Shown here: piece by piece, positions 1 to 48,298 of the stretch
How positions within the stretch are numbered: the stretch's first letter is position 1
How the letters are laid out: each line of letters opens with the position of its first letter
DNA from: a virus
Length of the DNA: 48,298 bases
IMG/VR virus record: IMGVR_UViG_3300037297_000228
Reading direction: 5' to 3' (one strand)
Program-made: the position numbers and the translations under genes
The notes under the pieces: model-generated
What the model was told of the DNA's origin: nothing
What the model saw: the letters and a program-made list of their open reading frames with translations, nothing else
Database searches by the model: none

Positions 1-127
1 GAATAAAATTACCCAGTCTTCACCTTTATTTTTGTTAATAAATAGGTAATATCCTATTGTAATTGAAACAGATATTAATAATATTACTGCTGCTCCCCAA
101 ATTAATTTTTTCATTTTGTCTCCTTTA
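1..127. repeat. Terminal direct repeat, left copy (identical to 48172..48298)
   Basis: Base-by-base comparison of the first 127 nt with the last 127 nt shows an exact match. The small ORF 48115..48285 extends into the right copy, so its 5' part recurs at 1..114 and the left copy truncates it. Confidence 0.97.
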
Positions 128-260
128 ATTTCATAATAAGAACACATAGCCATCCACCAATACTATATATCGGGCCAGTATATGATCCAGTCGAGAATAC
201 CAATATTCCGATTATAATTTGAGTTATCGATAGAAAAATCAGGATTTTTTTTATATTCAT
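111..260 (-). CDS. Small membrane protein, 49 aa (MNIKKILIFLSITQIIIGILVF...)
   Basis: ATG at 260..258 and TGA at 113..111, which overlaps (ATGA) the start of the next small ORF. Two hydrophobic segments. Below the 60-aa cutoff of the ORF track. Confidence 0.5.
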   Translation of the reverse strand: MNIKKILIFLSITQIIIGILVFSTGSYTGPIYSIGGWLCVLIMKLKETK

Positions 261-279
261 CTTTACCACCTTTTAATAC

Positions 280-308
280 AACATACATCTATACCTATGT
301 ATTGTCAA
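280..308 (-). promoter_or_regulatory. Candidate sigma70-type promoter for the minus-strand block downstream of terL
   Basis: The minus strand reads AAAAAAAATTGTTGACAAT, the same A-tract plus TTGACA context as the promoter at 6713. It is followed by a 17-nt spacer and TATGTT. The -10 element is weak. Confidence 0.35.
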
Positions 309-317
309 CAATTTTTT

Positions 318-2645
318 TTATTTTTTTATATTTTTTTTTATTGCTGTTAATTTTGTCATGTTTTCTATAACGGTCAGATAATTAATTCTTTGTATTTCAT
401 ACGCAGACATTTTTTGCTCTTTTGCCCAAGCTTTATATTCAAGCAATTCAAAATTAAGAAAAACATCTGCTGCACATAATCCATATACACGACAATCAAG
501 CGCTTCATTTCTCCGTCCATGACTTTGAAAACTTCCATCTCTCATTTTTTCTTCAGCTGTCAGCATGTCAAAATAATGCTCGCCATAATCAACTGGAAAG
601 TCACAAAATCCAGATTTTTGAATTTTTTGCGTTATATCCCTTTCAATTTTTAAATTATTATATATCTGATTTTTATAGTAAACTGTAGAAATTTCATATA
701 AAATTATATCATCACTTATTTTCTTAGAAATATATCTTTGAAAACTATTTTCCATCAATTCGTCACCGACATTTTTTTTCCTGCGCATAATTGATCTGCG
801 GCCTTTGATCGGATATGTATTTATCCAACGCTGAGTAAATCTATATACAACATCCGTAAGTTCTCCATCGCCTGAATCTATAAATATTAGATTAACTGGA
901 AATTTAAAGCCATCCTCAATTCGTTCATAAGTAAGTTTAGTTTCCAAAGCGTATTGATGCAATTTTTCCCAGGCTCCGGCATAAGGGTCTGTAACATCGC
1001 CAATGAAATATAGATAACAAATTGACCAGGTTCTATGTCCTGCTCCAATTCCCAAAACTTCAAGTTCAATTCGTGGAGGGTTATCTTGATCAGTTTTTGA
1101 TCCACGCTGAACATCTGCTCCAATTGTTAGATATAAAACACCTGGGGGAACTGTACCAGATCTATATTTCCCACGATTTTCAATTACTTTCTCCGATTTT
1201 GGCCGAGATCCCATATCGATAAATGGAAGACCATCCCTTAAATTTATATGAGATCTTTTTCCATCAGGCATTTTTTCAGATTTCTGGAAAGATGTCCAAT
1301 AATCAATCCAGCTATAAAGTCCCAAAGGCGACAATAATGCGTTCAAGTGGAAAGATCTTCTTAAACGTTCCGGTTTTGCCTGTGGTTCCCATTTACCATT
1401 TTTTATCATATAATTTTTTTGAAATTCAAAAATTGCATCATGGCAAAATTCGCATAAATAATATACCTGTTGGAGAATACCGCCTTTTTTTTCTTCCCTA
1501 AGTCCGTAATTGCCCTGCTCATTTCCCTTAACTAATAATTGATATTTCCCGCAAATTGGACAGGGTACGAAATATTCGCATTGATCCCCGAGCATGAATC
1601 TTCTATAAATCGTAGATGTTTGATATTCTGTCGGTGTCGAACATGCAAGGATCTTTCTTCTATTTCCCCAGGCTGAGGTCCGTGCCTCTGCAACTTCATC
1701 AAAAAAACCTTCACCTGTTGTCAAAAGAGGCGGAGCTGCATCCGGCTCATCTATACACAATATTCGAACAGAATCAGCACGCATCGAAGCGGGAGATTGA
1801 GCAGAAGCCATTTCAAGAAATCCACCAGAGAATAATTTTTGCTGCGCTTTATCTCCGGTTGTCCGTGATTTTTCTGTTTCAATTGGAGCCTGTAATTTTT
1901 CTCGAAGACCCAAACTATCAATAAGTGGCTCCAATCTTTTTGAACTCCATTTATTCAGCAACATATCGGTTCCAGACATAAATAATATTGGTGCAGGACA
2001 GGCGCCCATATAATACCCTATTGTGTTTTCCATTATTGTTGTTTTTACGACTTGGGCAGCAGACATAACATCTATATGTTGCGTAGGGCTATATGGGCTT
2101 AACTCATCCATAATTTCCACTGCATACTGGCTTCTCCAATTTTCATATGGACCAGGAATTGGCGTATTAGAAGGCATTATTCTACGGCCTTCTATATATT
2201 CAGAGATTAAAGGGGGAGGGGGTTCTGTTGGTTTTTCATCATTTAGTTTTAAAAAAAATTCTATCTCATCTTTATTATATTTTATTTTTTTTTTATATTT
2301 TAATTTTGTAGGCCATTTTAATTTTGTAGGCGTTTTAAAATTTTGTATTAGATGGTTTATAATAATTATATCTATAACTGGAAGAACTGATATTTCTTTT
2401 AAAGAATTACTTAATTGAGACAAAGAATATTTTTTATAATTATCATAAATATCTAAATAATTATGCAAATTTTCTTTTTTTAAAAAATAATCAGATTTAT
2501 TGTCTTTTATACATTTTAAAATAAAAACAGCAGAAGCGGCGCTTTGTGAATCTGCTGTTTTTATAAATTGTTGTAGTTCAGATATTGTTTTAGTTATCAA
2601 TCCATTTCCCAAGGTTAAATTCATCCTGTAAAACTTCATTTCCAA
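318..2645 (-). CDS. terL: Terminase large subunit, lambda GpA family
   Basis: 775-aa ORF. It has a Walker-A-like VMSAAQVVKTT, a Walker-B-like ILCIDEPDA and a Cys cluster (CPICGK ... CEFCH) typical of GpA-type terminases. It lies in an operon with a Nu1-like small subunit. The start is uncertain because the first 56 nt overlap the upstream gene. Confidence 0.88.
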   Translation of the reverse strand: MEMKFYRMNLTLGNGLITKTISELQQFIKTADSQSAASAVFILKCIKDNKSDYFLKKENLHNYLDIYDNYKKYSLSQLSNSLKEISVLPVIDIIIINHLIQNFKTPTKLKWPTKLKYKKKIKYNKDEIEFFLKLNDEKPTEPPPPLISEYIEGRRIMPSNTPIPGPYENWRSQYAVEIMDELSPYSPTQHIDVMSAAQVVKTTIMENTIGYYMGACPAPILFMSGTDMLLNKWSSKRLEPLIDSLGLREKLQAPIETEKSRTTGDKAQQKLFSGGFLEMASAQSPASMRADSVRILCIDEPDAAPPLLTTGEGFFDEVAEARTSAWGNRRKILACSTPTEYQTSTIYRRFMLGDQCEYFVPCPICGKYQLLVKGNEQGNYGLREEKKGGILQQVYYLCEFCHDAIFEFQKNYMIKNGKWEPQAKPERLRRSFHLNALLSPLGLYSWIDYWTSFQKSEKMPDGKRSHINLRDGLPFIDMGSRPKSEKVIENRGKYRSGTVPPGVLYLTIGADVQRGSKTDQDNPPRIELEVLGIGAGHRTWSICYLYFIGDVTDPYAGAWEKLHQYALETKLTYERIEDGFKFPVNLIFIDSGDGELTDVVYRFTQRWINTYPIKGRRSIMRRKKNVGDELMENSFQRYISKKISDDIILYEISTVYYKNQIYNNLKIERDITQKIQKSGFCDFPVDYGEHYFDMLTAEEKMRDGSFQSHGRRNEALDCRVYGLCAADVFLNFELLEYKAWAKEQKMSAYEIQRINYLTVIENMTKLTAIKKNIKK

Positions 2646-3384
2646 AAAGTTTTATTTCTAAAGCTGATTCTCTTAAATCTTTTTTTATATAAAAAGGCTT
2701 TTCGTTTTCTCTTAATAAATTAACTGTATTTCTTAAAAAAATTTTCCAATCGACTGTTTTATCAATACCTTTATAATTATTTAATTTTCCAATTTTATAA
2801 ATATCTACATAATTTAAAGATTTTTTAATCATATTTAGAGATTGATCTAAAATAACGACAGGCTCAAAGCTTGCCCATGTCCTGATATTATTAAATTTTA
2901 ACTCTTTTAAACATTCAATACGTTCATAAGGCAATGCAGCTTCTGGTTCCCATTCAAGACTATCTTTCTCATTATCAAAAGTTAAAGTGAACCCTATTTT
3001 TATATTTTTTTTAAATTCTTTAAATAAATCTATATCTCTAATTACTAATTTAGATTTTGTTAATATAGATATTGGAATTTTATATTTTAGGGATATTTCC
3101 AAACATTTTCTAGTTAAACTTAATTCTTTTTCAATTTTATTATATGGATCAGTCATAAAACAAAATTGAACCTGGCTATCAAAATTTTTTAATTTTTTAC
3201 AATCATCTTCGAACTCTTTCAAAATGTTTCGCCTTGGAATTGGTTTTAAATAATTTTCTCTTGTAGTAAATCTTATGGATGGTGCATAACAATATTTACA
3301 TCCATGATTACAGCCTAAATAAATATTACATGCGTAAGGGCTATATTCACGTGCCTTTCCCTTTGGTGTATAGATAACAGACAT
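2590..3384 (-). CDS. Radical SAM enzyme (SplB / COG1533-like DNA-repair-photolyase type)
   Basis: N-terminal YLGCNHGCKYCYAP is a CxxxCxxC radical SAM cluster motif in the context typical of the SplB-like family. 264 aa. Confidence 0.8.
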   Translation of the reverse strand: MSVIYTPKGKAREYSPYACNIYLGCNHGCKYCYAPSIRFTTRENYLKPIPRRNILKEFEDDCKKLKNFDSQVQFCFMTDPYNKIEKELSLTRKCLEISLKYKIPISILTKSKLVIRDIDLFKEFKKNIKIGFTLTFDNEKDSLEWEPEAALPYERIECLKELKFNNIRTWASFEPVVILDQSLNMIKKSLNYVDIYKIGKLNNYKGIDKTVDWKIFLRNTVNLLRENEKPFYIKKDLRESALEIKLFGNEVLQDEFNLGKWIDN

Positions 3385-3392
3385 ATTTCCTC

Positions 3393-4556
3393 CTATTCAG
3401 GATTATAAATTTGTTTTTCATTGTTTAAATAATATTCAAAAATTTTCCCATTGTCAAGACAATATTTATAAAATCTATTAATAATTATTTCACAAAAGAC
3501 CGGATCAATTTCAATTCCAGAACAAATACGATTTGTTTTTTCAGCAGCCAAAAGAGTACTTCCCGCCCCCAAAAAAAAATCATAAATTAAATCTTTATCA
3601 TTACTATAGTGTTCAATAAATGATTGAGGTAAAAGAATTGGTTTTCCTAATTTATGATAATTTTCTTTTTCTGATGATGAATGACTTTTTCCCATATCTT
3701 TAGATAAAAGAGTAGAAAAACCATCCCTTAAATTTTTAAATTCAGTTTTTCCATTACAAAAAAAAGATATTAAACTATGCCCCTGCATAGGCCTATTATT
3801 GCTTATTAGTGTTGGATTTTTAAATGGCATTATAAAATAATGTCTAAAATTTTTTATATTATTATAAAAAATATTTTGTTGTTTATCGGATCCCATTAAA
3901 AATATTTTATCTGAATTTAAATAATTTAACCAATCATTTTTTTCTAAATCATATGGAGGATCAGTAAAAATCATATCTGCTTTTTTGTTTTTAAATATTT
4001 TTTCAATATCATTTTTATTGTTACTATCTCCGCATAATATTTTATGATTATTTAATTGTATAATATCACCATATTTAATAAATTTTGCCTCTTTTATTTC
4101 TTCAATTTCCCCTTCTTCATAATCATCTTCTATTTTTATTTTTATCTCATTATCGGCAAATCTTAATGTCTCTGCAATATCTTTATCAATTTCATTTATC
4201 CATTCGCTTAATTCTTCAATTTCAAATTCTCCGAATTGAGAAGTTATCCCAAGTAATTTCTGTTTTGCATCTTCTTCATTATCTGCTTCGATGTAGGCAA
4301 CTGGTATAAATGGTAATTCATAGCCATCTTTACGCAGAGAAAGCAACGCTTTTAATCGCTGGTGCCCATCTAATATTCTACACCAGTCATTTACACGCCA
4401 AACAAAAAGAGGTACATTTATACCATCTTTAATAATTCTTTTTTTTAATTTATCTAAATTTTTCTTAGATATTTTTTTTAATTTTCCCTGAAAATCTTCA
4501 AGGGAATCAATTGGCAATAAATCAGCGGCCTTACATGTTATCGCTATTTTTTTCAT
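3393..4556 (-). CDS. ParB-like nuclease domain fused to an N6/N4 DNA methyltransferase
   Basis: The N-terminus has ILDGHQRLKAL (ParB/Srx fold motif). The centre has IFTDPPYDL (DPPY catalytic motif). The C-terminus has FFLGAGSTLLAAE (SAM-binding FxGxG). The gene ends in TAG. Confidence 0.85.
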   Translation of the reverse strand: MKKIAITCKAADLLPIDSLEDFQGKLKKISKKNLDKLKKRIIKDGINVPLFVWRVNDWCRILDGHQRLKALLSLRKDGYELPFIPVAYIEADNEEDAKQKLLGITSQFGEFEIEELSEWINEIDKDIAETLRFADNEIKIKIEDDYEEGEIEEIKEAKFIKYGDIIQLNNHKILCGDSNNKNDIEKIFKNKKADMIFTDPPYDLEKNDWLNYLNSDKIFLMGSDKQQNIFYNNIKNFRHYFIMPFKNPTLISNNRPMQGHSLISFFCNGKTEFKNLRDGFSTLLSKDMGKSHSSSEKENYHKLGKPILLPQSFIEHYSNDKDLIYDFFLGAGSTLLAAEKTNRICSGIEIDPVFCEIIINRFYKYCLDNGKIFEYYLNNEKQIYNPE

Positions 4557-5218
4557 ATTTTTTCCTCTCCCATTTTTAATAAAAATTTATCAATTTCTAT
4601 TTTAATATGTTTTAATGTTTTATATAATTCTTCATCAACTATTTTTTCAGCAGCTATCATTTTTTCAGAATCCGTACATCCGAAGAGTCCTGCTATATCA
4701 GGAATTATTTTTGATTTAATCTGCAAAAATTCATTGCGGTCGATCTCATATAATTTGCCAAAAAGAATTTTTATTAATTTTCTACTAATGACCTGTCCTT
4801 CCTGAATCTGTGTTTTAACTCTAATTTGTTTTATTTGTTCATAAATTTTTAATTTATCAAAATCAGATTTGGCCAGACTGACAAGATGTTCATATATTAG
4901 GTTTCCAGAATCAGAAAGAGTTTTTATATATTTAGGGATCTGTTTTTCATCTAAACTTTGCCCTGTCTCGATATTTTCTTTATTTTCTGTTTTTAAACTT
5001 TGACGGGGTTTTGTTTTTTTAGCCTTTTTAGGACTCAAACTTTTTATTTTTTTATTTTCCAGGTATTTTTTAACCTGATGGTTTGACGTGTCAATTCTTA
5101 ATTTTCCATCTATTTTCGTTGATGGGATTAATCCTGTTTTAAGTGCTTTGCTTATTGCCTGACGACTTACTCCAGCATACCGCACAAATTCGCTTTGGGA
5201 CATATATCTATTTTGCAT
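4553..5218 (-). CDS. Terminase small subunit candidate (Nu1-like, N-terminal HTH)
   Basis: N-terminal MSQSEFVRYAGVSRQAISKAL helix-turn-helix, a basic linker and a C-terminal coiled region. It is the first gene of the operon that ends in terL. Confidence 0.6.
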   Translation of the reverse strand: MQNRYMSQSEFVRYAGVSRQAISKALKTGLIPSTKIDGKLRIDTSNHQVKKYLENKKIKSLSPKKAKKTKPRQSLKTENKENIETGQSLDEKQIPKYIKTLSDSGNLIYEHLVSLAKSDFDKLKIYEQIKQIRVKTQIQEGQVISRKLIKILFGKLYEIDRNEFLQIKSKIIPDIAGLFGCTDSEKMIAAEKIVDEELYKTLKHIKIEIDKFLLKMGEEKI

Positions 5219-5236
5219 TTAAAAAAAATATTAAAA

Positions 5237-5380
5237 TTGACACGAAATGTCAACAACAAAATGTCAACTGTCTGGGAAAATCTGGCACGTCAAAAAAAGT
5301 GCAATCGCGTGTTTTTGCGCACTATTTAACCATAATTGCCTACAGTACCTTGTAATCGCCTATAATCGCTTATAATCGGA
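5237..5380. promoter_or_regulatory. Repeat-rich leader upstream of the small terminase gene (candidate cos/terminase-binding or promoter region)
   Basis: Palindrome TTGACAcgaaaTGTCAA at 5237..5253. AAATGTCAAC occurs twice (5245 and 5259). TAATCG occurs three times with 10-bp phasing at 5353, 5363 and 5373, the last two copies embedded in TATAAT-like hexamers. Confidence 0.35.
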
Positions 5381-5397
5381 ATATATAGAGGGGGGTG

Positions 5398-6123
5398 TTA
5401 TTTTTTTATACGCTGGAGGGAAATAATAAAATTTAAAGAATCTCTCCAAATTTTATATATATTATTCTTTTGTTGTAATTGCTGAAGTGATTTAGTACGC
5501 CACTTAAAGGTCTGAACGTGCATTTGTTTATCAAAATCCTGTATTTTTTTTATTTCTCCTTTCTTAAATGTATAAGCTCCTCTGCCTAATTGTCCTCTTT
5601 TGGTAGGCACTGATTTCTGTAAGAGAAACTGATTAGAGCCGCCTCTTGATCCTAATACCCGCATCATAAACATAAAACGGGCCTTATAATCCCGACCCTG
5701 AAACTGTTCCGGTTTAAAGAATTTAGAAGATTTTTTAAGTCTGTATTTCCCTAGAACTTTTCTTTTTTTTGATCCACCCCTGGAATGTAAGGTTGTAATA
5801 CGTTTCTTAACAGGCTGTTTCCCTGTCTGCTGTTCTTCCCAACCTGTAAATCGAGGCCTTTTAATAGAGTATACTCTTGATATTTGTTTGTTTATTTCTG
5901 CCCCTGATTTTGCTTTTTCGACTCTAATTGATGACTTAACAAATTTTTCATTTCTAATAATCATATGATTGGAAAGATTTTTGATATCGTATTTTCTGGT
6001 CATAAAGGCTAGAGAATTAAGAACATTCGCAGAAACCGGCTTAAATAATTTTGGAGCTTTTTTAAAGAATTTTTTGAGAGCCTTTAAATCTTTTATATCC
6101 ATTGTGAAAAGTTCTTTTGCCAT
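5398..6123 (-). CDS. Hypothetical, very basic protein (241 aa)
   Basis: Long ORF, Lys/Arg-rich throughout. It has its own upstream TTGACT box. I do not recognise the family. Confidence 0.6.
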   Translation of the reverse strand: MAKELFTMDIKDLKALKKFFKKAPKLFKPVSANVLNSLAFMTRKYDIKNLSNHMIIRNEKFVKSSIRVEKAKSGAEINKQISRVYSIKRPRFTGWEEQQTGKQPVKKRITTLHSRGGSKKRKVLGKYRLKKSSKFFKPEQFQGRDYKARFMFMMRVLGSRGGSNQFLLQKSVPTKRGQLGRGAYTFKKGEIKKIQDFDKQMHVQTFKWRTKSLQQLQQKNNIYKIWRDSLNFIISLQRIKK

Positions 6124-6158
6124 AATAAATATTTTAAAAGAAAAAGTAAAAAGTCAAC

Positions 6159-6192
6159 AAAAAAAACCCTTTAGCTATTTAAAACTAAAGGG
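6159..6192 (-). terminator. Rho-independent terminator (minus strand)
   Basis: Stem CCCTTTAG (6167..6174) pairs with CTAAAGGG (6185..6192). On the minus strand it is followed by a T8 run (plus-strand A8 at 6159..6166). Confidence 0.6.
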
Positions 6193-6282
6193 ATAACAAA
6201 TTAAAATTAATTTAAAGGAGATTATTATGTGTCACTTATTTATAATGTAATACAATTTTGCAAAAAGTCAAGCATATAACAC

Positions 6283-6690
6283 AATATTACATTTTTTTCA
6301 GCCTAAAAAAAAATATGTTATATAAAAAGTGGGATATTCAGATTACATACTATAATAAGGAAGAAAACATATATATTATTATTATTTTTTTATTATTTAT
6401 ATACATTTCTGTGTTTTTGTATATAATATACCAAATATACCAGATATTACATTTTTTCTAAGGCTCACAGTATTTTTGCAGATTTCTTTATATTTTTCTG
6501 TATATATGTCTTTCTGTAAAAGTTTCTCTGTTAGACCGGAAAAAAGTGTAATATCTGGTATATTTGCAAAAAAAATGCTATAACTACTAGAATTACCAGT
6601 AGTTACGCATATTACATAAATTTTCAAAACTGACAAAAAAATGGTATATGTCGGTTTTTTATGTAATATTTCTGGAAAAAATGTAATATT
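6283..6690. repeat. Iteron-like array of the motif ATATTACAT / ATGTAATAT in a non-coding AT-rich region
   Basis: Copies in + orientation at 6283, 6443 and 6608. Copies in inverted orientation at 6546, 6661 and 6681. Three copies carry the longer CCAGA(A)ATATTACA form. No credible ATG-initiated ORF is present. Confidence 0.6.
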
Positions 6691-6712
6691 TTATGTTATA
6701 TAAAAAAAATTG

Positions 6713-6741
6713 TTGACAACACACCAATATAGTGTTATATT
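6713..6741 (+). promoter_or_regulatory. Near-consensus sigma70 promoter with an embedded palindrome (cassette copy 1)
   Basis: TTGACA (6713..6718), a 17-nt spacer and TATATT (6736..6741). The spacer contains AACAC-N9-GTGTT, and an A-tract lies upstream. The same cassette occurs at 28399..28427 (-) and 29016..29044 (+). Confidence 0.7.
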
Positions 6742-6784
6742 TAAGTAACAAATTAAGAAAAGGCCTTCTGGCCGGGGAGAAATT

Positions 6785-6958
6785 ATGACACTTTACCGAA
6801 ACAAAAAAGTTAAATCAATAACAGCTTTAAAACATTTAGAAAATCTTCAAAACGAATACTCTGCTGTAAAAATTATTTGCGATCAATTTACTAGTAACGA
6901 AATAAAAGATTATGGTTTTAAAGTTTTAACTAATTTAAAAATTGTAGGAAATTATTAA
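6785..6958 (+). CDS. Small protein, 57 aa (MTLYRNKKVKSITALKHLENLQ...)
   Basis: ATG is preceded by GGGGAGAAATT (SD) within the conserved cassette 5'UTR. TAA at 6956..6958. Below the ORF-track cutoff. Confidence 0.55.
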   Translation: MTLYRNKKVKSITALKHLENLQNEYSAVKIICDQFTSNEIKDYGFKVLTNLKIVGNY

Positions 6959-6972
6959 AAATAATAGTCGAA

Positions 6973-7073
6973 ACCAGCTTTCGGGCTGGTCTGCTGAAAT
7001 TGACCTACCAGCACTGAAGAGACAGGTCACATAATTTCTAAAGCGCCCCTGGCCCTCAACTACGGGGGCGCTT
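6973..7073 (+). other. GC-rich cluster of three hairpins (terminator/antiterminator or small structured RNA candidate)
   Basis: Three stems: ACCAGC/GCTGGT (6973..6990), TGACCT/AGGTCA (7001..7029) and AAGCGCCCC/GGGGCGCTT (7041..7073). The cluster stands out from the AT-rich flanks, and no stem is followed by a U-tract. Confidence 0.5.
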
Positions 7074-7095
7074 CCCTAAAAAATATAAAAAAAAG

Positions 7096-7123
7096 TTGAC
7101 GTAATTAAAATATGTTCTATAAT
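7096..7123 (+). promoter_or_regulatory. Candidate late (structural operon) promoter
   Basis: TTGACG (7096..7101), a 16-nt spacer and TATAAT (7118..7123), preceded by an A-tract. Confidence 0.6.
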
Positions 7124-7129
7124 TGTGGC

Positions 7130-7402
7130 ATGGGATATATTAGTTTAAGAAAAGCACGAATAAGACGTCAGCTGACCGCAACTCAGAGAGCTTTGACAAG
7201 TTTATACGAATTACAAACAGAAATGTCCGCACATGAAAATATATCCTATGCGATTGATTCAGGGGAAGGCTCACAACGTACAACCCGCCGAAAATTTGAA
7301 GAAATTCAAGATCAAATTGATCGACTTGAAGCAAAAGAAGCCAGCCTTTTAAATGACCTCTATAGTATGGGTGTGGTTGCAGTTAGGTTGCGGAGAAAAT
7401 AA
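7130..7402 (+). CDS. gpW-like head-tail joining protein
   Basis: A roughly 90-aa helical protein with an Arg-rich C-terminus (VAVRLRRK), immediately upstream of a lambda-type portal as in lambda A-W-B order. The ORF track starts at 7112, but that ATG lies upstream of the -10 box. ATG 7130 would be leaderless. Confidence 0.55.
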   Translation: MGYISLRKARIRRQLTATQRALTSLYELQTEMSAHENISYAIDSGEGSQRTTRRKFEEIQDQIDRLEAKEASLLNDLYSMGVVAVRLRRK

Positions 7403-7405
7403 TAA

Positions 7406-9022
7406 ATGAATATTTTCAAAAAAATAAAATCTGTATTTAAAAAAAATAAAAATATAAAAAATTATTATAGGGGTGACAGATCTCGCAGTTACGGAAGTGG
7501 TTCAAAATTTCCAGGCGGCATAGTTCGAGGCGACAGGATAAATTATCACGATCATTATGCAATCAGGCAAAAAGCCCGTGATGAAATGTATGATTCTCTG
7601 GAATGCCGTGCGCTCGTAACATCCAAAGTTGACACGATTATTGATGAAGGCGCAATGATAAAACCTGCTCCTTTGGCCGGCATGCTCGGTATACCTCCGG
7701 AACAGGCTGAACTTTGGGCAGAAGATGTTAGTGAAAGATTTCATTTATGGGCAAAGTCAAAAAAATCACATCGATCAAGAATAAATAATTTCTATCAAAA
7801 TCAAAGATTGTATCAATTATTTTCTGAGCGTGATAATGATATATTTGTAAGATTTTATTATGGACGTGATAAAGATTTAATTAATCAACTTCAGATAGAA
7901 TTTGTCGATCCTAACCAGGTGCGGGGGAGCTCTTATACTTCATCTTTTTGTAATTATCCTGTAAAAGACGGGATAATCAGAGATGATGCTGACAAAGAAA
8001 TTGGATACCAAATTTGGAACATAGATAAAAACGGTAAATATAATAATATTGATATTCCGGCAAGAGGAGCAAAATCAGGGCGAATTTTTATGATTCATGG
8101 TTATAAGCCCGAATATGCCGGACAGGGGCGGGGGTTATCTGGATTATATCATTTGCTGCAGGAATTGGAAGATTTAACCAGTTTTAAAATTTCTGTTCTA
8201 CAGAAGGCGATTAATCAGAGTAGCATAATTGGAGCAATAGAAAATGAAGAGCAGGACGCAAGCCAACCACTTGAAGGAAGGGTAGCTGGTCCACAAAAAG
8301 AATATGGAATATCCCCTGTCACAGAAGAAGAAGAAGAAGAAGAAGAAATTCCCGATACAACTGAAGAGCCTATTATAAATTGGGACACTACGCCGGAAGC
8401 AACAATCAGACAACCTGGTAGTATGCTTATTGGAAATTTGAAGCGTGGCGATAAAATTAAATATTTGCAAGACACAAGCCCCTCTGCTCAATTCGATATG
8501 TATTTTAGTTCTATTATGGATTCGATTTGTGCAAGTACCGGATGGAGCAGGGAAGTAGTTCTAAATAAATTTTCTAATAATTATTCTGCTTCCAGAGCTA
8601 TATTAATTAGAATTTGGAGAAAAGCCAGGGTCGAACTTGGAGAAATTAAGTCTGATTTTATAGATTATGTTTATGAAATGTGGCTTAGTGAAGAAATTGC
8701 AGCAGGTAGAATTTCTGCTCCTGGTTGGTCAGATATGGAATTACGCCAGGCTTGGTTAAATTTTGAATTGCATGGGTCACCAATGCCGAACATAGACCCT
8801 CTAAAATTAATAAATGCGGATAAAATTGCTGTCGAACTTTCTGCGAAAACACTGGACGATGTTGCAAGAGAAACAAATGGATCAAGTGGAAAAGCGAATA
8901 GACTTAAAAATGCAAGACAATTTGAGGAATTACCAACAGCGCCTTGGGCAAATGGGGGAAATAATGTAGAGATCGGAGATGAAAACGACGAAGATAAAGA
9001 AGATGAGGAGGAAGAAAAATAA
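7406..9022 (+). CDS. Portal protein (lambda gpB family)
   Basis: 538-aa ORF placed between the gpW-like gene and the prohead protease gene, with an acidic C-terminus. Assignment rests on size and synteny with the lambda head module. Confidence 0.8.
   Translation: MNIFKKIKSVFKKNKNIKNYYRGDRSRSYGSGSKFPGGIVRGDRINYHDHYAIRQKARDEMYDSLECRALVTSKVDTIIDEGAMIKPAPLAGMLGIPPEQAELWAEDVSERFHLWAKSKKSHRSRINNFYQNQRLYQLFSERDNDIFVRFYYGRDKDLINQLQIEFVDPNQVRGSSYTSSFCNYPVKDGIIRDDADKEIGYQIWNIDKNGKYNNIDIPARGAKSGRIFMIHGYKPEYAGQGRGLSGLYHLLQELEDLTSFKISVLQKAINQSSIIGAIENEEQDASQPLEGRVAGPQKEYGISPVTEEEEEEEEIPDTTEEPIINWDTTPEATIRQPGSMLIGNLKRGDKIKYLQDTSPSAQFDMYFSSIMDSICASTGWSREVVLNKFSNNYSASRAILIRIWRKARVELGEIKSDFIDYVYEMWLSEEIAAGRISAPGWSDMELRQAWLNFELHGSPMPNIDPLKLINADKIAVELSAKTLDDVARETNGSSGKANRLKNARQFEELPTAPWANGGNNVEIGDENDEDKEDEEEEK
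8324..8347 (+). repeat. (GAA)8 trinucleotide repeat inside the portal gene
   Basis: Eight perfect GAA units encode an E8 run (TEEEEEEEEIPD). Confidence 0.95.
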
Positions 9023-9292
9023 ATGGCAAATCCTGTAATAGTTTCATGCCCTTCAGGGGAATGGACAAAAGTAGCGACAAATGTAACTGCCGGACAAATA
9101 AAAAAATTAAAAACAGATCCGAATAAATATTTAGAAACATACAGAACTAGTGGTGATCCTGTTCCTACAGAAACTTTGGAAGGTGTTCCTATTTTCCTTG
9201 AAAATTTTTCTGAAACAATAAGCGCATCGGCAGGAATTGATATATATATTATGGCTGTTGGTGCAAATGGATCAGTAAGAGTAGATTTGTAA
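9023..9292 (+). CDS. Hypothetical protein (89 aa)
   Basis: Its ATG directly abuts the portal stop codon. The composition looks like an ordinary protein. Family not recognised. Confidence 0.6.
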   Translation: MANPVIVSCPSGEWTKVATNVTAGQIKKLKTDPNKYLETYRTSGDPVPTETLEGVPIFLENFSETISASAGIDIYIMAVGANGSVRVDL

Positions 9293-9315
9293 AATAATAT
9301 TGGAGGGCAGATGAA

Positions 9316-9513
9316 TTGGCGAAAGAAATATATTTCATATTTATGGGGATTGTGGGTGTTTTGTTTGGCGGCGGGGGCTTGCTTAGTTTTTTTGCTCTTC
9401 GTCTTATCCGCGGATATGATAAACAAATCAAAGAGCTTTATGAAAGAACAGAAAATATCCCAGCAATCGAAACGGACATTGACTGGTTAAAGAAAAATGT
9501 CTTTAAAGATTAG
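9316..9513 (+). CDS. Small membrane protein (65 aa, TTG start); the reading frame is ambiguous
   Basis: GGAGGG lies 8-9 nt upstream of TTG 9316. The product has one TM segment and then a helical tail. An alternative ATG ORF in another frame (9311..9490, 59 aa, also with a TM segment) uses the same SD with shorter spacing. Confidence 0.45.
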   Translation: MAKEIYFIFMGIVGVLFGGGGLLSFFALRLIRGYDKQIKELYERTENIPAIETDIDWLKKNVFKD

Positions 9514-9538
9514 ATTAATCTGGAAAAGGAAAAATATT

Positions 9539-9859
9539 ATGAAAAAAATAATTATAAGCATTGTAACCTGTTTAATGATTTTTATTTTTGGGATTTTAAG
9601 TGGAACATTAATTTCCGGATGTAAAACAGCCCCTAAGCGAAAAAATTATCAAATGGAAAGTTGTTTTGCTATGGCTGATTGTGTGTATCAGATGGGAGAA
9701 AAAAATATTTCTGAGTGCAGAATATTAATTGAACAATGCGGAATCAGCTATGACGAAAAAAGATTAAGAAATAGGCATGAATATTGCATGAAGCAGGAAA
9801 ATCGGGCAGATCGGCAGACGTATAATGAATGTATGTTGCAATTAGTTCCAAAAAAATAG
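9539..9859 (+). CDS. Lipoprotein, Cys-rich (106 aa)
   Basis: MKKIIISIVTCLMIFIFGILSGTLISGC is a signal peptide with lipobox LISGC. The internal ATG at 9539 is preferred over the ORF-track start at 9497. The gene ends in TAG. Confidence 0.7.
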   Translation: MKKIIISIVTCLMIFIFGILSGTLISGCKTAPKRKNYQMESCFAMADCVYQMGEKNISECRILIEQCGISYDEKRLRNRHEYCMKQENRADRQTYNECMLQLVPKK

Positions 9860-9887
9860 TTGACATATTTTTTATATATGACACAAT
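9860..9887 (+). promoter_or_regulatory. Candidate moron promoter (extended -10 type)
   Basis: TTGACA (9860..9865), a 16-nt spacer, and TGaCACAAT (TG at 9879..9880, hexamer at 9882..9887). Confidence 0.4.
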
Positions 9888-9898
9888 TAAATACAAGT

Positions 9899-10027
9899 AT
9901 GGAAAAATTATTAAAAATTTTAAAAGAATTAATTACACAAAAATTTACAGGTAAAATTGAAATAAATTTTAATCAAGGCGGCATAAGGGGAATAAAAAAG
10001 GTAAAAAAAGAAATAGTTAATTTATAA
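9899..10027 (+). CDS. Microprotein, 42 aa, DUF2292/YezD-like by recollection
   Basis: MEKLLKILKELITQKFTGKIEINFNQGGIRGIKKVKKEIVNL. The G-K-I-x-I-x-F-x-x-G-x-I pattern resembles the YezD family. The gene is flanked by its own promoter and terminator. Confidence 0.45.
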   Translation: MEKLLKILKELITQKFTGKIEINFNQGGIRGIKKVKKEIVNL

Positions 10028-10065
10028 AAAAACGGATTCTTTTAAACCTATAATTTAGATTTTTA

Positions 10066-10101
10066 AAAGCCCGTATCTCAGGTAGAGGTGCGGGCTTTTT
10101 T
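10066..10101 (+). terminator. Rho-independent terminator
   Basis: Stem AAAGCCCG (10066..10073) pairs with CGGGCTTT (10091..10098), followed by a T run to 10101. Confidence 0.55.
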
Positions 10102-10120
10102 ATGGAGAAAATTTTTGAAA

Positions 10121-11332
10121 ATGAAAAAAATAATAATTTCCGGTGAGATTGGTTGGGACATAACAGCAGATGATGTCAGAAAAGAGCTTAATTCTGCAAA
10201 AGGTGCCGATTTGGATGTACACATAGCAAGTCCTGGTGGTTATGTTTCTTCTGGACTGGAAATTTTTAATTTATTTCGAGATTATAAAAAAGAAAATCCT
10301 GATGCTCAAACGCTTGCGACGATAAAAGGAATTGCTGCAAGCATGGCGACATACCTAGCAAATAATCCGGCGTTTGATCTTGTTGCAGCTGAAGATAATG
10401 CTGTTTTTATGATTCATAACGCATGGGGTGGAGCAATTGGAGATTATCGTGACATGTTAAAAATTAGCCAGGTACTTGATGGACTTACAGGTATAATTGC
10501 AAAAGCATATGTCCAAAAAACTGGAAAATCTAATAAAACAATAAGGCAAATGATGGATGAAGAAACATGGCTTTTCGGAGATGAAATAAAAGAAGCCGGT
10601 TTTGTAGACGAAATCATTAAAACTGATAATGACGATGATAAAGTTGAATCATTAGCCCTTGCAAAAACAAAATTTTCCGAATTGTCAGCTAAATTAAAAG
10701 AAAAACCTGAAAATTTTGATTATAACAAAATAGCAGCAATGATAAATCTGGAAACAGACGGAACAAATGAAACCCCCCGTATAGGATCAAATACTGAAGG
10801 GAAAAAATATTCTGGAAGAATAGGAGAAAATTCATCTATACATAATTATTTAAAAAAAGCTCAAAACCCCGTACAAAATGCGGGTAAAAATAAAATGGAG
10901 GTTTCTAATATGACTTTAAAAGAATTATTAGGACAAAACCCCACCGCAAAAATTGAATACGAAAATGAATTAAATAAAAAATTTGAGGCGGGGAAGAAAG
11001 AAGGAAAAGAGTCTATGCAGGCGACAATAAATATTGCAGCAAAATATTTAGGCAAAGATGAAAATGAAAATTCTTATCCGGCAGCGATACAAAATATTGC
11101 CTGTTCAGTTTTAAAAGGCGAAAAAAGTGCAGAAAGTCTTGAAACAACAGTTGCAGCTTTTGACGCATTGAAAGAAGCAACAAATTCAGCAAATGCGCAA
11201 ACAGAACAACCGCCAGAGACTAATGGACAGCAAACCGGACAATTAAGTACAGACGGAAATGTAAAAAGCCTTGATGATTACAACGCTTTAATCGCCAAAG
11301 AAAAAGCTAAAAACGGCGTGGAGGTAAGATAA
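10121..11332 (+). CDS. Prohead protease (ClpP/S49 superfamily) fused to a scaffold-like C-terminal region
   Basis: Motifs HIASPGGYV, GIAASMATYL (Ser nucleophile context) and FMIHNAWGG (His) are present. The C-terminal 200 aa are charged, coiled and Ala/Glu/Lys-rich like a scaffold. ATG 10121 is preferred because the ORF-track start at 10088 lies inside the upstream terminator. Confidence 0.85.
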   Translation: MKKIIISGEIGWDITADDVRKELNSAKGADLDVHIASPGGYVSSGLEIFNLFRDYKKENPDAQTLATIKGIAASMATYLANNPAFDLVAAEDNAVFMIHNAWGGAIGDYRDMLKISQVLDGLTGIIAKAYVQKTGKSNKTIRQMMDEETWLFGDEIKEAGFVDEIIKTDNDDDKVESLALAKTKFSELSAKLKEKPENFDYNKIAAMINLETDGTNETPRIGSNTEGKKYSGRIGENSSIHNYLKKAQNPVQNAGKNKMEVSNMTLKELLGQNPTAKIEYENELNKKFEAGKKEGKESMQATINIAAKYLGKDENENSYPAAIQNIACSVLKGEKSAESLETTVAAFDALKEATNSANAQTEQPPETNGQQTGQLSTDGNVKSLDDYNALIAKEKAKNGVEVR

Positions 11333-11782
11333 ATGGCAGTTACAAATATAACTCAAAATCAAAATGTACCTTTTATCCACAATGAAGATACTATTGTGCG
11401 GACAAGAACTATTGCTCAGGATGCAGCAAGAACAGCGGATCTTTTGCAATATACTGTAATGGCATATAATGCAACTAACCAGAATTGGGTTCCATTTACT
11501 GCACTTGCAGATACCGAAGGTGAATCAATGCCGCGAGGGATTTATTTAGGAGAAGATATTCCATTTGCTGACCTTGTAGAAGGCGATATTGAAAACGCAT
11601 CAATTTTAGTTAAAAATGGAATTGTTAATAGAGATATGGTAGTTTGGGATCAGGATTTGCAAACTGCTGAAAGTATTGTTAATCCGGGAACAGTAAATGC
11701 AACTAGCGCAGAAATGGCATTAATAGAAACTGCAAATATTTCGTTCGAAGATGTAGAAGCCATCTCTGAGCAAGTGGAATAA
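11333..11782 (+). CDS. Head decoration protein (gpD-like)
   Basis: 149-aa ORF between the protease/scaffold gene and the major capsid gene, which is the lambda D position. Confidence 0.55.
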   Translation: MAVTNITQNQNVPFIHNEDTIVRTRTIAQDAARTADLLQYTVMAYNATNQNWVPFTALADTEGESMPRGIYLGEDIPFADLVEGDIENASILVKNGIVNRDMVVWDQDLQTAESIVNPGTVNATSAEMALIETANISFEDVEAISEQVE

Positions 11783-11795
11783 GGAGGAATAAAAA

Positions 11796-13022
11796 ATGAG
11801 TGTAACACCTAACGGACTTGATGTATATAGTAGATATATGGATGACATGTTTGACTTAAAAGATGTTATTGGGGTACCTACAGTTTGGCAGCAGTTTTAC
11901 GGCAAATCTCAATTTGGAAATTCTAAAACAATCTATAGTCCATTTTCTGAGGTTATTGATATTGATCTTATAGGAGCAAACGAGAGAACAGCAAAATTAA
12001 TTCCTCGTGGAACTGATAGCAGACACACAGGAGATATACAAAGAAATACTACCACCCAATATTTTACAACAAAAAATATGGTTTTCCCATTTGCAGAAGA
12101 GCTTGGAGATATTTCTGCGAATCAAATTAATAAACGCCTGGCAGGCGAAAATCCTTATGAAGGGCAAGACAAAATTTCCAGGTTGAGAAAATTAGCACTT
12201 GAACATCATAAAGAACATATTAGACGTTATGTACGTCTATTCGAACTACTTGCAGGTTCAAGTTTGCTTACAGGACAAATGCCGGCAATATTGGGAACAA
12301 ATAATCCAGATCTAATTTATGATTGGGGAAGGAATGCAGCTTTAACAATTACTCCTACAGTAGCGTGGAACAATGCCGCTGCTGATATTATAGGGGATAT
12401 AGATAATGCTTTTGATTTAGTTCGTCAACTTGGAAAGGTAAAATTTAATCTAATGTTTATGGCCAGGGATGTTTCACATGCCTTTTTTAATGATGCAACA
12501 ATACAAAAATTGGCTGATAATAGACGAATTACATTAGTTCAAGTCGGAGAGGGGATTCAAGTTCCGCAAATGTTTTCTGATCTTGTTGCTGCTGGGGCAG
12601 ATTATCTTGGTTATATCGGGACACCCCAGGGCAGGCGATTGGATCTATTTTGTTATAACGATTTTTATGATGATCCAGACGGAGTTTCTCAGCCATATAT
12701 GCCGGATGGGACAGCATTTTTGGCTTATTACGGTGCAAGATGTGACCGTTATTTTGGACCATCTGAGAGGTTGCCATTAGTTTCTACTGATATGGCGTGG
12801 TACTCTGAAATGTTTGGGTTTAGTCCTTTAAGCGTTCCGTTTCCTGATAAAATTATGGCACCTGGAATTGTAACACCAGATATGTTTTATTGCGATGCTT
12901 ATCAATCTGGCGACAAGAAAAAAGTGACCGTCCGTACACAATCAGCGCCAATTTTCGCAACTACACAGACAAATGCCTTTGCGACCCTGAACAATCTAAT
13001 TGAAGGAGAGGTAAGTTCATGA
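11796..13022 (+). CDS. Major capsid protein (lambda gpE family)
   Basis: The C-terminal TVRTQSAPIFATTQTNAFATL parallels lambda gpE FTMIQSAPLMLLADPDEFVSVQL. Position and size also fit. Confidence 0.85.
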   Translation: MSVTPNGLDVYSRYMDDMFDLKDVIGVPTVWQQFYGKSQFGNSKTIYSPFSEVIDIDLIGANERTAKLIPRGTDSRHTGDIQRNTTTQYFTTKNMVFPFAEELGDISANQINKRLAGENPYEGQDKISRLRKLALEHHKEHIRRYVRLFELLAGSSLLTGQMPAILGTNNPDLIYDWGRNAALTITPTVAWNNAAADIIGDIDNAFDLVRQLGKVKFNLMFMARDVSHAFFNDATIQKLADNRRITLVQVGEGIQVPQMFSDLVAAGADYLGYIGTPQGRRLDLFCYNDFYDDPDGVSQPYMPDGTAFLAYYGARCDRYFGPSERLPLVSTDMAWYSEMFGFSPLSVPFPDKIMAPGIVTPDMFYCDAYQSGDKKKVTVRTQSAPIFATTQTNAFATLNNLIEGEVSS

Positions 13023-13168
13023 TAGTAGTTCCGAAAGGCAAAATTTTATATGTTGGATCTCGGAAATTCGTAGCAGGTGAGGTAATACCGCCTCATCTGC
13101 GAATTGAAGATGTTCAATTTAAAAAAAGAGATAAAAAAAGTTTATCAAGGAAGAAAAAAAAGAAATAA
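13019..13168 (+). CDS. Small basic protein, 49 aa
   Basis: Its ATG overlaps the capsid-gene stop (ATGA), and its TAA directly abuts the next ATG (13169). The C-terminus is Lys-rich. Confidence 0.45.
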   Translation: MIVVPKGKILYVGSRKFVAGEVIPPHLRIEDVQFKKRDKKSLSRKKKKK

Positions 13169-13582
13169 ATGGAAAATTTGCGTGCTGCAATAGAAAAAGA
13201 CCTGGCTGATAGCCTCGAAGGCGAATTTAAAATTGAAGTTGAATTAACAGCGCCGAATGGGGAAACTCAAATTTATAGCAAAAATGATCCTGATAAAAAA
13301 TTAGGTGGTCAGGTATTATATTATACACGTAGAGAAAATCCAGAAACGGGTGAAATTATTGTTGTTAATGAGCCTGTTATTTCTTTAAGAATTTCGAGTT
13401 TAAATATAGTTCCAAAATCGGGGGAAACCTGGCATATAAAAATGCCAATTTCTCCGGTTATTGGTGCAGAAAAAAAGGATTTTATTTTCACTCCGACCAG
13501 GGCAATTGAGGACGGAGCAGATATAGGATTTTTAAAAATATATCCGCAAAGAATAAAATCAACTACGGGGCCAGTATCATGA
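13169..13582 (+). CDS. Putative head-tail connector/neck protein
   Basis: 137-aa ORF between the capsid and sheath genes, translationally coupled to its neighbours. Function is inferred from position only. Confidence 0.55.
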   Translation: MENLRAAIEKDLADSLEGEFKIEVELTAPNGETQIYSKNDPDKKLGGQVLYYTRRENPETGEIIVVNEPVISLRISSLNIVPKSGETWHIKMPISPVIGAEKKDFIFTPTRAIEDGADIGFLKIYPQRIKSTTGPVS

Positions 13583-14217
13583 TGATGTTTAGGAACGCAG
13601 TTCAGGCATTAACAGATCTTCTTGGAGATAATGCGGAAAGTCGTTTCCGGGTAGTTGGATATCAAAGACAATCAAAATCTGCTAATGAAATTATTGATAC
13701 AAATAGATTGGTACAGGTTTATTATTCAGGCGGAGATTTTGCTAAATCTGGCGGTAGATTTAATGGTGAAAAGCAACACGATATAACAATTGAGATTGAT
13801 ATGTCCGCAAGTGCAAAAGCTACTGGTGATTTAAGTGTTCTTGATTCTACAACTGCAACTGCATTACAAAAAGCAAATGCGCTGGCGAATATAAGAGAAG
13901 CCGCTGAAGTTGCTGACGGATATATTGACGAATTGATAGAAGCAGTTTATCAAATTTTAATGGATGCTAGAAATTCCGGACTTGCTTTGCCGAAAGGAGA
14001 AATTTCCAGTAGATGGATTGATCGAATAGAAAAAAATACTCTGCTTGAATATGGTGATTTGGTCGTAAAAACAGCAAATATGAAATATATTTGTAGAGTT
14101 ATAGAGGATGTTTCTGGAGATATTGGCAATGAGCCGGAAAAAGTTATTATAGATTCTTCACTACCGCTTGACGATACAGACGGTGTTGGAGTTTTGACTC
14201 AAAATGAAAACTCTTAA
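13579..14217 (+). CDS. Putative head-tail connector / tail completion protein
   Basis: 212-aa ORF with a 4-nt overlap with the upstream gene, located upstream of the sheath gene. Function is inferred from position only. Confidence 0.55.
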   Translation: MMMFRNAVQALTDLLGDNAESRFRVVGYQRQSKSANEIIDTNRLVQVYYSGGDFAKSGGRFNGEKQHDITIEIDMSASAKATGDLSVLDSTTATALQKANALANIREAAEVADGYIDELIEAVYQILMDARNSGLALPKGEISSRWIDRIEKNTLLEYGDLVVKTANMKYICRVIEDVSGDIGNEPEKVIIDSSLPLDDTDGVGVLTQNENS

Positions 14218-14229
14218 AGGAGGAAAAAA

Positions 14230-15798
14230 ATGGGAATAGTGCCGTCCAGTCTTGCGGCTGGAAATCAAGTTAGTGTTAAAAATGTTCAATTTGCGGTAGA
14301 AGCTCAAGTTGTACCGCAAAAAACTATTATAATTGGAACATATGATGAAGAGACATTTACAGATATTACTCCAAATGTTCCAATTCAGGTTTTATCTGCT
14401 GCGGATGTAGGAGGTAAAACTGGATATGGGTTTATGTTGCATAGACTTGCAAGGGCTGCTTTTACACCCGGTAATGTAGAAACATGGATTATCCCGCAGG
14501 CGGAAGGGGGTAGCGACCCAGATCAAGCGGAAGGTGAAATTGATTTTTCTGCAAGTGCTGGTGTGCTTGCTGGAACAATAGCCTTATATATTGCAGCCGA
14601 TAGAGTAGCTGTTGCAGTAGCATCCGGAGATTTGGCAGACGATATTGGAGAGGCGATTCAAGATGCAATAAATGATGATGAAGAATTACCGGTTACAGCT
14701 GTGAATGCTGCCGGCGTAGTAACTTTGACAAGCAAATCCGGAGGAGAATGGGGCAATGATATTTCTATTAATTTTAATCTTAATGCAGGCGAGGCATTGC
14801 CTACCGGAGTTAGTGCAGTAGTGACAAATATGGCTGGTGGAACCGGGATCCCAGATATTCAGGATGCTTTGGATGCTTTGGGAACAGGGGATGCTCAAAA
14901 TGAGAAAAATTTTACTGTTTTAGTTCATGGTTATGGGCAGGATTCGGCAACTTTGAACGCAATAAGTGTTTATAACGGAGAAGGAAACGATTTTGTAGGG
15001 AATTATAAAAAAGAAATTGGAAGACCATTCCGGGCACCGACCGGAGATGTTACTCCTCTTGCTGCTGGTCTTACGGCTGCGCTTGCTGTAGCAGAATTAA
15101 GACGAGATGATAGAACAAACGGAATTATTTGTGTTCCTGGAAGCCCTAATCATCCGTCAGAAATTGCAGCACAGGCGGGCGGTATAATGGCAGTAACAAA
15201 TTCTACAAGAGCAGAAGAAAGTTATATAGATAAGCTTCTTGTTGGAGTTTATCCTGGAGATTCTGCAAATAGATGGACAAATGATTATGATAATCGGGAT
15301 CTTGCAGTTAGAAACGGAGTAGGGACAACTTTTGTAAAAAATGGAAATGTATATTTACAAAATGTTATAACTTTTTATCGACCAACCACAATTGCCCCTT
15401 CCAGTAATGCATATCGATCTATGAGAAATATTTCAATTATTCAAAATATGATTTATAATTATAAAGCAAATTTTGAACGTGAAAAATGGAAAGGGATTAC
15501 TATTGTAGAAGATGTTGCAGCGGTTTCAAATCCAACAAGTCGAGAAAAAGCAAGAGATGTAAACTCTGTTATAGATGATCTCTTAGTTCTAGCTGATCAA
15601 TTTGCAGCAAACGCCTGGGCTTATAATTCAAGTTTTGCAAAATCAGAATTACAAAAAGGTGATAAAGTAACTTTGCGACCTGGGCTAACTGGTTTTGATA
15701 TAACATTTAAAAATTTGATTTCAGGTGAAGGCGGAATTTTTAACAGCGTTATAGAACTTGATACTTCAATTGCAATTTTATCTGTAGGAGGTGCATAA
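14230..15798 (+). CDS. Tail sheath protein
   Basis: 522-aa ORF with a strong SD (AAGGAGG), immediately followed by a roughly 127-aa tube-sized gene, chaperones and the tape measure. This is the Mu/P2 gene order. Confidence 0.75.
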   Translation: MGIVPSSLAAGNQVSVKNVQFAVEAQVVPQKTIIIGTYDEETFTDITPNVPIQVLSAADVGGKTGYGFMLHRLARAAFTPGNVETWIIPQAEGGSDPDQAEGEIDFSASAGVLAGTIALYIAADRVAVAVASGDLADDIGEAIQDAINDDEELPVTAVNAAGVVTLTSKSGGEWGNDISINFNLNAGEALPTGVSAVVTNMAGGTGIPDIQDALDALGTGDAQNEKNFTVLVHGYGQDSATLNAISVYNGEGNDFVGNYKKEIGRPFRAPTGDVTPLAAGLTAALAVAELRRDDRTNGIICVPGSPNHPSEIAAQAGGIMAVTNSTRAEESYIDKLLVGVYPGDSANRWTNDYDNRDLAVRNGVGTTFVKNGNVYLQNVITFYRPTTIAPSSNAYRSMRNISIIQNMIYNYKANFEREKWKGITIVEDVAAVSNPTSREKARDVNSVIDDLLVLADQFAANAWAYNSSFAKSELQKGDKVTLRPGLTGFDITFKNLISGEGGIFNSVIELDTSIAILSVGGA

Positions 15799-15799
15799 A

Positions 15800-16183
15800 A
15801 TGGCAAACTCAGGAACAATAAGATCATTAACAATTGACGGAGTGACATACGATGTGCCAGCTGATATAAATATTACATTTAATATTTCAAGTTTTGAAAC
15901 AGAAGGAGTTGCGACTACTGGACGCACAGTGTTCAAAAAAACTCGGCGTGTACCTACACAGGAAGGAGTTGTCGTAATGACTACTCCCGAAGAAATGGTC
16001 GCATTGAAAAAAAAAGCTGAGTCTCTTGCGGAGAAAACATTTTCTGTAGAACTTGCAGATGGATCAGTATTCAAAACAGCTGGAGAATTTAATTATGAGA
16101 ATGTAGAGACTGAAGAGAATAGATCATCTATTGTAATAATTCCTAACAAATGCAAAGACGCATGGACAGAATTTTTGGCATAA
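15800..16183 (+). CDS. Tail tube protein
   Basis: 127 aa starting at ATG 15800, one nt after the sheath-gene stop. Position matches the Mu gpM / P2 FII slot. Confidence 0.7.
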   Translation: MANSGTIRSLTIDGVTYDVPADINITFNISSFETEGVATTGRTVFKKTRRVPTQEGVVVMTTPEEMVALKKKAESLAEKTFSVELADGSVFKTAGEFNYENVETEENRSSIVIIPNKCKDAWTEFLA

Positions 16184-16192
16184 GGATTATGA

Positions 16193-17002
16193 ATGATATT
16201 GCCTGTATACATATTGATTCGCACAAGCGGGAGACCGTTATTTTTCAAGCGAATGATGGAGACAATTAAAAATCAAACTTATAAAAATATTGTTACCATC
16301 GTTCATAGTGACGACCCCCGTGATGATTATGTTGCAGGCGATATCATTATCAGAGGCACCGCTTATGGCCCCGAATATGGAAACGGTACCTATAATTTAT
16401 ATAATAACAGATTATTAAAAGCAATCCCTGGTACTGGATGGTTTCATTTTATAGATGATGACGATGAATATGCAAGCGAAGATGTAATTGAAAGGCTTGT
16501 CGAAAATTCTAAAAAAGATTTTATAAACGTTGGTAGAGTTCAAAGATGGAATAAAACAATTTTCCCCAAAAAATGGGGAGAACAAAAAAGTTATCAGACC
16601 GAATGTTTCTTTTTGCATACTGACTATAGATTTAAGGCCAAATGGTGGGGACATAAAAATGGAGATCATAATTATAGTAAACAGCTCACAAAAATTTTGC
16701 CGATAAATTGGATTGATAATTTAATGATCTGCAAGGCCCAGGAAGGAAAAGGTCATGGACGTAAAATTGATAAAGGCGGGATAAAAAGTAAAAGGAAAAG
16801 TTTTCCTCCTGAAAGCAAAATTCCTGTTTTGGGTTTGACAAGGATTATGAAAGGACAAAAAAAAAATTGGATAAAACAAGGCGAATTAAAATATATGCAA
16901 TATGATCTTGCTGAAAAACTGGAAAAAGAAGGAAAAGTGAAAATAACAAACTGGGCAAATTTTAAAGAGAAAAAACCAGTTAAAAATATTTTTAATTTAT
17001 GA
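16193..17002 (+). CDS. GT-A fold glycosyltransferase (family-2-like), inserted in the tail operon
   Basis: N-terminal LIRTSGRPLFFKRMMETIKNQTYKNIVTIVHSDD and the DxD-type FHFIDDDDEY motif. The gene contains an A10 run at 16857..16866. Confidence 0.7.
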   Translation: MILPVYILIRTSGRPLFFKRMMETIKNQTYKNIVTIVHSDDPRDDYVAGDIIIRGTAYGPEYGNGTYNLYNNRLLKAIPGTGWFHFIDDDDEYASEDVIERLVENSKKDFINVGRVQRWNKTIFPKKWGEQKSYQTECFFLHTDYRFKAKWWGHKNGDHNYSKQLTKILPINWIDNLMICKAQEGKGHGRKIDKGGIKSKRKSFPPESKIPVLGLTRIMKGQKKNWIKQGELKYMQYDLAEKLEKEGKVKITNWANFKEKKPVKNIFNL

Positions 17003-17015
17003 AAAGGATAAAAAA

Positions 17016-17183
17016 ATGATAACAATAATTATATTTTTTATCATTGCTGCTATAAGTTTATTTGTAACAAGGTTGGTAGATTTATATTTACCAATTATAC
17101 AAATTATTCCCCCTGCAATTTTTGGTTTTAGCGTGGGAATAATATTTTTAAAAATATTACAAATTTTTATAAAAGGATTATAA
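17016..17183 (+). CDS. Small two-TM membrane protein, 55 aa
   Basis: MITIIIFFIIAAISLFVTRLVDLYLPIIQIIPPAIFGFSVGIIFLKILQIFIKGL. It fills the gap between the glycosyltransferase gene and the chaperone gene exactly. Below the ORF-track cutoff. Confidence 0.5.
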   Translation: MITIIIFFIIAAISLFVTRLVDLYLPIIQIIPPAIFGFSVGIIFLKILQIFIKGL

Positions 17184-17184
17184 A

Positions 17185-17604
17185 ATGTTTGATAAAGAAA
17201 AATACAAAGTATCTTCTCAAAATGCACGGATTCAATTAGAAAAAATGTTCGATTATTATGAAATTGATATTGATGAGATTGAAGATAAGGAATTAAAAAG
17301 AGCGATTAAAGGTGGATATGAAAGATTAGTTAAGGCTATCAGACTCGGACGGCTTGAAATAAATCTGGAAGATGGAATAAAAATAATACAGACAACTAGA
17401 AATTCCGGCACAAAAATAACTTATAGAGAAATCGATGGAGTTGCAAAATCTGCAATGGCCGGAAAAGAAGAAAAAGATTATTATGGAAAATCTTACGCCC
17501 TTATGGGTTCTCTATGCGATTTGGGAGAAGCTGCAATAAAAAAATTAAAGGGAGTAGATTTATCTCTGGTAGAAGTTCTTGGTATGATTTTCCTGTCAGT
17601 GTAG
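17185..17604 (+). CDS. Tail assembly chaperone (gpG analogue)
   Basis: 139-aa acidic ORF directly upstream of the tape measure gene. It contains the slippery heptamer and overlaps a -1 frame ORF. Confidence 0.75.
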   Translation: MFDKEKYKVSSQNARIQLEKMFDYYEIDIDEIEDKELKRAIKGGYERLVKAIRLGRLEINLEDGIKIIQTTRNSGTKITYREIDGVAKSAMAGKEEKDYYGKSYALMGSLCDLGEAAIKKLKGVDLSLVEVLGMIFLSV

Positions 17605-17765
17605 GCAAGATGTGGCAATGGATGGGAAATTTGTTTTATAGGAGACAACAAATTTCTGAAATCAAAAAGCTGCGTTTTGCCGAGATGAAAGAATGGAACA
17701 AATGGCACGAAATAATGGCAAAACAAGAGAAAAAAATAATAGAAGGTAATAAAAAAAATGCCTGA
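17185..17765 (+). CDS. Tail assembly chaperone frameshift fusion product (gpGT analogue)
   Basis: Join of 17185..17544 with the -1 frame through to the stop at 17763..17765. The end overlaps the tape-measure start (17758). Confidence 0.6.
17538..17544 (+). promoter_or_regulatory. Programmed -1 ribosomal frameshift slippery site, A AAA AAA
   Basis: In the zero frame the sequence is ATA AAA AAA TTA. Shifting -1 continues into ORF 17514..17765 (KKIKGSRFISGRS...). Confidence 0.7.
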
Positions 17766-19443
17766 ATTTGCAGTAGGTACAGCGTTTAAGGGTAGTGACA
17801 GTTTAAGCCCTGTTTTTCGCAAAATGACAGTTGGTGTTGATAAATTCGGAAGAGCTGGATTAAATGCTTTCGCAAGAATGCGCCGAGGTGCTTCAAGATT
17901 ATTAGGTCCATTGCGTGGATTAATGCCGGCCTTTAGTGTTGCAGGAGTTGTGCGTTTTGGAAAAGCTTCAATTGATGCTTTTAATAAACAACAAGCTGCT
18001 GTCGCGAATGTAGAAGCTGGATTAAAATCTACTAATAATGCGATCGGAATAACATCTAAAGACTTTCAAAAAATGGCTGCTGATACTCAAAAAGTAGGAA
18101 TTTTTGGAGATGAAACAATATTGCAAAACGCAACTGCTCAATTATTAACTTTTGGAAATATAGGAAAACAAAATTTTGATAGAGTGCAAAAAGCTGCTCT
18201 TGATGTTACTGCAAAATTATATGGAGTTAAGGCAACGGGTGAACAGGTCAGGACAACCTCTATTATGATGGGAAAAGCAATGGACGATCCTATCCGTGGA
18301 ATGGGAGCAATGCGCCGTGTGGGAATTTCTTTTTCAAAAGCTGAAGAAATGCAAATCAAATCTATGGTAAGAGCCAATAACATGTTAGGAGCTCAAAATG
18401 CAATGTTAAAATTAATAGAGCGTCAATATGGAGGCACAAACGCAGAACTTGCTAAAACAAATGAGGGAATGGAAATAGTAACTAAAAATAAAATGGGCGA
18501 TACTATGGAATTAATAGGCAAACAAATTGCACCTTTAAAAATGGCGTTTTTAGATTTCGCAGTTTGGATTTTGCCAAAAATAAATACTGCGTTGCCTATT
18601 TTTATCGGATTTTTAAAGAAGATCGGTCCTTATGTTTTGGCTTTAACAGGATTTTTTGCCCTCTATAAAATTCAATTAATGGCAGTTGCAGCAAAACAGG
18701 CAATTTTGCAGGGTTCCGGATTTATCGGATTTATTATGAAAATCGGGAAAGCTATAAAAGGATTAACAATTGTACAATGGCTATATAATGCGGCAGTTTC
18801 CGCAAATCCTGCTGTTTTTATCGTTTTAAAAATTATTGCTGTGGTAGGTATTCTTATCGGATTAGGATATTTAATCTACAAAAACTGGAACAAAATTAAA
18901 AAAGTATTTTTAAAATTTATTTCAGTATTTAAAAAATTTAAAATTGTAAAATTATATATAGGATTTTTAGCTACAATTCCAAAAATTATTGGTGCAGCAT
19001 GGACATGGCTAACAGGAAAAATTTCTGAATTTGCGTCGGCTATTGCTAATTTTTTCATAAATGCTAAAAATAAATTAGTAGCTTTTTCCGAAATGGCTTG
19101 GCAGGCTTTTAAAAAAGTAGGTCGTGTAATATCTACAGTTCTTTTGTTTCAAATTAATCTTTTAATTACAGGAATTACAAAATTGTTTACTCTTGCTTCA
19201 AAATTACCCGGTGTAGGATCAAAATTTAAAGCTGCTGCCGAAAAATTAGCAGGATTACAGGCGTCTATGAACGAGGCAGTTGGAGCAACAAATGTATTCG
19301 CACCAAACCAGGCAGAAACAGAATCCAGGAAAATTCAGTTTGAGGGAAACATAAATATAGGCAATGCACCTAAAGGCACAACAGTAAATAGCAAAACCAG
19401 GGGAGCCAATAATATAGATATGAACCTGGTAGGGCAGCAATGA
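17758..19443 (+). CDS. Tail tape measure protein
   Basis: 561 aa, Ala/Gly/Lys-rich and helical, with a central hydrophobic block. It lies downstream of the G/GT pair. Confidence 0.85.
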   Translation: MPEFAVGTAFKGSDSLSPVFRKMTVGVDKFGRAGLNAFARMRRGASRLLGPLRGLMPAFSVAGVVRFGKASIDAFNKQQAAVANVEAGLKSTNNAIGITSKDFQKMAADTQKVGIFGDETILQNATAQLLTFGNIGKQNFDRVQKAALDVTAKLYGVKATGEQVRTTSIMMGKAMDDPIRGMGAMRRVGISFSKAEEMQIKSMVRANNMLGAQNAMLKLIERQYGGTNAELAKTNEGMEIVTKNKMGDTMELIGKQIAPLKMAFLDFAVWILPKINTALPIFIGFLKKIGPYVLALTGFFALYKIQLMAVAAKQAILQGSGFIGFIMKIGKAIKGLTIVQWLYNAAVSANPAVFIVLKIIAVVGILIGLGYLIYKNWNKIKKVFLKFISVFKKFKIVKLYIGFLATIPKIIGAAWTWLTGKISEFASAIANFFINAKNKLVAFSEMAWQAFKKVGRVISTVLLFQINLLITGITKLFTLASKLPGVGSKFKAAAEKLAGLQASMNEAVGATNVFAPNQAETESRKIQFEGNINIGNAPKGTTVNSKTRGANNIDMNLVGQQ

Positions 19444-20708
19444 GCTGGGAAAGTGAATTAAGAGAAGAAATAAAATTAACCAGTCCTTCCGGGAGTGTAT
19501 TTTATGCATTATGGAGAGAAAATGAAAGATCAAAGGACAAAAAATTAGGTTTATTTGACCCTCCGAAATTTCAGGGAACTTTTGCTCAGGATTTAGGAAT
19601 AAAATCTACAACATATCCGTTAAATATATTTTTTGATGGGATTTTCCATAATAGGGAAGCAGAGGATTTTTACAACGCTTGTGATGAAGAAGGACAATGG
19701 GAGGTAATACATCCCACGAAAGGCCCGTTAATTTTACAATTGATTTCTGTTACTGAAGTTATTAGCCCGGTAGAAAATGGAAATTATACAGAATTTGCAA
19801 CAAATTGGTTGGAGCCTGCAAATATAGAAAGATTAATAAGTCCGGAAGAGTTAGCAACTTCTATTTTATCGCAAATTATAAATGGATTTGGTGATGCGTT
19901 GTTGGTTTTACAGCAGATCAGAACTGACGCATATAGTTTAATTCAGTCCGTAGCGAACATGATAAATAAAATAGCAGGGTCAAATGATATATTTTTACAG
20001 GAGCTTTCCGCTACATCTGCACTTGTAACTGACGCATATGATACAGCAAAAGCAGCGTACAATAATGCAATCGCAAATTTCGGAATTGACAATCCAGATA
20101 CAAATGATGTCGGCAATAGTATTATCGATATGAATATAGCTCCGGTTGCAGTTAGTACAGATTTTGTTACAAGATTTACAAAATATAAGGAAATGCTGGA
20201 AGATATTGAAACATTTACTCCTGTTGATGCATCAGAAGATAATAAAAATAAATTATATGCTCAGGAATTCGGGATTACAGTTCCGCTTATAGTAATCGCT
20301 CAAATAGTTATCACTTCAGAATTTGCCAGCCGTGTCGAAGTAATATCTGCAATCAATAATTTAATTACTCTTTTCGATAAGACAATGATGTCTATAGAAG
20401 AAAGCCAAACTTTATATTCAACACTTGATATAGATTTCCAATATTTTTCACAAACAAAGACATATACATCTCTTGTAAATATATATTCCTTAGTTATTAG
20501 GTATTTATTATCTCAATTTTTTAATTTAGCTTCAGAAAAAATATTCACTTTAAAAAAGGCACGATCTCCGATTGAAATCACAGTAACAGAATATGGAAGT
20601 CTGGGAGAAAATGACGAAAATTATGATTTATTTTTAAAGTCTAATAATTTATCCGGAAATGATATTTTAATTCTTCCGGCTGGCAGAGAGGTATTAATCT
20701 ATGCCTGA
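19440..20708 (+). CDS. Mu gp43 (DNA circulation protein N)-like baseplate/tail protein
   Basis: The N-terminal pattern SPSGSVF...FQGTFAQDLGIKSTTYPLNIFFDG resembles the DNA-circulation N-terminal family. Its position after the tape measure gene fits. Confidence 0.65.
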   Translation: MSWESELREEIKLTSPSGSVFYALWRENERSKDKKLGLFDPPKFQGTFAQDLGIKSTTYPLNIFFDGIFHNREAEDFYNACDEEGQWEVIHPTKGPLILQLISVTEVISPVENGNYTEFATNWLEPANIERLISPEELATSILSQIINGFGDALLVLQQIRTDAYSLIQSVANMINKIAGSNDIFLQELSATSALVTDAYDTAKAAYNNAIANFGIDNPDTNDVGNSIIDMNIAPVAVSTDFVTRFTKYKEMLEDIETFTPVDASEDNKNKLYAQEFGITVPLIVIAQIVITSEFASRVEVISAINNLITLFDKTMMSIEESQTLYSTLDIDFQYFSQTKTYTSLVNIYSLVIRYLLSQFFNLASEKIFTLKKARSPIEITVTEYGSLGENDENYDLFLKSNNLSGNDILILPAGREVLIYA

Positions 20709-21930
20709 ACCAAAATGGACATTATATATAAATGGAAAAGAAATAATAATTAACAGCGCAAAATTTTTGAAAACTATGGACACAGGGGCAGATGCTTTAA
20801 ATGTTAATACCCCGTGGGAGCCAGGCAAAGATACAGAAATTGATGAGGCATTACGTGCCTATGGATACCAGGATACAGAATTATATATTGATGATGAATT
20901 ACAGATGATGGGAAGATTATATAATGTATCTCCAAAATTTTCAAAGTCTGGGATTTCTAAAGATCTTGAAATTTTCAGCAAAACAGCTGATATAATTGAT
21001 TCGACAGTTGTATATCCATATGAAGCAAATAACATTGGTCTTCTTGCACGATGTAAACAACAATGTGAAAAATTCGGAATAAATGTATTAATTGATGCAG
21101 GAGTTGAACTTTATAAATGGCAATCTGTACCGGTAGAAAGATATGTCCGTGTTAAAGAAAAAGAATTAAGTTTTGATGCAGATAAAACATTTTTAAATTC
21201 TTTGCAAAAAACAGCCTTTGATGAATCACAAAAAGTAATCAAAAAATATAATGCAGATGTAGAAGTTTTTGAGGCAGTGCAGGGGAGAAAAATGGTTTAT
21301 CAGGAGATTAAATTTCCAAGAGTTTCTGCGAAGCAAACTGATAAAATTTTTGATCATTTAAAAAAATTAGCAATTCAGAGAGGTTATCTTCTTTCCTGTA
21401 CAATTAGGGGAGATTTATTAATTACAAAAGCACAAACTAATAGTCAACCTGTTGGAACAATTAGAGTTGAGACAGGTATAAGCGATCAATATTTAGCAAA
21501 ATTTAACGGTCGAAATAGATTTAAATTTTATAAAGCAATTGCCTCATCTTCCAGGTCTAATAGGGCAAGAAAATCTGGAACTGCTACAGACAACGCGGTA
21601 CCGATAAATAGATTTTTAACTTTTTCGGCAGGTGATAGTATTCCAGGTCAGGCGAAAAATGCGGCCGAATGGAGAAAAAATAAAGTTGCTGCAGATTCGA
21701 TGCCTTTAAGTTTTCCAGTTAATACAATTTTTGATGAAAACGGGAAAATTTGGAAACCGAATACAACAATAACCGTTATTTCCCCGGAATTGGAAATAAA
21801 AAATGGCTTTACATTTTTGATAAATCAAGTAGAACTTGATTATGTCGCATCTGGATCAACAGGCGTTTTGAAATTGAAACCGCCATCTGTATATACAACA
21901 GGAGAGATAAAAGAACCGTGGCTGGAATAG
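20701..21930 (+). CDS. Baseplate hub protein (Mu gp44 / P2 gpD-like)
   Basis: 409 aa, at the synteny position between the gp43-like and spike genes. The gene ends in TAG. Confidence 0.6.
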   Translation: MPEPKWTLYINGKEIIINSAKFLKTMDTGADALNVNTPWEPGKDTEIDEALRAYGYQDTELYIDDELQMMGRLYNVSPKFSKSGISKDLEIFSKTADIIDSTVVYPYEANNIGLLARCKQQCEKFGINVLIDAGVELYKWQSVPVERYVRVKEKELSFDADKTFLNSLQKTAFDESQKVIKKYNADVEVFEAVQGRKMVYQEIKFPRVSAKQTDKIFDHLKKLAIQRGYLLSCTIRGDLLITKAQTNSQPVGTIRVETGISDQYLAKFNGRNRFKFYKAIASSSRSNRARKSGTATDNAVPINRFLTFSAGDSIPGQAKNAAEWRKNKVAADSMPLSFPVNTIFDENGKIWKPNTTITVISPELEIKNGFTFLINQVELDYVASGSTGVLKLKPPSVYTTGEIKEPWLE

Positions 21931-22415
21931 GAATTATAAAAGGGCATTCAATCGCAAAAAATAAAGATGGCGATAAAAATAGAATTTTATTGCAGGTCGA
22001 AATGTTAGAGGATGATATAAGAACAGTTGAATTAATGCCAGGATCCGGGGAGGATTATAATCCTGCAATCGGGAGTCGTGTATTTGTAGCAGATGCAGAA
22101 GAAAGTTCGCAAATTGGGATTGAAACAACGGATAATTTAGAACCGGAAACAGATCCAGGGGAGAAAGAAATATATAGTACAGACAATCCGGTTACAACAA
22201 AATTAGCAAGATTAAAATTGAATAGTGCAGGAGAAATTGAATTAAATGGGAATGCTGATAATGCGGTTAGATGGTCAGAATTAAATACAGCGTTACAGAC
22301 TCTTGTAACTGCTATAAATGCAGCCTTAGCAACAAAAGATGATGGATCAGGATCAGCTGGGACTCTGACCTTAGATTTAAGTTTAGCAAAAATTGATGAG
22401 GTAAAAACTTCATGA
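21918..22415 (+). CDS. Baseplate central spike/plug (Mu gp45 / P2 gpV-like)
   Basis: 165 aa. Assignment rests on an N-terminal OB-like segment and on synteny. Confidence 0.55.
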   Translation: MAGIGIIKGHSIAKNKDGDKNRILLQVEMLEDDIRTVELMPGSGEDYNPAIGSRVFVADAEESSQIGIETTDNLEPETDPGEKEIYSTDNPVTTKLARLKLNSAGEIELNGNADNAVRWSELNTALQTLVTAINAALATKDDGSGSAGTLTLDLSLAKIDEVKTS

Positions 22416-22864
22416 TAAGAAAAAATAGATTTCAAGGGGATCCGGCTGTTAAATTGACAGAAAATGGAGCGTCTATGACGTTCAAGGGAGGTCAGCCTAT
22501 CATGGATCAAGGAGTGCACAATTCTGTTTTGATATCTCTTTTTACAAAACCAGGCTGGTGGGGAAATTCTTTAATGAGAAAAGAAAGTCAAAAAATTGGT
22601 TCTAATTTTGAAAGACAACGGACTATAATTGATATAAAAACTATTAATGAAACTACAGACGATGCAACGCTCGCTTTAAAATGGATGAAAGACACAAATC
22701 TTGCGAGTAAAATTGATATAACAGTAACAAATCCAAATTTAAATAATTTAAAAACTAAAATTTTAATTACGCCACCTTCAGGAACAGCAGCAGAATTTTT
22801 GTTACAAAAAAATGGGATTCGTTGGATTATGCAGGCACTTAATCCGGCAAGTGAGAGGTTATAA
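22412..22864 (+). CDS. Baseplate wedge protein (Mu gp46 / gpW / gp25-like)
   Basis: 150 aa with a 4-nt overlap upstream, directly preceding the J-like gene. Confidence 0.6.
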   Translation: MIRKNRFQGDPAVKLTENGASMTFKGGQPIMDQGVHNSVLISLFTKPGWWGNSLMRKESQKIGSNFERQRTIIDIKTINETTDDATLALKWMKDTNLASKIDITVTNPNLNNLKTKILITPPSGTAAEFLLQKNGIRWIMQALNPASERL

Positions 22865-24031
22865 ATGGCATATCCAATTCCTACGACAGATCAATTATAT
22901 CAGGCACATTTATCAAGGCTTGAAGGAAATATTGGTCAGGATGCTCCTGATAATGAAAAATCGTTCTTAAAAGTTCTTGCGATGTCTGAAGCAGGTCAGG
23001 ATTCAGGATTATATAAATTTGCAGCTGATGCAGTTTTGCAAAATTTGGCAATTACGGCAACGAACGAAGGTCTGGATGTTATAGGAGACAATGAATCAAC
23101 TCCTCGAAAACAAGCCGTTGTTGCAGTTCTGGAAGCTGAAATAAGTGCTACAACAGGCATAACGATCCCAGCACAAACAGAATTTACAAGTGATTCAAGT
23201 GGAATCAGATATAAAACAGAAGCAGATGTTGTTTCAGTTGCAGGCGTTGCGACTTTATCTTTGCGTTGTGTAGAATCAGGAACAGACGGAAATCTTGATA
23301 ATGGAGAGGAGCTTTTTATTTCTGCTCAAATATCCGGTGTTGATACAGTTGCAACTGTTACCGATACTCTCACGCTTGGTGTAGATAAAGAAACAGATGC
23401 AGATTATAGACCACGGGTAATTTTTGCACAACGGGCAGTTACCGGAGGAGCCAATCCGACTGATCATAAAATTTGGGCAGAAGCAGTTACCGGATGCAGG
23501 AGAGCTTTTGCATATTCTGGTCGTCCAACCGGAACAAGTTATCCGGGGGATAGAACTATATATGTAGAAGCGACAACAACAATTGATGCTGACGGGATTG
23601 CGCCTACTTCGTTGCTGGATAATGTTAGGGATGCAATTAATACAGATCAGATTACGGGGGAAAGCAGATCCGTATTAGGTCTTACGGATGCAACTCTCTG
23701 GGTGGAACCAATTATTAGAACTTCAGTTTTTCTGGATATTAATAATTTAACGGTTTCTGCTGCCCAAGAATCAGCTTGCAAGGCTGATATTGAAGACGCT
23801 ATGGATTTATATTTAAGAAATATTGTTCCATATGTGGATGGGGTTGATATTCCGCAAGAAAGGAACGATTCAATAACAAATGTTTCAATCTCAGAAGTTC
23901 TTCAAGATGTTTTAAAATCTTATGGAGCGACTGCACAAACCGTGACTTTTGGGCTTGTTGTTGGGGTAGCAATACCGTTATATACGGCCCTTCAGGGAGA
24001 ATTGTTTAAATTAGGAGGAATTACCTATTAA
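22865..24031 (+). CDS. Baseplate J-like protein (Mu gp47)
   Basis: 388 aa. Size and order are typical of Baseplate_J proteins. Confidence 0.7.
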   Translation: MAYPIPTTDQLYQAHLSRLEGNIGQDAPDNEKSFLKVLAMSEAGQDSGLYKFAADAVLQNLAITATNEGLDVIGDNESTPRKQAVVAVLEAEISATTGITIPAQTEFTSDSSGIRYKTEADVVSVAGVATLSLRCVESGTDGNLDNGEELFISAQISGVDTVATVTDTLTLGVDKETDADYRPRVIFAQRAVTGGANPTDHKIWAEAVTGCRRAFAYSGRPTGTSYPGDRTIYVEATTTIDADGIAPTSLLDNVRDAINTDQITGESRSVLGLTDATLWVEPIIRTSVFLDINNLTVSAAQESACKADIEDAMDLYLRNIVPYVDGVDIPQERNDSITNVSISEVLQDVLKSYGATAQTVTFGLVVGVAIPLYTALQGELFKLGGITY

Positions 24032-24834
24032 TGCTTAGTAGAGATGTTTTAAATGCACTTTTGCCGGAAGGGAGTTTCTGGGAACCAGCCAGCGACGATG
24101 ATTATGATTTGCTTTTTGAAGGAATTGCCGAAAATTCTGAGGTTATAAAAAATGATCTGGATAAATTAAGGAATTTACGTAATCCTTATAGAACTTCGAT
24201 TCTAAGCGATCTTGAAAAAGAGTATGCAGTAATTCCTGTATCAGGTAGTACCGAACAGGAATGTAGAGAAAGATTAGCCTCAATAATGTTCAAAAAAAAC
24301 AAATTGCCAACTTATGAAATTTTAGAACAAAAATTAAGGGAAGCAGGATTTGATGTTTATGTACATGCCAATTCTCCGGCAGTGGATCCGGCTATATTTT
24401 TAGATCAGGCATTTCAAATGACTTGTGAAGATTTATTGCCAGGCGGGAACGATCCACAATGCGGGGAATTGGAAGCGTATTGCGGAAGAGTGGGGGGAGA
24501 ATTACTGGTTAATGGAGAAATATTTAATCAGCTTCCGAATTATACAATTTTATGTGATGAATTATTAGCACAATGTGGAGAGCCAAATTCTCTAGCAGGA
24601 CAATATGATAGTATTACATTAATTCCGATTGAATATGAAATACCGGGAATTGCTGGATATTGGCCATTAATATTTTTTGTCGGAGGAGAGGCTACCCGTG
24701 ATCCTATAACAGATGAATTGACAGATATAGATATTGCTCCGATTCCTATACAAAGAAGAGCAGAATTTAGAAGGCTAATTTTGCAATATAAACCACTTTT
24801 TTCTTGGGCTGGGTTAGTTATAGTTTATGTTTAA
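24031..24834 (+). CDS. Baseplate/tail protein (Mu gp48 / P2 gpI, DUF2313-like)
   Basis: The N-terminal LLPEGSFWEP...DDDYDLLFEGIAEN matches the usual start of this family. Synteny agrees. Confidence 0.65.
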   Translation: MLSRDVLNALLPEGSFWEPASDDDYDLLFEGIAENSEVIKNDLDKLRNLRNPYRTSILSDLEKEYAVIPVSGSTEQECRERLASIMFKKNKLPTYEILEQKLREAGFDVYVHANSPAVDPAIFLDQAFQMTCEDLLPGGNDPQCGELEAYCGRVGGELLVNGEIFNQLPNYTILCDELLAQCGEPNSLAGQYDSITLIPIEYEIPGIAGYWPLIFFVGGEATRDPITDELTDIDIAPIPIQRRAEFRRLILQYKPLFSWAGLVIVYV

Positions 24835-24851
24835 TTTTTGGAGGAAATAAA

Positions 24852-25619
24852 ATGATAGATTATTTAGCGAGTTTTATTAATACAGATGGAGCAAGTTTTC
24901 CAGATACAAAAGCTGTAAATGTAACCGCGCCTGGAGCGGGAGACGGAACTGAATTTGTTGAATTATTAATAAATGATATTTGGGGCAGAGCTCAGGCCTT
25001 AATGGATTATGCAGGTCTAACCCCTGACGGAGTTACAGAAGCACCAGATACCGCACAATTTTTACAGGCTCTGGCACGGGGATACGCAATTGGTCCAGGT
25101 ATCGGTGTAACATACTGGAAAAGTGGAACTCCAATTGCAAACGGAGATAGAGTTTTATTATTGCAAGGACAAGTAATTTTAATTTCATCATATCCTCTTT
25201 TGTCAGCAGCTGTTTATTGCGGAGATGCAAACAATGCAACAGCACCAGCTTTTTACAAAACATCCGATGCAGGGGGAACAACCAGGAGTACATCAGGAAC
25301 ATATCTTGTATTGCCCGACACAAGGGGTTTATCATTAAAAAATATTGGAGATGCAACTGTAAACGGTCGTACAAAAGTGGGTCCTGTAGAACTTGGGGAA
25401 ATGCAGGAAGATCAAGGACAAGGGCATTATCATAAAGTCCGCATGAAGAATTTGGATGGAGTAAATTCTTATCCGAGAGGAGGAGATTCAAACGGAAATA
25501 CCTATTCTGGGTTAGACGCTGCATATAACATTGTAACAGATGGAACAAATGGAACACCCCGTATAGGAACAAATACAAGAGATAGTACAATCGGTACAAA
25601 TTTTGCAATAACATATTAA
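24852..25619 (+). CDS. Tail fibre / receptor-binding protein with a phage tail-collar-type domain
   Basis: SYPLLSAAVYCGD...YLVLPDTRGLSLKNIG and a C-terminal ...TRDSTIGTNFAITY resemble collar-domain fibres. ATG 24852 follows GGAGGAAATAAA, whereas the ORF-track start at 24804 lies inside the previous gene. Confidence 0.7.
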   Translation: MIDYLASFINTDGASFPDTKAVNVTAPGAGDGTEFVELLINDIWGRAQALMDYAGLTPDGVTEAPDTAQFLQALARGYAIGPGIGVTYWKSGTPIANGDRVLLLQGQVILISSYPLLSAAVYCGDANNATAPAFYKTSDAGGTTRSTSGTYLVLPDTRGLSLKNIGDATVNGRTKVGPVELGEMQEDQGQGHYHKVRMKNLDGVNSYPRGGDSNGNTYSGLDAAYNIVTDGTNGTPRIGTNTRDSTIGTNFAITY

Positions 25620-25629
25620 GGAGAAAAAA

Positions 25630-26445
25630 ATGCAAATAATTAAAACAAAAAATATAGATGGATATGATGTAATAATCGGGATTGGCGATGCTGGTGGGTT
25701 CATCGATCCTGAAGCAACAAAAAAAATTGTAAATGAAAAAATTAAAGATATTGAAGTTTTTAAAAACATCGAAAAAGTAAAAAAACAGATGGAACTATAT
25801 GCACAGCAAGCATTGCAGGCAAAAGAAAATTGCAAAACTGCAAAAACTAAAGCAGATCAAACAAAATTTTTTGAAGAATGTAAATTCAGGAAAAAACAAA
25901 TTGTTGAATTACAGGAGCAACAACTTTATCCTCTTGCGAAAGAATTAGATAATAAATATAAAGAAATGTTAATTGAAAATGCAATATATTTTGATTTACC
26001 TCCTACAGATTTTTTTATAAATGATGAAGAGGCCGAGATTATTAAAAATTTGATGATTGAAGCTACACAGGCAGGTGCAGTCGTGACCAAAAAAAAAGAA
26101 AAAATTATTGATAATAGAGGGAAAATTTTCTGGAATAAAAATGAAAAATGGGAAAAGACAATTATAGATATTCTAGGAATAGAAAAACCTGAAAATTCTA
26201 TTGAGGAAAAAAATCTTACTGAAGAACAAAAAATGGAAATAACTGAACAATTAGAAACTGAAAGAATAGAAAATTTATCAGCAGTAGAAAAAGAAAAAGA
26301 AAAAGATCTGCGTATTCAAGGGGCAATTGTTAGAGCCGGCCAAATGAAAAATGAATTAGAGATACAGGGGGATAATGCAGCGTTAAAGAAAGCTCAAGCA
26401 TGGTTATTAGAGGAAACAGAAAAGATAAATTTAATTTATTCATAA
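25630..26445 (+). CDS. Coiled-coil protein downstream of the fibre gene (possible fibre assembly/chaperone)
   Basis: 271 aa, Lys/Glu-rich, and the last gene of the late operon before a terminator. Function is inferred from position only. Confidence 0.5.
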   Translation: MQIIKTKNIDGYDVIIGIGDAGGFIDPEATKKIVNEKIKDIEVFKNIEKVKKQMELYAQQALQAKENCKTAKTKADQTKFFEECKFRKKQIVELQEQQLYPLAKELDNKYKEMLIENAIYFDLPPTDFFINDEEAEIIKNLMIEATQAGAVVTKKKEKIIDNRGKIFWNKNEKWEKTIIDILGIEKPENSIEEKNLTEEQKMEITEQLETERIENLSAVEKEKEKDLRIQGAIVRAGQMKNELEIQGDNAALKKAQAWLLEETEKINLIYS

Positions 26446-26470
26446 AAAAAGCCCCTATAATTAGGGGCTT
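26444..26470. terminator. Bidirectional terminator between convergent genes
   Basis: 9-bp stem AAGCCCCTA / TAGGGGCTT with a 4-nt loop. It is flanked by an A7 run that reads as a T-run on the minus strand. Confidence 0.75.
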
Positions 26471-26474
26471 AAAA

Positions 26475-27665
26475 TTAAAATTCCCAAATTTCAGAAACTC
26501 CTTCCGTAAAATGAGATGTTAATCCAGTTATAAAACTATATCTATATGTGTTTGCATCGTAAATAAAATATAAATAATCATTTGCAATTACGGGGCTTAA
26601 TGTTTGCTGCAAAGCTAAACCTGTTGATCTATAACCATCTCCTGTATAAAGACGAATTGATAATTGATATTGGTCGACGCTTGGAACATATCTAATTACA
26701 TGTCCAGAATTACACTCAATCCAGTATAATACATCTTCTCCATTTTCATAGCGAGTTCCAGCGGGGATAATAACAACTCCTTCAGAATATCCGGTATCGT
26801 ATGGACGCATTCTCCAATTCAGCATTGTTGAGCCATTTTCTACTAGTGTAGTTCCGTCCCAGGTGTAACCATTTTGACTATACCAAGTATCACCCGATTT
26901 TAGCCAATGATTAGCACCATTTAAAAAATTTGTTGTCCAACTTACTGCAATATTATTGATAATTGCAGTATGTGCACTTGAATTATAATCCCATATAGCA
27001 AAGCCGTTTTCAACTACAATTCTAATATTTGTTTTACTGCCGTTCAAATGTTTCCAGGCACCTGTTGTAATTTGTCCCCAAATATCGTCATTTAATACTA
27101 CTATTTTTTCGCAAAAATACTGATTATCAAACCAATTACCCTGTTCTATACTATTTAAATATATTTTTGTATAATCTTTATAAAGAGCTCCCATATCGTA
27201 AGCTTCTTGAGGGAGAATATGTTCTATAATCCAGATATCAGATTCACCTAAATTAATCTCTTCCTGAATTTCTCCCCTGGATGCAATATATTCAGGATTA
27301 ATTGCAACTGCATCAGGTTCAATTATAAGATTTCTACTTGCAATAGTTTCGCCTCTTTCGTCAAGTTTATAGATAACATTCCCTGATGTATAAATTCTGT
27401 TTGTTGCTTTTTTGATATTTCCAGTTTTCCACTCCCAGATAGTATTTCCATCGTAAAATTTGGTTGATTCTGATGTATAGAAAACTACCTTTACAGTTCC
27501 AAATTCTGCAGGTGGAACCGGACCAACTACCTCTACTGGATTATCTGCGTCAGGATTTGTAATAATTACTGTATTATCGTCATTATTATCAGCAGTATCA
27601 CTTCCTCCACAGTAAAAATTAAATGTTAGAAATATCATTAATAAAATTTTAATTATTTTTTTCAT
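26475..27665 (-). CDS. Secreted lipoprotein, beta-rich and Trp/Tyr/Asn-rich (396 aa)
   Basis: MKKIIKILLMIFLTFNFYCGGSD is a signal peptide with a lipobox Cys. The gene has its own SD (AAGGAGG), promoter-like boxes and a terminator. Confidence 0.8.
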   Translation of the reverse strand: MKKIIKILLMIFLTFNFYCGGSDTADNNDDNTVIITNPDADNPVEVVGPVPPAEFGTVKVVFYTSESTKFYDGNTIWEWKTGNIKKATNRIYTSGNVIYKLDERGETIASRNLIIEPDAVAINPEYIASRGEIQEEINLGESDIWIIEHILPQEAYDMGALYKDYTKIYLNSIEQGNWFDNQYFCEKIVVLNDDIWGQITTGAWKHLNGSKTNIRIVVENGFAIWDYNSSAHTAIINNIAVSWTTNFLNGANHWLKSGDTWYSQNGYTWDGTTLVENGSTMLNWRMRPYDTGYSEGVVIIPAGTRYENGEDVLYWIECNSGHVIRYVPSVDQYQLSIRLYTGDGYRSTGLALQQTLSPVIANDYLYFIYDANTYRYSFITGLTSHFTEGVSEIWEF

Positions 27666-27684
27666 GTTTTGTCCTCCTTTTTAA

Positions 27685-27712
27685 AATTTACTTAAAATTT
27701 TTTAAAAGTCAA
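27685..27712 (-). promoter_or_regulatory. Candidate promoter of the lipoprotein gene
   Basis: The minus strand reads TTGACT (27712..27707), a 16-nt spacer and TAAATT (27690..27685). Confidence 0.4.
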
Positions 27713-27729
27713 GTATAAAAATTTAAATA

Positions 27730-27876
27730 TTAAATTTTCTCCTTAATTTTATGTTGGCAATTAAAACATTTTTTTACTTGTGTTATCTTAGGATCATCGG
27801 TATAAAATGTAATTTCTTTGCCACACTCACATTCATATTTATACTCAAATTTTCCTATTTGTTTTACTTTTGGCAT
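27730..27876 (-). CDS. Zinc-ribbon-like microprotein, 48 aa
   Basis: MPKVKQIGKFEYKYECECGKEITFYTDDPKITQVKKCFNCQHKIKEKI contains CxC...CxxC. Its start overlaps the upstream stop (TAATG). Confidence 0.5.
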   Translation of the reverse strand: MPKVKQIGKFEYKYECECGKEITFYTDDPKITQVKKCFNCQHKIKEKI

Positions 27877-28028
27877 TAGAGACCTCTCTCATTCATAATT
27901 TTATATAAATTATGAAGTAAATCTTCAGAAATATTACAAAAACATTTATTTTCTAAAGCACCATATAAAAGAATAAGTTCATCATCTGTAAACATTCTGA
28001 AAGCTTCTAATAGTCTATTGTCTATCAT
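27876..28028 (-). CDS. Microprotein, 50 aa
   Basis: MIDNRLLEAFRMFTDDELILLYGALENKCFCNISEDLLHNLYKIMNERGL. It is tightly packed in the same operon. Confidence 0.5.
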   Translation of the reverse strand: MIDNRLLEAFRMFTDDELILLYGALENKCFCNISEDLLHNLYKIMNERGL

Positions 28029-28032
28029 AATG

Positions 28033-28182
28033 TTATTTCTCCTGATCTTCCTTTGTTTTTGCTATAACAGAAGTTGCCATCATAGGCATAAACCATTTAG
28101 GACAGAACGGCTGATCTCTTTGTTCTATACCAACATATTCTATATGTCCACAACCCACACATTCTATTTTTATTTTTACCAT
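28033..28182 (-). CDS. Cys-containing microprotein, 49 aa
   Basis: MVKIKIECVGCGHIEYVGIEQRDQPFCPKWF... contains CxxC plus a third Cys. Its ATG lies 2 nt after the upstream stop. Confidence 0.5.
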   Translation of the reverse strand: MVKIKIECVGCGHIEYVGIEQRDQPFCPKWFMPMMATSVIAKTKEDQEK

Positions 28183-28184
28183 AA

Positions 28185-28361
28185 TTATTTTCCTTTCAAA
28201 ATATTTTCTGAATCCCTGATTGCTCTTTTAACTGCGTTATATACTTCAACAGCAAGATCTATCTTGCGGATAGCTGATTGACTTTCTTCGCAATCCTGGT
28301 AATAAAGTCTATATTTTAATCCATCTATTTTAAAAATTCTTTTTTTAATAATTTTATTCAT
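28185..28361 (-). CDS. Microprotein, 58 aa, first gene behind cassette promoter copy 2
   Basis: MNKIIKKRIFKIDGLKYRLYYQDCEESQSAIRKIDLAVEVYNAVKRAIRDSENILKGK, preceded by AGGGAGGAAATT. Confidence 0.55.
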   Translation of the reverse strand: MNKIIKKRIFKIDGLKYRLYYQDCEESQSAIRKIDLAVEVYNAVKRAIRDSENILKGK

Positions 28362-28398
28362 AATTTCCTCCCTTTAGACTTTCTTAATTTGTTACTTA

Positions 28399-28427
28399 AA
28401 TATAACACTATATTGGTGTGTTGTCAA
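28399..28427 (-). promoter_or_regulatory. Promoter-operator cassette copy 2
   Basis: The minus strand reads TTGACA-ACACACCAATATAGTGT-TATATT, identical to copy 1 across the -35 box, spacer and -10 box. Confidence 0.65.
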
Positions 28428-28455
28428 GTAAAAAACAAAGTTTTCTAAAAAAAAT

Positions 28456-28806
28456 TTAATTTTTTATTATTCGAAAAATACCACCCATTTTTTGGATTAT
28501 GTCTCTAAAAATTTTTTGTTTTTTTGAAAGTTGCCCTGTTGCTTTTATTTCTTCTGCTGTAAATATTGCTATTTTTTCCCCGATCATATCCGGGGTAATT
28601 TCTACCTCTGTCCATCCGCAAAGATCCGGCCAACCTTCAGGTGCCGCATGAAGGGGAAAGGCATTTTCTATAATTGTATATTTACCCTTTTTTTGTATTT
28701 TACCAGACCATCCCATACCAGAATTAATTCTAAATAATCTTTCATTTTCTTTTAAATTTAATAATCGATTATTTATTATATCTCTTTCTTTATTTCCCAT
28801 ATTCAT
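28456..28806 (-). CDS. VRR-NUC domain nuclease
   Basis: GWPDLCGW...FTAEEIKATGQLSKKQKIFRDIIQKMGG matches the PD-(D/E)xK VRR-NUC pattern (PDL ... E-x-K ... Q). Confidence 0.7.
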   Translation of the reverse strand: MNMGNKERDIINNRLLNLKENERLFRINSGMGWSGKIQKKGKYTIIENAFPLHAAPEGWPDLCGWTEVEITPDMIGEKIAIFTAEEIKATGQLSKKQKIFRDIIQKMGGIFRIIKN

Positions 28807-28960
28807 AACCGCAATGAGGACATTTATTTTCTATTAATTCATATTCAAAAATTTCTTTATCGCATTTTAAACATAGGAAGGGAATATCAGGACATGGTTT
28901 ATTATATGGTTTTCTACAATCACCGTTATAATTTTCGTATTTGCAATTAATATGACACAT
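28790..28960 (-). CDS. Cys-rich zinc-finger microprotein, 56 aa
   Basis: MCHINCKYENYNGDCRKPYNKPCPDIPFLCLKCDKEIFEYELIENKCPHCGYEYGK. It overlaps the VRR-NUC start by 17 nt. Confidence 0.5.
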   Translation of the reverse strand: MCHINCKYENYNGDCRKPYNKPCPDIPFLCLKCDKEIFEYELIENKCPHCGYEYGK

Positions 28961-28967
28961 TTATTGT

Positions 28968-28997
28968 ATTATATAGAAGAAAGTGAAAAAAAGTCAA
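28968..28997 (-). promoter_or_regulatory. Candidate leftward promoter, divergent from cassette copy 3
   Basis: The minus strand reads TTGACT (28997..28992), an 18-nt spacer and TATAAT (28973..28968). Confidence 0.5.
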
Positions 28998-29015
28998 TAA
29001 AAATAAAAAAAGTAC

Positions 29016-29044
29016 TTGACAACACACATATATAGTGTTATATT
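29016..29044 (+). promoter_or_regulatory. Promoter-operator cassette copy 3
   Basis: TTGACA, a 17-nt spacer containing ACAC-ATATATA-GTGT, and TATATT. The downstream UTR (GGCTTCGGCCGGGGAGAAATTATG) matches copy 1. Confidence 0.7.
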
Positions 29045-29086
29045 TGAGTATAACAAATTATTTAAGGCTTCGGCCGGGGAGAAATT

Positions 29087-29263
29087 ATGAACGAAATTAT
29101 TAAAACTATAAAAAAACAATCAACAGAAATGCTCCAAAAGATAGTAATTGATTTAATGTATGATTATAGAGAAGGAACAGATCTTTCTTTTGATTATGTT
29201 CTAGCAGAGTTAGGTAGCAGAATGTCCGAAAAAGATTTTAATAAATTTTGTGATAATTTATAA
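29087..29263 (+). CDS. Microprotein, 58 aa
   Basis: MNEIIKTIKKQSTEMLQKIVIDLMYDYREGTDLSFDYVLAELGSRMSEKDFNKFCDNL, preceded by the cassette SD GGGGAG. Confidence 0.55.
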   Translation: MNEIIKTIKKQSTEMLQKIVIDLMYDYREGTDLSFDYVLAELGSRMSEKDFNKFCDNL

Positions 29264-29264
29264 T

Positions 29265-29456
29265 ATGAAAAAATTAACCAAGCAAGATAGATTAAGAATA
29301 ATAACTTCTATTTGTGCAGAAGAAGGGAAAGTTACTAAAAAAGTTATTGAACTTTATATAGAAGGGAATATTTCTTATGGAAGATATAAAGAAGCAATAA
29401 AAAAAGGATTAAATTATTATGAAAACAAAATGCGAATGCTGCAAAAAAAAGAATAA
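29265..29456 (+). CDS. Small protein, 63 aa
   Basis: MKKLTKQDRLRIITSICAEEGKVTKKVIELYIEGNISYGRYKEAIKKGL... The ATG lies 2 nt after the previous stop. The ORF-track GTG start at 29250 is less likely. Confidence 0.55.
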   Translation: MKKLTKQDRLRIITSICAEEGKVTKKVIELYIEGNISYGRYKEAIKKGLNYYENKMRMLQKKE

Positions 29457-29583
29457 AGATTGTACTTTATATTATACAATTTTTGGACATGCCTGGTTTT
29501 GTGTAGAATGTTTAAAAAAAGCTAAAAAAATGAATGAGCAAATGATAAAGAGTGGAATCGAATATGATTATAAAAAAATTTAA
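29419..29583 (+). CDS. Cys-rich microprotein, 54 aa
   Basis: MKTKCECCKKKNKDCTLYYTIFGHAWFCVECLKKAKKMNEQ... It overlaps the previous ORF by 38 nt in another frame. Confidence 0.4.
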   Translation: MKTKCECCKKKNKDCTLYYTIFGHAWFCVECLKKAKKMNEQMIKSGIEYDYKKI

Positions 29584-29621
29584 AAATTTGGGGGGGCGCT
29601 CCCTAAAAAAGGAGGGATGTT

Positions 29622-29759
29622 ATGAATAACAAAGAGCAAGCACTTTATTCTAAATTTATTAGTCTACCTGAAGGAATTGAAAAATATATTGCATGGGCCA
29701 AATATAACAATTATAAAAGAAAATTTTATAAACAAAAATCTAAAAGACATGAGCATTAA
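29622..29759 (+). CDS. Microprotein, 45 aa
   Basis: GGAGGG SD followed by ATG 29622. Sequence MNNKEQALYSKFISLPEGIEKYIAWAKYNNYKRKFYKQKSKRHEH. It ends inside the terminator stem. Confidence 0.45.
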   Translation: MNNKEQALYSKFISLPEGIEKYIAWAKYNNYKRKFYKQKSKRHEH

Positions 29760-29904
29760 TTTGCTCATGTCTTAACTTTTCAACAGGAATTTTATAAAAA
29801 ATTTTTTCATTCCATTCCTCCTGTTTTCCTTTGTTCCACTGCGCAACAGGACGGTAATATCCAACTACTCTACTATAAATTTCACATGGTATTTTTTTAT
29901 TCAT
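29740..29904 (-). CDS. NrdD C-terminal (glycyl-radical domain)-like mini-protein, 54 aa
   Basis: SRVVGYYRPVAQWNKGKQEEWNEK matches the RV.GY...WN.GK..E signature that surrounds the radical glycine of class III ribonucleotide reductases. ATG 29904 overlaps the helicase-gene stop (ATGA). The ORF-track start at 29943 lies inside the helicase gene. Confidence 0.55.
   Translation of the reverse strand: MNKKIPCEIYSRVVGYYRPVAQWNKGKQEEWNEKIFYKIPVEKLRHEQINAHVF
29744..29773. terminator. Bidirectional terminator (12-bp perfect stem)
   Basis: AAGACATGAGCA-ttaatt-TGCTCATGTCTT. T-rich sequence follows on the minus strand. It sits between convergent operons. Confidence 0.8.
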
Positions 29905-31445
29905 TTTCTTACCTTCAATTTTTTCTTTGCAAACCAAATCCATCCAGGCTTGTATCCTTTTATTTTTGCAATTATTGCAAGAAGAGGTACATTTATGGCA
30001 AAATTATTTTCGTTCGCTAATTGATGATAAGCCCAAAAAACAGAGTAACCGCAATCTTTTGCAATTGCAAGCATTTTTTTAACCGGTTCTTCCCCTTCAT
30101 TTTTCTTATATTCAAGAATTATTGAACAAATATTATCTTCATATTTTCTTTTTTCATCAAAATTCATTTCTGAAATTTTTACTGGAGTTTTTTCTTTTAA
30201 TTCGGCTGGAACTATTATCATCGGCTTACGGCAATCTTTTATTGTCTTATCCGGATTATGTGGGCAGGTACTACAATGCGGATTTGCGCAATACATAAAA
30301 TCAAGGTAAACACAAAGTTTCGGATTTCCTTTATCTTTTATTTTTTTTCTTTTTTGTGTCCCGTAAAAATTCCAGTTAATTTTTTCTAAATAATGAGGAG
30401 GGATACCTGGATATTCCGGCTCTTGATGTTCGAGCAGATTATTAACATGATCGAAAAATAGAGCATCTTTTTTGCCTCTAAATGGTCTTAAAATCCGTCC
30501 GATAGACTGAAAATAAACTGTCCTTGATAATGTCGGTCTGATAATTGCACCATAACTGACACGGGGAACATCTACTCCATATATAAAAACATCACAACCG
30601 CAAAGACCGTCAATTTCCCCAGCATTTAATTTTTCAACCAATTCAAATCTGTATCTATCAGACATCTTTCCGTCAATATTATAAAATTTAAATCCACTTT
30701 CCTGAAATTGCAAAGCCATTTTTTCAGCAGACTTTACAGATCTGCAAAAAATAAGTGCCTGTCTTCCAATTCCCCATTTGCGATAATGCTCAATAACTTT
30801 CCCGTAAATTTTTCGTCTCTGTAATAATATTTCAAGCTCTTCTTCATCATATTCGCTACCTCTAATTTTAATTTTGTCTAAGCCTTCAATCGGAGGTGAA
30901 AAATATCTAAGCGGACAAAGATAACCATTTTCTGTCAGCCAAGGAATTGATTTCCCTTCTATTAATATATTATATACTTCCGATAGTCCCCGTCCGTCTG
31001 TTCGTTCCGGTGTAGCAGTAAATCCGATTATTTTAGTTTTTTCCGGAAGATAATCTATAATTTTCTTTTGCCGATCAAGCATAATATGGCATTCGTCAAA
31101 AATTATTAAGTCAGGAAATTTTTTAATTTTTTTCAATCTTCTGATTAAACTATCTGAACTTATAACATGAACTAAAAACGCTTTACTTTCCTTAAATCCA
31201 GGCTTTATAAAATTATGAGGTACCGACCATTTTTGTAAATGTTTGCTGGACTGATTTAGTAATTCTTTTCTTGTTACGATAATCCAGACAGATTTTTGTT
31301 TTGAATATACTGATTCTGCCATTGATGCGAAAATAACAGTTTTACCACTGCCAGTCGCTGATTGAATACAAATTGATCTATGAATTGCCAGTTGTTTTCT
31401 TGCTTCAAGATATATTTCTTTTTGGTATTCTCTGAGGGCTTTCAA
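29901..31445 (-). CDS. SF2 DNA helicase (ResIII/DEAH-type plus Helicase_C)
   Basis: QSATGSGKT (Walker A), FDECH (motif II), FTATPER (motif III) and QSIGRILR (motif VI). A C-terminal Cys cluster is also present. Confidence 0.85.
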   Translation of the reverse strand: MKALREYQKEIYLEARKQLAIHRSICIQSATGSGKTVIFASMAESVYSKQKSVWIIVTRKELLNQSSKHLQKWSVPHNFIKPGFKESKAFLVHVISSDSLIRRLKKIKKFPDLIIFDECHIMLDRQKKIIDYLPEKTKIIGFTATPERTDGRGLSEVYNILIEGKSIPWLTENGYLCPLRYFSPPIEGLDKIKIRGSEYDEEELEILLQRRKIYGKVIEHYRKWGIGRQALIFCRSVKSAEKMALQFQESGFKFYNIDGKMSDRYRFELVEKLNAGEIDGLCGCDVFIYGVDVPRVSYGAIIRPTLSRTVYFQSIGRILRPFRGKKDALFFDHVNNLLEHQEPEYPGIPPHYLEKINWNFYGTQKRKKIKDKGNPKLCVYLDFMYCANPHCSTCPHNPDKTIKDCRKPMIIVPAELKEKTPVKISEMNFDEKRKYEDNICSIILEYKKNEGEEPVKKMLAIAKDCGYSVFWAYHQLANENNFAINVPLLAIIAKIKGYKPGWIWFAKKKLKVRK

Positions 31446-32089
31446 AATAAAACCCCTTGACTTCGTAATTCATCAAGACGCTTCACGCTATCTTTCCAGT
31501 AATCAATATCTTTTTCGATTGCAATAAATTCAAACTTTTCTAAATGACACGCACAGGCAAGAGATCCAGATCCGGAATGGGTATCTATTATTTTGTCTCC
31601 TGGTTTGGCATATTTTTGCAATAGCCATCGATATAATGCGATTGGTTTTTGATGCGGATGAATAGTTTTTATTTTTCCATTTTCCGTTCCTTTTAATGCC
31701 CCAGTCCATTGATGTCTATAAATAGAAATCGGACGATGATTTAAATTTGTAATTGCTATTTCGGCCTCACCCATATTTTGTTTTTCCCATTTACAAACCT
31801 TATCCCAAATAATAACATTTTTTGTAGGCCATCCAAATTTAAAATAATTAGCTCCCCATATTATATAATCTTTAGAAATTCTAATTAATTCGTTAAAATA
31901 ATTTTCATTTGGGATAGTATTATTTTTATATGTTGTTTTTTTATTTTTATGTCTTGAAAATTTATTTTTGTTCCATGTTTTTCCGATCCCATAAGGCGGA
32001 TCAACAATCGCAAGTTCAAAATATTTATCAGGTATATCAGCCATAATGTCCATGCAATCGGCATGTATTATTTTATTTAATTTTATCAA
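31442..32089 (-). CDS. DNA methyltransferase (N6-adenine/N4-cytosine, DPPY type)
   Basis: IVDPPYGIG, TIHPHQKP and THSGSGSLACA motifs. 215 aa. Confidence 0.85.
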   Translation of the reverse strand: MIKLNKIIHADCMDIMADIPDKYFELAIVDPPYGIGKTWNKNKFSRHKNKKTTYKNNTIPNENYFNELIRISKDYIIWGANYFKFGWPTKNVIIWDKVCKWEKQNMGEAEIAITNLNHRPISIYRHQWTGALKGTENGKIKTIHPHQKPIALYRWLLQKYAKPGDKIIDTHSGSGSLACACHLEKFEFIAIEKDIDYWKDSVKRLDELRSQGVLF

Positions 32090-34617
32090 AACATTAACCC
32101 TCCTAAATCATCTTTTTTTTGCAATATATTTTTTATAATAGTACAACGCCTGGGCTTACCACCATCGAAAAAATATACACTTCGTTGACCTTCAATAAAT
32201 CCCTTATGCCTTTTAAAAATTTTGTTGTATCCAGCCCCTCTATTTATAATTTTTGATATTATATGATGCCGGTTCGCTATCGCAATGTTTGATTCATCTA
32301 CAATCCTTATTCCGCATCGTGCTACATGCAGCTTTATATTTTGAATTTCTTTTTCCAATAATTCATTTTCATATATTTTTGTCAGGGCTTCCATGATTGT
32401 AATTTTTTGTCTTTCGTGAGAATCGAGTATTTCAATTGTTTCATCAAGCAGCCTCTCAATTAATTCTTCTGCATCATCTCGATGCTCTTCGACTGGTTGA
32501 TATGCAAAATATTTATCCAACATTTTGTCTAATTGTTCATCAGTTGGATTTTCTATTCCGTCCCAAACAATTATAAAAGCGCTTGCAAGAAGAGAATCTG
32601 CATAGCTGGAACGAAAATCTTTTTTTGTTTTTTCTCGTATAATATCTACAATTCTATCAGCAAGAGTAAAAATATTTTTTAATTTTGACCAGGTTAAAGC
32701 TCTAATTGCTCTGCAGTTTTTATCAGAAAGTAATTTTAATAATGTATCTTCAATACTTTTCCATTCATCTGAATTTTGCGGTTTTATCATATTAATTCTA
32801 AAAATTCTATTTTCGTCTGCGACATGCTCAACTGTAGGATCAATACTTGCAAATCCGAAAATTGCGTTCATTTTGTAACTTGTGAACCCGCCTTCTTTAG
32901 TACCCTTTAAAGCGTCCGGGGCATCATCCGTAAAATTTGCACGCATGAAAGAAAAAATATTATTAACCTGGACTTTCTTTTTTTCAGTATCTTTGTCGGC
33001 CTCCTCAAAAAATACCGCCCCATTGTCATATTTTAATTTTCCCCGTACGCCTGCAACGGAAGTTTCAGCAGCATCTACCCATAGAAAATTTGTTAATTTT
33101 TTTAATAATAATGATTGTACAACAGATTTTCCAGAACCGGACGGTCCGGTAAGCAAAATTGAAGGACGGTATTTCAAAACTCCCGCAAAAGGAGCAATCG
33201 CAGCCCAGCCTAAACACCGGACAGCATCGGACAATGTTTCAAAACTCATCTTAAAAACATTTTCTTTAATTTTACTTGTAATATCAGGATTTACCGGTTT
33301 ATCCTGGATACCTATATCCTGTCGTGGTAATCTTAAATAAATTTTGTTTTTTGCATATTCTCCAAAAGTTTGATATCCATCATGGTAACTGATTTTATCT
33401 CCGTCTCGCCAGGCTCCACGGCCCCGAATATCATCTACAGAGAAATCTTTTTCCTGAGCTATACGGATTATATCATCAATAGCGGTGTCCCAGCTTATTT
33501 TCCCATCTTTATTTTTATAATTTTCATACCAGTAATCACGATTAGCCAAGACCATCAGTTTATTTTTTGATAAAGAATCTAAACTATTAAAGACTAATCT
33601 ATTTGCCTCTGTTATAAACGCCGCTTTTCCATCATCTCCAATGCCCAAAATTTTAAAAGGGACAGAATTAATGGAGGAGGAGCCGATATTTTTAGCTGGT
33701 TCTGGTTGAAGGTTGGAGGGTGGTGGCTCCAAACTTGTTGAGGAAACCGTAGAGGTTATCAGCTCCTCCTCCATTAATTCCATAAATTCTTCAGGAGAAA
33801 AATTTTGCAGAATTTGTTCAATATCTGCACCTTTTTCTTTTATGCTGTCAAGAGGTTTAATAATTTTTGCGTGTGGGAGCTGTTCTTTTATTTTTTGTGC
33901 AGCTTTTATGCCGGGAGCATCATTATCAGGCAATATATATATTTTTTTATTATTTTTTATAATCGACCAATCTGCAAGATGTGCTTTCCCACATCCACCG
34001 GACCAGGAAATATTAATAAATTCTAGCAAATTTTTCTGGCCAATATCTGCACATTTTGCCCCTTCATGAATCAATATTAATTTATCATCTGATATTAAAT
34101 GTAAATTATAGATAAAAACAGGCGTATTCTGCCAGGTCAAATGACCATCATACCAGAAAGTTATTATTATTTTTCGCTCTCCTTCAGTTTCAAACCTTAC
34201 ATCCAGAGCAATCACTTCATTTTTTTTATTATAATATTTCCAACTTCCTTTTATCTCTCCCCATTTTTTATTTTTAGCAATATTTTTAATTTGATTGTTT
34301 ATTGATTCTTTGTCTTCAGGAAATGGTAAATATTTTTTTTCTATAATATTAAATGTTTTCCTTACAGATTTTAATTTATCTTTAAAATCAGTCAGGCCAT
34401 CTAAAAAACCACAAACCTCTAAAATTGACCATGATTCAGAACATACAGGACAGTATAAAACATGCCCTGTAGCATTTTTATATAAAATTGCTGACTCGTC
34501 TTCATCTATATGATTAGGATTTGGACATCTGTAAGTTTTTTTCTTTTTATTATAAGAAACATTTTTTAAATTTAGATATTCTTCAAGCCTGTTTCTTTCT
34601 GATAGATATTTATCCAT
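32086..34617 (-). CDS. Primase-helicase (zinc finger plus Toprim plus P-loop NTPase)
   Basis: N-terminal CPNPNH...CPVC zinc finger. Toprim-like IHEGAKCAD and ILPDNDAPG. Walker A LLTGPSGSGKS with a downstream FFEEAD Walker B. 843 aa. Confidence 0.8.
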   Translation of the reverse strand: MDKYLSERNRLEEYLNLKNVSYNKKKKTYRCPNPNHIDEDESAILYKNATGHVLYCPVCSESWSILEVCGFLDGLTDFKDKLKSVRKTFNIIEKKYLPFPEDKESINNQIKNIAKNKKWGEIKGSWKYYNKKNEVIALDVRFETEGERKIIITFWYDGHLTWQNTPVFIYNLHLISDDKLILIHEGAKCADIGQKNLLEFINISWSGGCGKAHLADWSIIKNNKKIYILPDNDAPGIKAAQKIKEQLPHAKIIKPLDSIKEKGADIEQILQNFSPEEFMELMEEELITSTVSSTSLEPPPSNLQPEPAKNIGSSSINSVPFKILGIGDDGKAAFITEANRLVFNSLDSLSKNKLMVLANRDYWYENYKNKDGKISWDTAIDDIIRIAQEKDFSVDDIRGRGAWRDGDKISYHDGYQTFGEYAKNKIYLRLPRQDIGIQDKPVNPDITSKIKENVFKMSFETLSDAVRCLGWAAIAPFAGVLKYRPSILLTGPSGSGKSVVQSLLLKKLTNFLWVDAAETSVAGVRGKLKYDNGAVFFEEADKDTEKKKVQVNNIFSFMRANFTDDAPDALKGTKEGGFTSYKMNAIFGFASIDPTVEHVADENRIFRINMIKPQNSDEWKSIEDTLLKLLSDKNCRAIRALTWSKLKNIFTLADRIVDIIREKTKKDFRSSYADSLLASAFIIVWDGIENPTDEQLDKMLDKYFAYQPVEEHRDDAEELIERLLDETIEILDSHERQKITIMEALTKIYENELLEKEIQNIKLHVARCGIRIVDESNIAIANRHHIISKIINRGAGYNKIFKRHKGFIEGQRSVYFFDGGKPRRCTIIKNILQKKDDLGGLMF

Positions 34618-34637
34618 TCCACCACCGATTTAAAAAA

Positions 34638-34832
34638 TTATTTTTTAATTTTTTCGACTGTATATAATCCGATTAATACAGATACAAACCCCATTTGACC
34701 AAGTGCGAATTTATAATCTATTTGTCCATATATTGCTTTGATTTGTCCAAAAGCAATAATCAGCAAAAATAATCTTATAAAAAATTTCTTACTTAGCCAT
34801 TGGAATTTTAGAATGTTTTTTATTTTATTCAT
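34638..34832 (-). CDS. Small membrane protein, 64 aa
   Basis: Two hydrophobic segments (FFIRLFLLIIAFG and MGFVSVLIGLYTV). Translationally coupled to the upstream ORF. Confidence 0.55.
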   Translation of the reverse strand: MNKIKNILKFQWLSKKFFIRLFLLIIAFGQIKAIYGQIDYKFALGQMGFVSVLIGLYTVEKIKK

Positions 34833-35086
34833 ATTATCTCCTCAAAACCATATTCAAAAGCCTTCTTATTAATAAATTTTTTAAATTTATAATCAGAATA
34901 GTTTTTTACTTTAATTATCATTTTAATTTTTTCTAAAAATAATGTTTTTTCATCTATTATATTCATTAAACAATCAATACAAATTTTTTCTTTTGGTACA
35001 TCATTTAAAATATTTTGCCAATTTGCTTTATTTTTTTTACAAATTGTACATTTATAACCTTTTATTCTGCATAAATTACCAGACAT
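34829..35086 (-). CDS. Cys-rich small protein, 85 aa
   Basis: CTICKKNK...CIDC pairs suggest zinc binding. Confidence 0.55.
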   Translation of the reverse strand: MSGNLCRIKGYKCTICKKNKANWQNILNDVPKEKICIDCLMNIIDEKTLFLEKIKMIIKVKNYSDYKFKKFINKKAFEYGFEEII

Positions 35087-35643
35087 TTCCCTTTCCCCCT
35101 ATTAATATATTTTTTAAGCCAGTCAAATCTATAAGGAATCTCTTTCCCATTATCATTTTTATAGTTACTTCTTGCATCTCCAAAAGGGTCATTAACTACA
35201 AATACATCGACATTCGGCAAATAATCTACTAACAAAATTATATGACCTCCTTTTAATCCACCAATTTTTGAAGTATGAATAATAACAGGTCCCTTGATTA
35301 CTAAACTTCGTAAATCTTCAATATCATAAAATTCATCAAAAATTATTTTTTTATTTGGCAAATAATCTTGTATAGCTGCCTGCTGCACTAATGCCCAGTA
35401 AGAAGTTTTACCTTTAATCCAGCTATATTTTTTTTTAATTTCTTCTGCAATTCCCGCCTTTCCAACCTCTGCTTCAACTTCATCTACATAATTTTTTAAC
35501 ATTGCATCGTCTGTCCCATCATAAAATTGTCCATAATAAGATAGGAACATCCAGGCACAAGTTGAAAAACATTGTTTATATCCTGAAAAACCGCCATCAA
35601 AATTAAAATTATCTCTTTGGGAATTATAATCTATTTCACGCAT
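35062..35643 (-). CDS. Papain-fold cysteine peptidase (C39-like)
   Basis: YNSQRDN...GYKQCFSTCAWMFLSYYG (Cys nucleophile context), GGHIILLVDY (His) and VVNDPFGD (Asp). Confidence 0.6.
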   Translation of the reverse strand: MREIDYNSQRDNFNFDGGFSGYKQCFSTCAWMFLSYYGQFYDGTDDAMLKNYVDEVEAEVGKAGIAEEIKKKYSWIKGKTSYWALVQQAAIQDYLPNKKIIFDEFYDIEDLRSLVIKGPVIIHTSKIGGLKGGHIILLVDYLPNVDVFVVNDPFGDARSNYKNDNGKEIPYRFDWLKKYINRGKGKCLVIYAE

Positions 35644-35654
35644 TCATTACCTCC

Positions 35655-35981
35655 TTATACAACAATATTTACAAAAATTGCTGTTTTTATTTCTTCTGCT
35701 GCTTTTTTTTCTTCATAATCAATATCAACTTTTAATTCTATTTCTTCCTCAGATAAATTATCTAAATCATAATTATTATTTAGTTCGTCATAAATTTCGT
35801 CATTTATATAAATTCTTTCAGATGGCATATAATAATCACAAATTTCGCAATTCCCAATTTTGCCTAAAAACCAAGAATATGGTTCACCGCAAAATAAATC
35901 ATCTTCAACTTTACAAAGTACTTCAAGTTCTGGATTTTCTTCTATTAATTTTATTAAAGATTTTATTTTATCGTTTTTCAT
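35655..35981 (-). CDS. Highly acidic small protein, 108 aa
   Basis: Asp/Glu-rich throughout (DELNNNYDLDNLSEEEIELKVDIDYEE). Family not recognised. Confidence 0.55.
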   Translation of the reverse strand: MKNDKIKSLIKLIEENPELEVLCKVEDDLFCGEPYSWFLGKIGNCEICDYYMPSERIYINDEIYDELNNNYDLDNLSEEEIELKVDIDYEEKKAAEEIKTAIFVNIVV

Positions 35982-36711
35982 TCATTACCTCTTTTTCAAA
36001 TAATTCAACATAGTTTTTAGGATTATGATCACAATTATATTTTTTGCGCCATTTTTTTATCATGATTAAATTTTTAATTAATTTAAATTTTGATCTTTTT
36101 CCTAATTGTAATATTTTACCGGGAACTGTCATAAATGGAACTACATAAGTAACAAGATCGTTTTTATGTCTTATTTGCAATATTTTATCACCAAAAAGTC
36201 TATTTATTTCTTTTTGAGCATTTTTATCAAGACTTTTGTTTGCTCCCATAGTAATAACTTCCAAATCTTTTACTATATATAAAAACATAAAAGCTAAAAT
36301 ATTAGCAACTGAACCGCCCAGACTATGACCTCGCAAACAAATAGTATATCCTTTTTGGGTATATCTGAAAATATTTTCAATCTCTTCATCAAAAATTCTT
36401 TTTGCATGCTGATAATGTCCATAATGCAATTTTTTGTAATCATATTTAAATTTTTTCACAAACGGCCAGAATACAGGAAGAACTCTTAAATTATCCCACC
36501 AGTCTTTACCACCTCTTGATCCCTGTACATAAATATAATATTTTTTATTTTCTTCATCAACAGATGTATACCAATCAGAATTTTCCTTTTTTTTCCAGAT
36601 TCTATTCGTATGAGATATTTCATATTTTCCATAGCGACCATTGTATGTCATAGCTATGTTTTTCATTTCCTGTAGAATGTATTTTTTGTTATTTAGCATT
36701 TTTGTCCTCAT
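35968..36711 (-). CDS. Class 3 lipase / alpha-beta hydrolase
   Basis: The ICLRGHSLGGSVANILAF nucleophile elbow (GHSLGG) sits in a typical Lipase_3 context. Confidence 0.7.
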   Translation of the reverse strand: MRTKMLNNKKYILQEMKNIAMTYNGRYGKYEISHTNRIWKKKENSDWYTSVDEENKKYYIYVQGSRGGKDWWDNLRVLPVFWPFVKKFKYDYKKLHYGHYQHAKRIFDEEIENIFRYTQKGYTICLRGHSLGGSVANILAFMFLYIVKDLEVITMGANKSLDKNAQKEINRLFGDKILQIRHKNDLVTYVVPFMTVPGKILQLGKRSKFKLIKNLIMIKKWRKKYNCDHNPKNYVELFEKEVMNEKR

Positions 36712-36916
36712 TTTCTAATATTTTTCTTAATTTGTTTGCTTTCAAATATAATTTATATAAATATTCATTTACTTCTTCATCTGTCATTTTTTTAAAAATT
36801 ATTTTTTTTCTTATACAAAGGTCTATATATTCATCACACTTTTGTTTCCCAATAAGATAACATCCATCGCAATCACCTGGTTCGATTTCTTTAGTCTTTT
36901 TTAAAAATATTTTCAT
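36689..36916 (-). CDS. Hypothetical small protein, 75 aa
   Basis: ORF with a Cys pair (CDGC) and a helical C-terminus. Confidence 0.5.
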   Translation of the reverse strand: MKIFLKKTKEIEPGDCDGCYLIGKQKCDEYIDLCIRKKIIFKKMTDEEVNEYLYKLYLKANKLRKILENEDKNAK

Positions 36917-37009
36917 AGTATTTTCCTTTTCTTTTTAAATATTCTATTAAAAATTTTCTGAATATTTTTTATCCCTGAAATTATATATATTATTAGGTAT
37001 AGGATCATT

Positions 37010-37447
37010 TTATCCCTGCCATTTTCTCTTCCTTCCTGAATCTATATGTATACCCCAATTATAAAGACCTAAACCTCCAGGTAAAATATTTTGATCCCAG
37101 GCTTCAAGTGCCCATAAATGTAATTCTTTAATAATTATTCTATCTGCATGTCCATCCCAGGCCATGCCTGCTATGTGTTTGCTACCAAATACAACACGGC
37201 GTAAATCCTGGTCGTGATCCAAATCAAAAACTTTACCCTGTCGTTTATACGAATTTTCATAAATTGATTTATTATGATCAAGACATCTATTTACGCAATG
37301 TGTTATCATTCTTAAGCTACCGATAAGAACTCTAAAATTTTCTAAAATTTCATAAAGTTTTTCGTTTATTAATGCCTGCCCACATCCACAACGGCAAGTA
37401 ATTTCTGCAAGTGAGAAATGTTCAGAGGGTTTCATTTTTGCCTCCAT
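37010..37447 (-). CDS. Peptidase M15A-type cell-wall hydrolase (endolysin candidate)
   Basis: SEHFSLAEITCRCGCG at the N-terminus, CLDHN, and GSKHIAGMAWDGHAD (the H..G.A.D zinc ligand motif). The start may instead be ATG 37435, which overlaps the upstream stop. Confidence 0.75.
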   Translation of the reverse strand: MEAKMKPSEHFSLAEITCRCGCGQALINEKLYEILENFRVLIGSLRMITHCVNRCLDHNKSIYENSYKRQGKVFDLDHDQDLRRVVFGSKHIAGMAWDGHADRIIIKELHLWALEAWDQNILPGGLGLYNWGIHIDSGRKRKWQG

Positions 37448-37611
37448 TTTGGATCAATATATGGTATTTTTTTACCATTTTTTAATTTTATCATTCCTGC
37501 AAAACCTACAATTTTTGGATTTGGTGTAAATTTTACCTGTCCTTTATATCCTATTAATTTCCCATTTTTATCTTTAATTTCTCTTTTTTTTAATTGTTGT
37601 TTTATTGTCAT
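37432..37611 (-). CDS. Small protein, 59 aa, resembling the middle of a YopX domain
   Basis: MTIKQQLKKREIKDKNGKLIGYKGQVKF... contains KDKNGK-x-I-x-x-G. It has its own AAGGA SD. Confidence 0.4.
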   Translation of the reverse strand: MTIKQQLKKREIKDKNGKLIGYKGQVKFTPNPKIVGFAGMIKLKNGKKIPYIDPKWRQK

Positions 37612-37615
37612 GTTT

Positions 37616-37735
37616 TTATCCTTCTTTTAATCCTGTATATTGCATAATTCCAGTAAATTCAGAAAAGTTAAAAATATCTGTATAAATCATCTTTTTAGAT
37701 ATTCTATTCCATGTTCTAAATTTAAATTCTCTCAT
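37616..37735 (-). CDS. Microprotein, 39 aa, resembling a YopX N-terminus
   Basis: MREFKFRTWNRISKKMIYTDIFNFSEFTGIMQYTGLKEG. Its ATG overlaps the upstream stop (ATGA). Confidence 0.4.
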   Translation of the reverse strand: MREFKFRTWNRISKKMIYTDIFNFSEFTGIMQYTGLKEG

Positions 37736-38214
37736 GTTTTTATCCTTAAAATTTCTTCTTCGTCTTCTTTTTTGTTTTCAATTTCTTTTACTGCTGCGTT
37801 TGCTTTTTCGCCAATTCTGTCCAGTCTGCGCATACTATCTCCGACATTATTCATTATTGTATTTGATTCGTGCTGATTTTCTGCTGTAATTAATGCCAGT
37901 TCTTTTGCTCTGGAATATGTCGTATAATATAGATCCATAACCTTTTTTTTCATAATTAAAATGTCTTCAACTGTTTTTTCAAGGCGTTCAATTTCTGCAA
38001 TATAACCGTATTCCTGAATTTCATATTGAATTTTCTGAGCATCTAAATTTTCCTTTTCCTGTCTATCCCGAAGTTTATTATTATATGCGACAGCATTATC
38101 TATTCTATTTTTAATTTCATCTTTTATTTTCGTTTTATGAATAAATTGGTCTGTGTGATGTTTCATTATATAATTATCAATTTTTCCATAAAACCATTTG
38201 CGGATTGAAAACAT
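37732..38214 (-). CDS. Coiled-coil protein, 160 aa
   Basis: ATG 38214 is preceded by AGGAGGGACGGGA. The longer ORF-track version (start 38286) merely translates through the tRNA-like element. Confidence 0.6.
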   Translation of the reverse strand: MFSIRKWFYGKIDNYIMKHHTDQFIHKTKIKDEIKNRIDNAVAYNNKLRDRQEKENLDAQKIQYEIQEYGYIAEIERLEKTVEDILIMKKKVMDLYYTTYSRAKELALITAENQHESNTIMNNVGDSMRRLDRIGEKANAAVKEIENKKEDEEEILRIKT

Positions 38215-38225
38215 TCCCGTCCCTC

Positions 38226-38293
38226 CTGCGCTTGCCGGACTCGAACCGGCATAAATTATTTTTATAATTCGTCCTCCCTGGGACAATAGCGCA
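38226..38293 (-). ncRNA. tRNA-like element 2 (68 nt) with a non-canonical anticodon arm
   Basis: The minus strand reads TGCGCTA-TT-GTCC-CAGGGA-GGAC-G-AATTAT-AAAA-ATAATT-TAT-GCCGG-TTCGAGT-CCGGC-AAGCGCA-G. Acceptor stem (6 bp plus A.A), D arm and T arm are canonical. The anticodon position is a palindromic AT hairpin with a 4-6-nt loop. Confidence 0.45.
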
Positions 38294-38306
38294 ATATAAT
38301 TTTATA

Positions 38307-39119
38307 TTATAATAAATCATCCGGTTCTTTTTTAGCAACAACCTTTTCGTCTGCAGCTTCAATTTTTTTTATTGCTGTTTCGGGAGTTCCATAGCTTTTA
38401 AAATCTGTTTCATAAAAATCATCTGCACCAACGGCATTGTCAATTTCTGGAGAAATACTTATATTGCGTAGCAACGCTTTCATTACAGTTTTCAGTCCCA
38501 TACCATTAAATGATTTTGACCAGGGGGAATTTTCCGGATTATATTTAAAAGTTGCTGAATAACTATCACGCATTTCATTAATTTCTTCTACTGTCATCCA
38601 TTTTACATGTGTTGCACCAGATTTTAATTTTAATGCTGCAAAAAATCCTATAACTTCACCCCTATCTTTCATAGCAGGAATAAAATTATAGTCGTCTCCT
38701 TGCATGGATTTTTTTAGCTCAAATTTATCATTTTGTCTTACCAAATCAGAACTTAAAAATTCAACTTTGCCGGATTCCAGAGCAAGATCAACCATTCCAT
38801 TTTTCATAATTTGATATGAAACTTTAAAATTTCCATCTTTTCCCTTAAATCCAATTAATGCGCTTTTCCCTTCTGCCGGATTCAGAGATAATCCTGTTGT
38901 TGCTGCATATCGAAGAGCATTATAAACTGATAATTTCCCTTGCTCAGTTTTAAGAACTTCGACAAGTTCAGGTTTTTCGACAATTGCAATCATTGCAGAT
39001 TTCAAAAACGCAGTTTCATCGTATTTTCTAATTGCATACTCTTTTAATGATTTCCCGAAATGCTGTAAGAATTGTCCTGTCAATGATTCTTTTGTTGCTG
39101 GTAAATTTTTATCTGTCAT
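38307..39119 (-). CDS. recT: RecT-family single-strand annealing protein
   Basis: GLSLNPAEGKSALIGFKG...YQIMKNGMVDLALESGKV...VRQNDKFE fits the RecT core pattern. It is paired with a YqaJ-type exonuclease about 0.9 kb upstream. Confidence 0.75.
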   Translation of the reverse strand: MTDKNLPATKESLTGQFLQHFGKSLKEYAIRKYDETAFLKSAMIAIVEKPELVEVLKTEQGKLSVYNALRYAATTGLSLNPAEGKSALIGFKGKDGNFKVSYQIMKNGMVDLALESGKVEFLSSDLVRQNDKFELKKSMQGDDYNFIPAMKDRGEVIGFFAALKLKSGATHVKWMTVEEINEMRDSYSATFKYNPENSPWSKSFNGMGLKTVMKALLRNISISPEIDNAVGADDFYETDFKSYGTPETAIKKIEAADEKVVAKKEPDDLL

Positions 39120-39295
39120 AGTATTACTCCTTTTTTTGTGATATGAATAGTTAATACAAATTTATAAATTTTTAAATTTATGAGGCATAAAGGCGCTGGG
39201 AATTTTCCTTCAAAAATTTCGATATGAAATAATGCAGGTGTTTCGCCTCTATAATATCCGGCCTCGATTAATAAGTTTTTAATTTTAATATTCAT
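39116..39295 (-). CDS. Microprotein, 59 aa
   Basis: MNIKIKNLLIEAGYYRGETPALFHIEIFEGKFPAPL... Its stop overlaps the recT ATG (ATGA). The internal ATG is preferred over the ORF-track start at 39424. Confidence 0.45.
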   Translation of the reverse strand: MNIKIKNLLIEAGYYRGETPALFHIEIFEGKFPAPLCLINLKIYKFVLTIHITKKGVIL

Positions 39296-39461
39296 TTCTT
39301 TTTCTCTCCTTTTCTTTAAATATATGAATACATTCTTCTGAACCCCAAACATCCTGACAACTTTTATATCCAATAGCTCCGCACATAGGAAATGTAAGTA
39401 AAAATCTATAATATTTACATTCACAACATTTCGGAATTTTTTCTTTATTTTTTTTAATCAT
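39285..39461 (-). CDS. Cys-rich microprotein, 58 aa
   Basis: MIKKNKEKIPKCCECKYYRFLLTFPMCGAIGYKSCQDVWGSEECIHIF... Coupled to the upstream ORF by ATGA. Confidence 0.45.
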   Translation of the reverse strand: MIKKNKEKIPKCCECKYYRFLLTFPMCGAIGYKSCQDVWGSEECIHIFKEKERKRNEY

Positions 39462-39634
39462 TTAATTACCTCCTGGAAATCATTCCCAAAAATATATTTA
39501 ATATTAAAACATTTTCCAAACCACATATTAAAAAATACTGTATTACCTTTTATTTCCCCATTAGAAAGATAGCTATATTTTGATTTATATCGCAATGGCA
39601 ATAATTGTTTTAAAGCCCATATTATTTTTTTCAT
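39458..39634 (-). CDS. Microprotein, 58 aa
   Basis: AAGGAGGGTGG SD followed by ATG 39634. Sequence MKKIIWALKQLLPLRYKSKYSYLSNGEIKGNTVFFNMWFGKCF... Confidence 0.45.
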   Translation of the reverse strand: MKKIIWALKQLLPLRYKSKYSYLSNGEIKGNTVFFNMWFGKCFNIKYIFGNDFQEVIK

Positions 39635-39649
39635 TTCTTACCACCCTCC

Positions 39650-39841
39650 TTAAAATGGAATATCTTCTGAATTATTTTTCTTTGCAGGACTCCAGACGAT
39701 GTTATAATCCGGCTAATTATCCTGCTGTTTCTCTTCATTTTTAAAAATTGCAAAATTTAATTTTATTCCTGGAAACTCAATTGTTCCTGAATAATATTTT
39801 TTGCCGTCTTTTTCTTTCAACCACAAAGCACCTATTTTCAT
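39650..39841 (-). CDS. DUF736-like small protein interrupted by an in-frame TAG (42 aa + TAG + 20 aa)
   Basis: MKIGALWLKEKDGKKYYSGTIEFPGIKLNFAIFKNEEKQQDN-TAG-PDYNIVWSPAKKNNSEDIPF-TAA. The TAG is at 39715..39713. The conserved-looking PDY.I motif lies after the stop. Confidence 0.45.
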
Positions 39842-39842
39842 T

Positions 39843-39998
39843 TTACCTCCTTTTACTGATAGTTAATAACATTAAACTACACATCCATCCCCATACCCCC
39901 CAATAGAACAGATTTATTTCAAATGGAATAATTTGTAATTTTGAAAAAATACCAAGAGCTATATTTATTAAAATTAATATTATTGCTATTGCTTTCAT
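39843..39998 (-). CDS. Small membrane protein, 51 aa
   Basis: MKAIAIILILINIALGIFSKLQIIPFEINLFYWGVWGWMCSLMLLTISKRR, with two hydrophobic segments. Confidence 0.45.
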   Translation of the reverse strand: MKAIAIILILINIALGIFSKLQIIPFEINLFYWGVWGWMCSLMLLTISKRR

Positions 39999-40031
39999 TT
40001 TATACCTTCTTTTTATTTTTTATATATAATG

Positions 40032-41042
40032 CTACCTAAATATAAAAGTCCCATTTTTATTTTTGCTATAACTTGCAATTTTTTTCCCGGTTCTATCTCT
40101 AAGAATATATTTATCTTTGCTATCATCGTCATTAACATTTTCAGATTTGTCCATAAATTTTAATATTTCAAGCCTGATTTGATCGCATCTTTGAGCCAGT
40201 AGACCTGTAGGGCTAATTTCGTGCCGTATTTGCTTATATTCGCTCATAAGTAGTTCTATTCGCTCGTCAGCAATGATAGTTCCGACTGGTTCTCTCACTA
40301 ATCGTTTAATATCATCATAATTTTTTGCTTCTGGTGGTACGCCAGTTAAAACATGATTATTCCAGAATTCTGTACATTTCTCAATCATTAATTTTTGTAA
40401 TTCTGCGTTTGATGTAATTTCGTACTGGTGGAAATAGCCCATTTCATTTAATATGTTTGCCCAATAAAAAGGATCTCTATCAATAAAATTTATTCTATCT
40501 ATTATTTTTCTAATTTCATATTTTCCATTATATTCTCTAACTTCCCAGCCTTCTTTTTCCCATTCATCAACCATTTTTGGAAAAACTAAAACTGATAAAA
40601 TTACTTTTTCTGCTCCTGTACAAATCATCTGATGCTGGCATTGTATTTGATAGATTATCGGAACTTGGTCTGTAGCAGGTTCTCCCCATTCTTCCCGAAA
40701 AGAGCGAAAATTTGTTGTTTTCCCTTCATGGAGAAAATTTGATCCTAAATATCTTCCATCGATATGAGTTGTCAAAAAATCTTTTTCATATAATTTTTCT
40801 CTATCTATAATTTTATAATTAATTTCATTTTCAGCCAATTCAATTATAGCGTCCTCAAAAGCATGGCCCCATTTTTGAACTGAAGTGTACTCAAATTCCG
40901 GTAATTCATAATTATATTTTTTACAAAATCCTGGTTCTCTGTTTTCCATAATTTGTAACCAGACTTCAACCGGAGTTTGCCATTTTGAAAGGCCAAGAAC
41001 GGCTGCACCTCTGCTTGCTGATATGTTTATTGGTTTGCTCAT
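40032..41042 (-). CDS. YqaJ / lambda-Exo-type recombination exonuclease
   Basis: The N-terminal ISASRGAAVLGLSKWQTPVEVWLQIM is the typical YqaJ start, and PD-(D/E)xK-like segments follow. It partners with recT. Confidence 0.8.
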   Translation of the reverse strand: MSKPINISASRGAAVLGLSKWQTPVEVWLQIMENREPGFCKKYNYELPEFEYTSVQKWGHAFEDAIIELAENEINYKIIDREKLYEKDFLTTHIDGRYLGSNFLHEGKTTNFRSFREEWGEPATDQVPIIYQIQCQHQMICTGAEKVILSVLVFPKMVDEWEKEGWEVREYNGKYEIRKIIDRINFIDRDPFYWANILNEMGYFHQYEITSNAELQKLMIEKCTEFWNNHVLTGVPPEAKNYDDIKRLVREPVGTIIADERIELLMSEYKQIRHEISPTGLLAQRCDQIRLEILKFMDKSENVNDDDSKDKYILRDRTGKKIASYSKNKNGTFIFR

Positions 41043-41353
41043 TTAGAGATCATCCTTTTAAAAATAAATTTATAATTTATGCTATAACCCCCTTGAGGAC
41101 TGTTAAATCCATCAATAAAATCTAGTTCTTTAAAATGCAACATATCGATTGGCTTAATTTTTACAACAAATTTGGCTTTATTATTATTAAATTTAACAAT
41201 TCCAGTGGTTTTGTAAATTTCTGATTCTTCTTTTATTGTTACCTCTAAAGTGTCACCACAATAAATTTTTTTCCCATTACAATCATTTATTCCGATGTAT
41301 TTATTTTTAAATAATTTTTTTATTGTTACTAATATATTTCTTGGTTGTGGCAT
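41039..41353 (-). CDS. YopX-like protein
   Basis: DCNGKKIYCGDTLEV resembles the D.NGK.IYEGD core of YopX. 104 aa. Confidence 0.45.
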   Translation of the reverse strand: MPQPRNILVTIKKLFKNKYIGINDCNGKKIYCGDTLEVTIKEESEIYKTTGIVKFNNNKAKFVVKIKPIDMLHFKELDFIDGFNSPQGGYSINYKFIFKRMISK

Positions 41354-41548
41354 TTATTCTACCTCTTTAACAGAAATATCCTTATAATATAATCCCCCCA
41401 TTTCCCAGAAAGTTGATTGTTTCGACTGATAATTTATGAGTGTAATAGTATCTATATGTTTCCCCCCTTGATAGACTTCGTAAGTATGAATATATTTCTT
41501 ACATCCAACAATAAAAAATAAAATAATAATTGTTAATATTTTTTTCAT
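41354..41548 (-). CDS. Small lipoprotein, 64 aa
   Basis: MKKILTIIILFFIVGCKK is a signal peptide with lipobox IVGC. Confidence 0.65.
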   Translation of the reverse strand: MKKILTIIILFFIVGCKKYIHTYEVYQGGKHIDTITLINYQSKQSTFWEMGGLYYKDISVKEVE

Positions 41549-42240
41549 CTAATTTCCTCCAATCCCACGATAGTAGGTTTAATTTTAATAATTCCCTGCT
41601 CTCTATTCCAACACATTTCTTTCCAGGCTTTTTTGCGATATGCTCCACCGTATCTTGTCACTCCTGATTTTGTCAGCGATTTTGGATGTCTTCTGCGTAG
41701 ATACATCCCCTTTAGGCTCTCATAAATTTTAAATCCTGCCATTTTTAGCCTTTCCATAAAATCGGTATCTCCGGCACATCGATATCCATAATATCCGCCT
41801 AATGCTTCCCAAATTTCATGTGTAAAAGCCATTGCGCCACCTGTTTCAATAATAGGTTTTCTATTTATATAATTTAAATTTTTATCGCATTGATATTTTG
41901 CCAGCAAAACTGCCTGATGAACATTATTTATTATATTAATTTGATATCTTATATATCCTTGCAACATAACGTCATCTGCATCGAAATAACTATAAATGTC
42001 CGCTTTTTCAAAATTTATAAGGCTATTTCGCATAATGTAGGCACCAACATTTTTTTTGGACCAATAAAATTTTATCTTATTTTTCTTTAAAACATCGGCA
42101 GTTTTTTTACATCCATCAACACCAATTCTAAGATCATAATGCCACCCTGGTATTCGATATTGATTTTTTACAGAATTAATGCATTTTATTATATATTCTG
42201 CACAATCGTACGCTGCTATTATTATTGCGCATGTTTTCAT
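41545..42240 (-). CDS. Family 2 glycosyltransferase
   Basis: CAIIIAAYDCAEYIIKCINSVKNQ and YFDADDVM (DxD) motifs. ATG 42240 overlaps the upstream stop (ATGA) and is preferred over the ORF-track start at 42282. Confidence 0.8.
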   Translation of the reverse strand: MKTCAIIIAAYDCAEYIIKCINSVKNQYRIPGWHYDLRIGVDGCKKTADVLKKNKIKFYWSKKNVGAYIMRNSLINFEKADIYSYFDADDVMLQGYIRYQINIINNVHQAVLLAKYQCDKNLNYINRKPIIETGGAMAFTHEIWEALGGYYGYRCAGDTDFMERLKMAGFKIYESLKGMYLRRRHPKSLTKSGVTRYGGAYRKKAWKEMCWNREQGIIKIKPTIVGLEEIR

Positions 42241-42458
42241 ATCTTTATTAACCATTTTTTTGGAAGATTTACTGCAATGCATTCACCAACCCGCATTAAA
42301 ATTCTTGGATATTTATCATCATATGCGTCTCGCCAAACTTTTGTTTGATAACCATCAAAATTTATTTGCATAATTTTATACGCTGCAAACGCGTCTTCTT
42401 TACAAATTTTAGCTGGAATTTTTATAATTGCATAAAAATAATCATTTTCTGCCTTCAT
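42237..42458 (-). CDS. Hypothetical protein, 73 aa
   Basis: ORF translationally coupled to the GT2 gene. Confidence 0.5.
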   Translation of the reverse strand: MKAENDYFYAIIKIPAKICKEDAFAAYKIMQINFDGYQTKVWRDAYDDKYPRILMRVGECIAVNLPKKWLIKI

Positions 42459-42460
42459 AT

Positions 42461-42640
42461 TTACTCTCCTTTTATAATATTTAATTTTATATATTTTGGT
42501 ATATGCTCTCTTAACATCAATTTTCCAGAAATATCTATTCCTCTTTGCTCATATATTTTTTTTATATACCCATTTTCTAAAATTATTTTATATGGAAAAA
42601 ATTTATAACCTGATATTCTATCATAACATTCTATTTTCAT
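42461..42640 (-). CDS. Microprotein, 59 aa
   Basis: MKIECYDRISGYKFFPYKIILENGYIKKIYEQRGIDISGKLMLREHIPKYIKLNIIKGE. Below the ORF-track cutoff. Confidence 0.4.
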   Translation of the reverse strand: MKIECYDRISGYKFFPYKIILENGYIKKIYEQRGIDISGKLMLREHIPKYIKLNIIKGE

Positions 42641-42643
42641 AAT

Positions 42644-42808
42644 TTACCATCTATATTTTTTAAAAAAATTCAATAGACATTCTTTACAACAAAAATCATA
42701 ATTATCATTCGAGGCACCAAGAGAACAAACTGTTTGAAGATTTATTTTTATGATATAATCTCCTAATTTCATTATTTTTTTACAATTATCACATATTTTC
42801 ACTTTCAT
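42644..42808 (-). CDS. Zinc-finger microprotein, 54 aa
   Basis: MKVKICDNCKKIMKLGDY...DFCCKECLLNFFKKYRW contains CxxC...CCxxC. Coupled to the upstream ORF by ATGA. Confidence 0.45.
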   Translation of the reverse strand: MKVKICDNCKKIMKLGDYIIKINLQTVCSLGASNDNYDFCCKECLLNFFKKYRW

Positions 42809-42999
42809 ATCTTCTCCCATAAATCACAATCAAAATATCCTTCAAAATCTTCTAAAAACATTACTTCATGTCCGGATTCATTTAAAAAAGAATCTGCTGC
42901 AACGATAGGAGTTAAAGGAGTAAACATTTTGGCTTTTACTTTATCACCTTTTCTAAATTTAGGTGTAAAATTTTTATTTAAGTTCCAAGCTCCTAGCAT
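42805..42999 (-). CDS. Hypothetical protein, 64 aa
   Basis: ORF in the track, directly abutting the methyltransferase gene. Confidence 0.5.
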   Translation of the reverse strand: MLGAWNLNKNFTPKFRKGDKVKAKMFTPLTPIVAADSFLNESGHEVMFLEDFEGYFDCDLWEKI

Positions 43000-43511
43000 T
43001 ATACGTTCCTCCAGAAATATATTATTCTGTCTTTTATCAAATTTTTAGAAGATGGTCTTCGTCCATATGTCCATTTTGATATTTTTTGTTCATCTATACC
43101 ACGGTGCATTACATCACCATGTTTCCATCTATACGGAAAACTTAATATTACATTTTTGCTTATTCTGCATAACTCTTTAAAAGCTTTTGCCTGGTTTTCC
43201 AGATGTTCCCAAACCTGCAAAGCAACTGCACAATCAAAATGATTATTAGGTAATTGATAAGGAATTTTATTTAAATCCTGAATTTTTCCTCTTCCAGTTA
43301 CTAAATATTTTTCTTCAAGTTCTAAAAGATACGAATCTGAATTAAGAGGGATATAAAATGTCCCCATTTCCAAAGTGTTTTTAGCTCCTACAGATTGCAT
43401 AAGCCGAATTACATAAGACATATATTCCCATCTGTATTTTTTACCTTCATTCCAATATGGGATATTGAGGTCTTTTACTCTTTTTAAAAATCTTTTATTT
43501 GTCAGATACAT
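42999..43511 (-). CDS. Class I SAM-dependent methyltransferase (Methyltransf_11/23-like)
   Basis: DCAVALQVWEHLENQAKAFKELCRISKNVILSFP fits the post-motif-II region of small-molecule methyltransferases. ATG 43511 with an AAGGA SD is preferred over TTG 43547. Confidence 0.55.
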   Translation of the reverse strand: MYLTNKRFLKRVKDLNIPYWNEGKKYRWEYMSYVIRLMQSVGAKNTLEMGTFYIPLNSDSYLLELEEKYLVTGRGKIQDLNKIPYQLPNNHFDCAVALQVWEHLENQAKAFKELCRISKNVILSFPYRWKHGDVMHRGIDEQKISKWTYGRRPSSKNLIKDRIIYFWRNV

Positions 43512-43668
43512 TATTTTTATCCTTTGTTTTAATTTGTATAGTATCAAATAAATATGTTGCTACACAAAAATTAAATATAATTTGAAAAATATTTTCTTTA
43601 AATCCATCAATTATTCCATAGACAACACAAAATAAATTTAAAATTAATAATATAATTAAAGTTGTCAT
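43495..43668 (-). CDS. Small membrane protein, 57 aa
   Basis: MTTLIILLILNLFCVVYGIIDGFKENIFQIIFNFCVATYLF... Coupled to the upstream ORF by ATGA. It overlaps the methyltransferase start by 17 nt. Confidence 0.35.
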   Translation of the reverse strand: MTTLIILLILNLFCVVYGIIDGFKENIFQIIFNFCVATYLFDTIQIKTKDKNNVSDK

Positions 43669-43871
43669 AATTTTTTAACCTTTTTTAATAAATTTTTTTT
43701 CACCTGCAAATATACAAATTTTCTTTTATTATGCGATGTTAAATTTATTGGACAAATTCCAGTTCTAAAAGGACATTTTTTATAGAAAAAACATAATTTA
43801 CCTTTACCTTCAATACCTGCATTACAGTTACCACCAAAATTTTTAAATTTTTTAAGATATATTTTTCCCAT
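43665..43871 (-). CDS. Basic Cys-containing small protein, 68 aa
   Basis: Four Cys residues (CNAG...C...C...C) and a Lys-rich tail, with a GGGAGA SD. Confidence 0.5.
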   Translation of the reverse strand: MGKIYLKKFKNFGGNCNAGIEGKGKLCFFYKKCPFRTGICPINLTSHNKRKFVYLQVKKNLLKKVKKL

Positions 43872-43875
43872 TTAT

Positions 43876-44526
43876 TTATTTTCTCCCATCCAAATGTGTA
43901 ACACAAGCCGGATGTCCTTTTTTGCCATAAATACAACCTAATAAATTTGTTTTTTTTGTTAATTCATCTTCGATACCTTTACTGCCAGGCATTTTTAAAA
44001 TTGCTCCCTCTCTGACAAATTGCAAATATTTTTTTCGATTAATTATATGCGGGTTATTAGAAACTGCAGGAGTAACACAATAATAAAAATTTCCTCTGTT
44101 AAATTGTTCTAGCCATCTATCCCATAGTTTAGGTTCATTTTTACGCTTATTAAATCTAAGATGGTGTATATTTTCATGTCTCATATTTTCAATTATTTCA
44201 AATAAATCATGATTAATATTTTTTTTCTGAAATATCCAATCGTGTTCCAGCATAAATAAATATTCAGATTTTGAATTTTCTATTGCTTTTATGTATCCAT
44301 CTGATAAAGAGGTTGTTATATTTATTTTATCAGGTTTAAAACAACTTTTCAATAAATTTGTCACATAATATCCAACTTGATGTCTTTCAGGATTAATATC
44401 ACACCATATAGTCGGTTCAATTTTAAAAAATGTATCACAAAAAGACTTATATGTTTTTCTAATTATTTCTGTAGACGGAGCTGATTTTGTGCAATTTGTA
44501 AATATATGTAATTCTATTGTAGTCAT
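43876..44526 (-). CDS. Hypothetical protein, possible nucleotide-sugar transferase fold (216 aa)
   Basis: The beta-alpha start TIELHIFTNCTKSAP and an acidic LEHDW motif are suggestive only. The gene is embedded between methyltransferase and glycosyltransferase genes. Confidence 0.4.
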   Translation of the reverse strand: MTTIELHIFTNCTKSAPSTEIIRKTYKSFCDTFFKIEPTIWCDINPERHQVGYYVTNLLKSCFKPDKINITTSLSDGYIKAIENSKSEYLFMLEHDWIFQKKNINHDLFEIIENMRHENIHHLRFNKRKNEPKLWDRWLEQFNRGNFYYCVTPAVSNNPHIINRKKYLQFVREGAILKMPGSKGIEDELTKKTNLLGCIYGKKGHPACVTHLDGRK

Positions 44527-44537
44527 AATTAAATCCC

Positions 44538-44786
44538 TTAAAATATTTTTATTAGTTTTTCTTTCTCATGAAAAAAATCATAAGAATTTCTTTCCATTCT
44601 TGCAATAGCAAACCTGAAAAAATTAAATTGCCATTTATTAGTATATTCATTTTTCCAATAATTTATTTTTTTTAGATATTTCATATTTGCAAATAATCCT
44701 ATTTTATAACAACTATTTTTTGTTTTAAAGAGGATCCCTTTTGATTCATTATCAGGAATATCAATTGAATATAAATATATTTTCAT
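44538..44786 (-). CDS. Hypothetical protein, 82 aa
   Basis: ORF translationally coupled (4-nt overlap) to the upstream methyltransferase gene. Confidence 0.5.
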   Translation of the reverse strand: MKIYLYSIDIPDNESKGILFKTKNSCYKIGLFANMKYLKKINYWKNEYTNKWQFNFFRFAIARMERNSYDFFHEKEKLIKIF

Positions 44787-45319
44787 CTCTTAACCCTCAC
44801 AAACCAGGTATAATCAGAATCAATCTCAATAACATCATTATCAGGAAATAAATCAACAGCTTCTTTTACCCCTGTAAATTTCCCGCCATAATCATGTCCG
44901 CAAATCCAGCCATTATTTTTTACTTTTGGTCTCCATGCATTAATATCATTAAGTACCGACCAAAAATCATGAGCAGCATCAATATATACAATATCAAAAT
45001 ACTTATCTTCAAAAGTGTCTGCAATTTTTGTTGAATACCCCTTAATTATAAAAGCCCTTGTCGGGAATTTTTCAGCAATTTTTGACGTTTCAAGCAAATT
45101 ATCCAGACAATTTTGTTGATAAATTTCAATATTTTCATCTATTGCTGGCTTTCCTTTATAAGTTTCTGTGTCCCAGGCATCTATCAGAAACATTGTTAAA
45201 TTTTTTGTATTTGTAAGCAGTCTTTCTGACAAATGTCCTTTGAAAACTCCGACTTCTGCCATTATTGTTTCTTTTTTATCATCTATGCGTTTAATAATAT
45301 TTTGCCATGCGTAATTCAT
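44783..45319 (-). CDS. Class I SAM-dependent methyltransferase (Methyltransf_24 / TylF-CmcI-like, sugar O-methyltransferase type)
   Basis: MAEVGVFKGHLSERLL (SAM-binding motif I) and DIVYIDAAHDFWSVLNDINAWRPKVKNNGWICGHDY are typical of this family. Confidence 0.7.
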   Translation of the reverse strand: MNYAWQNIIKRIDDKKETIMAEVGVFKGHLSERLLTNTKNLTMFLIDAWDTETYKGKPAIDENIEIYQQNCLDNLLETSKIAEKFPTRAFIIKGYSTKIADTFEDKYFDIVYIDAAHDFWSVLNDINAWRPKVKNNGWICGHDYGGKFTGVKEAVDLFPDNDVIEIDSDYTWFVRVKR

Positions 45320-45340
45320 TTTATCACCACCCTAAAATTT

Positions 45341-45562
45341 TTAATTTCTATATGCCGGAACGTCTATCCCGTTTTTTTCTGCCCAGGCTGCCAATAGCAA
45401 ATATCCGGAACTAACGCCTTCTGCATCTCTTTGTTTCAAAACTTCTTCCCAGATTGATTCCATATATTCAGCAATATAAATTGTCCGGTTTCCCTTTTTG
45501 TCTCGTTTTTTTCTTTTAATTTTTTTAATCATTATATTTCTTCTCCATATTTTATTTAACAT
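45341..45562 (-). CDS. Hypothetical protein, 73 aa
   Basis: Basic N-terminus (KKIKRKKRDKKGNR) followed by a helical domain. Confidence 0.5.
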   Translation of the reverse strand: MLNKIWRRNIMIKKIKRKKRDKKGNRTIYIAEYMESIWEEVLKQRDAEGVSSGYLLLAAWAEKNGIDVPAYRN

Positions 45563-45789
45563 ATTGCAAAAAATATTAATAATCCAATTCCTATCCAGAA
45601 TATTAAGCTTAAAATTATTCCAAAGAACATGCCTTTTGCAGTTCTTAAATTATCATTTTCTAATATAGTCACATCTGATATTTCTCTTCCATTATCTATA
45701 GCTAATTTTATTTTTTTTTCGACATCTGCTGCCGTATCTTTTTTATTGGCATAAATTTTTTGTCCGTTTATTATTATAAAATATTTCAT
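45556..45789 (-). CDS. C-terminally anchored membrane protein, 77 aa
   Basis: The C-terminus MFFGIILSLIFWIGIGLLIFFAIC is hydrophobic. Confidence 0.5.
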   Translation of the reverse strand: MKYFIIINGQKIYANKKDTAADVEKKIKLAIDNGREISDVTILENDNLRTAKGMFFGIILSLIFWIGIGLLIFFAIC

Positions 45790-45810
45790 AAAATTTATCC
45801 TTTTTACTTT

Positions 45811-46179
45811 TCATTTTAAATCCCTTGTAAATGGGATCTCCAAAAGAGATATTTCAAATCTTAATTCTTCATCAAAAAATTTATAATTGTTTAAAAAACA
45901 AATAGTTATATAATCATCTGTTTCCAATCTTATTTTTAATTGGAATATGTCAGCGTTTTTTAATATACTTTTAATTTTTATAAATGCTCCTATATCATTA
46001 ATCATAAATGATGTTTTATAGATACAGATATCATAATTTTCATTATCTGTTATGTGATACATAATTACATTTTGTAAACTAATAGAAAAAATGGCTTTAT
46101 ATTCTATAAGATCATCATAATCTTTGACTTTATCCCGAAATATATATCCTTCTATTATTATAGATTTAATTTTATTCAT
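45811..46179 (-). CDS. Hypothetical protein, 122 aa
   Basis: ORF in the track. Family not recognised. Confidence 0.55.
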   Translation of the reverse strand: MNKIKSIIIEGYIFRDKVKDYDDLIEYKAIFSISLQNVIMYHITDNENYDICIYKTSFMINDIGAFIKIKSILKNADIFQLKIRLETDDYITICFLNNYKFFDEELRFEISLLEIPFTRDLK

Positions 46180-46184
46180 TTTTT

Positions 46185-46433
46185 TTATTCAACCTCTACA
46201 CAATCAAAAAATTGTAGAAACTCTCTGAGCATTTTATTTCTATATAATACTGTAATTTGTTTACCGTTCATTTTCATATCAATTAAACAGCCTATTATCA
46301 ACATATGCGGAACATGATTTACAAAATCTATAAAAATGTCCTGCTCTTCAATGTCCCTTAAATGTTCTAAATGTTCGATTGTTTTAGGGCTGCAGATCAA
46401 TTTATTTTTTATTTTTATTTTTTGCATTTTCAC
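46185..46433 (-). CDS. Hypothetical protein, 82 aa
   Basis: ORF in the track. Its start overlaps the upstream ORF by about 30 nt. Confidence 0.5.
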   Translation of the reverse strand: MKMQKIKIKNKLICSPKTIEHLEHLRDIEEQDIFIDFVNHVPHMLIIGCLIDMKMNGKQITVLYRNKMLREFLQFFDCVEVE

Positions 46434-46587
46434 CTTCTATAATTTCAATTTTAACATTTTGCAAATAAAGTATTCCGCAAAACAGTTCTTTGAAATCTCT
46501 ATTCATAATTCCATATATTATTTGTGGATCGATTTTTTTTTCATCAAAAGAAACATGTATTGTGAAGCCAGATATTTCGTGTTTCAT
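46402..46587 (-). CDS. Hypothetical protein, 61 aa
   Basis: ORF in the track with a GAGAGGAGA SD. Confidence 0.45.
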   Translation of the reverse strand: MKHEISGFTIHVSFDEKKIDPQIIYGIMNRDFKELFCGILYLQNVKIEIIEGENAKNKNKK

Positions 46588-46596
46588 TTCTCCTCT

Positions 46597-46806
46597 CTAT
46601 TTTTTTTCTTTTTCGCCTTCTAATATAATATCAATTATTTTTTTTGCATAAGGTTCATCCTGATTACATACATAATATTTATTATCAGGAATGTACTTAT
46701 TAATTTCGTTTAAAATATCAAAAATTGCGACCTGCAAATGAACAGGGAAATTTTTCATAAATTTTTTATTTATTACTATAAACTTATCTTCATATTTTGG
46801 TTTCAT
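46597..46806 (-). CDS. Hypothetical protein, 69 aa
   Basis: ORF in the track. Its ATG overlaps a TGA belonging to an upstream start-less reading frame. Confidence 0.5.
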   Translation of the reverse strand: MKPKYEDKFIVINKKFMKNFPVHLQVAIFDILNEINKYIPDNKYYVCNQDEPYAKKIIDIILEGEKEKK

Positions 46807-46987
46807 AATTTACTTTCTTTTTTATTATTAATATTTTTCATAAAATCAATTATATCTTCTAAACATTCGGAACTATAAATAGTATCTGAGTCAGGGGCAA
46901 AACAATATTGTCTCCAAAAACTTTCGTTTCGGGTATTTTAAACAAAAATTCTATATAAATATATTTATATTTAACCATCTCATCCAT
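46803..46987 (-). CDS. Small ORF that needs a -1 shift to be read through (42-aa frame plus a 47-codon start-less frame)
   Basis: ATG 46987 opens MDEMVKYKYIYIEFLFKIPETKVFG..., which ends at TAG 46859. The -1 frame (...ESFWRQYCFAPDSDTIYSSECLEDIIDFMKNINNKKESKL) has no start codon but ends in the ATGA coupling at 46803. The two frames overlap at a T5 run (46916..46920). Confidence 0.3.
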
Positions 46988-46991
46988 AATT

Positions 46992-47180
46992 TTACCTTTT
47001 TAAAATATAATTTTCAAAATCATTTTTATGTATAATTAGTGTATCAGAATATATTTTACTTGGTTTATATGCTATTTCTGCAATATCAAAAAATTTTTTT
47101 AATTGTTTAAAATTTAATTCTATTACTTTATTTTTTTCGAATATAAAATTTAATCTTGATTTTTTATGATCGTATTTCAT
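46992..47180 (-). CDS. Hypothetical protein, 62 aa
   Basis: ORF in the track. Confidence 0.5.
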   Translation of the reverse strand: MKYDHKKSRLNFIFEKNKVIELNFKQLKKFFDIAEIAYKPSKIYSDTLIIHKNDFENYILKR

Positions 47181-47208
47181 CTATAATTACCTTTTCCTGT
47201 ACTGCATT

Positions 47209-47282
47209 TGGGCAAGGAAGGACTCGAACCTTCAATACCTTTTCCTAAATGTCTTTTTCAGATCATCAAAGATCACTTGCCC
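47209..47282 (-). ncRNA. tRNA-like element 1 (74 nt) with a non-canonical D/anticodon region
   Basis: The minus strand reads GGGCAAG-TGATCTTTGATGATCTGAAAAAGACATTTAGGAAAAGGTATT-GAAGG-TTCGAGT-CCTTC-CTTGCCC-A. It has a perfect 7-bp acceptor stem, a canonical T arm and a discriminator A, and no encoded CCA. No standard anticodon stem-loop can be drawn. Confidence 0.45.
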
Positions 47283-47294
47283 TTAAGTCGATTT

Positions 47295-47744
47295 TTAAAT
47301 AATTTGTTCAAATGCCTTTTGAAAATCATCAACATAATATTTTCTTTTTCTTTCGAGTTCAGCAATTTCTATTTTCTTTTTTTCAATTTGTCTATTGAAT
47401 TTATCCAAAATATTTGATTTTGTAAAAATCTTTTCGTAATTATTATAATGAACAATTTCGTATTTTGGCTGGTCTTTTTCCGTTTTTACCGTGATAAAAT
47501 CAAAATCGACATCACTATAACCATCATCTAAAACCATTATTTCTATTGCGGGATTGTTTTCAAATTCAGCAAACCCAACAATAACACCAGCTTTAATTTT
47601 GGGTGATGAATAACTCATATCAAGAACTTTAACAGGATCCCCGACATGAAATGTATCAATGCGTTTTGCATTTCGCAAATCCACTTCCATTTTAATTCCA
47701 TTTATTTCAATGATTCTTTTATCTTTCTTTTCCATTTCTTCCAT
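47295..47744 (-). CDS. Hypothetical protein, 149 aa
   Basis: ORF in the track with an N-terminal beta-rich region and a C-terminal coiled coil. It is flanked by a 14-nt direct repeat. Confidence 0.6.
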   Translation of the reverse strand: MEEMEKKDKRIIEINGIKMEVDLRNAKRIDTFHVGDPVKVLDMSYSSPKIKAGVIVGFAEFENNPAIEIMVLDDGYSDVDFDFITVKTEKDQPKYEIVHYNNYEKIFTKSNILDKFNRQIEKKKIEIAELERKRKYYVDDFQKAFEQII

Positions 47745-47892
47745 TTTAATTTCCTTTTAAATCTTTAATTTAGTCGATTTTTAAAGTTGATTCGACTAAC
47801 AACTTCCGCTTTCATTTACATTTCTATCTCATGAAAAGATGTATATTTTTTTGCTTTACCTCCTATTAGAATTTATTTGTAAAACAAGTAAA

Positions 47893-48090
47893 TTAATGCT
47901 TAATTTTTCTCCAATAAATTGGAGTATTTGTATAATTACACCAAAATCTTTTATATTTTGGATTATATGCCTTAAAAGTTAAATCTTTAATTCTTTCAAG
48001 TCTGCCATAACCTGTTGAATTATCACTCCATTTAAGTTTTACCAATTCTTTTCTTTTTGGCAAAACCTCTTTAACTTTTATCCATTTCAT
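47893..48090 (-). CDS. DUF551-like small protein, 65 aa
   Basis: The MKWIKVKEVLPKRKELVKL start (W-I-x-V-x-x-x-L-P) is typical of DUF551 phage proteins, by recollection. Confidence 0.5.
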   Translation of the reverse strand: MKWIKVKEVLPKRKELVKLKWSDNSTGYGRLERIKDLTFKAYNPKYKRFWCNYTNTPIYWRKIKH

Positions 48091-48114
48091 TTTTTACCTT
48101 TCTTATAATTTTTT

Positions 48115-48285
48115 TTATTTAATTTTTTTCCAAATCCAGATCATAAATATATAAAATATCAAATCAGCCTGGAATAAAATTACCCAGTCTTCACCTTTAT
48201 TTTTGTTAATAAATAGGTAATATCCTATTGTAATTGAAACAGATATTAATAATATTACTGCTGCTCCCCAAATTAATTTTTTCAT
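48115..48285 (-). CDS. Small two-TM membrane protein, 56 aa, spanning the terminal-repeat boundary
   Basis: GGAGACAAA SD followed by ATG 48285. Sequence MKKLIWGAAVILLISVSITIGYYLFINKNKGEDWVILFQADLIFYIFMIWIWKKIK. The 5' 114 nt lie inside the 127-bp repeat. Confidence 0.5.
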   Translation of the reverse strand: MKKLIWGAAVILLISVSITIGYYLFINKNKGEDWVILFQADLIFYIFMIWIWKKIK

Positions 48286-48298
48286 TTTGTCTCCTTTA
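48172..48298. repeat. Terminal direct repeat, right copy (identical to 1..127)
   Basis: Exact 127/127 match to the start of the window. Confidence 0.97.

Follow-up and report, generated by a model that had tools for sequence, protein, structure and literature searches.

A tRNA-shaped element without an anticodon between recT and the following gene of a phage early operon

The window analyzed here is the whole 48,298-nt stretch of the IMG/VR virus record IMGVR_UViG_3300037297_000228. Between recT and the next gene it carries a 68-nt element (element 2) that is shaped like a tRNA and has no anticodon. Hence, decoding by element 2 is impossible, and the element is at most an RNA-processing site or a structural RNA. 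Element 2 descends from a tRNA, folds into a cloverleaf, lies within an operon and is followed by a gene that starts at ATG 38214; transcription with the operon, cleavage by RNase P and RNase Z and any benefit to the phage are inferred. The reading we favor, with about even confidence, is that element 2 is a decoding-dead tRNA derivative that is still processed by host RNase P and RNase Z. The window represents a complete myovirus-like phage genome. Positions 1-115 are repeated at 48172-48286 and the assembly is therefore circular. The genes for terminase, portal, protease, major head protein and tail sheath are found on one arm, and the other arm is formed by a long leftward early operon that includes recT and element 2 in sense orientation.

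The RNA sequence of element 2 is UGCGCUA UU GUCC-CAGGGA-GGAC G AAUUAU-AAAA-AUAAUU UAU GCCGG-UUCGAGU-CCGGC AAGCGCA G (Table 1), identical in its letters to the 68-nt minus-strand reading of 38226..38293 in a preliminary description of this DNA. That description had recognized an acceptor stem of 6 bp plus an A.A mismatch, a D arm with GG in its loop, a canonical T arm with the same loop as a second tRNA-like element in the window (element 1), and an AT hairpin in place of an arm with a 7-nt anticodon loop. All four parts are borne out: the acceptor stem is seen in the sequence and in the fold, the D arm in the fold and in the alignment to the Rfam tRNA model RF00005, the motif GGTTCGAGTCC occurs exactly twice in the window, once in each element, and the hairpin is folded with 7 bp and a 4-nt loop. 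Moreover, a scan of the arm found no 5-bp stem with a 7-nt loop containing U33 and R37 in element 2. The arm at the anticodon position instead consists of a G.U pair and six A-U pairs around AAAA, and can alternatively be drawn with 5 bp and a 6-nt loop.

Table 1. Coordinates of the two tRNA-like elements, the parts of element 2 and the neighboring features in the window.
Feature	Position	Strand	Description	Basis
Element 2, whole tRNA-like element	38226..38293	(-)	68 nt; U1 = 38293, discriminator G = 38226	RF00005, MFE fold, relaxed ARAGORN
Element 2, acceptor stem, 5' strand UGCGCUA	38287..38293	(-)	pairs with 38227..38233: 6 bp + A.A	
Element 2, D arm GUCC-CAGGGA-GGAC	38271..38284	(-)	4-bp stem, short 6-nt loop with GG	
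Element 2, A/T hairpin GAAUUAU-AAAA-AUAAUUU in place of the anticodon arm	38253..38270	(-)	7 pairs including G.U, 4-nt loop	
Element 2, T arm (U)GCCGG-UUCGAGU-CCGGC(A)	38233..38251	(-)	canonical TPsiC-type; extended by U48-A66 in the fold	
Element 2, acceptor stem, 3' strand AAGCGCA	38227..38233	(-)	discriminator G 38226; CCA not encoded	
Shine-Dalgarno AGGAGGG of the 160-aa gene	38221..38227	(-)	overlaps last acceptor base and discriminator of element 2	
Downstream gene, 160 aa	37732..38214	(-)	start ATG 38214	homologue starts in L084, L085, L001, L091
recT	38307..39119	(-)	ends 13 nt before element 2	PF03837 4.8e-25, phrog_148 2.9e-39
Weak sigma-70-like match TTGCTA-18-TATTAT	38309..38338	(-)	9/12 positions; ends 15 nt before element 2	
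Element 1, sister element	47209..47282	(-)	74 nt; perfect 7-bp acceptor stem + T arm	RF00005 29.1 bits

The minimum free energy fold of element 2 is a four-arm cloverleaf of -25.7 kcal/mol (z = -3.87), and only one of 200 shuffled sequences is equally stable. The cloverleaf persists when the element is folded in a 136-nt context, in which the downstream Shine-Dalgarno sequence is mostly unpaired. Of the cloverleaf pairs, 22 of 23 are intact, and the predicted fold reaches 23 of 23 with U48-A66 replacing A7.A66. The acceptor and T stems thereby contribute 6 + 6 = 12 stacked pairs, which equals the usual total of 7 + 5, and the T loop UUCGAGU conforms to UUCRANY. The residues U8, G18-G19, U54-U55-C56, A58 and G53-C61 are present, so that the D arm also has its expected G18-G19 and U8, with C rather than A at position 14. 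The variable region (UAU) comprises 3 nt, less than the minimum of 4 nt in a canonical tRNA. Shortening has affected three loops of element 2 (D loop, anticodon region, variable region), whereas the stems have been spared. Outside the 20-nt A/T section (hairpin and 3-nt variable region), the G+C content of the remaining 48 nt is 66.7%, as compared with 31.6% for the genome and 29-30% for the flanks.

RF00005 aligns exactly to 38226..38293 over model positions 1-71 of 71 with 24.5 bits, a full-length match that is below the gathering score of 29 and hence below the score of a canonical tRNA. The E-value of 0.0052 refers to a 321-nt search with 4227 families; scaled arithmetically by length, it becomes ~0.8 for the whole window and all families and ~2e-4 for the tRNA family alone. 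The match is absent from a whole-window scan under stricter filters. With default settings, ARAGORN reports no tRNA and no tmRNA in the window; when the threshold is relaxed, the site c[38225,38294] is reported as 'tRNA-???', drawn with a 6-nt loop and an anticodon of 2 nt. Taken together, element 2 departs from a canonical tRNA in score, anticodon loop and variable region and agrees with it in the acceptor/T stack and the D arm.

Element 2 is contained in the 92-nt gap between the end of recT at 38307 and the next start at 38214, coordinates that agree with the preliminary description. The gene behind it is 160 aa long in our reading, and its homologues in four contigs (L084, L085, L001, and L091) begin at the position of ATG 38214. 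A public 184-aa product (P0001) corresponds to the longer ORF 37732..38286, whose 24-residue TTG extension has no counterpart in three homologues. Because the homologues start at ATG 38214 and lack the extension, the 184-aa product is an artefact of reading through element 2; the preliminary description had likewise placed the true start at ATG 38214 behind AGGAGGG, and the three homologues agree with it. In general, gene callers run through element 2, and tRNA finders miss such elements or label them as tRNA. A promoter belonging to element 2 itself was considered and rejected, as the sigma-70-like match in Table 1 is weak and such matches, 30 in number against 23.9 +/- 4.6 in shuffles, occur at background frequency. 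An intrinsic terminator at element 2 was rejected as well: there is no sense-strand prediction, and the single match is the complement of the T arm.

To place element 2 among its relatives, we surveyed 81 recT neighborhoods and several longer contigs, RecT homologues being numerous. Several distinct relatives carry sense-strand tRNAs or tRNA-like elements 100-700 nt after recT. These include a canonical tRNA-Thr (L013, 68.5 bits), a canonical tRNA-Gly (L074, 57.1 bits), two aberrant tRNAs in a single relative (L003, 40.3 and 37.8 bits), a tRNA with a 76-nt insertion (L011), a 140-nt element with a tRNA-Leu-like D arm (L022), a 48-nt mini element (L018) and a 76-nt element (L019). In L023, a 13-nt deletion runs through the T arm of a mini element of the L018 type. 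Archaeal-type introns are unlikely to explain the inserted tRNAs of the relatives, given that a peptidoglycan hydrolase-like endolysin is encoded by the phage. As a control independent of the T arm, a scan that used the D arm as its anchor gave nine matches, all of them on the sense strand; in five of these, the spacing to the T loop is abnormal.

The region upstream of the 160-aa gene is also variable. A contig binned as Gracilibacteria (L086) has a canonical Gln/Pro/Thr array there, with a fourth tRNA (Met) called by relaxed ARAGORN only. The AT-rich contig L084, whose RecT has the highest identity (66%) among the contigs fetched, has a gene resembling tRNA-Gly(UCC) whose D loop is enlarged by an insertion of ~56 nt. 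No tRNA-like element is found upstream of the 160-aa gene in L085, L091 or L001 (100 nt covered in the latter), which have hairpins only. A stable hairpin directly 5' of the Shine-Dalgarno sequence of the 160-aa gene occurs at no fewer than three homologous loci (L001, L084, and L085), and a weak one in L091; the conserved hairpin motif of these relatives is absent from the window. A structured element 5' of this Shine-Dalgarno sequence thus seems to be a common feature, the place of which is taken by element 2 in the window. Furthermore, in several relatives the tRNA or tRNA-like element is preceded, at a distance of 4-8 nt, by a G+C-rich hairpin, which would fit a protection of the upstream 3' end once cleavage has occurred; a hairpin of this kind is missing from the window. 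Compared across these sequences, the interval after recT is a volatile tRNA-gene locus among related phages, and descent from an ordinary phage tRNA gene is therefore the simplest origin of element 2.

An orthologue of element 2 was found in none of the relatives or other sequences examined, and a covariance model of the element retrieved none from the 93 sources searched. Positions 37000..40000 had no blastn match among 50,697 phage records. In IMG/VR, neither RecT nor the 160-aa protein as single queries nor the alignment of the 160-aa family gave a match. DNA patterns combining T arm and acceptor stem had no match in viral contigs, and patterns combining D arm and T loop had none in viral contigs or GTDB genomes. 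The 160-aa-family alignment retrieved one 3.2-kb MAG contig from GTDB, and the sole other copy of element 2 is located on a contig that is 100% identical.

The ancestry of element 2 can nevertheless be traced from more distant similarity. Apart from itself, its covariance model scores best with a phage tRNA-Met(CAU) (L210, 27.9 bits), followed by two tRNA-like elements without an anticodon arm (L203, 25.9 bits; L219, 25.3 bits) and another phage tRNA-Met(CAU) (L208, 23.4 bits); against tRNA-Met genes, the E-value is 4e-5. Among the 25 distinct IMG/VR sequences that share the T arm of element 2 and a GCGCA acceptor end, 18 are called tRNA-Met(CAU) by ARAGORN with default settings. Element 2 thus combines a similarity beyond chance to tRNA genes with a position at which relatives carry tRNA genes. 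By these comparisons, it is a tRNA derivative that is closest to phage tRNA-Met genes.

The two arm-less matches belong to a wider group. L203 and L219 contain phage tRNA-like elements of 59-60 nt that lack the anticodon arm and are identical at 55 of 60 positions (92%), while their 100-nt flanks are only ~50% identical. Each is located in a late-operon leader upstream of terminase genes, at 4-5 nt behind an intrinsic terminator, and in L219 a Q-like antiterminator gene lies just upstream. blastn of the two regions against phage records gave no match at E = 1e-5. Judged from its uneven conservation, this pair may serve as a precedent that such elements can be maintained. Four further elements of ~124 nt (L112, L115, L145, and L164) share an insert with compensatory changes. 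The annotated 60-nt 'tRNA' of the cultured Vibrio phage K476 corresponds to a tRNA-Arg(CCU) found in phage D533 from which 14 nt have been deleted, and K476 keeps another, intact tRNA-Arg(CCU) nearby. An unannotated element of Bacteroides phage BF1-TP2 and the 'tRNA-OTHER' of Psychrobacter phage Psymv2 are additional examples of phage tRNA pseudogenes or arm-less tRNA-like elements. Such elements were common in each of the two small viral samples examined. As the catalogue scans demanded an intact T arm and acceptor stem, the intactness of these parts across the catalogue is partly circular.

The window itself offers a second case. The RF00005 match of element 1 has local ends over the D and anticodon arms, leaving an unalignable middle of 42 nt with genomic G+C content, next to a perfect 12-bp minihelix and T loop. 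The minihelix has been kept although the interior has drifted. Of the sequences that match the 3' pattern of element 1, 31 of the 41 called by ARAGORN are tRNA-Tyr(GUA); by such similarity, element 1 resembles tRNA-Tyr in the way element 2 resembles tRNA-Met. A MAFFT alignment of the tRNA-like elements misplaces L019 and element 1, and its pair counts show only general tRNA covariation. The preliminary description had taken the two elements as a sign of a function other than decoding. The second element does exist, and element 2 is sense-oriented in the recT operon and has no anticodon loop; retention of the elements for such a function is not established, because no orthologue of element 2 was found in any relative, the locus is volatile and a plain deletion has a precedent.

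How might a processed element 2 act? Lying between recT and the 160-aa gene, it would be transcribed with the leftward early operon, and it appears to retain the tRNA parts that are recognized by RNase P and 3' tRNA-processing enzymes. Bacterial RNase P recognizes the acceptor/T minihelix and the elbow. RNase P would most likely cleave the transcript 5' of U38293. An RNase Z-type enzyme would most likely cleave after G38226, a site assigned because element 2 encodes no CCA. The latter cut would yield a downstream message starting with GAGGG, 6 nt before AUG. Cleavage would separate the message of recT from the downstream message, the Shine-Dalgarno sequence of which would begin at the cut. RNase P is known to act on substrates other than tRNA, among them M3 and C4 RNA of phages as well as operon mRNAs (PMC11143913).

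Alternatively, element 2 might be an inert remnant, i.e., a recently disabled phage tRNA gene that has no selected role, is too young to have been deleted and would be cleaved only incidentally. We regard this as possible, with distinctly less confidence than in the processed derivative. The free gain and loss of tRNAs at this locus, including relatives that have the 160-aa gene and no tRNA-like element (L085, L091, and L001), is what a remnant would lead one to expect. The same holds for the T-arm deletion in L023, the K476/D533 pair, in which a single deletion produced an arm-less tRNA-like element, the lack of any orthologue other than the identical copy, and the score under the Rfam cut-off. 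However, drift does not easily account for 22 of 23 intact pairs and a G+C content of 67% over 48 nt in a genome of 32% G+C. The separate changes are confined to the loops (6-nt D loop, loopless anticodon region, 3-nt variable region), and the A/T arm is itself a perfect helix, as would favor retention. Moreover, the genome is compact and the narrow gap of 92 nt is filled by element 2, and element 1 preserves its perfect minihelix beside a drifted interior.

Unlikely, in our view, is a role as a decoy or sponge that binds host factors reading the tRNA body or 3' end outside translation. Defense toxins that modify or cut acceptor ends and tRNA-processing or tRNA-modification enzymes are candidate targets. 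Such a role would explain why the full L-shape, including a helix of anticodon-arm length, is kept despite the impossibility of decoding, and arm-less tRNA-like elements recur in unrelated phages, with one pair conserved. On the other hand, Pfam and PHROGs scans revealed no tRNA-related enzyme or known anti-defense gene beside element 2, the element encodes no CCA and it is unique to this genome.

That element 2 works as a tRNA in decoding or frameshifting, with an unusual 6- or 8-nt anticodon loop, is very improbable. Its acceptor stem is sound, as are the D and T arms, and relaxed ARAGORN draws a 6-nt loop, but a 7-nt loop with U33 and R37 cannot be drawn, the arm has a 4-nt loop in the most stable fold and the variable region has only 3 nt; with an 8-nt loop, nucleotide 26 would be missing and the variable region reduced to 2 nt. 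We give just as little credence to element 2 being an attachment or recombination site with a tRNA fragment in it. It is common for the attP sites of phages to be located within tRNA-like sequences (PMC8022706; PMC9897764). Yet no integrase, adjacent or otherwise, turned up in the ORFs searched with Pfam or PHROGs or in the precomputed Pfam list for 28.4-48.3 kb, both acceptor strands rather than the 3' part alone are present in element 2, and the element is part of an operon, in which recT and the next gene flank it. The least credible reading, that the 184-aa ORF 37732..38286 (extra residues of the longer form: MSQGGRIIKIIYAGSSPASAGGTG) is the real gene and the RNA fold a coincidence, agrees with the public gene call (P0001) but conflicts with the starts of the three homologues, the strong AGGAGGG before ATG 38214 and the significant match to the tRNA model.

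Returning to the processed derivative, elements 1 and 2 might belong to a recurrent and partly conserved class of decoding-dead, tRNA-shaped RNAs in phage operons that are kept either for an RNase P/Z-dependent punctuation of long phage transcripts or as harmless decoys of tRNA-targeting host factors, a generalization that we offer tentatively. Members of the proposed class would differ in the fate of their anticodon arm, namely deletion, closure into a hairpin or replacement by another structure. If such elements are processed, long phage operon transcripts would be cut by host tRNA enzymes independently of terminators. If they are remnants only, they would provide a record of the fast turnover in phage tRNA arrays.

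Among known systems, the tRNA genes of phage operons are the nearest. They share with element 2 the sequence family, the acceptor stem, D arm and T arm, the sense orientation in an operon and the position occupied by tRNAs in relatives. In contrast to them, element 2 has no anticodon loop, a variable region of 3 nt and a D loop of 6 nt, scores below the Rfam cut-off and is not called by default ARAGORN. Phage tRNA genes inside operons are known, and their excision from mRNA is acknowledged as an open question (PMC8022706); fragments of tRNA genes in genomes are known as well (PMC9897764). Of phage tRNA-like elements without an anticodon arm, we found no description in the literature. Element 2 is like these arm-less elements in having a tRNA body without a usable anticodon arm, in sense orientation within operons or tRNA arrays. 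With L203 and L219 in particular, it shares the GCGCU acceptor stem, G73 and the GCCGG T stem. Their D arm is canonical (UAGCUCAGUUGGUAGAGC), whereas that of element 2 differs, and the arm is swapped for 3-4 nt in the arm-less elements, whereas element 2 has an A/T hairpin of 18 nt. Element 2 thus resembles the L203/L219 type at its acceptor stem and discriminator as well as in the T stem but keeps a helix of arm length.

The bacterial RNase P substrates that are not tRNAs comprise the M3 RNA of phage phi80, the precursor of the P1/P7 C4 antisense RNA and intercistronic sites in operon mRNAs (PMC11143913). As proposed for element 2, RNase P acts there on phage or operon transcripts at structures that resemble a tRNA or minihelix, yet none of these substrates is a full cloverleaf of tRNA-gene origin. 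The tRNA-like domain of tmRNA likewise has an acceptor/T-arm top half without an anticodon. Element 2 differs from it in having no mRNA-like domain or tag frame and C3-G70 instead of G3.U70, in line with the negative tmRNA result of ARAGORN. Finally, mascRNA at the 3' end of MALAT1 and the tRNA-like parts of the TMERs of murine gammaherpesvirus 68 are released from longer transcripts by tRNA-processing enzymes. These RNAs and mitochondrial tRNA punctuation are eukaryotic or organellar and have no sequence relationship to element 2. By analogy, however, element 2 might likewise be a non-decoding, tRNA-shaped module that recruits RNase P and RNase Z and defines the ends of neighboring RNAs, and its processing would then constitute a bacterial parallel to mitochondrial tRNA punctuation and MALAT1/mascRNA.

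In addition to element 2, the window carries a sister tRNA-like, element 1, whose acceptor stem and T arm resemble those of tRNA-Tyr. They enclose a 42-nt interior that has the G+C content of the genome and cannot be aligned to tRNA. The element is flanked by ORFs 47295..47744 and 46992..47180.

Features located in the window and in the comparison sequences (L-numbers)
Feature	Sequence	Position	Strand	Remarks
Element 1	window	47209..47282	-	perfect 7-bp acceptor stem; perfect T arm
Candidate type II hammerhead ribozyme	window	6966..7031	+	RF02276, 33.9 bits against a gathering score of 37; E = 9.7e-5 over 1.35 kb searched
NrdD-like small ORF	window (L002)	~29740-29943 (18344-18547)		
NrdD-like small ORFs	L018/L019	recT to tRNA-like interval		
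NrdD-like small ORF	L087	2385-2531		
NrdD-like small ORF	L091	1288-1428		
~124-nt element	L112	5280-5403	-	similar elements are pattern matches in L115, L145, L164
tRNA-Gly(UCC)-like gene	L084	11447-11570		Rfam 37.4 bits
Conserved hairpin	L084	~11575-11603		
Conserved hairpin	L085	~9540-9565		
Conserved hairpin	L088	~2858-2882		
Conserved hairpin	L091	~5836-5858		
Arm-less tRNA-like, 59-60-nt	L203	4976-5034	-	Rfam tRNA 40.9 bits
Arm-less tRNA-like, 59-60-nt	L219	4651-4710	+	Rfam tRNA 43.5 bits
Annotated tRNA, 60-nt, CCA encoded	L233, Vibrio phage K476	694-753 (OZ195911 141592-141651)		
tRNA-Arg(CCU), comparison copy	L235, Vibrio phage D533	390-463		
Arm-less tRNA-like, 60-nt, unannotated	L232, Bacteroides phage BF1-TP2	694-754 (PQ571263 ~67159-67219)		

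The identical sequence of positions 1..115 and 48172..48286 means that the window represents an assembled circular or circularly permuted genome of ~48.17 kb. The candidate hammerhead ribozyme is intergenic, between ORFs 6785..6958 and 7112..7402, with the portal gene downstream, and its core is intact (CGAAAC, GUC, CUGAAGA).

Near their recombination genes, these phages repeatedly carry small ORFs similar to the glycyl-radical segment at the C terminus of NrdD. In GTDB genomes, the family of the 160-aa gene just 3' of element 2 has a sole match, a 3.2-kb contig (L086, JBAYGX010000133.1) binned as Candidatus Gracilibacteria. Judging from the C-termini of the homologues, the TGA that closes the gene in the window is still read as a stop.

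Two types of covarying hairpin accompany these genes in related contigs. The first (L084, L085, L088, L091) sits 5' of both the 160-aa gene family and a neighboring gene, and combines a similar loop (GCAGAYC...ACUCA) with stem covariation (CACACG/CGUGUG, CGCG/CGCG, AGACG/CGUCU); the window lacks a hairpin of this type. The second lies 3' of recT in L018, L019, L036, L025, and L085, where covarying stems with an ACUCCA-type loop are followed by UAUCUGYA, and it directly precedes the tRNA-like in L018/L019 and the next gene in L085.

Other tRNA-likes carry inserts. In L084, the AT-rich relative whose RecT identity is higher than that of any other contig fetched, the D loop of a tRNA-Gly(UCC)-like gene is enlarged by an insertion of ~56 nt, and the acceptor stem, anticodon arm, and T arm are all intact. 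The ~124-nt elements of L112, L115, L145, and L164, located within viral tRNA arrays, join a tRNA-Leu-like D arm to a conserved insert with compensatory changes (ACAG/CUGU vs. CUAA/UUAG).

The anticodon arm is cleanly absent from the tRNA-likes of L203 and L219, which are 92% identical, whereas their flanks share only ~50%. In both, an intrinsic terminator ends 4-5 nt before the tRNA-like and terminase genes lie downstream; just upstream is a strong promoter match in L203 and a Q-like gene in L219. Among named phages, the K476 feature, present in seven near-identical isolates, derives by a 14-nt deletion from the tRNA-Arg(CCU) that the related phage D533 carries. The BF1-TP2 element, which a G+C-rich hairpin precedes by 4 nt, has the acceptor stem GCUCCCU/AGGGAGC in common with the Vibrio phage element.

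What the first reader, a model, noticed from the sequence alone, without database searches (positions are those of the whole stretch)
41545..45319. Glycan-tailoring gene cluster in the early/accessory block: GT2, two SAM methyltransferases and a second transferase-like protein
Within 3.8 kb on one strand, and translationally coupled, lie the following genes:
- a family-2 glycosyltransferase (41545..42240);
- a Methyltransf_11/23-like enzyme (42999..43511);
- a 216-aa protein with a transferase-like LEHDW motif (43876..44526);
- a Methyltransf_24 / TylF-CmcI-type enzyme typical of sugar O-methylation (44783..45319).

Microproteins, a small membrane protein (43495..43668) and an adjacent lipoprotein (41354..41548) are interspersed. 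This looks like a pathway that builds or decorates a methylated sugar.

Candidate targets, all inference:
- host surface polysaccharide, giving receptor masking or superinfection exclusion;
- virion proteins;
- phage DNA (sugar hypermodification).

I know of no described phage system with this combination.
Basis: partly seen in the sequence, partly recalled or inferred. Interest (0 to 1): 0.65.

Follow-up and report, generated by a model that had tools for sequence, protein, structure and literature searches.

The report
Phage-encoded virion sugar-coating gene set
This uncultured 48-kb phage carries three sugar-adding and two methyl-adding enzymes that most likely build a small methylated sugar chain on the last serine of its own capsid protein, which would extend phage self-glycosylation beyond the mycobacterial phages where it was first shown.

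Summary
Four enzyme genes sit on the minus strand at the stated coordinates, with gene gaps of -17 to +21 nt:
- a GT2 glycosyltransferase;
- a Methyltransf_11-like methyltransferase;
- a 216-aa protein that AlphaFold2 and Foldseek show to be a GT-A glycosyltransferase of an unannotated family (called GTA216 here);
- a Methyltransf_24 cation-dependent O-methyltransferase type.

They form a real module. Relatives hold them as compact operons and as fusion proteins.

It is inserted between the tail tube and tail chaperone genes and is fused to the GT2 in other phages.

Evidence on the target:
- The window is a complete genome with no detectable base hydroxylase or hydroxymethylase, so DNA is unlikely.
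- All five enzymes are predicted soluble.
- GTA216 lies inside head-gene modules in three unrelated phage lineages.
- Among relatives of the capsid protein, 19 of 19 with GT269 end in Ser, against 4 of 39 without. This is one clade, so one evolutionary event.

Best reading (about 0.55): virion O-glycosylation. This is analogous to, but not homologous with, the Corndog and Che8 system. All of it is inferred from sequence, with no chemistry.

The parts
44783..45319 (-). MT24: Methyltransf_24 / TylF-type cation-dependent O-methyltransferase (178 aa). Proposed role: sugar O-methylation.
   Evidence: Pfam PF13578 E 1.2e-14. Invariant residues include E22, G24, G28, D109, D114, H117, H142 and D143. 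Best PDB profile hits are O-methyltransferases: 3ntv 7e-4, 6g7d, NovP. It lies next to GTA216 in 11 loci.
43876..44526 (-). GTA216: GT-A fold glycosyltransferase of an unannotated, almost wholly phage/metagenome family (216 aa). It is the conserved core of phage glycan clusters and the proposed initiating transferase.
   Evidence: It has no Pfam, PHROG or NCBIfam hit. AF2 gives pLDDT 94. Foldseek matches SpsA, POMGNT1, LH3 and TarP at probability 1.0. There are 347 homologs at about 50% identity and 547 clusters at 50% identity. Invariant residues include E94-x-D96, S156-N-N-P-H160 and H211-x-D213-G214.
42999..43511 (-). MT11: class I SAM methyltransferase, Methyltransf_11-like (170 aa). Proposed second sugar methyltransferase.
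   Evidence: Pfam PF08241 E 8.9e-6. Orthologs lie between GTA216 and GT2 in L046, L009, L011 and L019. A GTA216::MT11 fusion protein exists, P0393. No PDB relative was found.
41545..42240 (-). GT2: family-2 GT-A glycosyltransferase (231 aa). Proposed elongating transferase.
   Evidence: Pfam PF00535 E 8.8e-11. PDB sequence hits are 6p61 at 2.4e-6 and TarP at 2e-4. There are 123 homologs. It is fused to GT269 in L011 and L043 and to GTA216 in P0408, P0455 and P0469.
16193..17002 (+). GT269: third GT-A glycosyltransferase (269 aa, with a basic C-terminal extension of about 70 aa). It is inserted in the tail operon between tube and chaperone.
   Evidence: Pfam PF00535 E 5.9e-5, 23.5 bits against a cut-off of 23.3. 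The motifs HSDDPRD and FIDDDDEY are invariant. AF2 gives pLDDT 91. Foldseek matches WrtF and SpsA at about 2e-7. The slot is the same in L142-L144. In L009 it is adjacent to GTA216, and in L011/L043 it is fused to GT2.
11796..13022 (+). Major capsid protein (408 aa, ends ...EGEVSS). Proposed acceptor: the C-terminal Ser, codon 13017-13019.
   Evidence: PHROG 29, major head protein. Terminal Ser occurs in 19 of 19 relatives that carry GT269 and in 4 of 39 that lack it. The capsid and major tail proteins of the glycosylated phages Che8 and Corndog also end in Ser. The acceptor role is inference.
42237..44786 (-). Interspersed small ORFs: 44538-44786, 43665-43871, 43495-43668 (membrane), 42805-42999, 42644-42820, 42461-42640 and 42237-42458. 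Probably passengers rather than pathway members.
   Evidence: ORFs are listed. Only 43665-43871 has a counterpart, in 1 of 54 related loci. The 57-aa ORF has KD19 2.56.

Best explanation
The phage encodes a cytoplasmic virion-glycosylation system with five soluble enzymes.

Proposed steps:
1. Late in infection, host nucleotide sugars are used to build a short O-linked glycan of up to about three sugars on virion subunits. The most likely site is the C-terminal serine of the major capsid protein.
2. GTA216 is proposed to add the first sugar. It is the one component shared by all such clusters, and it occurs alone next to the capsid gene in T4-like phages.
3. GT2 and GT269 extend the chain.
4. 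The Methyltransf_24 and Methyltransf_11-like enzymes O-methylate sugar hydroxyls, capping the chain.

Shown from sequence:
- the folds and families of the five enzymes;
- their functional linkage through operons and fusions;
- their embedding in structural operons;
- the absence of a detectable DNA-hydroxylation route;
- the association between capsid terminal Ser and GT269.

Inferred:
- the acceptor;
- the order of steps;
- the sugar identities;
- the biological benefit (shielding or stabilising the particle).
For: 1. One pathway. MT24-GTA216-MT11-GT2 are contiguous in L046, L019 and L009, and L009 also holds GT269 directly upstream of GTA216. Fusion proteins exist for GT2::GT269 (L011/L043, residues 2-226 and 236-491), GTA216::MT11, GT2::GTA216 and GTA216::GT269-like, and GTA216 with a different GT2-type domain (L007).

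2. Link to virion genes.
- GT269 occupies a slot of about 0.8 kb between tube and chaperone in 18 related loci. The same junction has a median gap of 29 bp in 39 relatives that lack it (gene context).
- GTA216 lies 74-90 bp after the gp23-type capsid gene in 17 T4-like loci.
- GTA216 lies between portal/protease and capsid genes in L012 and L018, and just after the capsid gene in L035.
- GTA216 lies right after the large terminase gene in L043.

3. Acceptor signal. The capsid protein ends in Ser in 19 of 19 GT269-positive relatives, although the preceding residues vary. It ends in Ser in 4 of 39 GT269-negative relatives (Fisher 9e-12, not corrected for phylogeny).

4. Precedent.
- Mycobacteriophage glycans sit at the C-termini of capsid and tail-tube subunits (Freeman 2023, as cited in PMC12619734).
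- Che8 gp6 and gp11 and Corndog gp41 and gp49 all end in Ser.
- The Corndog genes run portal, then a TylF/Methyltransf_24 O-methyltransferase, then three small genes reported as glycosyltransferases (gp37 and gp38 hit GT-A families), then protease and capsid.

5. All five enzymes lack transmembrane segments.

6. The genome is complete, with a 127-bp terminal overlap. It has no thymidylate-synthase-like, TET/JBP, C5-methyltransferase or polymerase hit among ORFs of 180 aa or more.
Against: - There is no chemical or proteomic evidence.
- GT269-positive phages form one clade on the capsid tree. The terminal-Ser association is therefore a single evolutionary event, although Ser is retained across deep divergence.
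- In the T4-like lineage, terminal Ser is also common without an adjacent GTA216 (33 of 48, against 17 of 17 with it).
- In this window four of the five genes lie among recombination and early genes, not late genes.
- The glycosyltransferases show no detectable sequence homology to Corndog gp37 and gp38.
- The nearest characterised relatives of the GT2 act on cell-wall polymers: TarP and TuaG.
- I could not read Freeman 2023, so 'the terminal Ser is the attachment residue' is my inference.
Confidence: 0.55

Rival explanations
1. Host envelope glycan modification. The enzymes act in the cytoplasm on lipid-linked O-antigen or capsule intermediates, or on teichoic-type polymers. This would change the cell surface to mask receptors, exclude superinfecting phages or keep progeny from sticking to debris.
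For: - The GT2's closest characterised relatives are wall-polymer enzymes: TarP 2e-4 and TagF, and TuaG 7e-8.
- Source databases name its homologs 'glycosyltransferase involved in cell wall biosynthesis'.
- Sister modules carry a TupA-type ATP-grasp enzyme and UDP-glucose dehydrogenase.
- Neighbours of GTA216 elsewhere include GDP-mannose dehydratase, GT25, Stealth and pyruvyl transferase, as in polysaccharide loci.
- Comparable cyanophage clusters are usually read this way (PMC12801897).
- Rhodomicrobium chromosomes have a GTA216 homolog beside a GT2 gene.
Against: - There is no flippase, GT-C or Gtr-type membrane partner, and none of the five enzymes has a transmembrane segment.
- No integrase or repressor was detected, so there is no sign of lysogenic expression.
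- GT269 sits inside the tail operon, and GTA216 sits inside head operons in three lineages. Presumably late expression in a lytic cycle leaves little time to remodel the surface.
- This reading does not explain the capsid terminal-Ser pattern.
Confidence: 0.22
2. DNA hypermodification. The glycosyltransferases attach a methylated glycan to a hydroxylated base in phage DNA to evade restriction.
For: - Phage GT-A enzymes related to LPS and teichoic-acid enzymes glycosylate 5hmC, and such clusters can lie near structural genes (Pyle 2023).
- Arabinosylated 5-hydroxycytosine has been described (PMC13326640).
- In some relatives the module lies near the large terminase, RecA or gp32 genes.
- A radical-SAM gene and a ParB-methylase gene sit next to the small terminase gene in this window.
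Against: - The complete 48-kb genome has no thymidylate-synthase homolog, no TET/JBP dioxygenase, no C5 cytosine methyltransferase and no DNA polymerase among the ORFs scanned.
- Both annotated DNA methylases are of the N6/N4 type.
- MT24 groups with O-methyltransferases.
- Neither a thymidylate-synthase nor a TET/JBP family appears among the 25 commonest of the 82 Pfam families found in 122 GTA216 neighbours.
- The radical-SAM gene is absent from the corresponding terminase-proximal region in relative L001.
Confidence: 0.08
3. Another soluble acceptor. The glycan is built on a small molecule, a nucleotide or a non-virion protein, for example a host factor or a defence component, and the position in structural operons is incidental.
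For: - GT-A enzymes glycosylate very diverse acceptors.
- GTA216 is conserved at about 50% identity across phages with unrelated capsids, which would fit a universal acceptor.
- Only 3 of roughly 12 context types place it in head modules.
Against: - No acceptor-specific partner gene recurs with the module.
- The fusions found involve only glycan-building enzymes and one 189-aa protein of unknown function.
- The positions in structural operons and the terminal-Ser pattern would be coincidences.
Confidence: 0.15

Closest known systems
Mycobacteriophage virion O-glycosylation (Che8, Corndog, Myrna; Freeman et al. 2023, Cell Host Microbe 31:1216)
   Same: - The enzymes are phage-encoded, small, soluble GT-A enzymes plus a TylF/Methyltransf_24 O-methyltransferase. 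Corndog gp35 hits TylF at 7.6e-13 and Methyltransf_24 at 1.8e-9.
- The genes can sit inside the head module. Corndog runs portal gp34, gp35-38, protease gp39, capsid gp41.
- Capsid and tail-tube proteins are glycosylated at their C-termini, and those proteins end in Ser, as this phage's capsid protein does.
   Different: - No sequence homology is detectable between GTA216 and gp37 or gp38 (hhalign probability below 3%), or between the methyltransferases beyond the shared fold.
- This phage is an uncultured, AT-rich myovirus of unknown host.
- Here the genes are split between the tail operon and the early region.
- There are two methyltransferases.
- Nothing has been shown chemically.
Chlorovirus PBCV-1 capsid glycosylation machinery (for example A064R, which joins two rhamnosyltransferase domains and a methyltransferase domain). 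Recalled from the reviews listed (PMC5408694, PMC9614988); not read here.
   Same: - The virus encodes cytoplasmic glycosyltransferases together with sugar O-methyltransferases that decorate its own major capsid protein.
- Glycosyltransferase-methyltransferase fusion proteins occur there, as with GTA216::MT11 here.
   Different: - That is a eukaryotic giant virus whose glycans are N-linked at atypical sites and much larger.
- Homology was not tested here.
Phage DNA glycosylation clusters (T4 alpha- and beta-glucosyltransferases; 5hmC and 5hoC glycosyltransferase clusters, Pyle 2023 and Lee 2026)
   Same: GT-A enzymes with SpsA- or TarP-like folds, sometimes two in tandem with sugar-modifying partners, occur in uncultured phages.
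   Different: Those clusters depend on a thymidylate-synthase homolog, or on a C5 methyltransferase plus a 5mYOX dioxygenase. None is detectable in this complete genome.
Prophage-encoded host glycan modifiers (Gtr serotype-conversion clusters; TarP)
   Same: They use family-2 GT-A catalytic domains. TarP is among the PDB matches of all three glycosyltransferases here.
   Different: - There is no GtrA or GtrC, and none of the five enzymes has a predicted membrane segment, unlike GtrB.
- There is no lysogeny module.
- The genes here lie in structural operons.

Membership tests
CAZy/Pfam glycosyltransferase family 2 (GT-A) | Match to PF00535 above the gathering score, with a DXD motif | tested here: met
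   41545-42240 scores 42.5 bits against a cut-off of 23.3 and carries DADD. 16193-17002 scores 23.5 against 23.3, which is borderline, but DDDD is invariant and the AF2/Foldseek fold is GT-A.
GT-A fold glycosyltransferases (for the 216-aa protein) | Rossmann-like GT-A fold with an acidic metal-binding motif after strand 4 | tested here: met
   AF2 gives pLDDT 94. Foldseek matches SpsA, POMGNT1, LH3 and TarP at probability 1.0 and TM 0.53-0.59. E94-x-D96 is invariant. No Pfam family matches; Glyco_tranf_2_5 reaches only E 0.083.
GT-A fold glycosyltransferases (for the 216-aa protein) | Demonstrated sugar transfer and a known donor | not testable with these tools
   This needs an enzyme assay. 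A nucleotidyltransferase with the same fold scores lower (IspDF, TM 0.44).
TylF / Methyltransf_24 cation-dependent O-methyltransferases | Match to PF13578 with conserved acidic and His metal ligands, and no DNA-methylase motif IV | tested here: met
   E 1.2e-14. D109, D114, H117, H142 and D143 are invariant. PDB profile hits are O-methyltransferases. The translation contains no (D/N/S)PP(Y/F) motif.
Mycobacteriophage virion glycosylation system | Phage-encoded small glycosyltransferases with a TylF-type O-methyltransferase | tested here: met
   Compare.
Mycobacteriophage virion glycosylation system | Sequence homology of the glycosyltransferases to Corndog gp37 and gp38 (Che8 gp110 class) | tested here: not met
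   hhalign probabilities are 2.6% and 0.3%. Che8 gp110 itself was not compared. The system here is therefore an analogue, not a member.
Mycobacteriophage virion glycosylation system | O-glycan on the C-terminus of capsid or tail-tube subunits | not testable with these tools
   Only indirect evidence exists. The capsid protein ends in Ser, and this is strictly kept in the 19 GT269-positive relatives. The tube protein ends in Ala.
Phage DNA base glycosylation pathway | A thymidylate-synthase-like hydroxymethylase or hydroxylase, or a C5 methyltransferase plus a TET/JBP dioxygenase, in the same genome | tested here: not met
   No such Pfam, PHROG or NCBIfam hit occurs among the ORFs of 180 aa or more in the complete genome. 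Three proteins stay unassigned: 396, 241 and 184 aa.
Gtr-type serotype-conversion cluster | GtrA flippase, membrane-anchored GtrB and a GT-C partner, in a temperate phage | tested here: not met
   None of the five enzymes has a transmembrane segment. No integrase was detected.

The most novel reading that the evidence does not exclude
GTA216 defines a previously unannotated glycosyltransferase family found almost only in phages and metagenomes. It would start O-glycosylation of capsid proteins at their C-terminal serine.

Its spread is wide. It forms 547 clusters at 50% identity. It occurs in phages from 40 kb to 400 kb, including an abundant aquatic T4-like subclade. It is absent from 50,697 GenBank phage records.

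If this reading is right, self-glycosylation of virions, often with methylated, pyruvylated or phospho-linked sugars, is widespread among uncultured environmental phages. It would not be a peculiarity of actinobacteriophages.
Probability: 0.35. Interest if true: 0.78.

Novelty: new variant of a known kind. Interest (0 to 1): 0.6.

Why it matters
By my recollection of its abstract, the paper that established phage virion glycosylation saw little evidence for it outside actinobacteriophages.

If this module glycosylates the capsid, several things follow:
- A non-homologous enzyme set does the same job in an unrelated lineage of uncultured phages.
- The GTA216 family becomes a ready genomic marker for finding glycosylated phages in metagenomes.
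- Surface glycans would affect particle stability, adsorption to non-host material, grazing and immune recognition, which matters for phage ecology and phage therapy.
- They would also affect how capsid proteomics and cryo-EM densities are read.
- The work gives about 350 'hypothetical' proteins a fold and a pathway context.
- The hypothesis is directly testable: the C-terminal Ser of the capsid protein as acceptor.

Tried and rejected
- **DNA and protein searches of GenBank phages.** The DNA search with the region found nothing. Protein searches with GTA216 and GT2 also found nothing. No cultured relative is available for annotation transfer.
- **MT24 homologs in cultured phages.** Those in Synechococcus phage ACG-2014f and in Fionnbharth-like mycobacteriophages (e.g. 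Mitti) are isolated genes, not in glycosyltransferase clusters, so they were uninformative.
- **Host inference.** The large terminase reaches only about 32% identity to Rhodobacter, Ralstonia and Roseobacter phages. MAG labels are scattered across Planctomycetales, Methylococcaceae and Bacilli. The host stays unknown.
- **Promoter and terminator scan.** It was no better than shuffled sequence.
- **T4-like natural experiment.** Terminal Ser is common with or without an adjacent GTA216, so this was inconclusive. I do not use it as support.
- **Other virion proteins.** The 137-aa neck protein ends in Ser in 12 of 19 GT269-positive and 17 of 39 GT269-negative loci, so there is no signal. The tube ends in Ala in both groups.
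- **Rhodomicrobium chromosomal homologs.** Their context is only a neighbouring GT2 between two-component-system genes, with no hint of the acceptor.
- **Literature.** Freeman 2023 and the journal version of Pyle 2024 are not held. I relied on citing papers and on the preprint.
- **Chance clustering.** Rejected on synteny and fusions.
- **The lipoprotein as an o-spanin or pathway member.** Rejected, because it is 4 kb from the endolysin gene and is not conserved with the module.

Full report
**What the window is**

The 48,298-base window has a 127-bp direct overlap between its two ends. It is therefore a complete circular assembly of about 48.2 kb.

It is a contractile-tailed phage:
- large terminase at 318-2645 (-);
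- portal at 7406-9022;
- ClpP-type protease at 10088-11332;
- capsid protein at 11796-13022;
- sheath at 14230-15798;
- tape measure at 17758-19443, followed by the baseplate genes.

GC content is about 31%. It has no close cultured relative. The large terminase reaches at most about 32% identity to any GenBank phage, and the region finds no DNA match. The host is unknown.

**Checking the observation**

| Coordinates | Result |
|---|---|
| 41545-42240 | Glycos_transf_2, E 8.8e-11 |
| 42999-43511 | Methyltransf_11, E 8.9e-6; only the C-terminal half of the profile matches |
| 44783-45319 | Methyltransf_24, E 1.2e-14 |
| 43876-44526 | No Pfam, PHROG or NCBIfam family |

The 216-aa protein (43876-44526) has 347 homologs at about 50% identity, all unannotated. 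With an alignment of these, AlphaFold2 gives a confident model (pLDDT 94, pTM 0.91). That model is a GT-A glycosyltransferase fold. It matches SpsA, POMGNT1, the glycosyltransferase domain of LH3, TarP and RmlT at Foldseek probability 1.0 and TM 0.53-0.59. Viral matches reach at most 17% identity. I call this family GTA216.

Gene spacing along the run is -17 to +21 nt. No terminator-like site lies on that strand. So 'one tightly packed transcription unit' is fair.

The 57-aa ORF is hydrophobic and the 64-aa ORF has a lipobox. Of the interspersed small ORFs, only 43665-43871 has a counterpart, in one of 54 related loci. I treat the small ORFs as passengers.

**Are the four enzymes one pathway?**

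Yes, on three lines of evidence.

- *Synteny.* Among 54 loci that carry GTA216, MT24 and GT2 each recur in 11 and MT11 in 7. In L046, L019 and L009 the genes are contiguous or overlapping, with no spacers.
- *Fusions.*
  - L011 and L043 encode a 499-aa protein made of the GT2 (residues 2-226) joined to a second glycosyltransferase (residues 236-491).
  - L007 encodes GTA216 joined to a GT2 domain.
  - L035 encodes GTA216 joined to a pyruvyl transferase.
  - An exhaustive profile search found 547 clusters at 50% identity. Among its 150 best hits, 29 are long multi-domain proteins. These include GTA216::MT11, GT2::GTA216 and fusions of GTA216 with rhamnosyltransferase-like, Stealth and pyruvyl-transferase domains.
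- *Neighbourhood.* In phages unrelated to the window, GTA216 is surrounded by sugar-nucleotide and glycan genes. In 122 neighbouring proteins, GDP-mannose dehydratase, epimerases, GT25, Stealth and rhamnosyltransferase-like domains each occur five times. ManC-type and pyruvyl-transferase domains each occur four times. FkbM methyltransferase, GT8 and GT47 also appear (examples).

GTA216 is thus the common core of variable phage glycan clusters.

MT24 belongs with cation-dependent O-methyltransferases. A profile search of PDB returns 3ntv, 6g7d and NovP, and no DNA methylase. The PHROG label 'DNA methyltransferase' is not supported.

While scanning the remaining large ORFs for DNA-modification enzymes, I found that 16193-17002 (+) matches Glycos_transf_2 at the threshold (E 5.9e-5).
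- It has 264 homologs at 52-93% identity (in the 120 listed), several named glycosyltransferase by their sources.
- The motifs HSDDPRD and FIDDDDEY are invariant.
- The model is confident (pLDDT 91) and has a GT-A fold, matching WrtF fucosyltransferase and SpsA at E about 2e-7.

I call it GT269. It sits directly after the sheath and tube genes and before the tail chaperone and tape measure. It holds the same position in relatives L142, L143 and L144.

It belongs to the same pathway. In L009 it lies immediately upstream of GTA216 in a seven-gene operon. In L011 and L043 it is the partner fused to the GT2. L143 and L001 are parts of the same 47.7-kb contig, so that phage also carries both halves of the system.

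**What is the target?**

*DNA is disfavoured.* Known phage DNA glycosylation needs a hydroxylated base. That base is made either by a thymidylate-synthase homolog or by a C5 methyltransferase plus a TET/JBP dioxygenase (Pyle preprint; PMC13326640). This complete genome has none of these among its ORFs of 180 aa or more, and no DNA polymerase. Its two DNA methylases are of the N6/N4 type. Three proteins remain unassigned: 396, 241 and 184 aa.

*Host surface glycan cannot be excluded but fits less well.*
- In favour: the GT2's nearest characterised relatives act on wall polymers (TarP, TuaG). Sister modules carry a TupA-type ATP-grasp enzyme and UDP-glucose dehydrogenase.
- Against: all five enzymes lack membrane segments. 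There is no flippase or GT-C partner, and no integrase was detected.

*Virion proteins fit best.* GT269 is part of the tail operon. GTA216 is embedded in head modules in three unrelated lineages:
- A T4-like subclade (17 loci). The order is prohead protease, scaffold, gp23-type capsid gene, then GTA216 after 74-90 bp. GTA216 identity tracks capsid identity, r = 0.78.
- L012 and L018. The order is portal/MuF, Stealth, S78 protease, rhamnosyltransferase-like GT, GTA216, capsid.
- L035. The order is portal/MuF, protease, capsid, GT, GTA216::pyruvyl transferase, Stealth.

This mirrors Corndog, the experimentally established case. Its order is portal gp34, a TylF/Methyltransf_24 O-methyltransferase gp35, the reported glycosyltransferases gp36-38, protease gp39 and capsid gp41.

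**A test of the acceptor**

Mycobacteriophage glycans are reported at the C-termini of capsid and tail-tube subunits. All four such proteins I read end in Ser:

| Protein | C-terminus |
|---|---|
| Che8 gp6 | ...KTGS |
| Che8 gp11 | ...SDGS |
| Corndog gp41 | ...LVGS |
| Corndog gp49 | ...KGDS |

The window's capsid protein ends ...EGEVSS. I fetched 80 loci holding relatives of this capsid protein at 32-77% identity. I then scored the tube-chaperone slot in each locus.
- GT269 is present in 19 loci. The capsid protein ends in Ser in all 19, although the preceding residues vary: IEGEAS, VLTRSS, LGGSES, CLTVSS, LSTVSS, VLSVTS, IEAEAS, VLTPES.
- The slot is empty in 39 loci, with a median of 29 bp between tube and chaperone genes. 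Only 4 of these capsids end in Ser. The others end in T (12), P (7), A (5), I (5), V (4), K (1) or E (1).

The caveat matters. On a neighbour-joining tree the GT269-positive phages form one clade. This is therefore one gain, not many. The Fisher value of 9e-12 overstates the evidence. What remains is strict retention of the last residue across a deep clade, whose sister clades show eight different terminal residues.

The parallel test in the T4-like lineage is inconclusive: 17 of 17 with an adjacent GTA216 end in Ser, against 33 of 48 without.

Among near-complete IMG/VR contigs, 3 of 4 GT269-positive and 0 of 9 GT269-negative contigs also appear in the GTA216 scan.

Within the window, the only five proteins that end in Ser all lie in the structural block: 5 of 32 there against 0 of 47 elsewhere.

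**Proposed mechanism**

The enzymes act in the cytoplasm on host nucleotide sugars. None of the ORFs scanned in this genome matches a sugar-nucleotide synthesis family.
1. GTA216 adds the first sugar. It is the universal component, and it is the only glycan gene found next to the T4-like capsid gene.
2. GT2 and GT269 extend the chain.
3. MT24 and MT11 O-methylate it.

The enzyme classes, their linkage and their genomic positions are shown. The acceptor, the order of steps, the sugars and the benefit are inferred.

I put virion glycosylation at about 0.55, host envelope modification at about 0.22, another soluble acceptor at about 0.15 and DNA at about 0.08.

**Comparison with known systems, and novelty**

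In function and composition the closest system is mycobacteriophage virion glycosylation. It is not a member of that system, because GTA216 shows no detectable homology to Corndog gp37 or gp38. Chlorovirus capsid glycosylation, with its glycosyltransferase-methyltransferase fusion protein, is a second analogue.

Three things are new:
- the GTA216 family, which is unannotated, absent from 50,697 GenBank phage records, yet present in phages from 40 kb to 400 kb;
- the split arrangement, with one glycosyltransferase in the tail operon;
- the implication that virion glycosylation reaches well beyond actinobacteriophages.

I rate it a new variant of a known kind, with interest 0.6.

Noticed in passing
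window 1-127 and 48172-48298: The first 127 bases repeat exactly at the end of the window. The contig is therefore a complete circular, or circularly permuted, genome of about 48,171 bp.
   Followed up: yes
window 2590-4556 (-): A radical-SAM protein (264 aa; related to the PA0069, Rv2578c and 'mobile pair B' families) lies directly next to a ParB-domain/N6-N4 DNA methylase fusion and the small terminase gene. This could be a DNA-directed modification pair. The radical-SAM gene is absent from the corresponding terminase-proximal region of relative L001.
   Followed up: partly
window 47209-47282 (-): A tRNA-like element lies in the intergenic gap between 46992-47180 and 47295-47744. Rfam tRNA scores 29.1 bits against a gathering score of 29, and the T-arm is a clean GGTTCGAGTCC. 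ARAGORN calls nothing. It may be a degenerate tRNA or an attP-type tRNA fragment.
   Followed up: partly
window 35062-37447 (-): The lysis region holds a class-3 lipase (35968-36711, Lipase_3 E 3e-14) between a Peptidase_C39_2-like protein and an M15-type endolysin. A lipase in a lysis cassette is unusual and might hint at a host with a lipid-rich envelope.
   Followed up: no
window 26475-27665 (-): A 396-aa protein sits at the junction of the structural and early blocks, where integrases often lie. It has no Pfam, PHROG or NCBIfam hit.
   Followed up: no
L001 11225-12558; L005 3792-4535 and 11246-12400: Sister phages insert a TupA-type ATP-grasp enzyme into the same module, plus a 189-aa protein that is also found fused to GTA216 (P0374). 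One of them also encodes UDP-glucose dehydrogenase. This suggests amino-acid-amidated uronic acid in their glycan.
   Followed up: partly
L021, L024-L030, L032-L034, L036-L040, L044 (about 10 kb in each locus): A subclade of an abundant aquatic T4-like lineage carries GTA216 as the only glycan gene, 74-90 bp after gp23. At least 598 IMG/VR stretches encode a relative of that capsid protein, and the 80 best are 79-86% identical to it. Close relatives have the downstream 148-aa gene directly after gp23 instead.
   Followed up: yes
L012 6669-9358; L017, L018, L020, L023, L031, L035: A recurrent trio consists of a rhamnosyltransferase-like GT, GTA216 and a Stealth-like sugar-phosphate transferase. 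In L012 it is interleaved with the portal, prohead protease and capsid genes.
   Followed up: partly
L052 9980-12213 (Rhodomicrobium udaipurense); also L053 and L054: Bacterial chromosomes carry a distant GTA216 homolog (about 30% identity). In L052 it is convergent with a 348-aa GT2 gene and lies between two-component-system genes. This may be the cellular source of the family.
   Followed up: partly
window 41354-41548 (-) and 43495-43668 (-): A 64-aa lipoprotein and a 57-aa membrane protein are embedded in the run but are not conserved in any related locus. They are candidates for superinfection-exclusion or moron genes, independent of the glycan pathway.
   Followed up: partly

Follow-up and report, generated by a model that had tools for sequence, protein, structure and literature searches.

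The MHV68 vtRNAs and the mascRNA of MALAT1 are non-decoding RNAs with tRNA-like folds, which RNase P and RNase Z release from longer transcripts and to which CCA is added. Plant-mitochondrial t-elements were reportedly treated by Hanic-Joyce et al. in 1990. As described by Forner et al. 2007 (PMC1920247), t-elements are non-canonical cloverleaves of about 74 nt with a perfectly conserved T arm, GGTTCRANYCC, and are embedded in mRNA precursors beside coding regions; their top half is recognised by RNase P and RNase Z, whereby the 5′ and 3′ ends of mRNAs are defined, and the excised piece receives a non-templated C or CCA. The non-tRNA substrates of RNase P include phage M3 RNA, the C4 antisense RNA of P1/P7 and mRNAs of the his, tna and rbs operons (PMC11143913).

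Here we analysed a complete circular phage genome of 48,298 nt (IMG/VR record IMGVR_UViG_3300037297_000228; referred to as the window), in which an initial annotation had pointed out a tRNA-shaped element on the minus strand and a second one with the same T loop. Most probably, both elements derive from tRNAs and are either RNA-processing signals or relics, and not a new kind of system.

Structure of element 1

Element 1 (47209..47282, minus strand) is 74 nt long and consists of an acceptor stem, a T arm and a single long imperfect hairpin at the place of the D and anticodon arms. Read from 47282 to 47209, its sequence is GGGCAAG UG AUCUUUGAUGAUCUGAAAAAGACAUUUAGGAAAAGGUAUU GAAGG UUCGAGU CCUUC CUUGCCC A. 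The 5′ strand of the acceptor stem, GGGCAAG (47276..47282, minus strand), forms Watson-Crick pairs at 7/7 positions with its partner at 47210..47216; the stem of the T arm GAAGG-UUCGAGU-CCUUC (47217..47233, minus strand) pairs at 5/5 positions; and the 3′ acceptor strand CUUGCCC with the discriminator A at 47209 (together 47209..47216, minus strand) is directly followed by AAU, so that CCA is not encoded. The perfect 7-bp acceptor stem, T arm, discriminator A and lack of CCA read in the initial annotation are thus borne out by the sequence. U8 is present and the T loop fits UUCRANY.

In the minimum free energy (MFE) structure the interior forms a hairpin at element positions 11-40 (47243..47272, minus strand), with 11 bp in blocks of 4, 4 and 3 and a GAAAA loop, and the fold retains the acceptor stem (z = -2.96). 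The D region offers only GAUC/GAUC pairing around the loop UUUGAU and has no G18-G19, and the pairing CUGAA-AAAGACA-UUUAG exists at the anticodon position, both as previously described (there written GATC-TTTGAT-GATC and CTGAA-AAAGACA-TTTAG). Alignment to phage tRNA-Leu(UAG) genes revealed that positions 34-40, UUUAGGA, are the same as the tRNA-Leu(UAG) anticodon loop, without the surrounding stem. Around UUAGGAA, a stem proposed from a by-eye reading of the sequence has 3/5 pairs, one of them G·U. Neither candidate anticodon loop is closed by a proper stem, and a stem-closed 7-nt loop with U33 and R37 is lacking. The G + C content is 0.29 in the interior versus 0.61 in the top half. These features support the view that element 1, tRNA-shaped and in sense orientation within its operon, would be unable to decode.

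The Rfam tRNA model RF00005, which had been suggested as a check, scored element 1 at 29.1 bits, at its gathering score of 29, by a local match to the top half only, in which the acceptor and T arms were aligned and the D and anticodon arms were skipped. The E value was 0.043 over the whole window and 4227 families, and about 1e-5 for the tRNA family alone. ARAGORN with default settings found no tRNA and no tmRNA in the whole window, and at E values of at most 10 Rfam matched no Y-RNA (YrlA), tmRNA or other tRNA-like family in the window; the earlier reading that no canonical fold could be recognised in element 1 is upheld by both programs.

Structure of element 2

Element 2 (38226..38293, minus strand) is a 68-nt complete cloverleaf with a discriminator G and no encoded CCA. 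Its acceptor stem, UGCGCUA/AAGCGCA, has 6/7 pairs, with A·A at 7:66, the base of the stem. The D arm is GUCC-CAGGGA-GGAC and contains G18-G19, the hairpin at the anticodon position is all A/U with a loop of 4-6 nt, and the stem of the T arm GCCGG-UUCGAGU-CCGGC (38234..38250, minus strand) pairs at 5/5 positions. RF00005 aligned to it globally as a cloverleaf with 24.5 bits, under the gathering score of 29, and the cloverleaf is the MFE fold too (z = -3.87), in line with the second element signalled in the initial annotation. The top halves of the two elements have a G + C content of 61-68%, and the interiors one of 29-31%, near the 25-32% of the genome.

Both T arms fit GGTTCRANYCC, and GGTTCGAGTCC was found twice in the window, once in each element and nowhere else, versus 0.14 occurrences expected. 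Our own stem-geometry scanner gave 0.22 matches per shuffled window, too permissive in AT-rich DNA, and was dropped as a significance test; since it is unspecific in this AT-rich genome, significance rests on Infernal and the motif count.

Genomic context

Both elements occupy intergenic spacers of the minus-strand early recombination/replication operon, a same-strand gene array in which they have sense orientation; they start 12-13 nt past a stop codon and end 11-28 nt ahead of the next start codon. The spacer holding element 1 is 114 nt (47181..47294), the size of the gap noted in the initial annotation. Upstream of it lies a gene for a 149-aa protein of unknown function (47295..47744, minus strand; phrog_15098), with its stop codon 12 nt ahead of the element; downstream, an ORF of 62 aa (46992..47180, minus strand) begins with an ATG 28 nt past the discriminator, with AAAGG as the likely ribosome-binding site. 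Element 2 is preceded by the RecT gene (38307..39119, minus strand), whose stop codon is 13 nt ahead of it, and followed by a gene for a 160-aa protein (37732..38214, minus strand), the start ATG of which, at 38214, is preceded by GGAGGG beginning at the discriminator. A gene-finder call of a 184-aa TTG-start ORF running through element 2 was rejected as an over-extension, the true start being the ATG at 38214; the N-terminus of the 160-aa protein, MFS..KWFY, is conserved in its orthologues in the related phages L188 and L189.

A promoter and terminator scan performed no better than on shuffled sequences, with nothing convincing near either element. We infer from the gene arrangement that both elements would be co-transcribed with the operon.

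A contig from an independent sample (L190) was found to be 100% identical over 19.9 kb, both elements included. This contig, which is the only second copy of this phage, was reached via the over-extended 184-aa ORF. As it comes from an independent sample, the elements are not assembly artefacts; being 100% identical, it carries no information on selection.

A hammerhead-ribozyme-like sequence was also found in a spacer of the opposite operon of the same genome; circumstantially, this points to a possible dependence of the phage on RNA processing.

Relatives and distribution

Conservation in related phages had been named in the initial annotation as a further check, and the answer was divided: elements were absent from the same site in relatives, and present elsewhere in the early operon of two distant relatives, at L188:11447-11570 (RF00005, 37.4 bits) and L191:2882-2976 (33.3 bits). 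In these two elements the acceptor stem and T arm are perfect, the D-loop region contains an insertion of 39-56 nt and, as in elements 1 and 2, CCA is not encoded; that of L191 has no anticodon arm. Both are in sense orientation and start 0-6 nt past a stop codon, at other positions than elements 1 and 2.

Comparison of the four elements found 47/48 top-half base-pair cells paired and 8/12 pairs differing on both sides, figures that are not independent evidence because the tRNA model and our scanner see only relics with an intact top half. In their interiors the four elements differ strongly, with different hairpins or insertions of 36-92 nt. ARAGORN detected no canonical tRNA in about 155 kb of clade sequence (seven contigs: the window, L188, L189, L191 and L194-196), and the clade elements scoring at least 24 bits are non-canonical in 4/4 cases. 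No such element was detected in L189, L195 or L196, and a candidate fifth at L194:2918-3044 (12.7 bits, 6/7 acceptor stem) was considered doubtful and not counted.

At orthologous sites in relatives the elements are absent and spacers of 13-20 nt are found instead. In relatives sharing the gene upstream of element 1 at 64-82% identity (L001, L002-L007, L052 and L058), the corresponding site holds such a spacer or an unrelated non-coding insert; a metagenome scan for relatives of the same gene gave, among the matches listed, identities of at most 50%. The different position of every element and the absence at orthologous sites indicate that the elements are accessory and not fixed operon architecture. 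Searches of INPHARED by blastn around both elements gave no matches, and tblastn with the flanking proteins gave distant Listeria and Lactobacillus phage matches, or none. Exact searches of IMG/VR with the 3′ halves of element 1 and the L188 element, and IMG/VR scans with the RecT and 160-aa proteins, returned no matches.

Similarity to phage tRNA genes

Phage genes for tRNA-Tyr, -Leu, -Arg and -Met commonly have the acceptor stem GGGCAAG/CTTGCCC of element 1. Among genomes of 185,579 species, one genome per species, the 3′ 22-mer of element 1 was identical to two tRNA-Tyr(GTA) genes on the only two contigs that match, both of which are MAG contigs where the gene sits in a dense, phage-like array of seven tRNAs. 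At its 3′ end, element 1 matches the tRNA-Tyr gene of locus L095 at 27/28 nt. Judged by sequence, the closest tRNAs of element 1 are phage-type tRNA-Tyr and tRNA-Leu, and the suggestion in the initial annotation of a degenerate phage tRNA is supported as to origin by the type of the acceptor stem and the 22-mer identity.

In 1.5 Mb of phage loci, a pattern-selected and therefore biased sample, 55 modules of acceptor stem and T arm were left uncalled by ARAGORN versus 772 called, which indicates that odd tRNA-like genes are not rare. Atypical tRNA-Arg(UCU)-like genes overlooked by ARAGORN were found in the phages L110, L141 and L163; these have a 7-nt loop with U33 and R37 closed by a stem and are probably functional.

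Possible roles of the elements

The reading that we tentatively favour is that the elements are a tRNA-derived module which is excised from the operon transcript by RNase P and RNase Z, in the manner of t-elements. The part retained would be that which tRNA-processing enzymes recognise, namely the 12-bp coaxial helix of acceptor stem and T arm, the UUCRANY loop, U8 and a discriminator without CCA, and the decoding half of both elements appears to have been lost or replaced. That CCA is not encoded suits RNase Z, for which the CCA rule is established. By analogy with t-elements, a role as RNase P/Z processing signal is plausible.

The elements would be transcribed within the minus-strand early operon and the RNA would fold locally into a tRNA-like shape, after which host RNase P would cleave at the 5′ end (47282 in element 1, 38293 in element 2), RNase Z would cleave past the discriminator (47209 and 38226, respectively), and the CCA-adding enzyme may tag the excised piece. 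As a result, the polycistronic mRNA would be cut 12-13 nt past the upstream stop codon and the next cistron would gain a short defined leader beginning just ahead of its ribosome-binding site. Some features speak against processing: element 1 has no G18-G19 and may not form the elbow read by the RNase P specificity domain, element 2 has the A·A mismatch at the base of its acceptor stem, the 3′ RCCA often preferred by bacterial RNase P is missing from the elements, and their distribution is sporadic.

Processing of this kind would mean that a dsDNA phage exploits the tRNA-maturation enzymes of its host to cleave an early polycistronic mRNA of its own at set positions. Cutting of mRNA by tRNA enzymes is documented for plant and animal mitochondria, and no case in a phage operon was found in the literature searched. 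Processing would also explain the over-extension of neighbouring ORFs by gene finders, and GGTTCRANYCC with an acceptor stem and no anticodon loop would serve as a search rule for metagenomic phages.

It is also quite possible that the elements are neutral relics, that is, decaying accessory phage tRNA genes of tRNA-Tyr/Leu type which are now useless, any RNase P/Z cleavage being an unselected by-product. In its acceptor stem and 3′ half, element 1 looks like a typical tRNA-Tyr or tRNA-Leu of phages, which fits this well, and its UUUAGGA persists near the right position without a stem. Element 2 is explicable by a one-base loop deletion and one acceptor mismatch, and the L188 element by a single insertion. 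The sporadic, non-syntenic occurrence among relatives and the frequency of uncalled modules in the biased sample above point the same way, and ascertainment favours relics with an intact top half. In element 1, however, no D or anticodon pairing is left in the interior, whose G + C content is at background level, whereas the 24 bases of the stems and the 7-nt T loop are unaltered, a contrast which argues against gradual neutral decay, as this would not spare the stems and T loop. Decay likewise sits poorly with the fact that all four clade elements of at least 24 bits are non-canonical, the presumed intact source genes not being seen, and that all lie in sense orientation, fitted closely between a stop codon and the ribosome-binding site that follows. 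If the elements are relics only, the finding is routine, as phage tRNA genes decay.

An unlikely alternative is that each element, after excision and CCA addition, acts in trans as a stable non-decoding tRNA mimic, either soaking up a host factor or defence enzyme or serving as a scaffold that stabilises the inserted hairpin. The target would be one recognising the tRNA acceptor end or elbow, and the missing anticodon would make the mimic harmless to translation. The intact top half speaks for this reading too, the highly variable interiors are what a tRNA part serving as carrier would predict, and the early operon, in which expression is predicted, is the usual place of anti-defence genes; tRNA-targeting immunity aimed at the 3′ tail is described in PMC12851939. 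The interiors of elements 1 and 2 are no more complementary to transcripts of the phage itself than expected by chance, and no precedent for phage tRNA mimics or decoys was found in the literature searched. The sporadic distribution tells against it as well, and with 1-2 copies per genome a sponge effect would need very high expression. Still more doubtful is the wider proposal that tRNA mimics deliberately devoid of an anticodon form a class of their own in this clade, excised by RNase P/Z, given CCA and acting in trans as decoy, sponge or hairpin scaffold. If the excised RNA is a decoy or scaffold, it would represent an anti-defence or regulatory strategy based on RNA, of a type that has yet to be described in phages.

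That the elements are aberrant tRNAs, armless or odd-looped, which still read codons is very improbable. ARAGORN in mitochondrial mode labelled element 1 'mtRNA-Pro(agg)', and in relaxed bacterial mode it reported element 2 as 'tRNA-???' with a 2-nt anticodon and a 6-nt loop; we set both labels aside as implausible. The stem around UUAGGAA in element 1 is incomplete and around UUUAGGA there is none, and the 4-6 nt loop of element 2 cannot present a 3-nt anticodon in normal geometry. The tRNA-Arg(UCU)-like genes of L110, L141 and L163, probably functional although overlooked by ARAGORN, speak for this reading, but the elements do not have the stem-closed 7-nt loop of those genes.

Phages often integrate into the 3′ halves of tRNA genes and carry that segment. 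The initial annotation had listed an attP-like relic of a host tRNA; little credence can be given to such an origin, whether the remnant resulted from site-specific integration or served it. Element 1 has both acceptor strands and a full T arm and not just a 3′ fragment, the larger ORFs of the complete circular genome yielded no integrase, the 22-mer matches lie in phage-like tRNA arrays and not at ordinary host loci, and the elements are within an operon and not beside a recombination module. Fragments of tRNA genes are treated in PMC9897764.

Finally, the terminator scan picked up each T arm, read on the plus strand (47217..47233 and 38233..38251), as a hairpin followed by a T-rich tract, but it is scarcely credible that they are terminators for antisense (plus-strand) transcription, with 4 sites found versus 2.7 expected by chance, weak tails (AATACCTTTT, TAAATTATTT), and the perfect acceptor stems and tRNA-model scores left unexplained.

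Comparison with known tRNA-like systems

The MHV68 vtRNAs and mascRNA differ from the phage elements in that they belong to eukaryotic systems, have cloverleaf-like anticodon arms and bear no relation to bacterial operons. The tRNA-like domain of tmRNA resembles the elements in combining an acceptor stem with a T arm while lacking the anticodon arm, and tmRNA is processed by RNase P; unlike tmRNA, the elements have no G3:U70 alanine identity pair (G3-C70 in element 1, C3-G70 in element 2), no tag reading frame and no pseudoknots, and are 68-74 nt long versus more than 250 nt. The M3, C4 and his/tna/rbs substrates are likewise phage or operon RNAs cut by host RNase P via mimicry of the acceptor/T helix (PMC11143913), but they are mostly simple hairpins or transient structures without a full UUCRANY T arm flanked by a 7-bp acceptor stem.

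With ordinary phage tRNA genes and pseudogenes, element 1 shares the acceptor stem, T arm and discriminator A of tRNA-Tyr/Leu, and the elements share the strand of the neighbouring genes and an accessory, patchy distribution. They differ from ordinary phage tRNA genes in lacking a 7-nt anticodon loop closed by a 5-bp stem and, in element 1, a D arm; moreover, they lie outside tRNA clusters, in a genome which, like its relatives, has no canonical tRNA.

As putative processing signals, the elements are best compared with the t-elements of plant mitochondria. Cleavage has been demonstrated for t-elements, whereas that of the phage elements is predicted; the phage elements lie in a bacteriophage early operon and not in an organelle genome, the enzymes acting on them would be bacterial, with an RNA-based RNase P, and the two share no sequence homology beyond generic tRNA features. 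In T-arm motif, size, non-canonical interior and, given the presumed co-transcription, place within an mRNA, elements 1 and 2 are alike with the t-elements.

Genome organization and position of the elements

Comparison of the two ends of the window revealed an exact 127-bp terminal direct repeat (1..127 and 48172..48298), which indicates a circularly closed assembly with a true genome of about 48,171 bp (~48.2 kb). The minus-strand operon thus runs on across the window ends. A second copy of this phage, L190, from an independent Logan assembly, was 100% identical over 19.9 kb, both elements included. The genome is that of a tailed phage, with genes for the large and small terminase, portal and prohead protease, for RecE/YqaJ exonuclease, RecT, primase and helicase, and for several methyltransferases and one radical-SAM protein; no integrase was found among the larger ORFs of the window.

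Both tRNA-like elements lie in sense orientation within the minus-strand early operon. Element 1 (47209..47282, 74 nt) is located between the phrog_15098 gene and a 62-aa ORF, starting 12 nt past the stop codon and ending 28 nt before the ATG; the spacer between these ORFs is 114 nt, the length reported in the initial annotation. Element 2 (38226..38293, 68 nt) is located between RecT (38307..39119) and a 160-aa gene (37732..38214), starting 13 nt past the stop and ending 11 nt before the ATG, with its discriminator G as the first base of the ribosome-binding site GGAGGG. A 184-aa TTG-start ORF reported by gene callers (37732..38286, minus strand) reads through element 2 and was rejected, since the N-terminus conserved in orthologues (MFS..KWFY) places the true start at ATG 38214.

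Several other features were found in the window. A strong hairpin, AAGCCCCUAAUUAUAGGGGCUU (26419..26504), with U/A runs on both flanks and weak rimP/STnc430 Rfam matches, marks the meeting point of the converging plus- and minus-strand gene arrays and probably terminates transcription in both directions. An ORF of 67 aa (29740..29943, minus strand) that matches NrdD (glycyl-radical) in Pfam and the separate radical-SAM protein (2590..3384, minus strand) may form a glycyl-radical 'spare part' and its activase; an NrdD-like fragment was also found directly upstream of the homologue of the 160-aa gene in the related contig L191. A sequence resembling a type II hammerhead ribozyme (RF02276; 6966..7031, plus strand; 33.9 bits, with the gathering score at 37; E = 0.0035) contains the core boxes CUGAAGA and CGAAAC together with a GUC triplet for cleavage. 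It occupies, in the opposite operon, the spacer between a 57-aa and a 96-aa ORF, directly upstream of the portal gene, and is followed by a GC-rich hairpin at about 7040..7075. It would fit a phage relying on RNA processing, only circumstantially.

Sequence and fold of the elements

Element 1 reads, on the minus strand from 47282 to 47209, GGGCAAG-UG-AUCUUUGAUGAUCUGAAAAAGACAUUUAGGAAAAGGUAUU-GAAGG-UUCGAGU-CCUUC-CUUGCCC-A. All 7 acceptor pairs and all 5 T-stem pairs are Watson-Crick, the T loop fits UUCRANY perfectly, and a U stands at position 8; the discriminator A is followed directly by AAU, so that CCA is not encoded. The GAUC/GAUC pairing and the CUGAA-AAAGACA-UUUAG hairpin described initially are present as well.

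The Rfam tRNA model (RF00005) scored element 1 at 29.1 bits against a threshold of 29 (E = 0.043 when scaled by 4227 families, ~1e-5 for the tRNA family alone), and no other Rfam family attained its gathering score anywhere in the window. The alignment covered the acceptor stem and T arm only and skipped the D and anticodon arms. ARAGORN, proposed with the initial annotation as a check, called 0 tRNA and 0 tmRNA in the whole window. The 11-mer GGTTCGAGTCC occurs 2 times in the window versus 0.14 expected, the second copy being in element 2. Our own stem-geometry scanner gave 0.22 matches per shuffled window, which is too permissive in AT-rich DNA, and was not used for significance.

In the predicted fold of element 1 the acceptor stem is kept, and the D and anticodon arms are replaced by one imperfect 11-bp hairpin with a GAAAA cap (positions 11-40), followed by a purine-rich linker, AAAGGUAUU, before the T arm; the T arm is a reading by eye and by Rfam alignment, the minimum-free-energy fold giving that region other pairs. 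At positions 34-40 the heptamer UUUAGGA, with no pairing around it, exactly reproduces the anticodon loop found in phage tRNA-Leu(UAG) genes that have the same acceptor stem.

Element 2 reads, from 38293 to 38226, UGCGCUA-UU-GUCC-CAGGGA-GGAC-G-AAUUAU-AAAA-AUAAUU-UAU and then GCCGG-UUCGAGU-CCGGC-AAGCGCA-G. Its T loop, UUCGAGU, is the one shared with element 1 that the initial annotation had pointed out. It forms a complete cloverleaf, which is its own minimum-free-energy fold (z = -3.9) and aligned globally to RF00005 (24.5 bits), and its acceptor stem carries a single A·A mismatch at the base. The hairpin in the anticodon position consists of A and U alone.

An aberrant but functional decoding tRNA is unlikely for either element. 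ARAGORN in mitochondrial mode proposed anticodon AGG for element 1, but the closing stem, as read by eye, has only 3/5 pairs, one of them G·U. The loop of element 2 is 4 nt, or 6 nt with one pair open, and never the 7 nt for anticodon presentation; hence the relaxed ARAGORN call 'tRNA-???' with a two-base anticodon, which was rejected. We conclude that neither element is able to decode.

Among other phage genes, the tRNA-Cys-like L087:1630-1703 (+) and L153 have U73, a GCA anticodon and either the loop AAGCACA (A33, C37) or a 6-nt loop; the AA-NNN-CA pattern recurs in the AAAGACA loop of element 1, maybe by coincidence.

Origin of element 1

Many phage tRNAs share the acceptor stem GGGCAAG/CTTGCCC, which had 112 matches in IMG/VR, including tRNA-Tyr(GTA) (27/112), tRNA-Leu(UAG) (21/112), tRNA-Arg(UCU) (19/112) and tRNA-Met (12/112). 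The 3' 22-mer of element 1 had no match in IMG/VR and only 2 in a genome collection with one genome per species (185,579 species), both being tRNA-Tyr(GTA) genes in dense seven-tRNA arrays on MAG contigs. These matches indicate that element 1 is tRNA-derived, of phage type, and no copy of a host tRNA end. As to origin, the degenerate phage tRNA suggested initially is therefore supported. The attP-like relic of a host tRNA suggested beside it is unlikely, as both acceptor strands are present, no integrase was found among the larger ORFs and the 22-mer occurs, within the collections searched, only in the seven-tRNA arrays.

The searches also revealed a family of atypical tRNA-Arg(UCU)-like genes missed by ARAGORN in unrelated IMG/VR phages (L110:532-606, L163:2418-2493 and L141:4943-5021, all minus strand). 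Their acceptor stem and T arm are normal and the anticodon loop is CUUCUAA/UUUCUAC, but the anticodon arm is enclosed by a short stem and followed by a D-loop-like UAAUUGGA motif. A tRNA-Leu-like gene at L047:1503-1759 (+) (GCCGGAGUGGCGGAAUAGGUAGACGC...CCAGGUUCAAGUCCUGGCUCCGGCA) is split by ~170 nt of inserted sequence, possibly a small intron or another tRNA-like element nested within it.

Elements in related phages

RecT, the 160-aa gene and primase served to identify the clade members (L188, L189, L191 and L194-196), whose proteins are 35-68% identical and whose early operons are syntenic. Matches to the tRNA model above the gathering score were found in two of them. The element L188:11447-11570 (124 nt, 37.4 bits; acceptor GGCAAUG/CAUUGCC, T arm GAAGG-UUCAAAU-CCUUC) is enlarged by 56 nt inserted in its D-loop region and precedes the orthologue of the 160-aa gene. 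L191:2882-2976 (95 nt, 33.3 bits; acceptor UGCGCCG/CGGCGCA) has a 39-nt insertion, lacks an anticodon arm and begins directly after a methyltransferase stop codon. ARAGORN called neither, and found no canonical tRNA in the seven clade sequences (~155 kb in total). A possible fifth element after RecE, L194:2918-3044, is weak and doubtful (12.7 bits, 6/7 acceptor stem); a spurious 55-aa ORF (2911..3078) covers it, as in the case of the 184-aa ORF.

In relatives, the site orthologous to that of element 1 is either a spacer of 13-20 nt or filled with unrelated non-coding sequence. Conservation of the stems in related phages, raised in the initial annotation, thus fails for element 1 at its own site and is seen as analogous elements in L188 and L191. 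All elements are in sense orientation, in spacers, 0-13 nt after a stop codon. In the four good elements 47/48 top-half (acceptor and T-arm) pair cells are paired and 8/12 pairs are changed on both sides, which is no independent evidence of covariation because detection rewards pairing and the elements may not be orthologous. The G + C content of the window elements is 61-68% in the top halves and 29-31% in the interiors, against 32% for the whole genome and 25% around element 1.

Other non-coding sequences were also noted. The orthologues of the 160-aa gene in two clade members are preceded by a conserved hairpin (L188:11578-11603 and L189:9533-9560; loop GCAGAYCUUURGMCUCA), which keeps its pairing with differing stem sequences (CACACG/CGUGUG versus CGCG/CGCG); it is absent from the window. 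Unrelated GC-rich inserts of 190-250 nt with no Rfam match (L052:1363-1548 and L001:3436-3684) lie in other phages downstream of close phrog_15098 homologues, the slot of element 1 in the window, and this site is apparently an insertion hotspot for non-coding sequence.

Possible function

A small set of related phages thus carries tRNA-derived elements inside early operons, in which the half read by processing enzymes is intact and the decoding half is absent, shortened or interrupted. The acceptor/T-arm helix and T loop are what RNase P, RNase Z and the CCA-adding enzyme recognise, and RNase Z takes precursors that lack CCA. Accepted substrates also include minihelices and tRNA-like structures (reviewed in PMC11143913). 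On the strength of the intact top half, this enzyme recognition and a precedent in plant mitochondria, our preferred but tentative reading is that RNase P and RNase Z excise the elements. The two enzymes would cut them out of the operon transcript, splitting it at two points and supplying the following cistron with a short, defined leader.

The main rival, only slightly less probable, is neutral decay of accessory tRNA genes. The elements are sporadic and at different sites, detection is possible only while the top half survives, and element 2 and the L188 element are each explicable by one or two lesions. However, element 1 and the L191 element lack any bottom-half structure, yet 0/24 of their stem bases are unpaired, and no intact tRNA was seen in the clade. 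Elements 1 and 2 could still be ordinary pseudo-tRNAs. A trans-acting decoy or scaffold RNA, compatible with the variable interiors and predicted early expression, is rather improbable, as no antisense targets of the interiors were found in the phage genome and no precedent in the literature on phage tRNA mimics or decoys. An antisense terminator is unlikely given the promoter/terminator scan of the window.

The direct precedent for reading elements 1 and 2 as processing signals is the plant-mitochondrial t-element, a non-canonical cloverleaf of ~74 nt with a perfectly conserved GGTTCRANYCC T arm, which is cleaved at both ends, sets the ends of mRNAs and acquires non-templated C/CCA (PMC1920247). 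Structures resembling tRNA that are used, or have been left behind, within a longer transcript are of a kind already known; what is new is their place in a phage early operon and the lack of decoding tRNAs throughout the clade.
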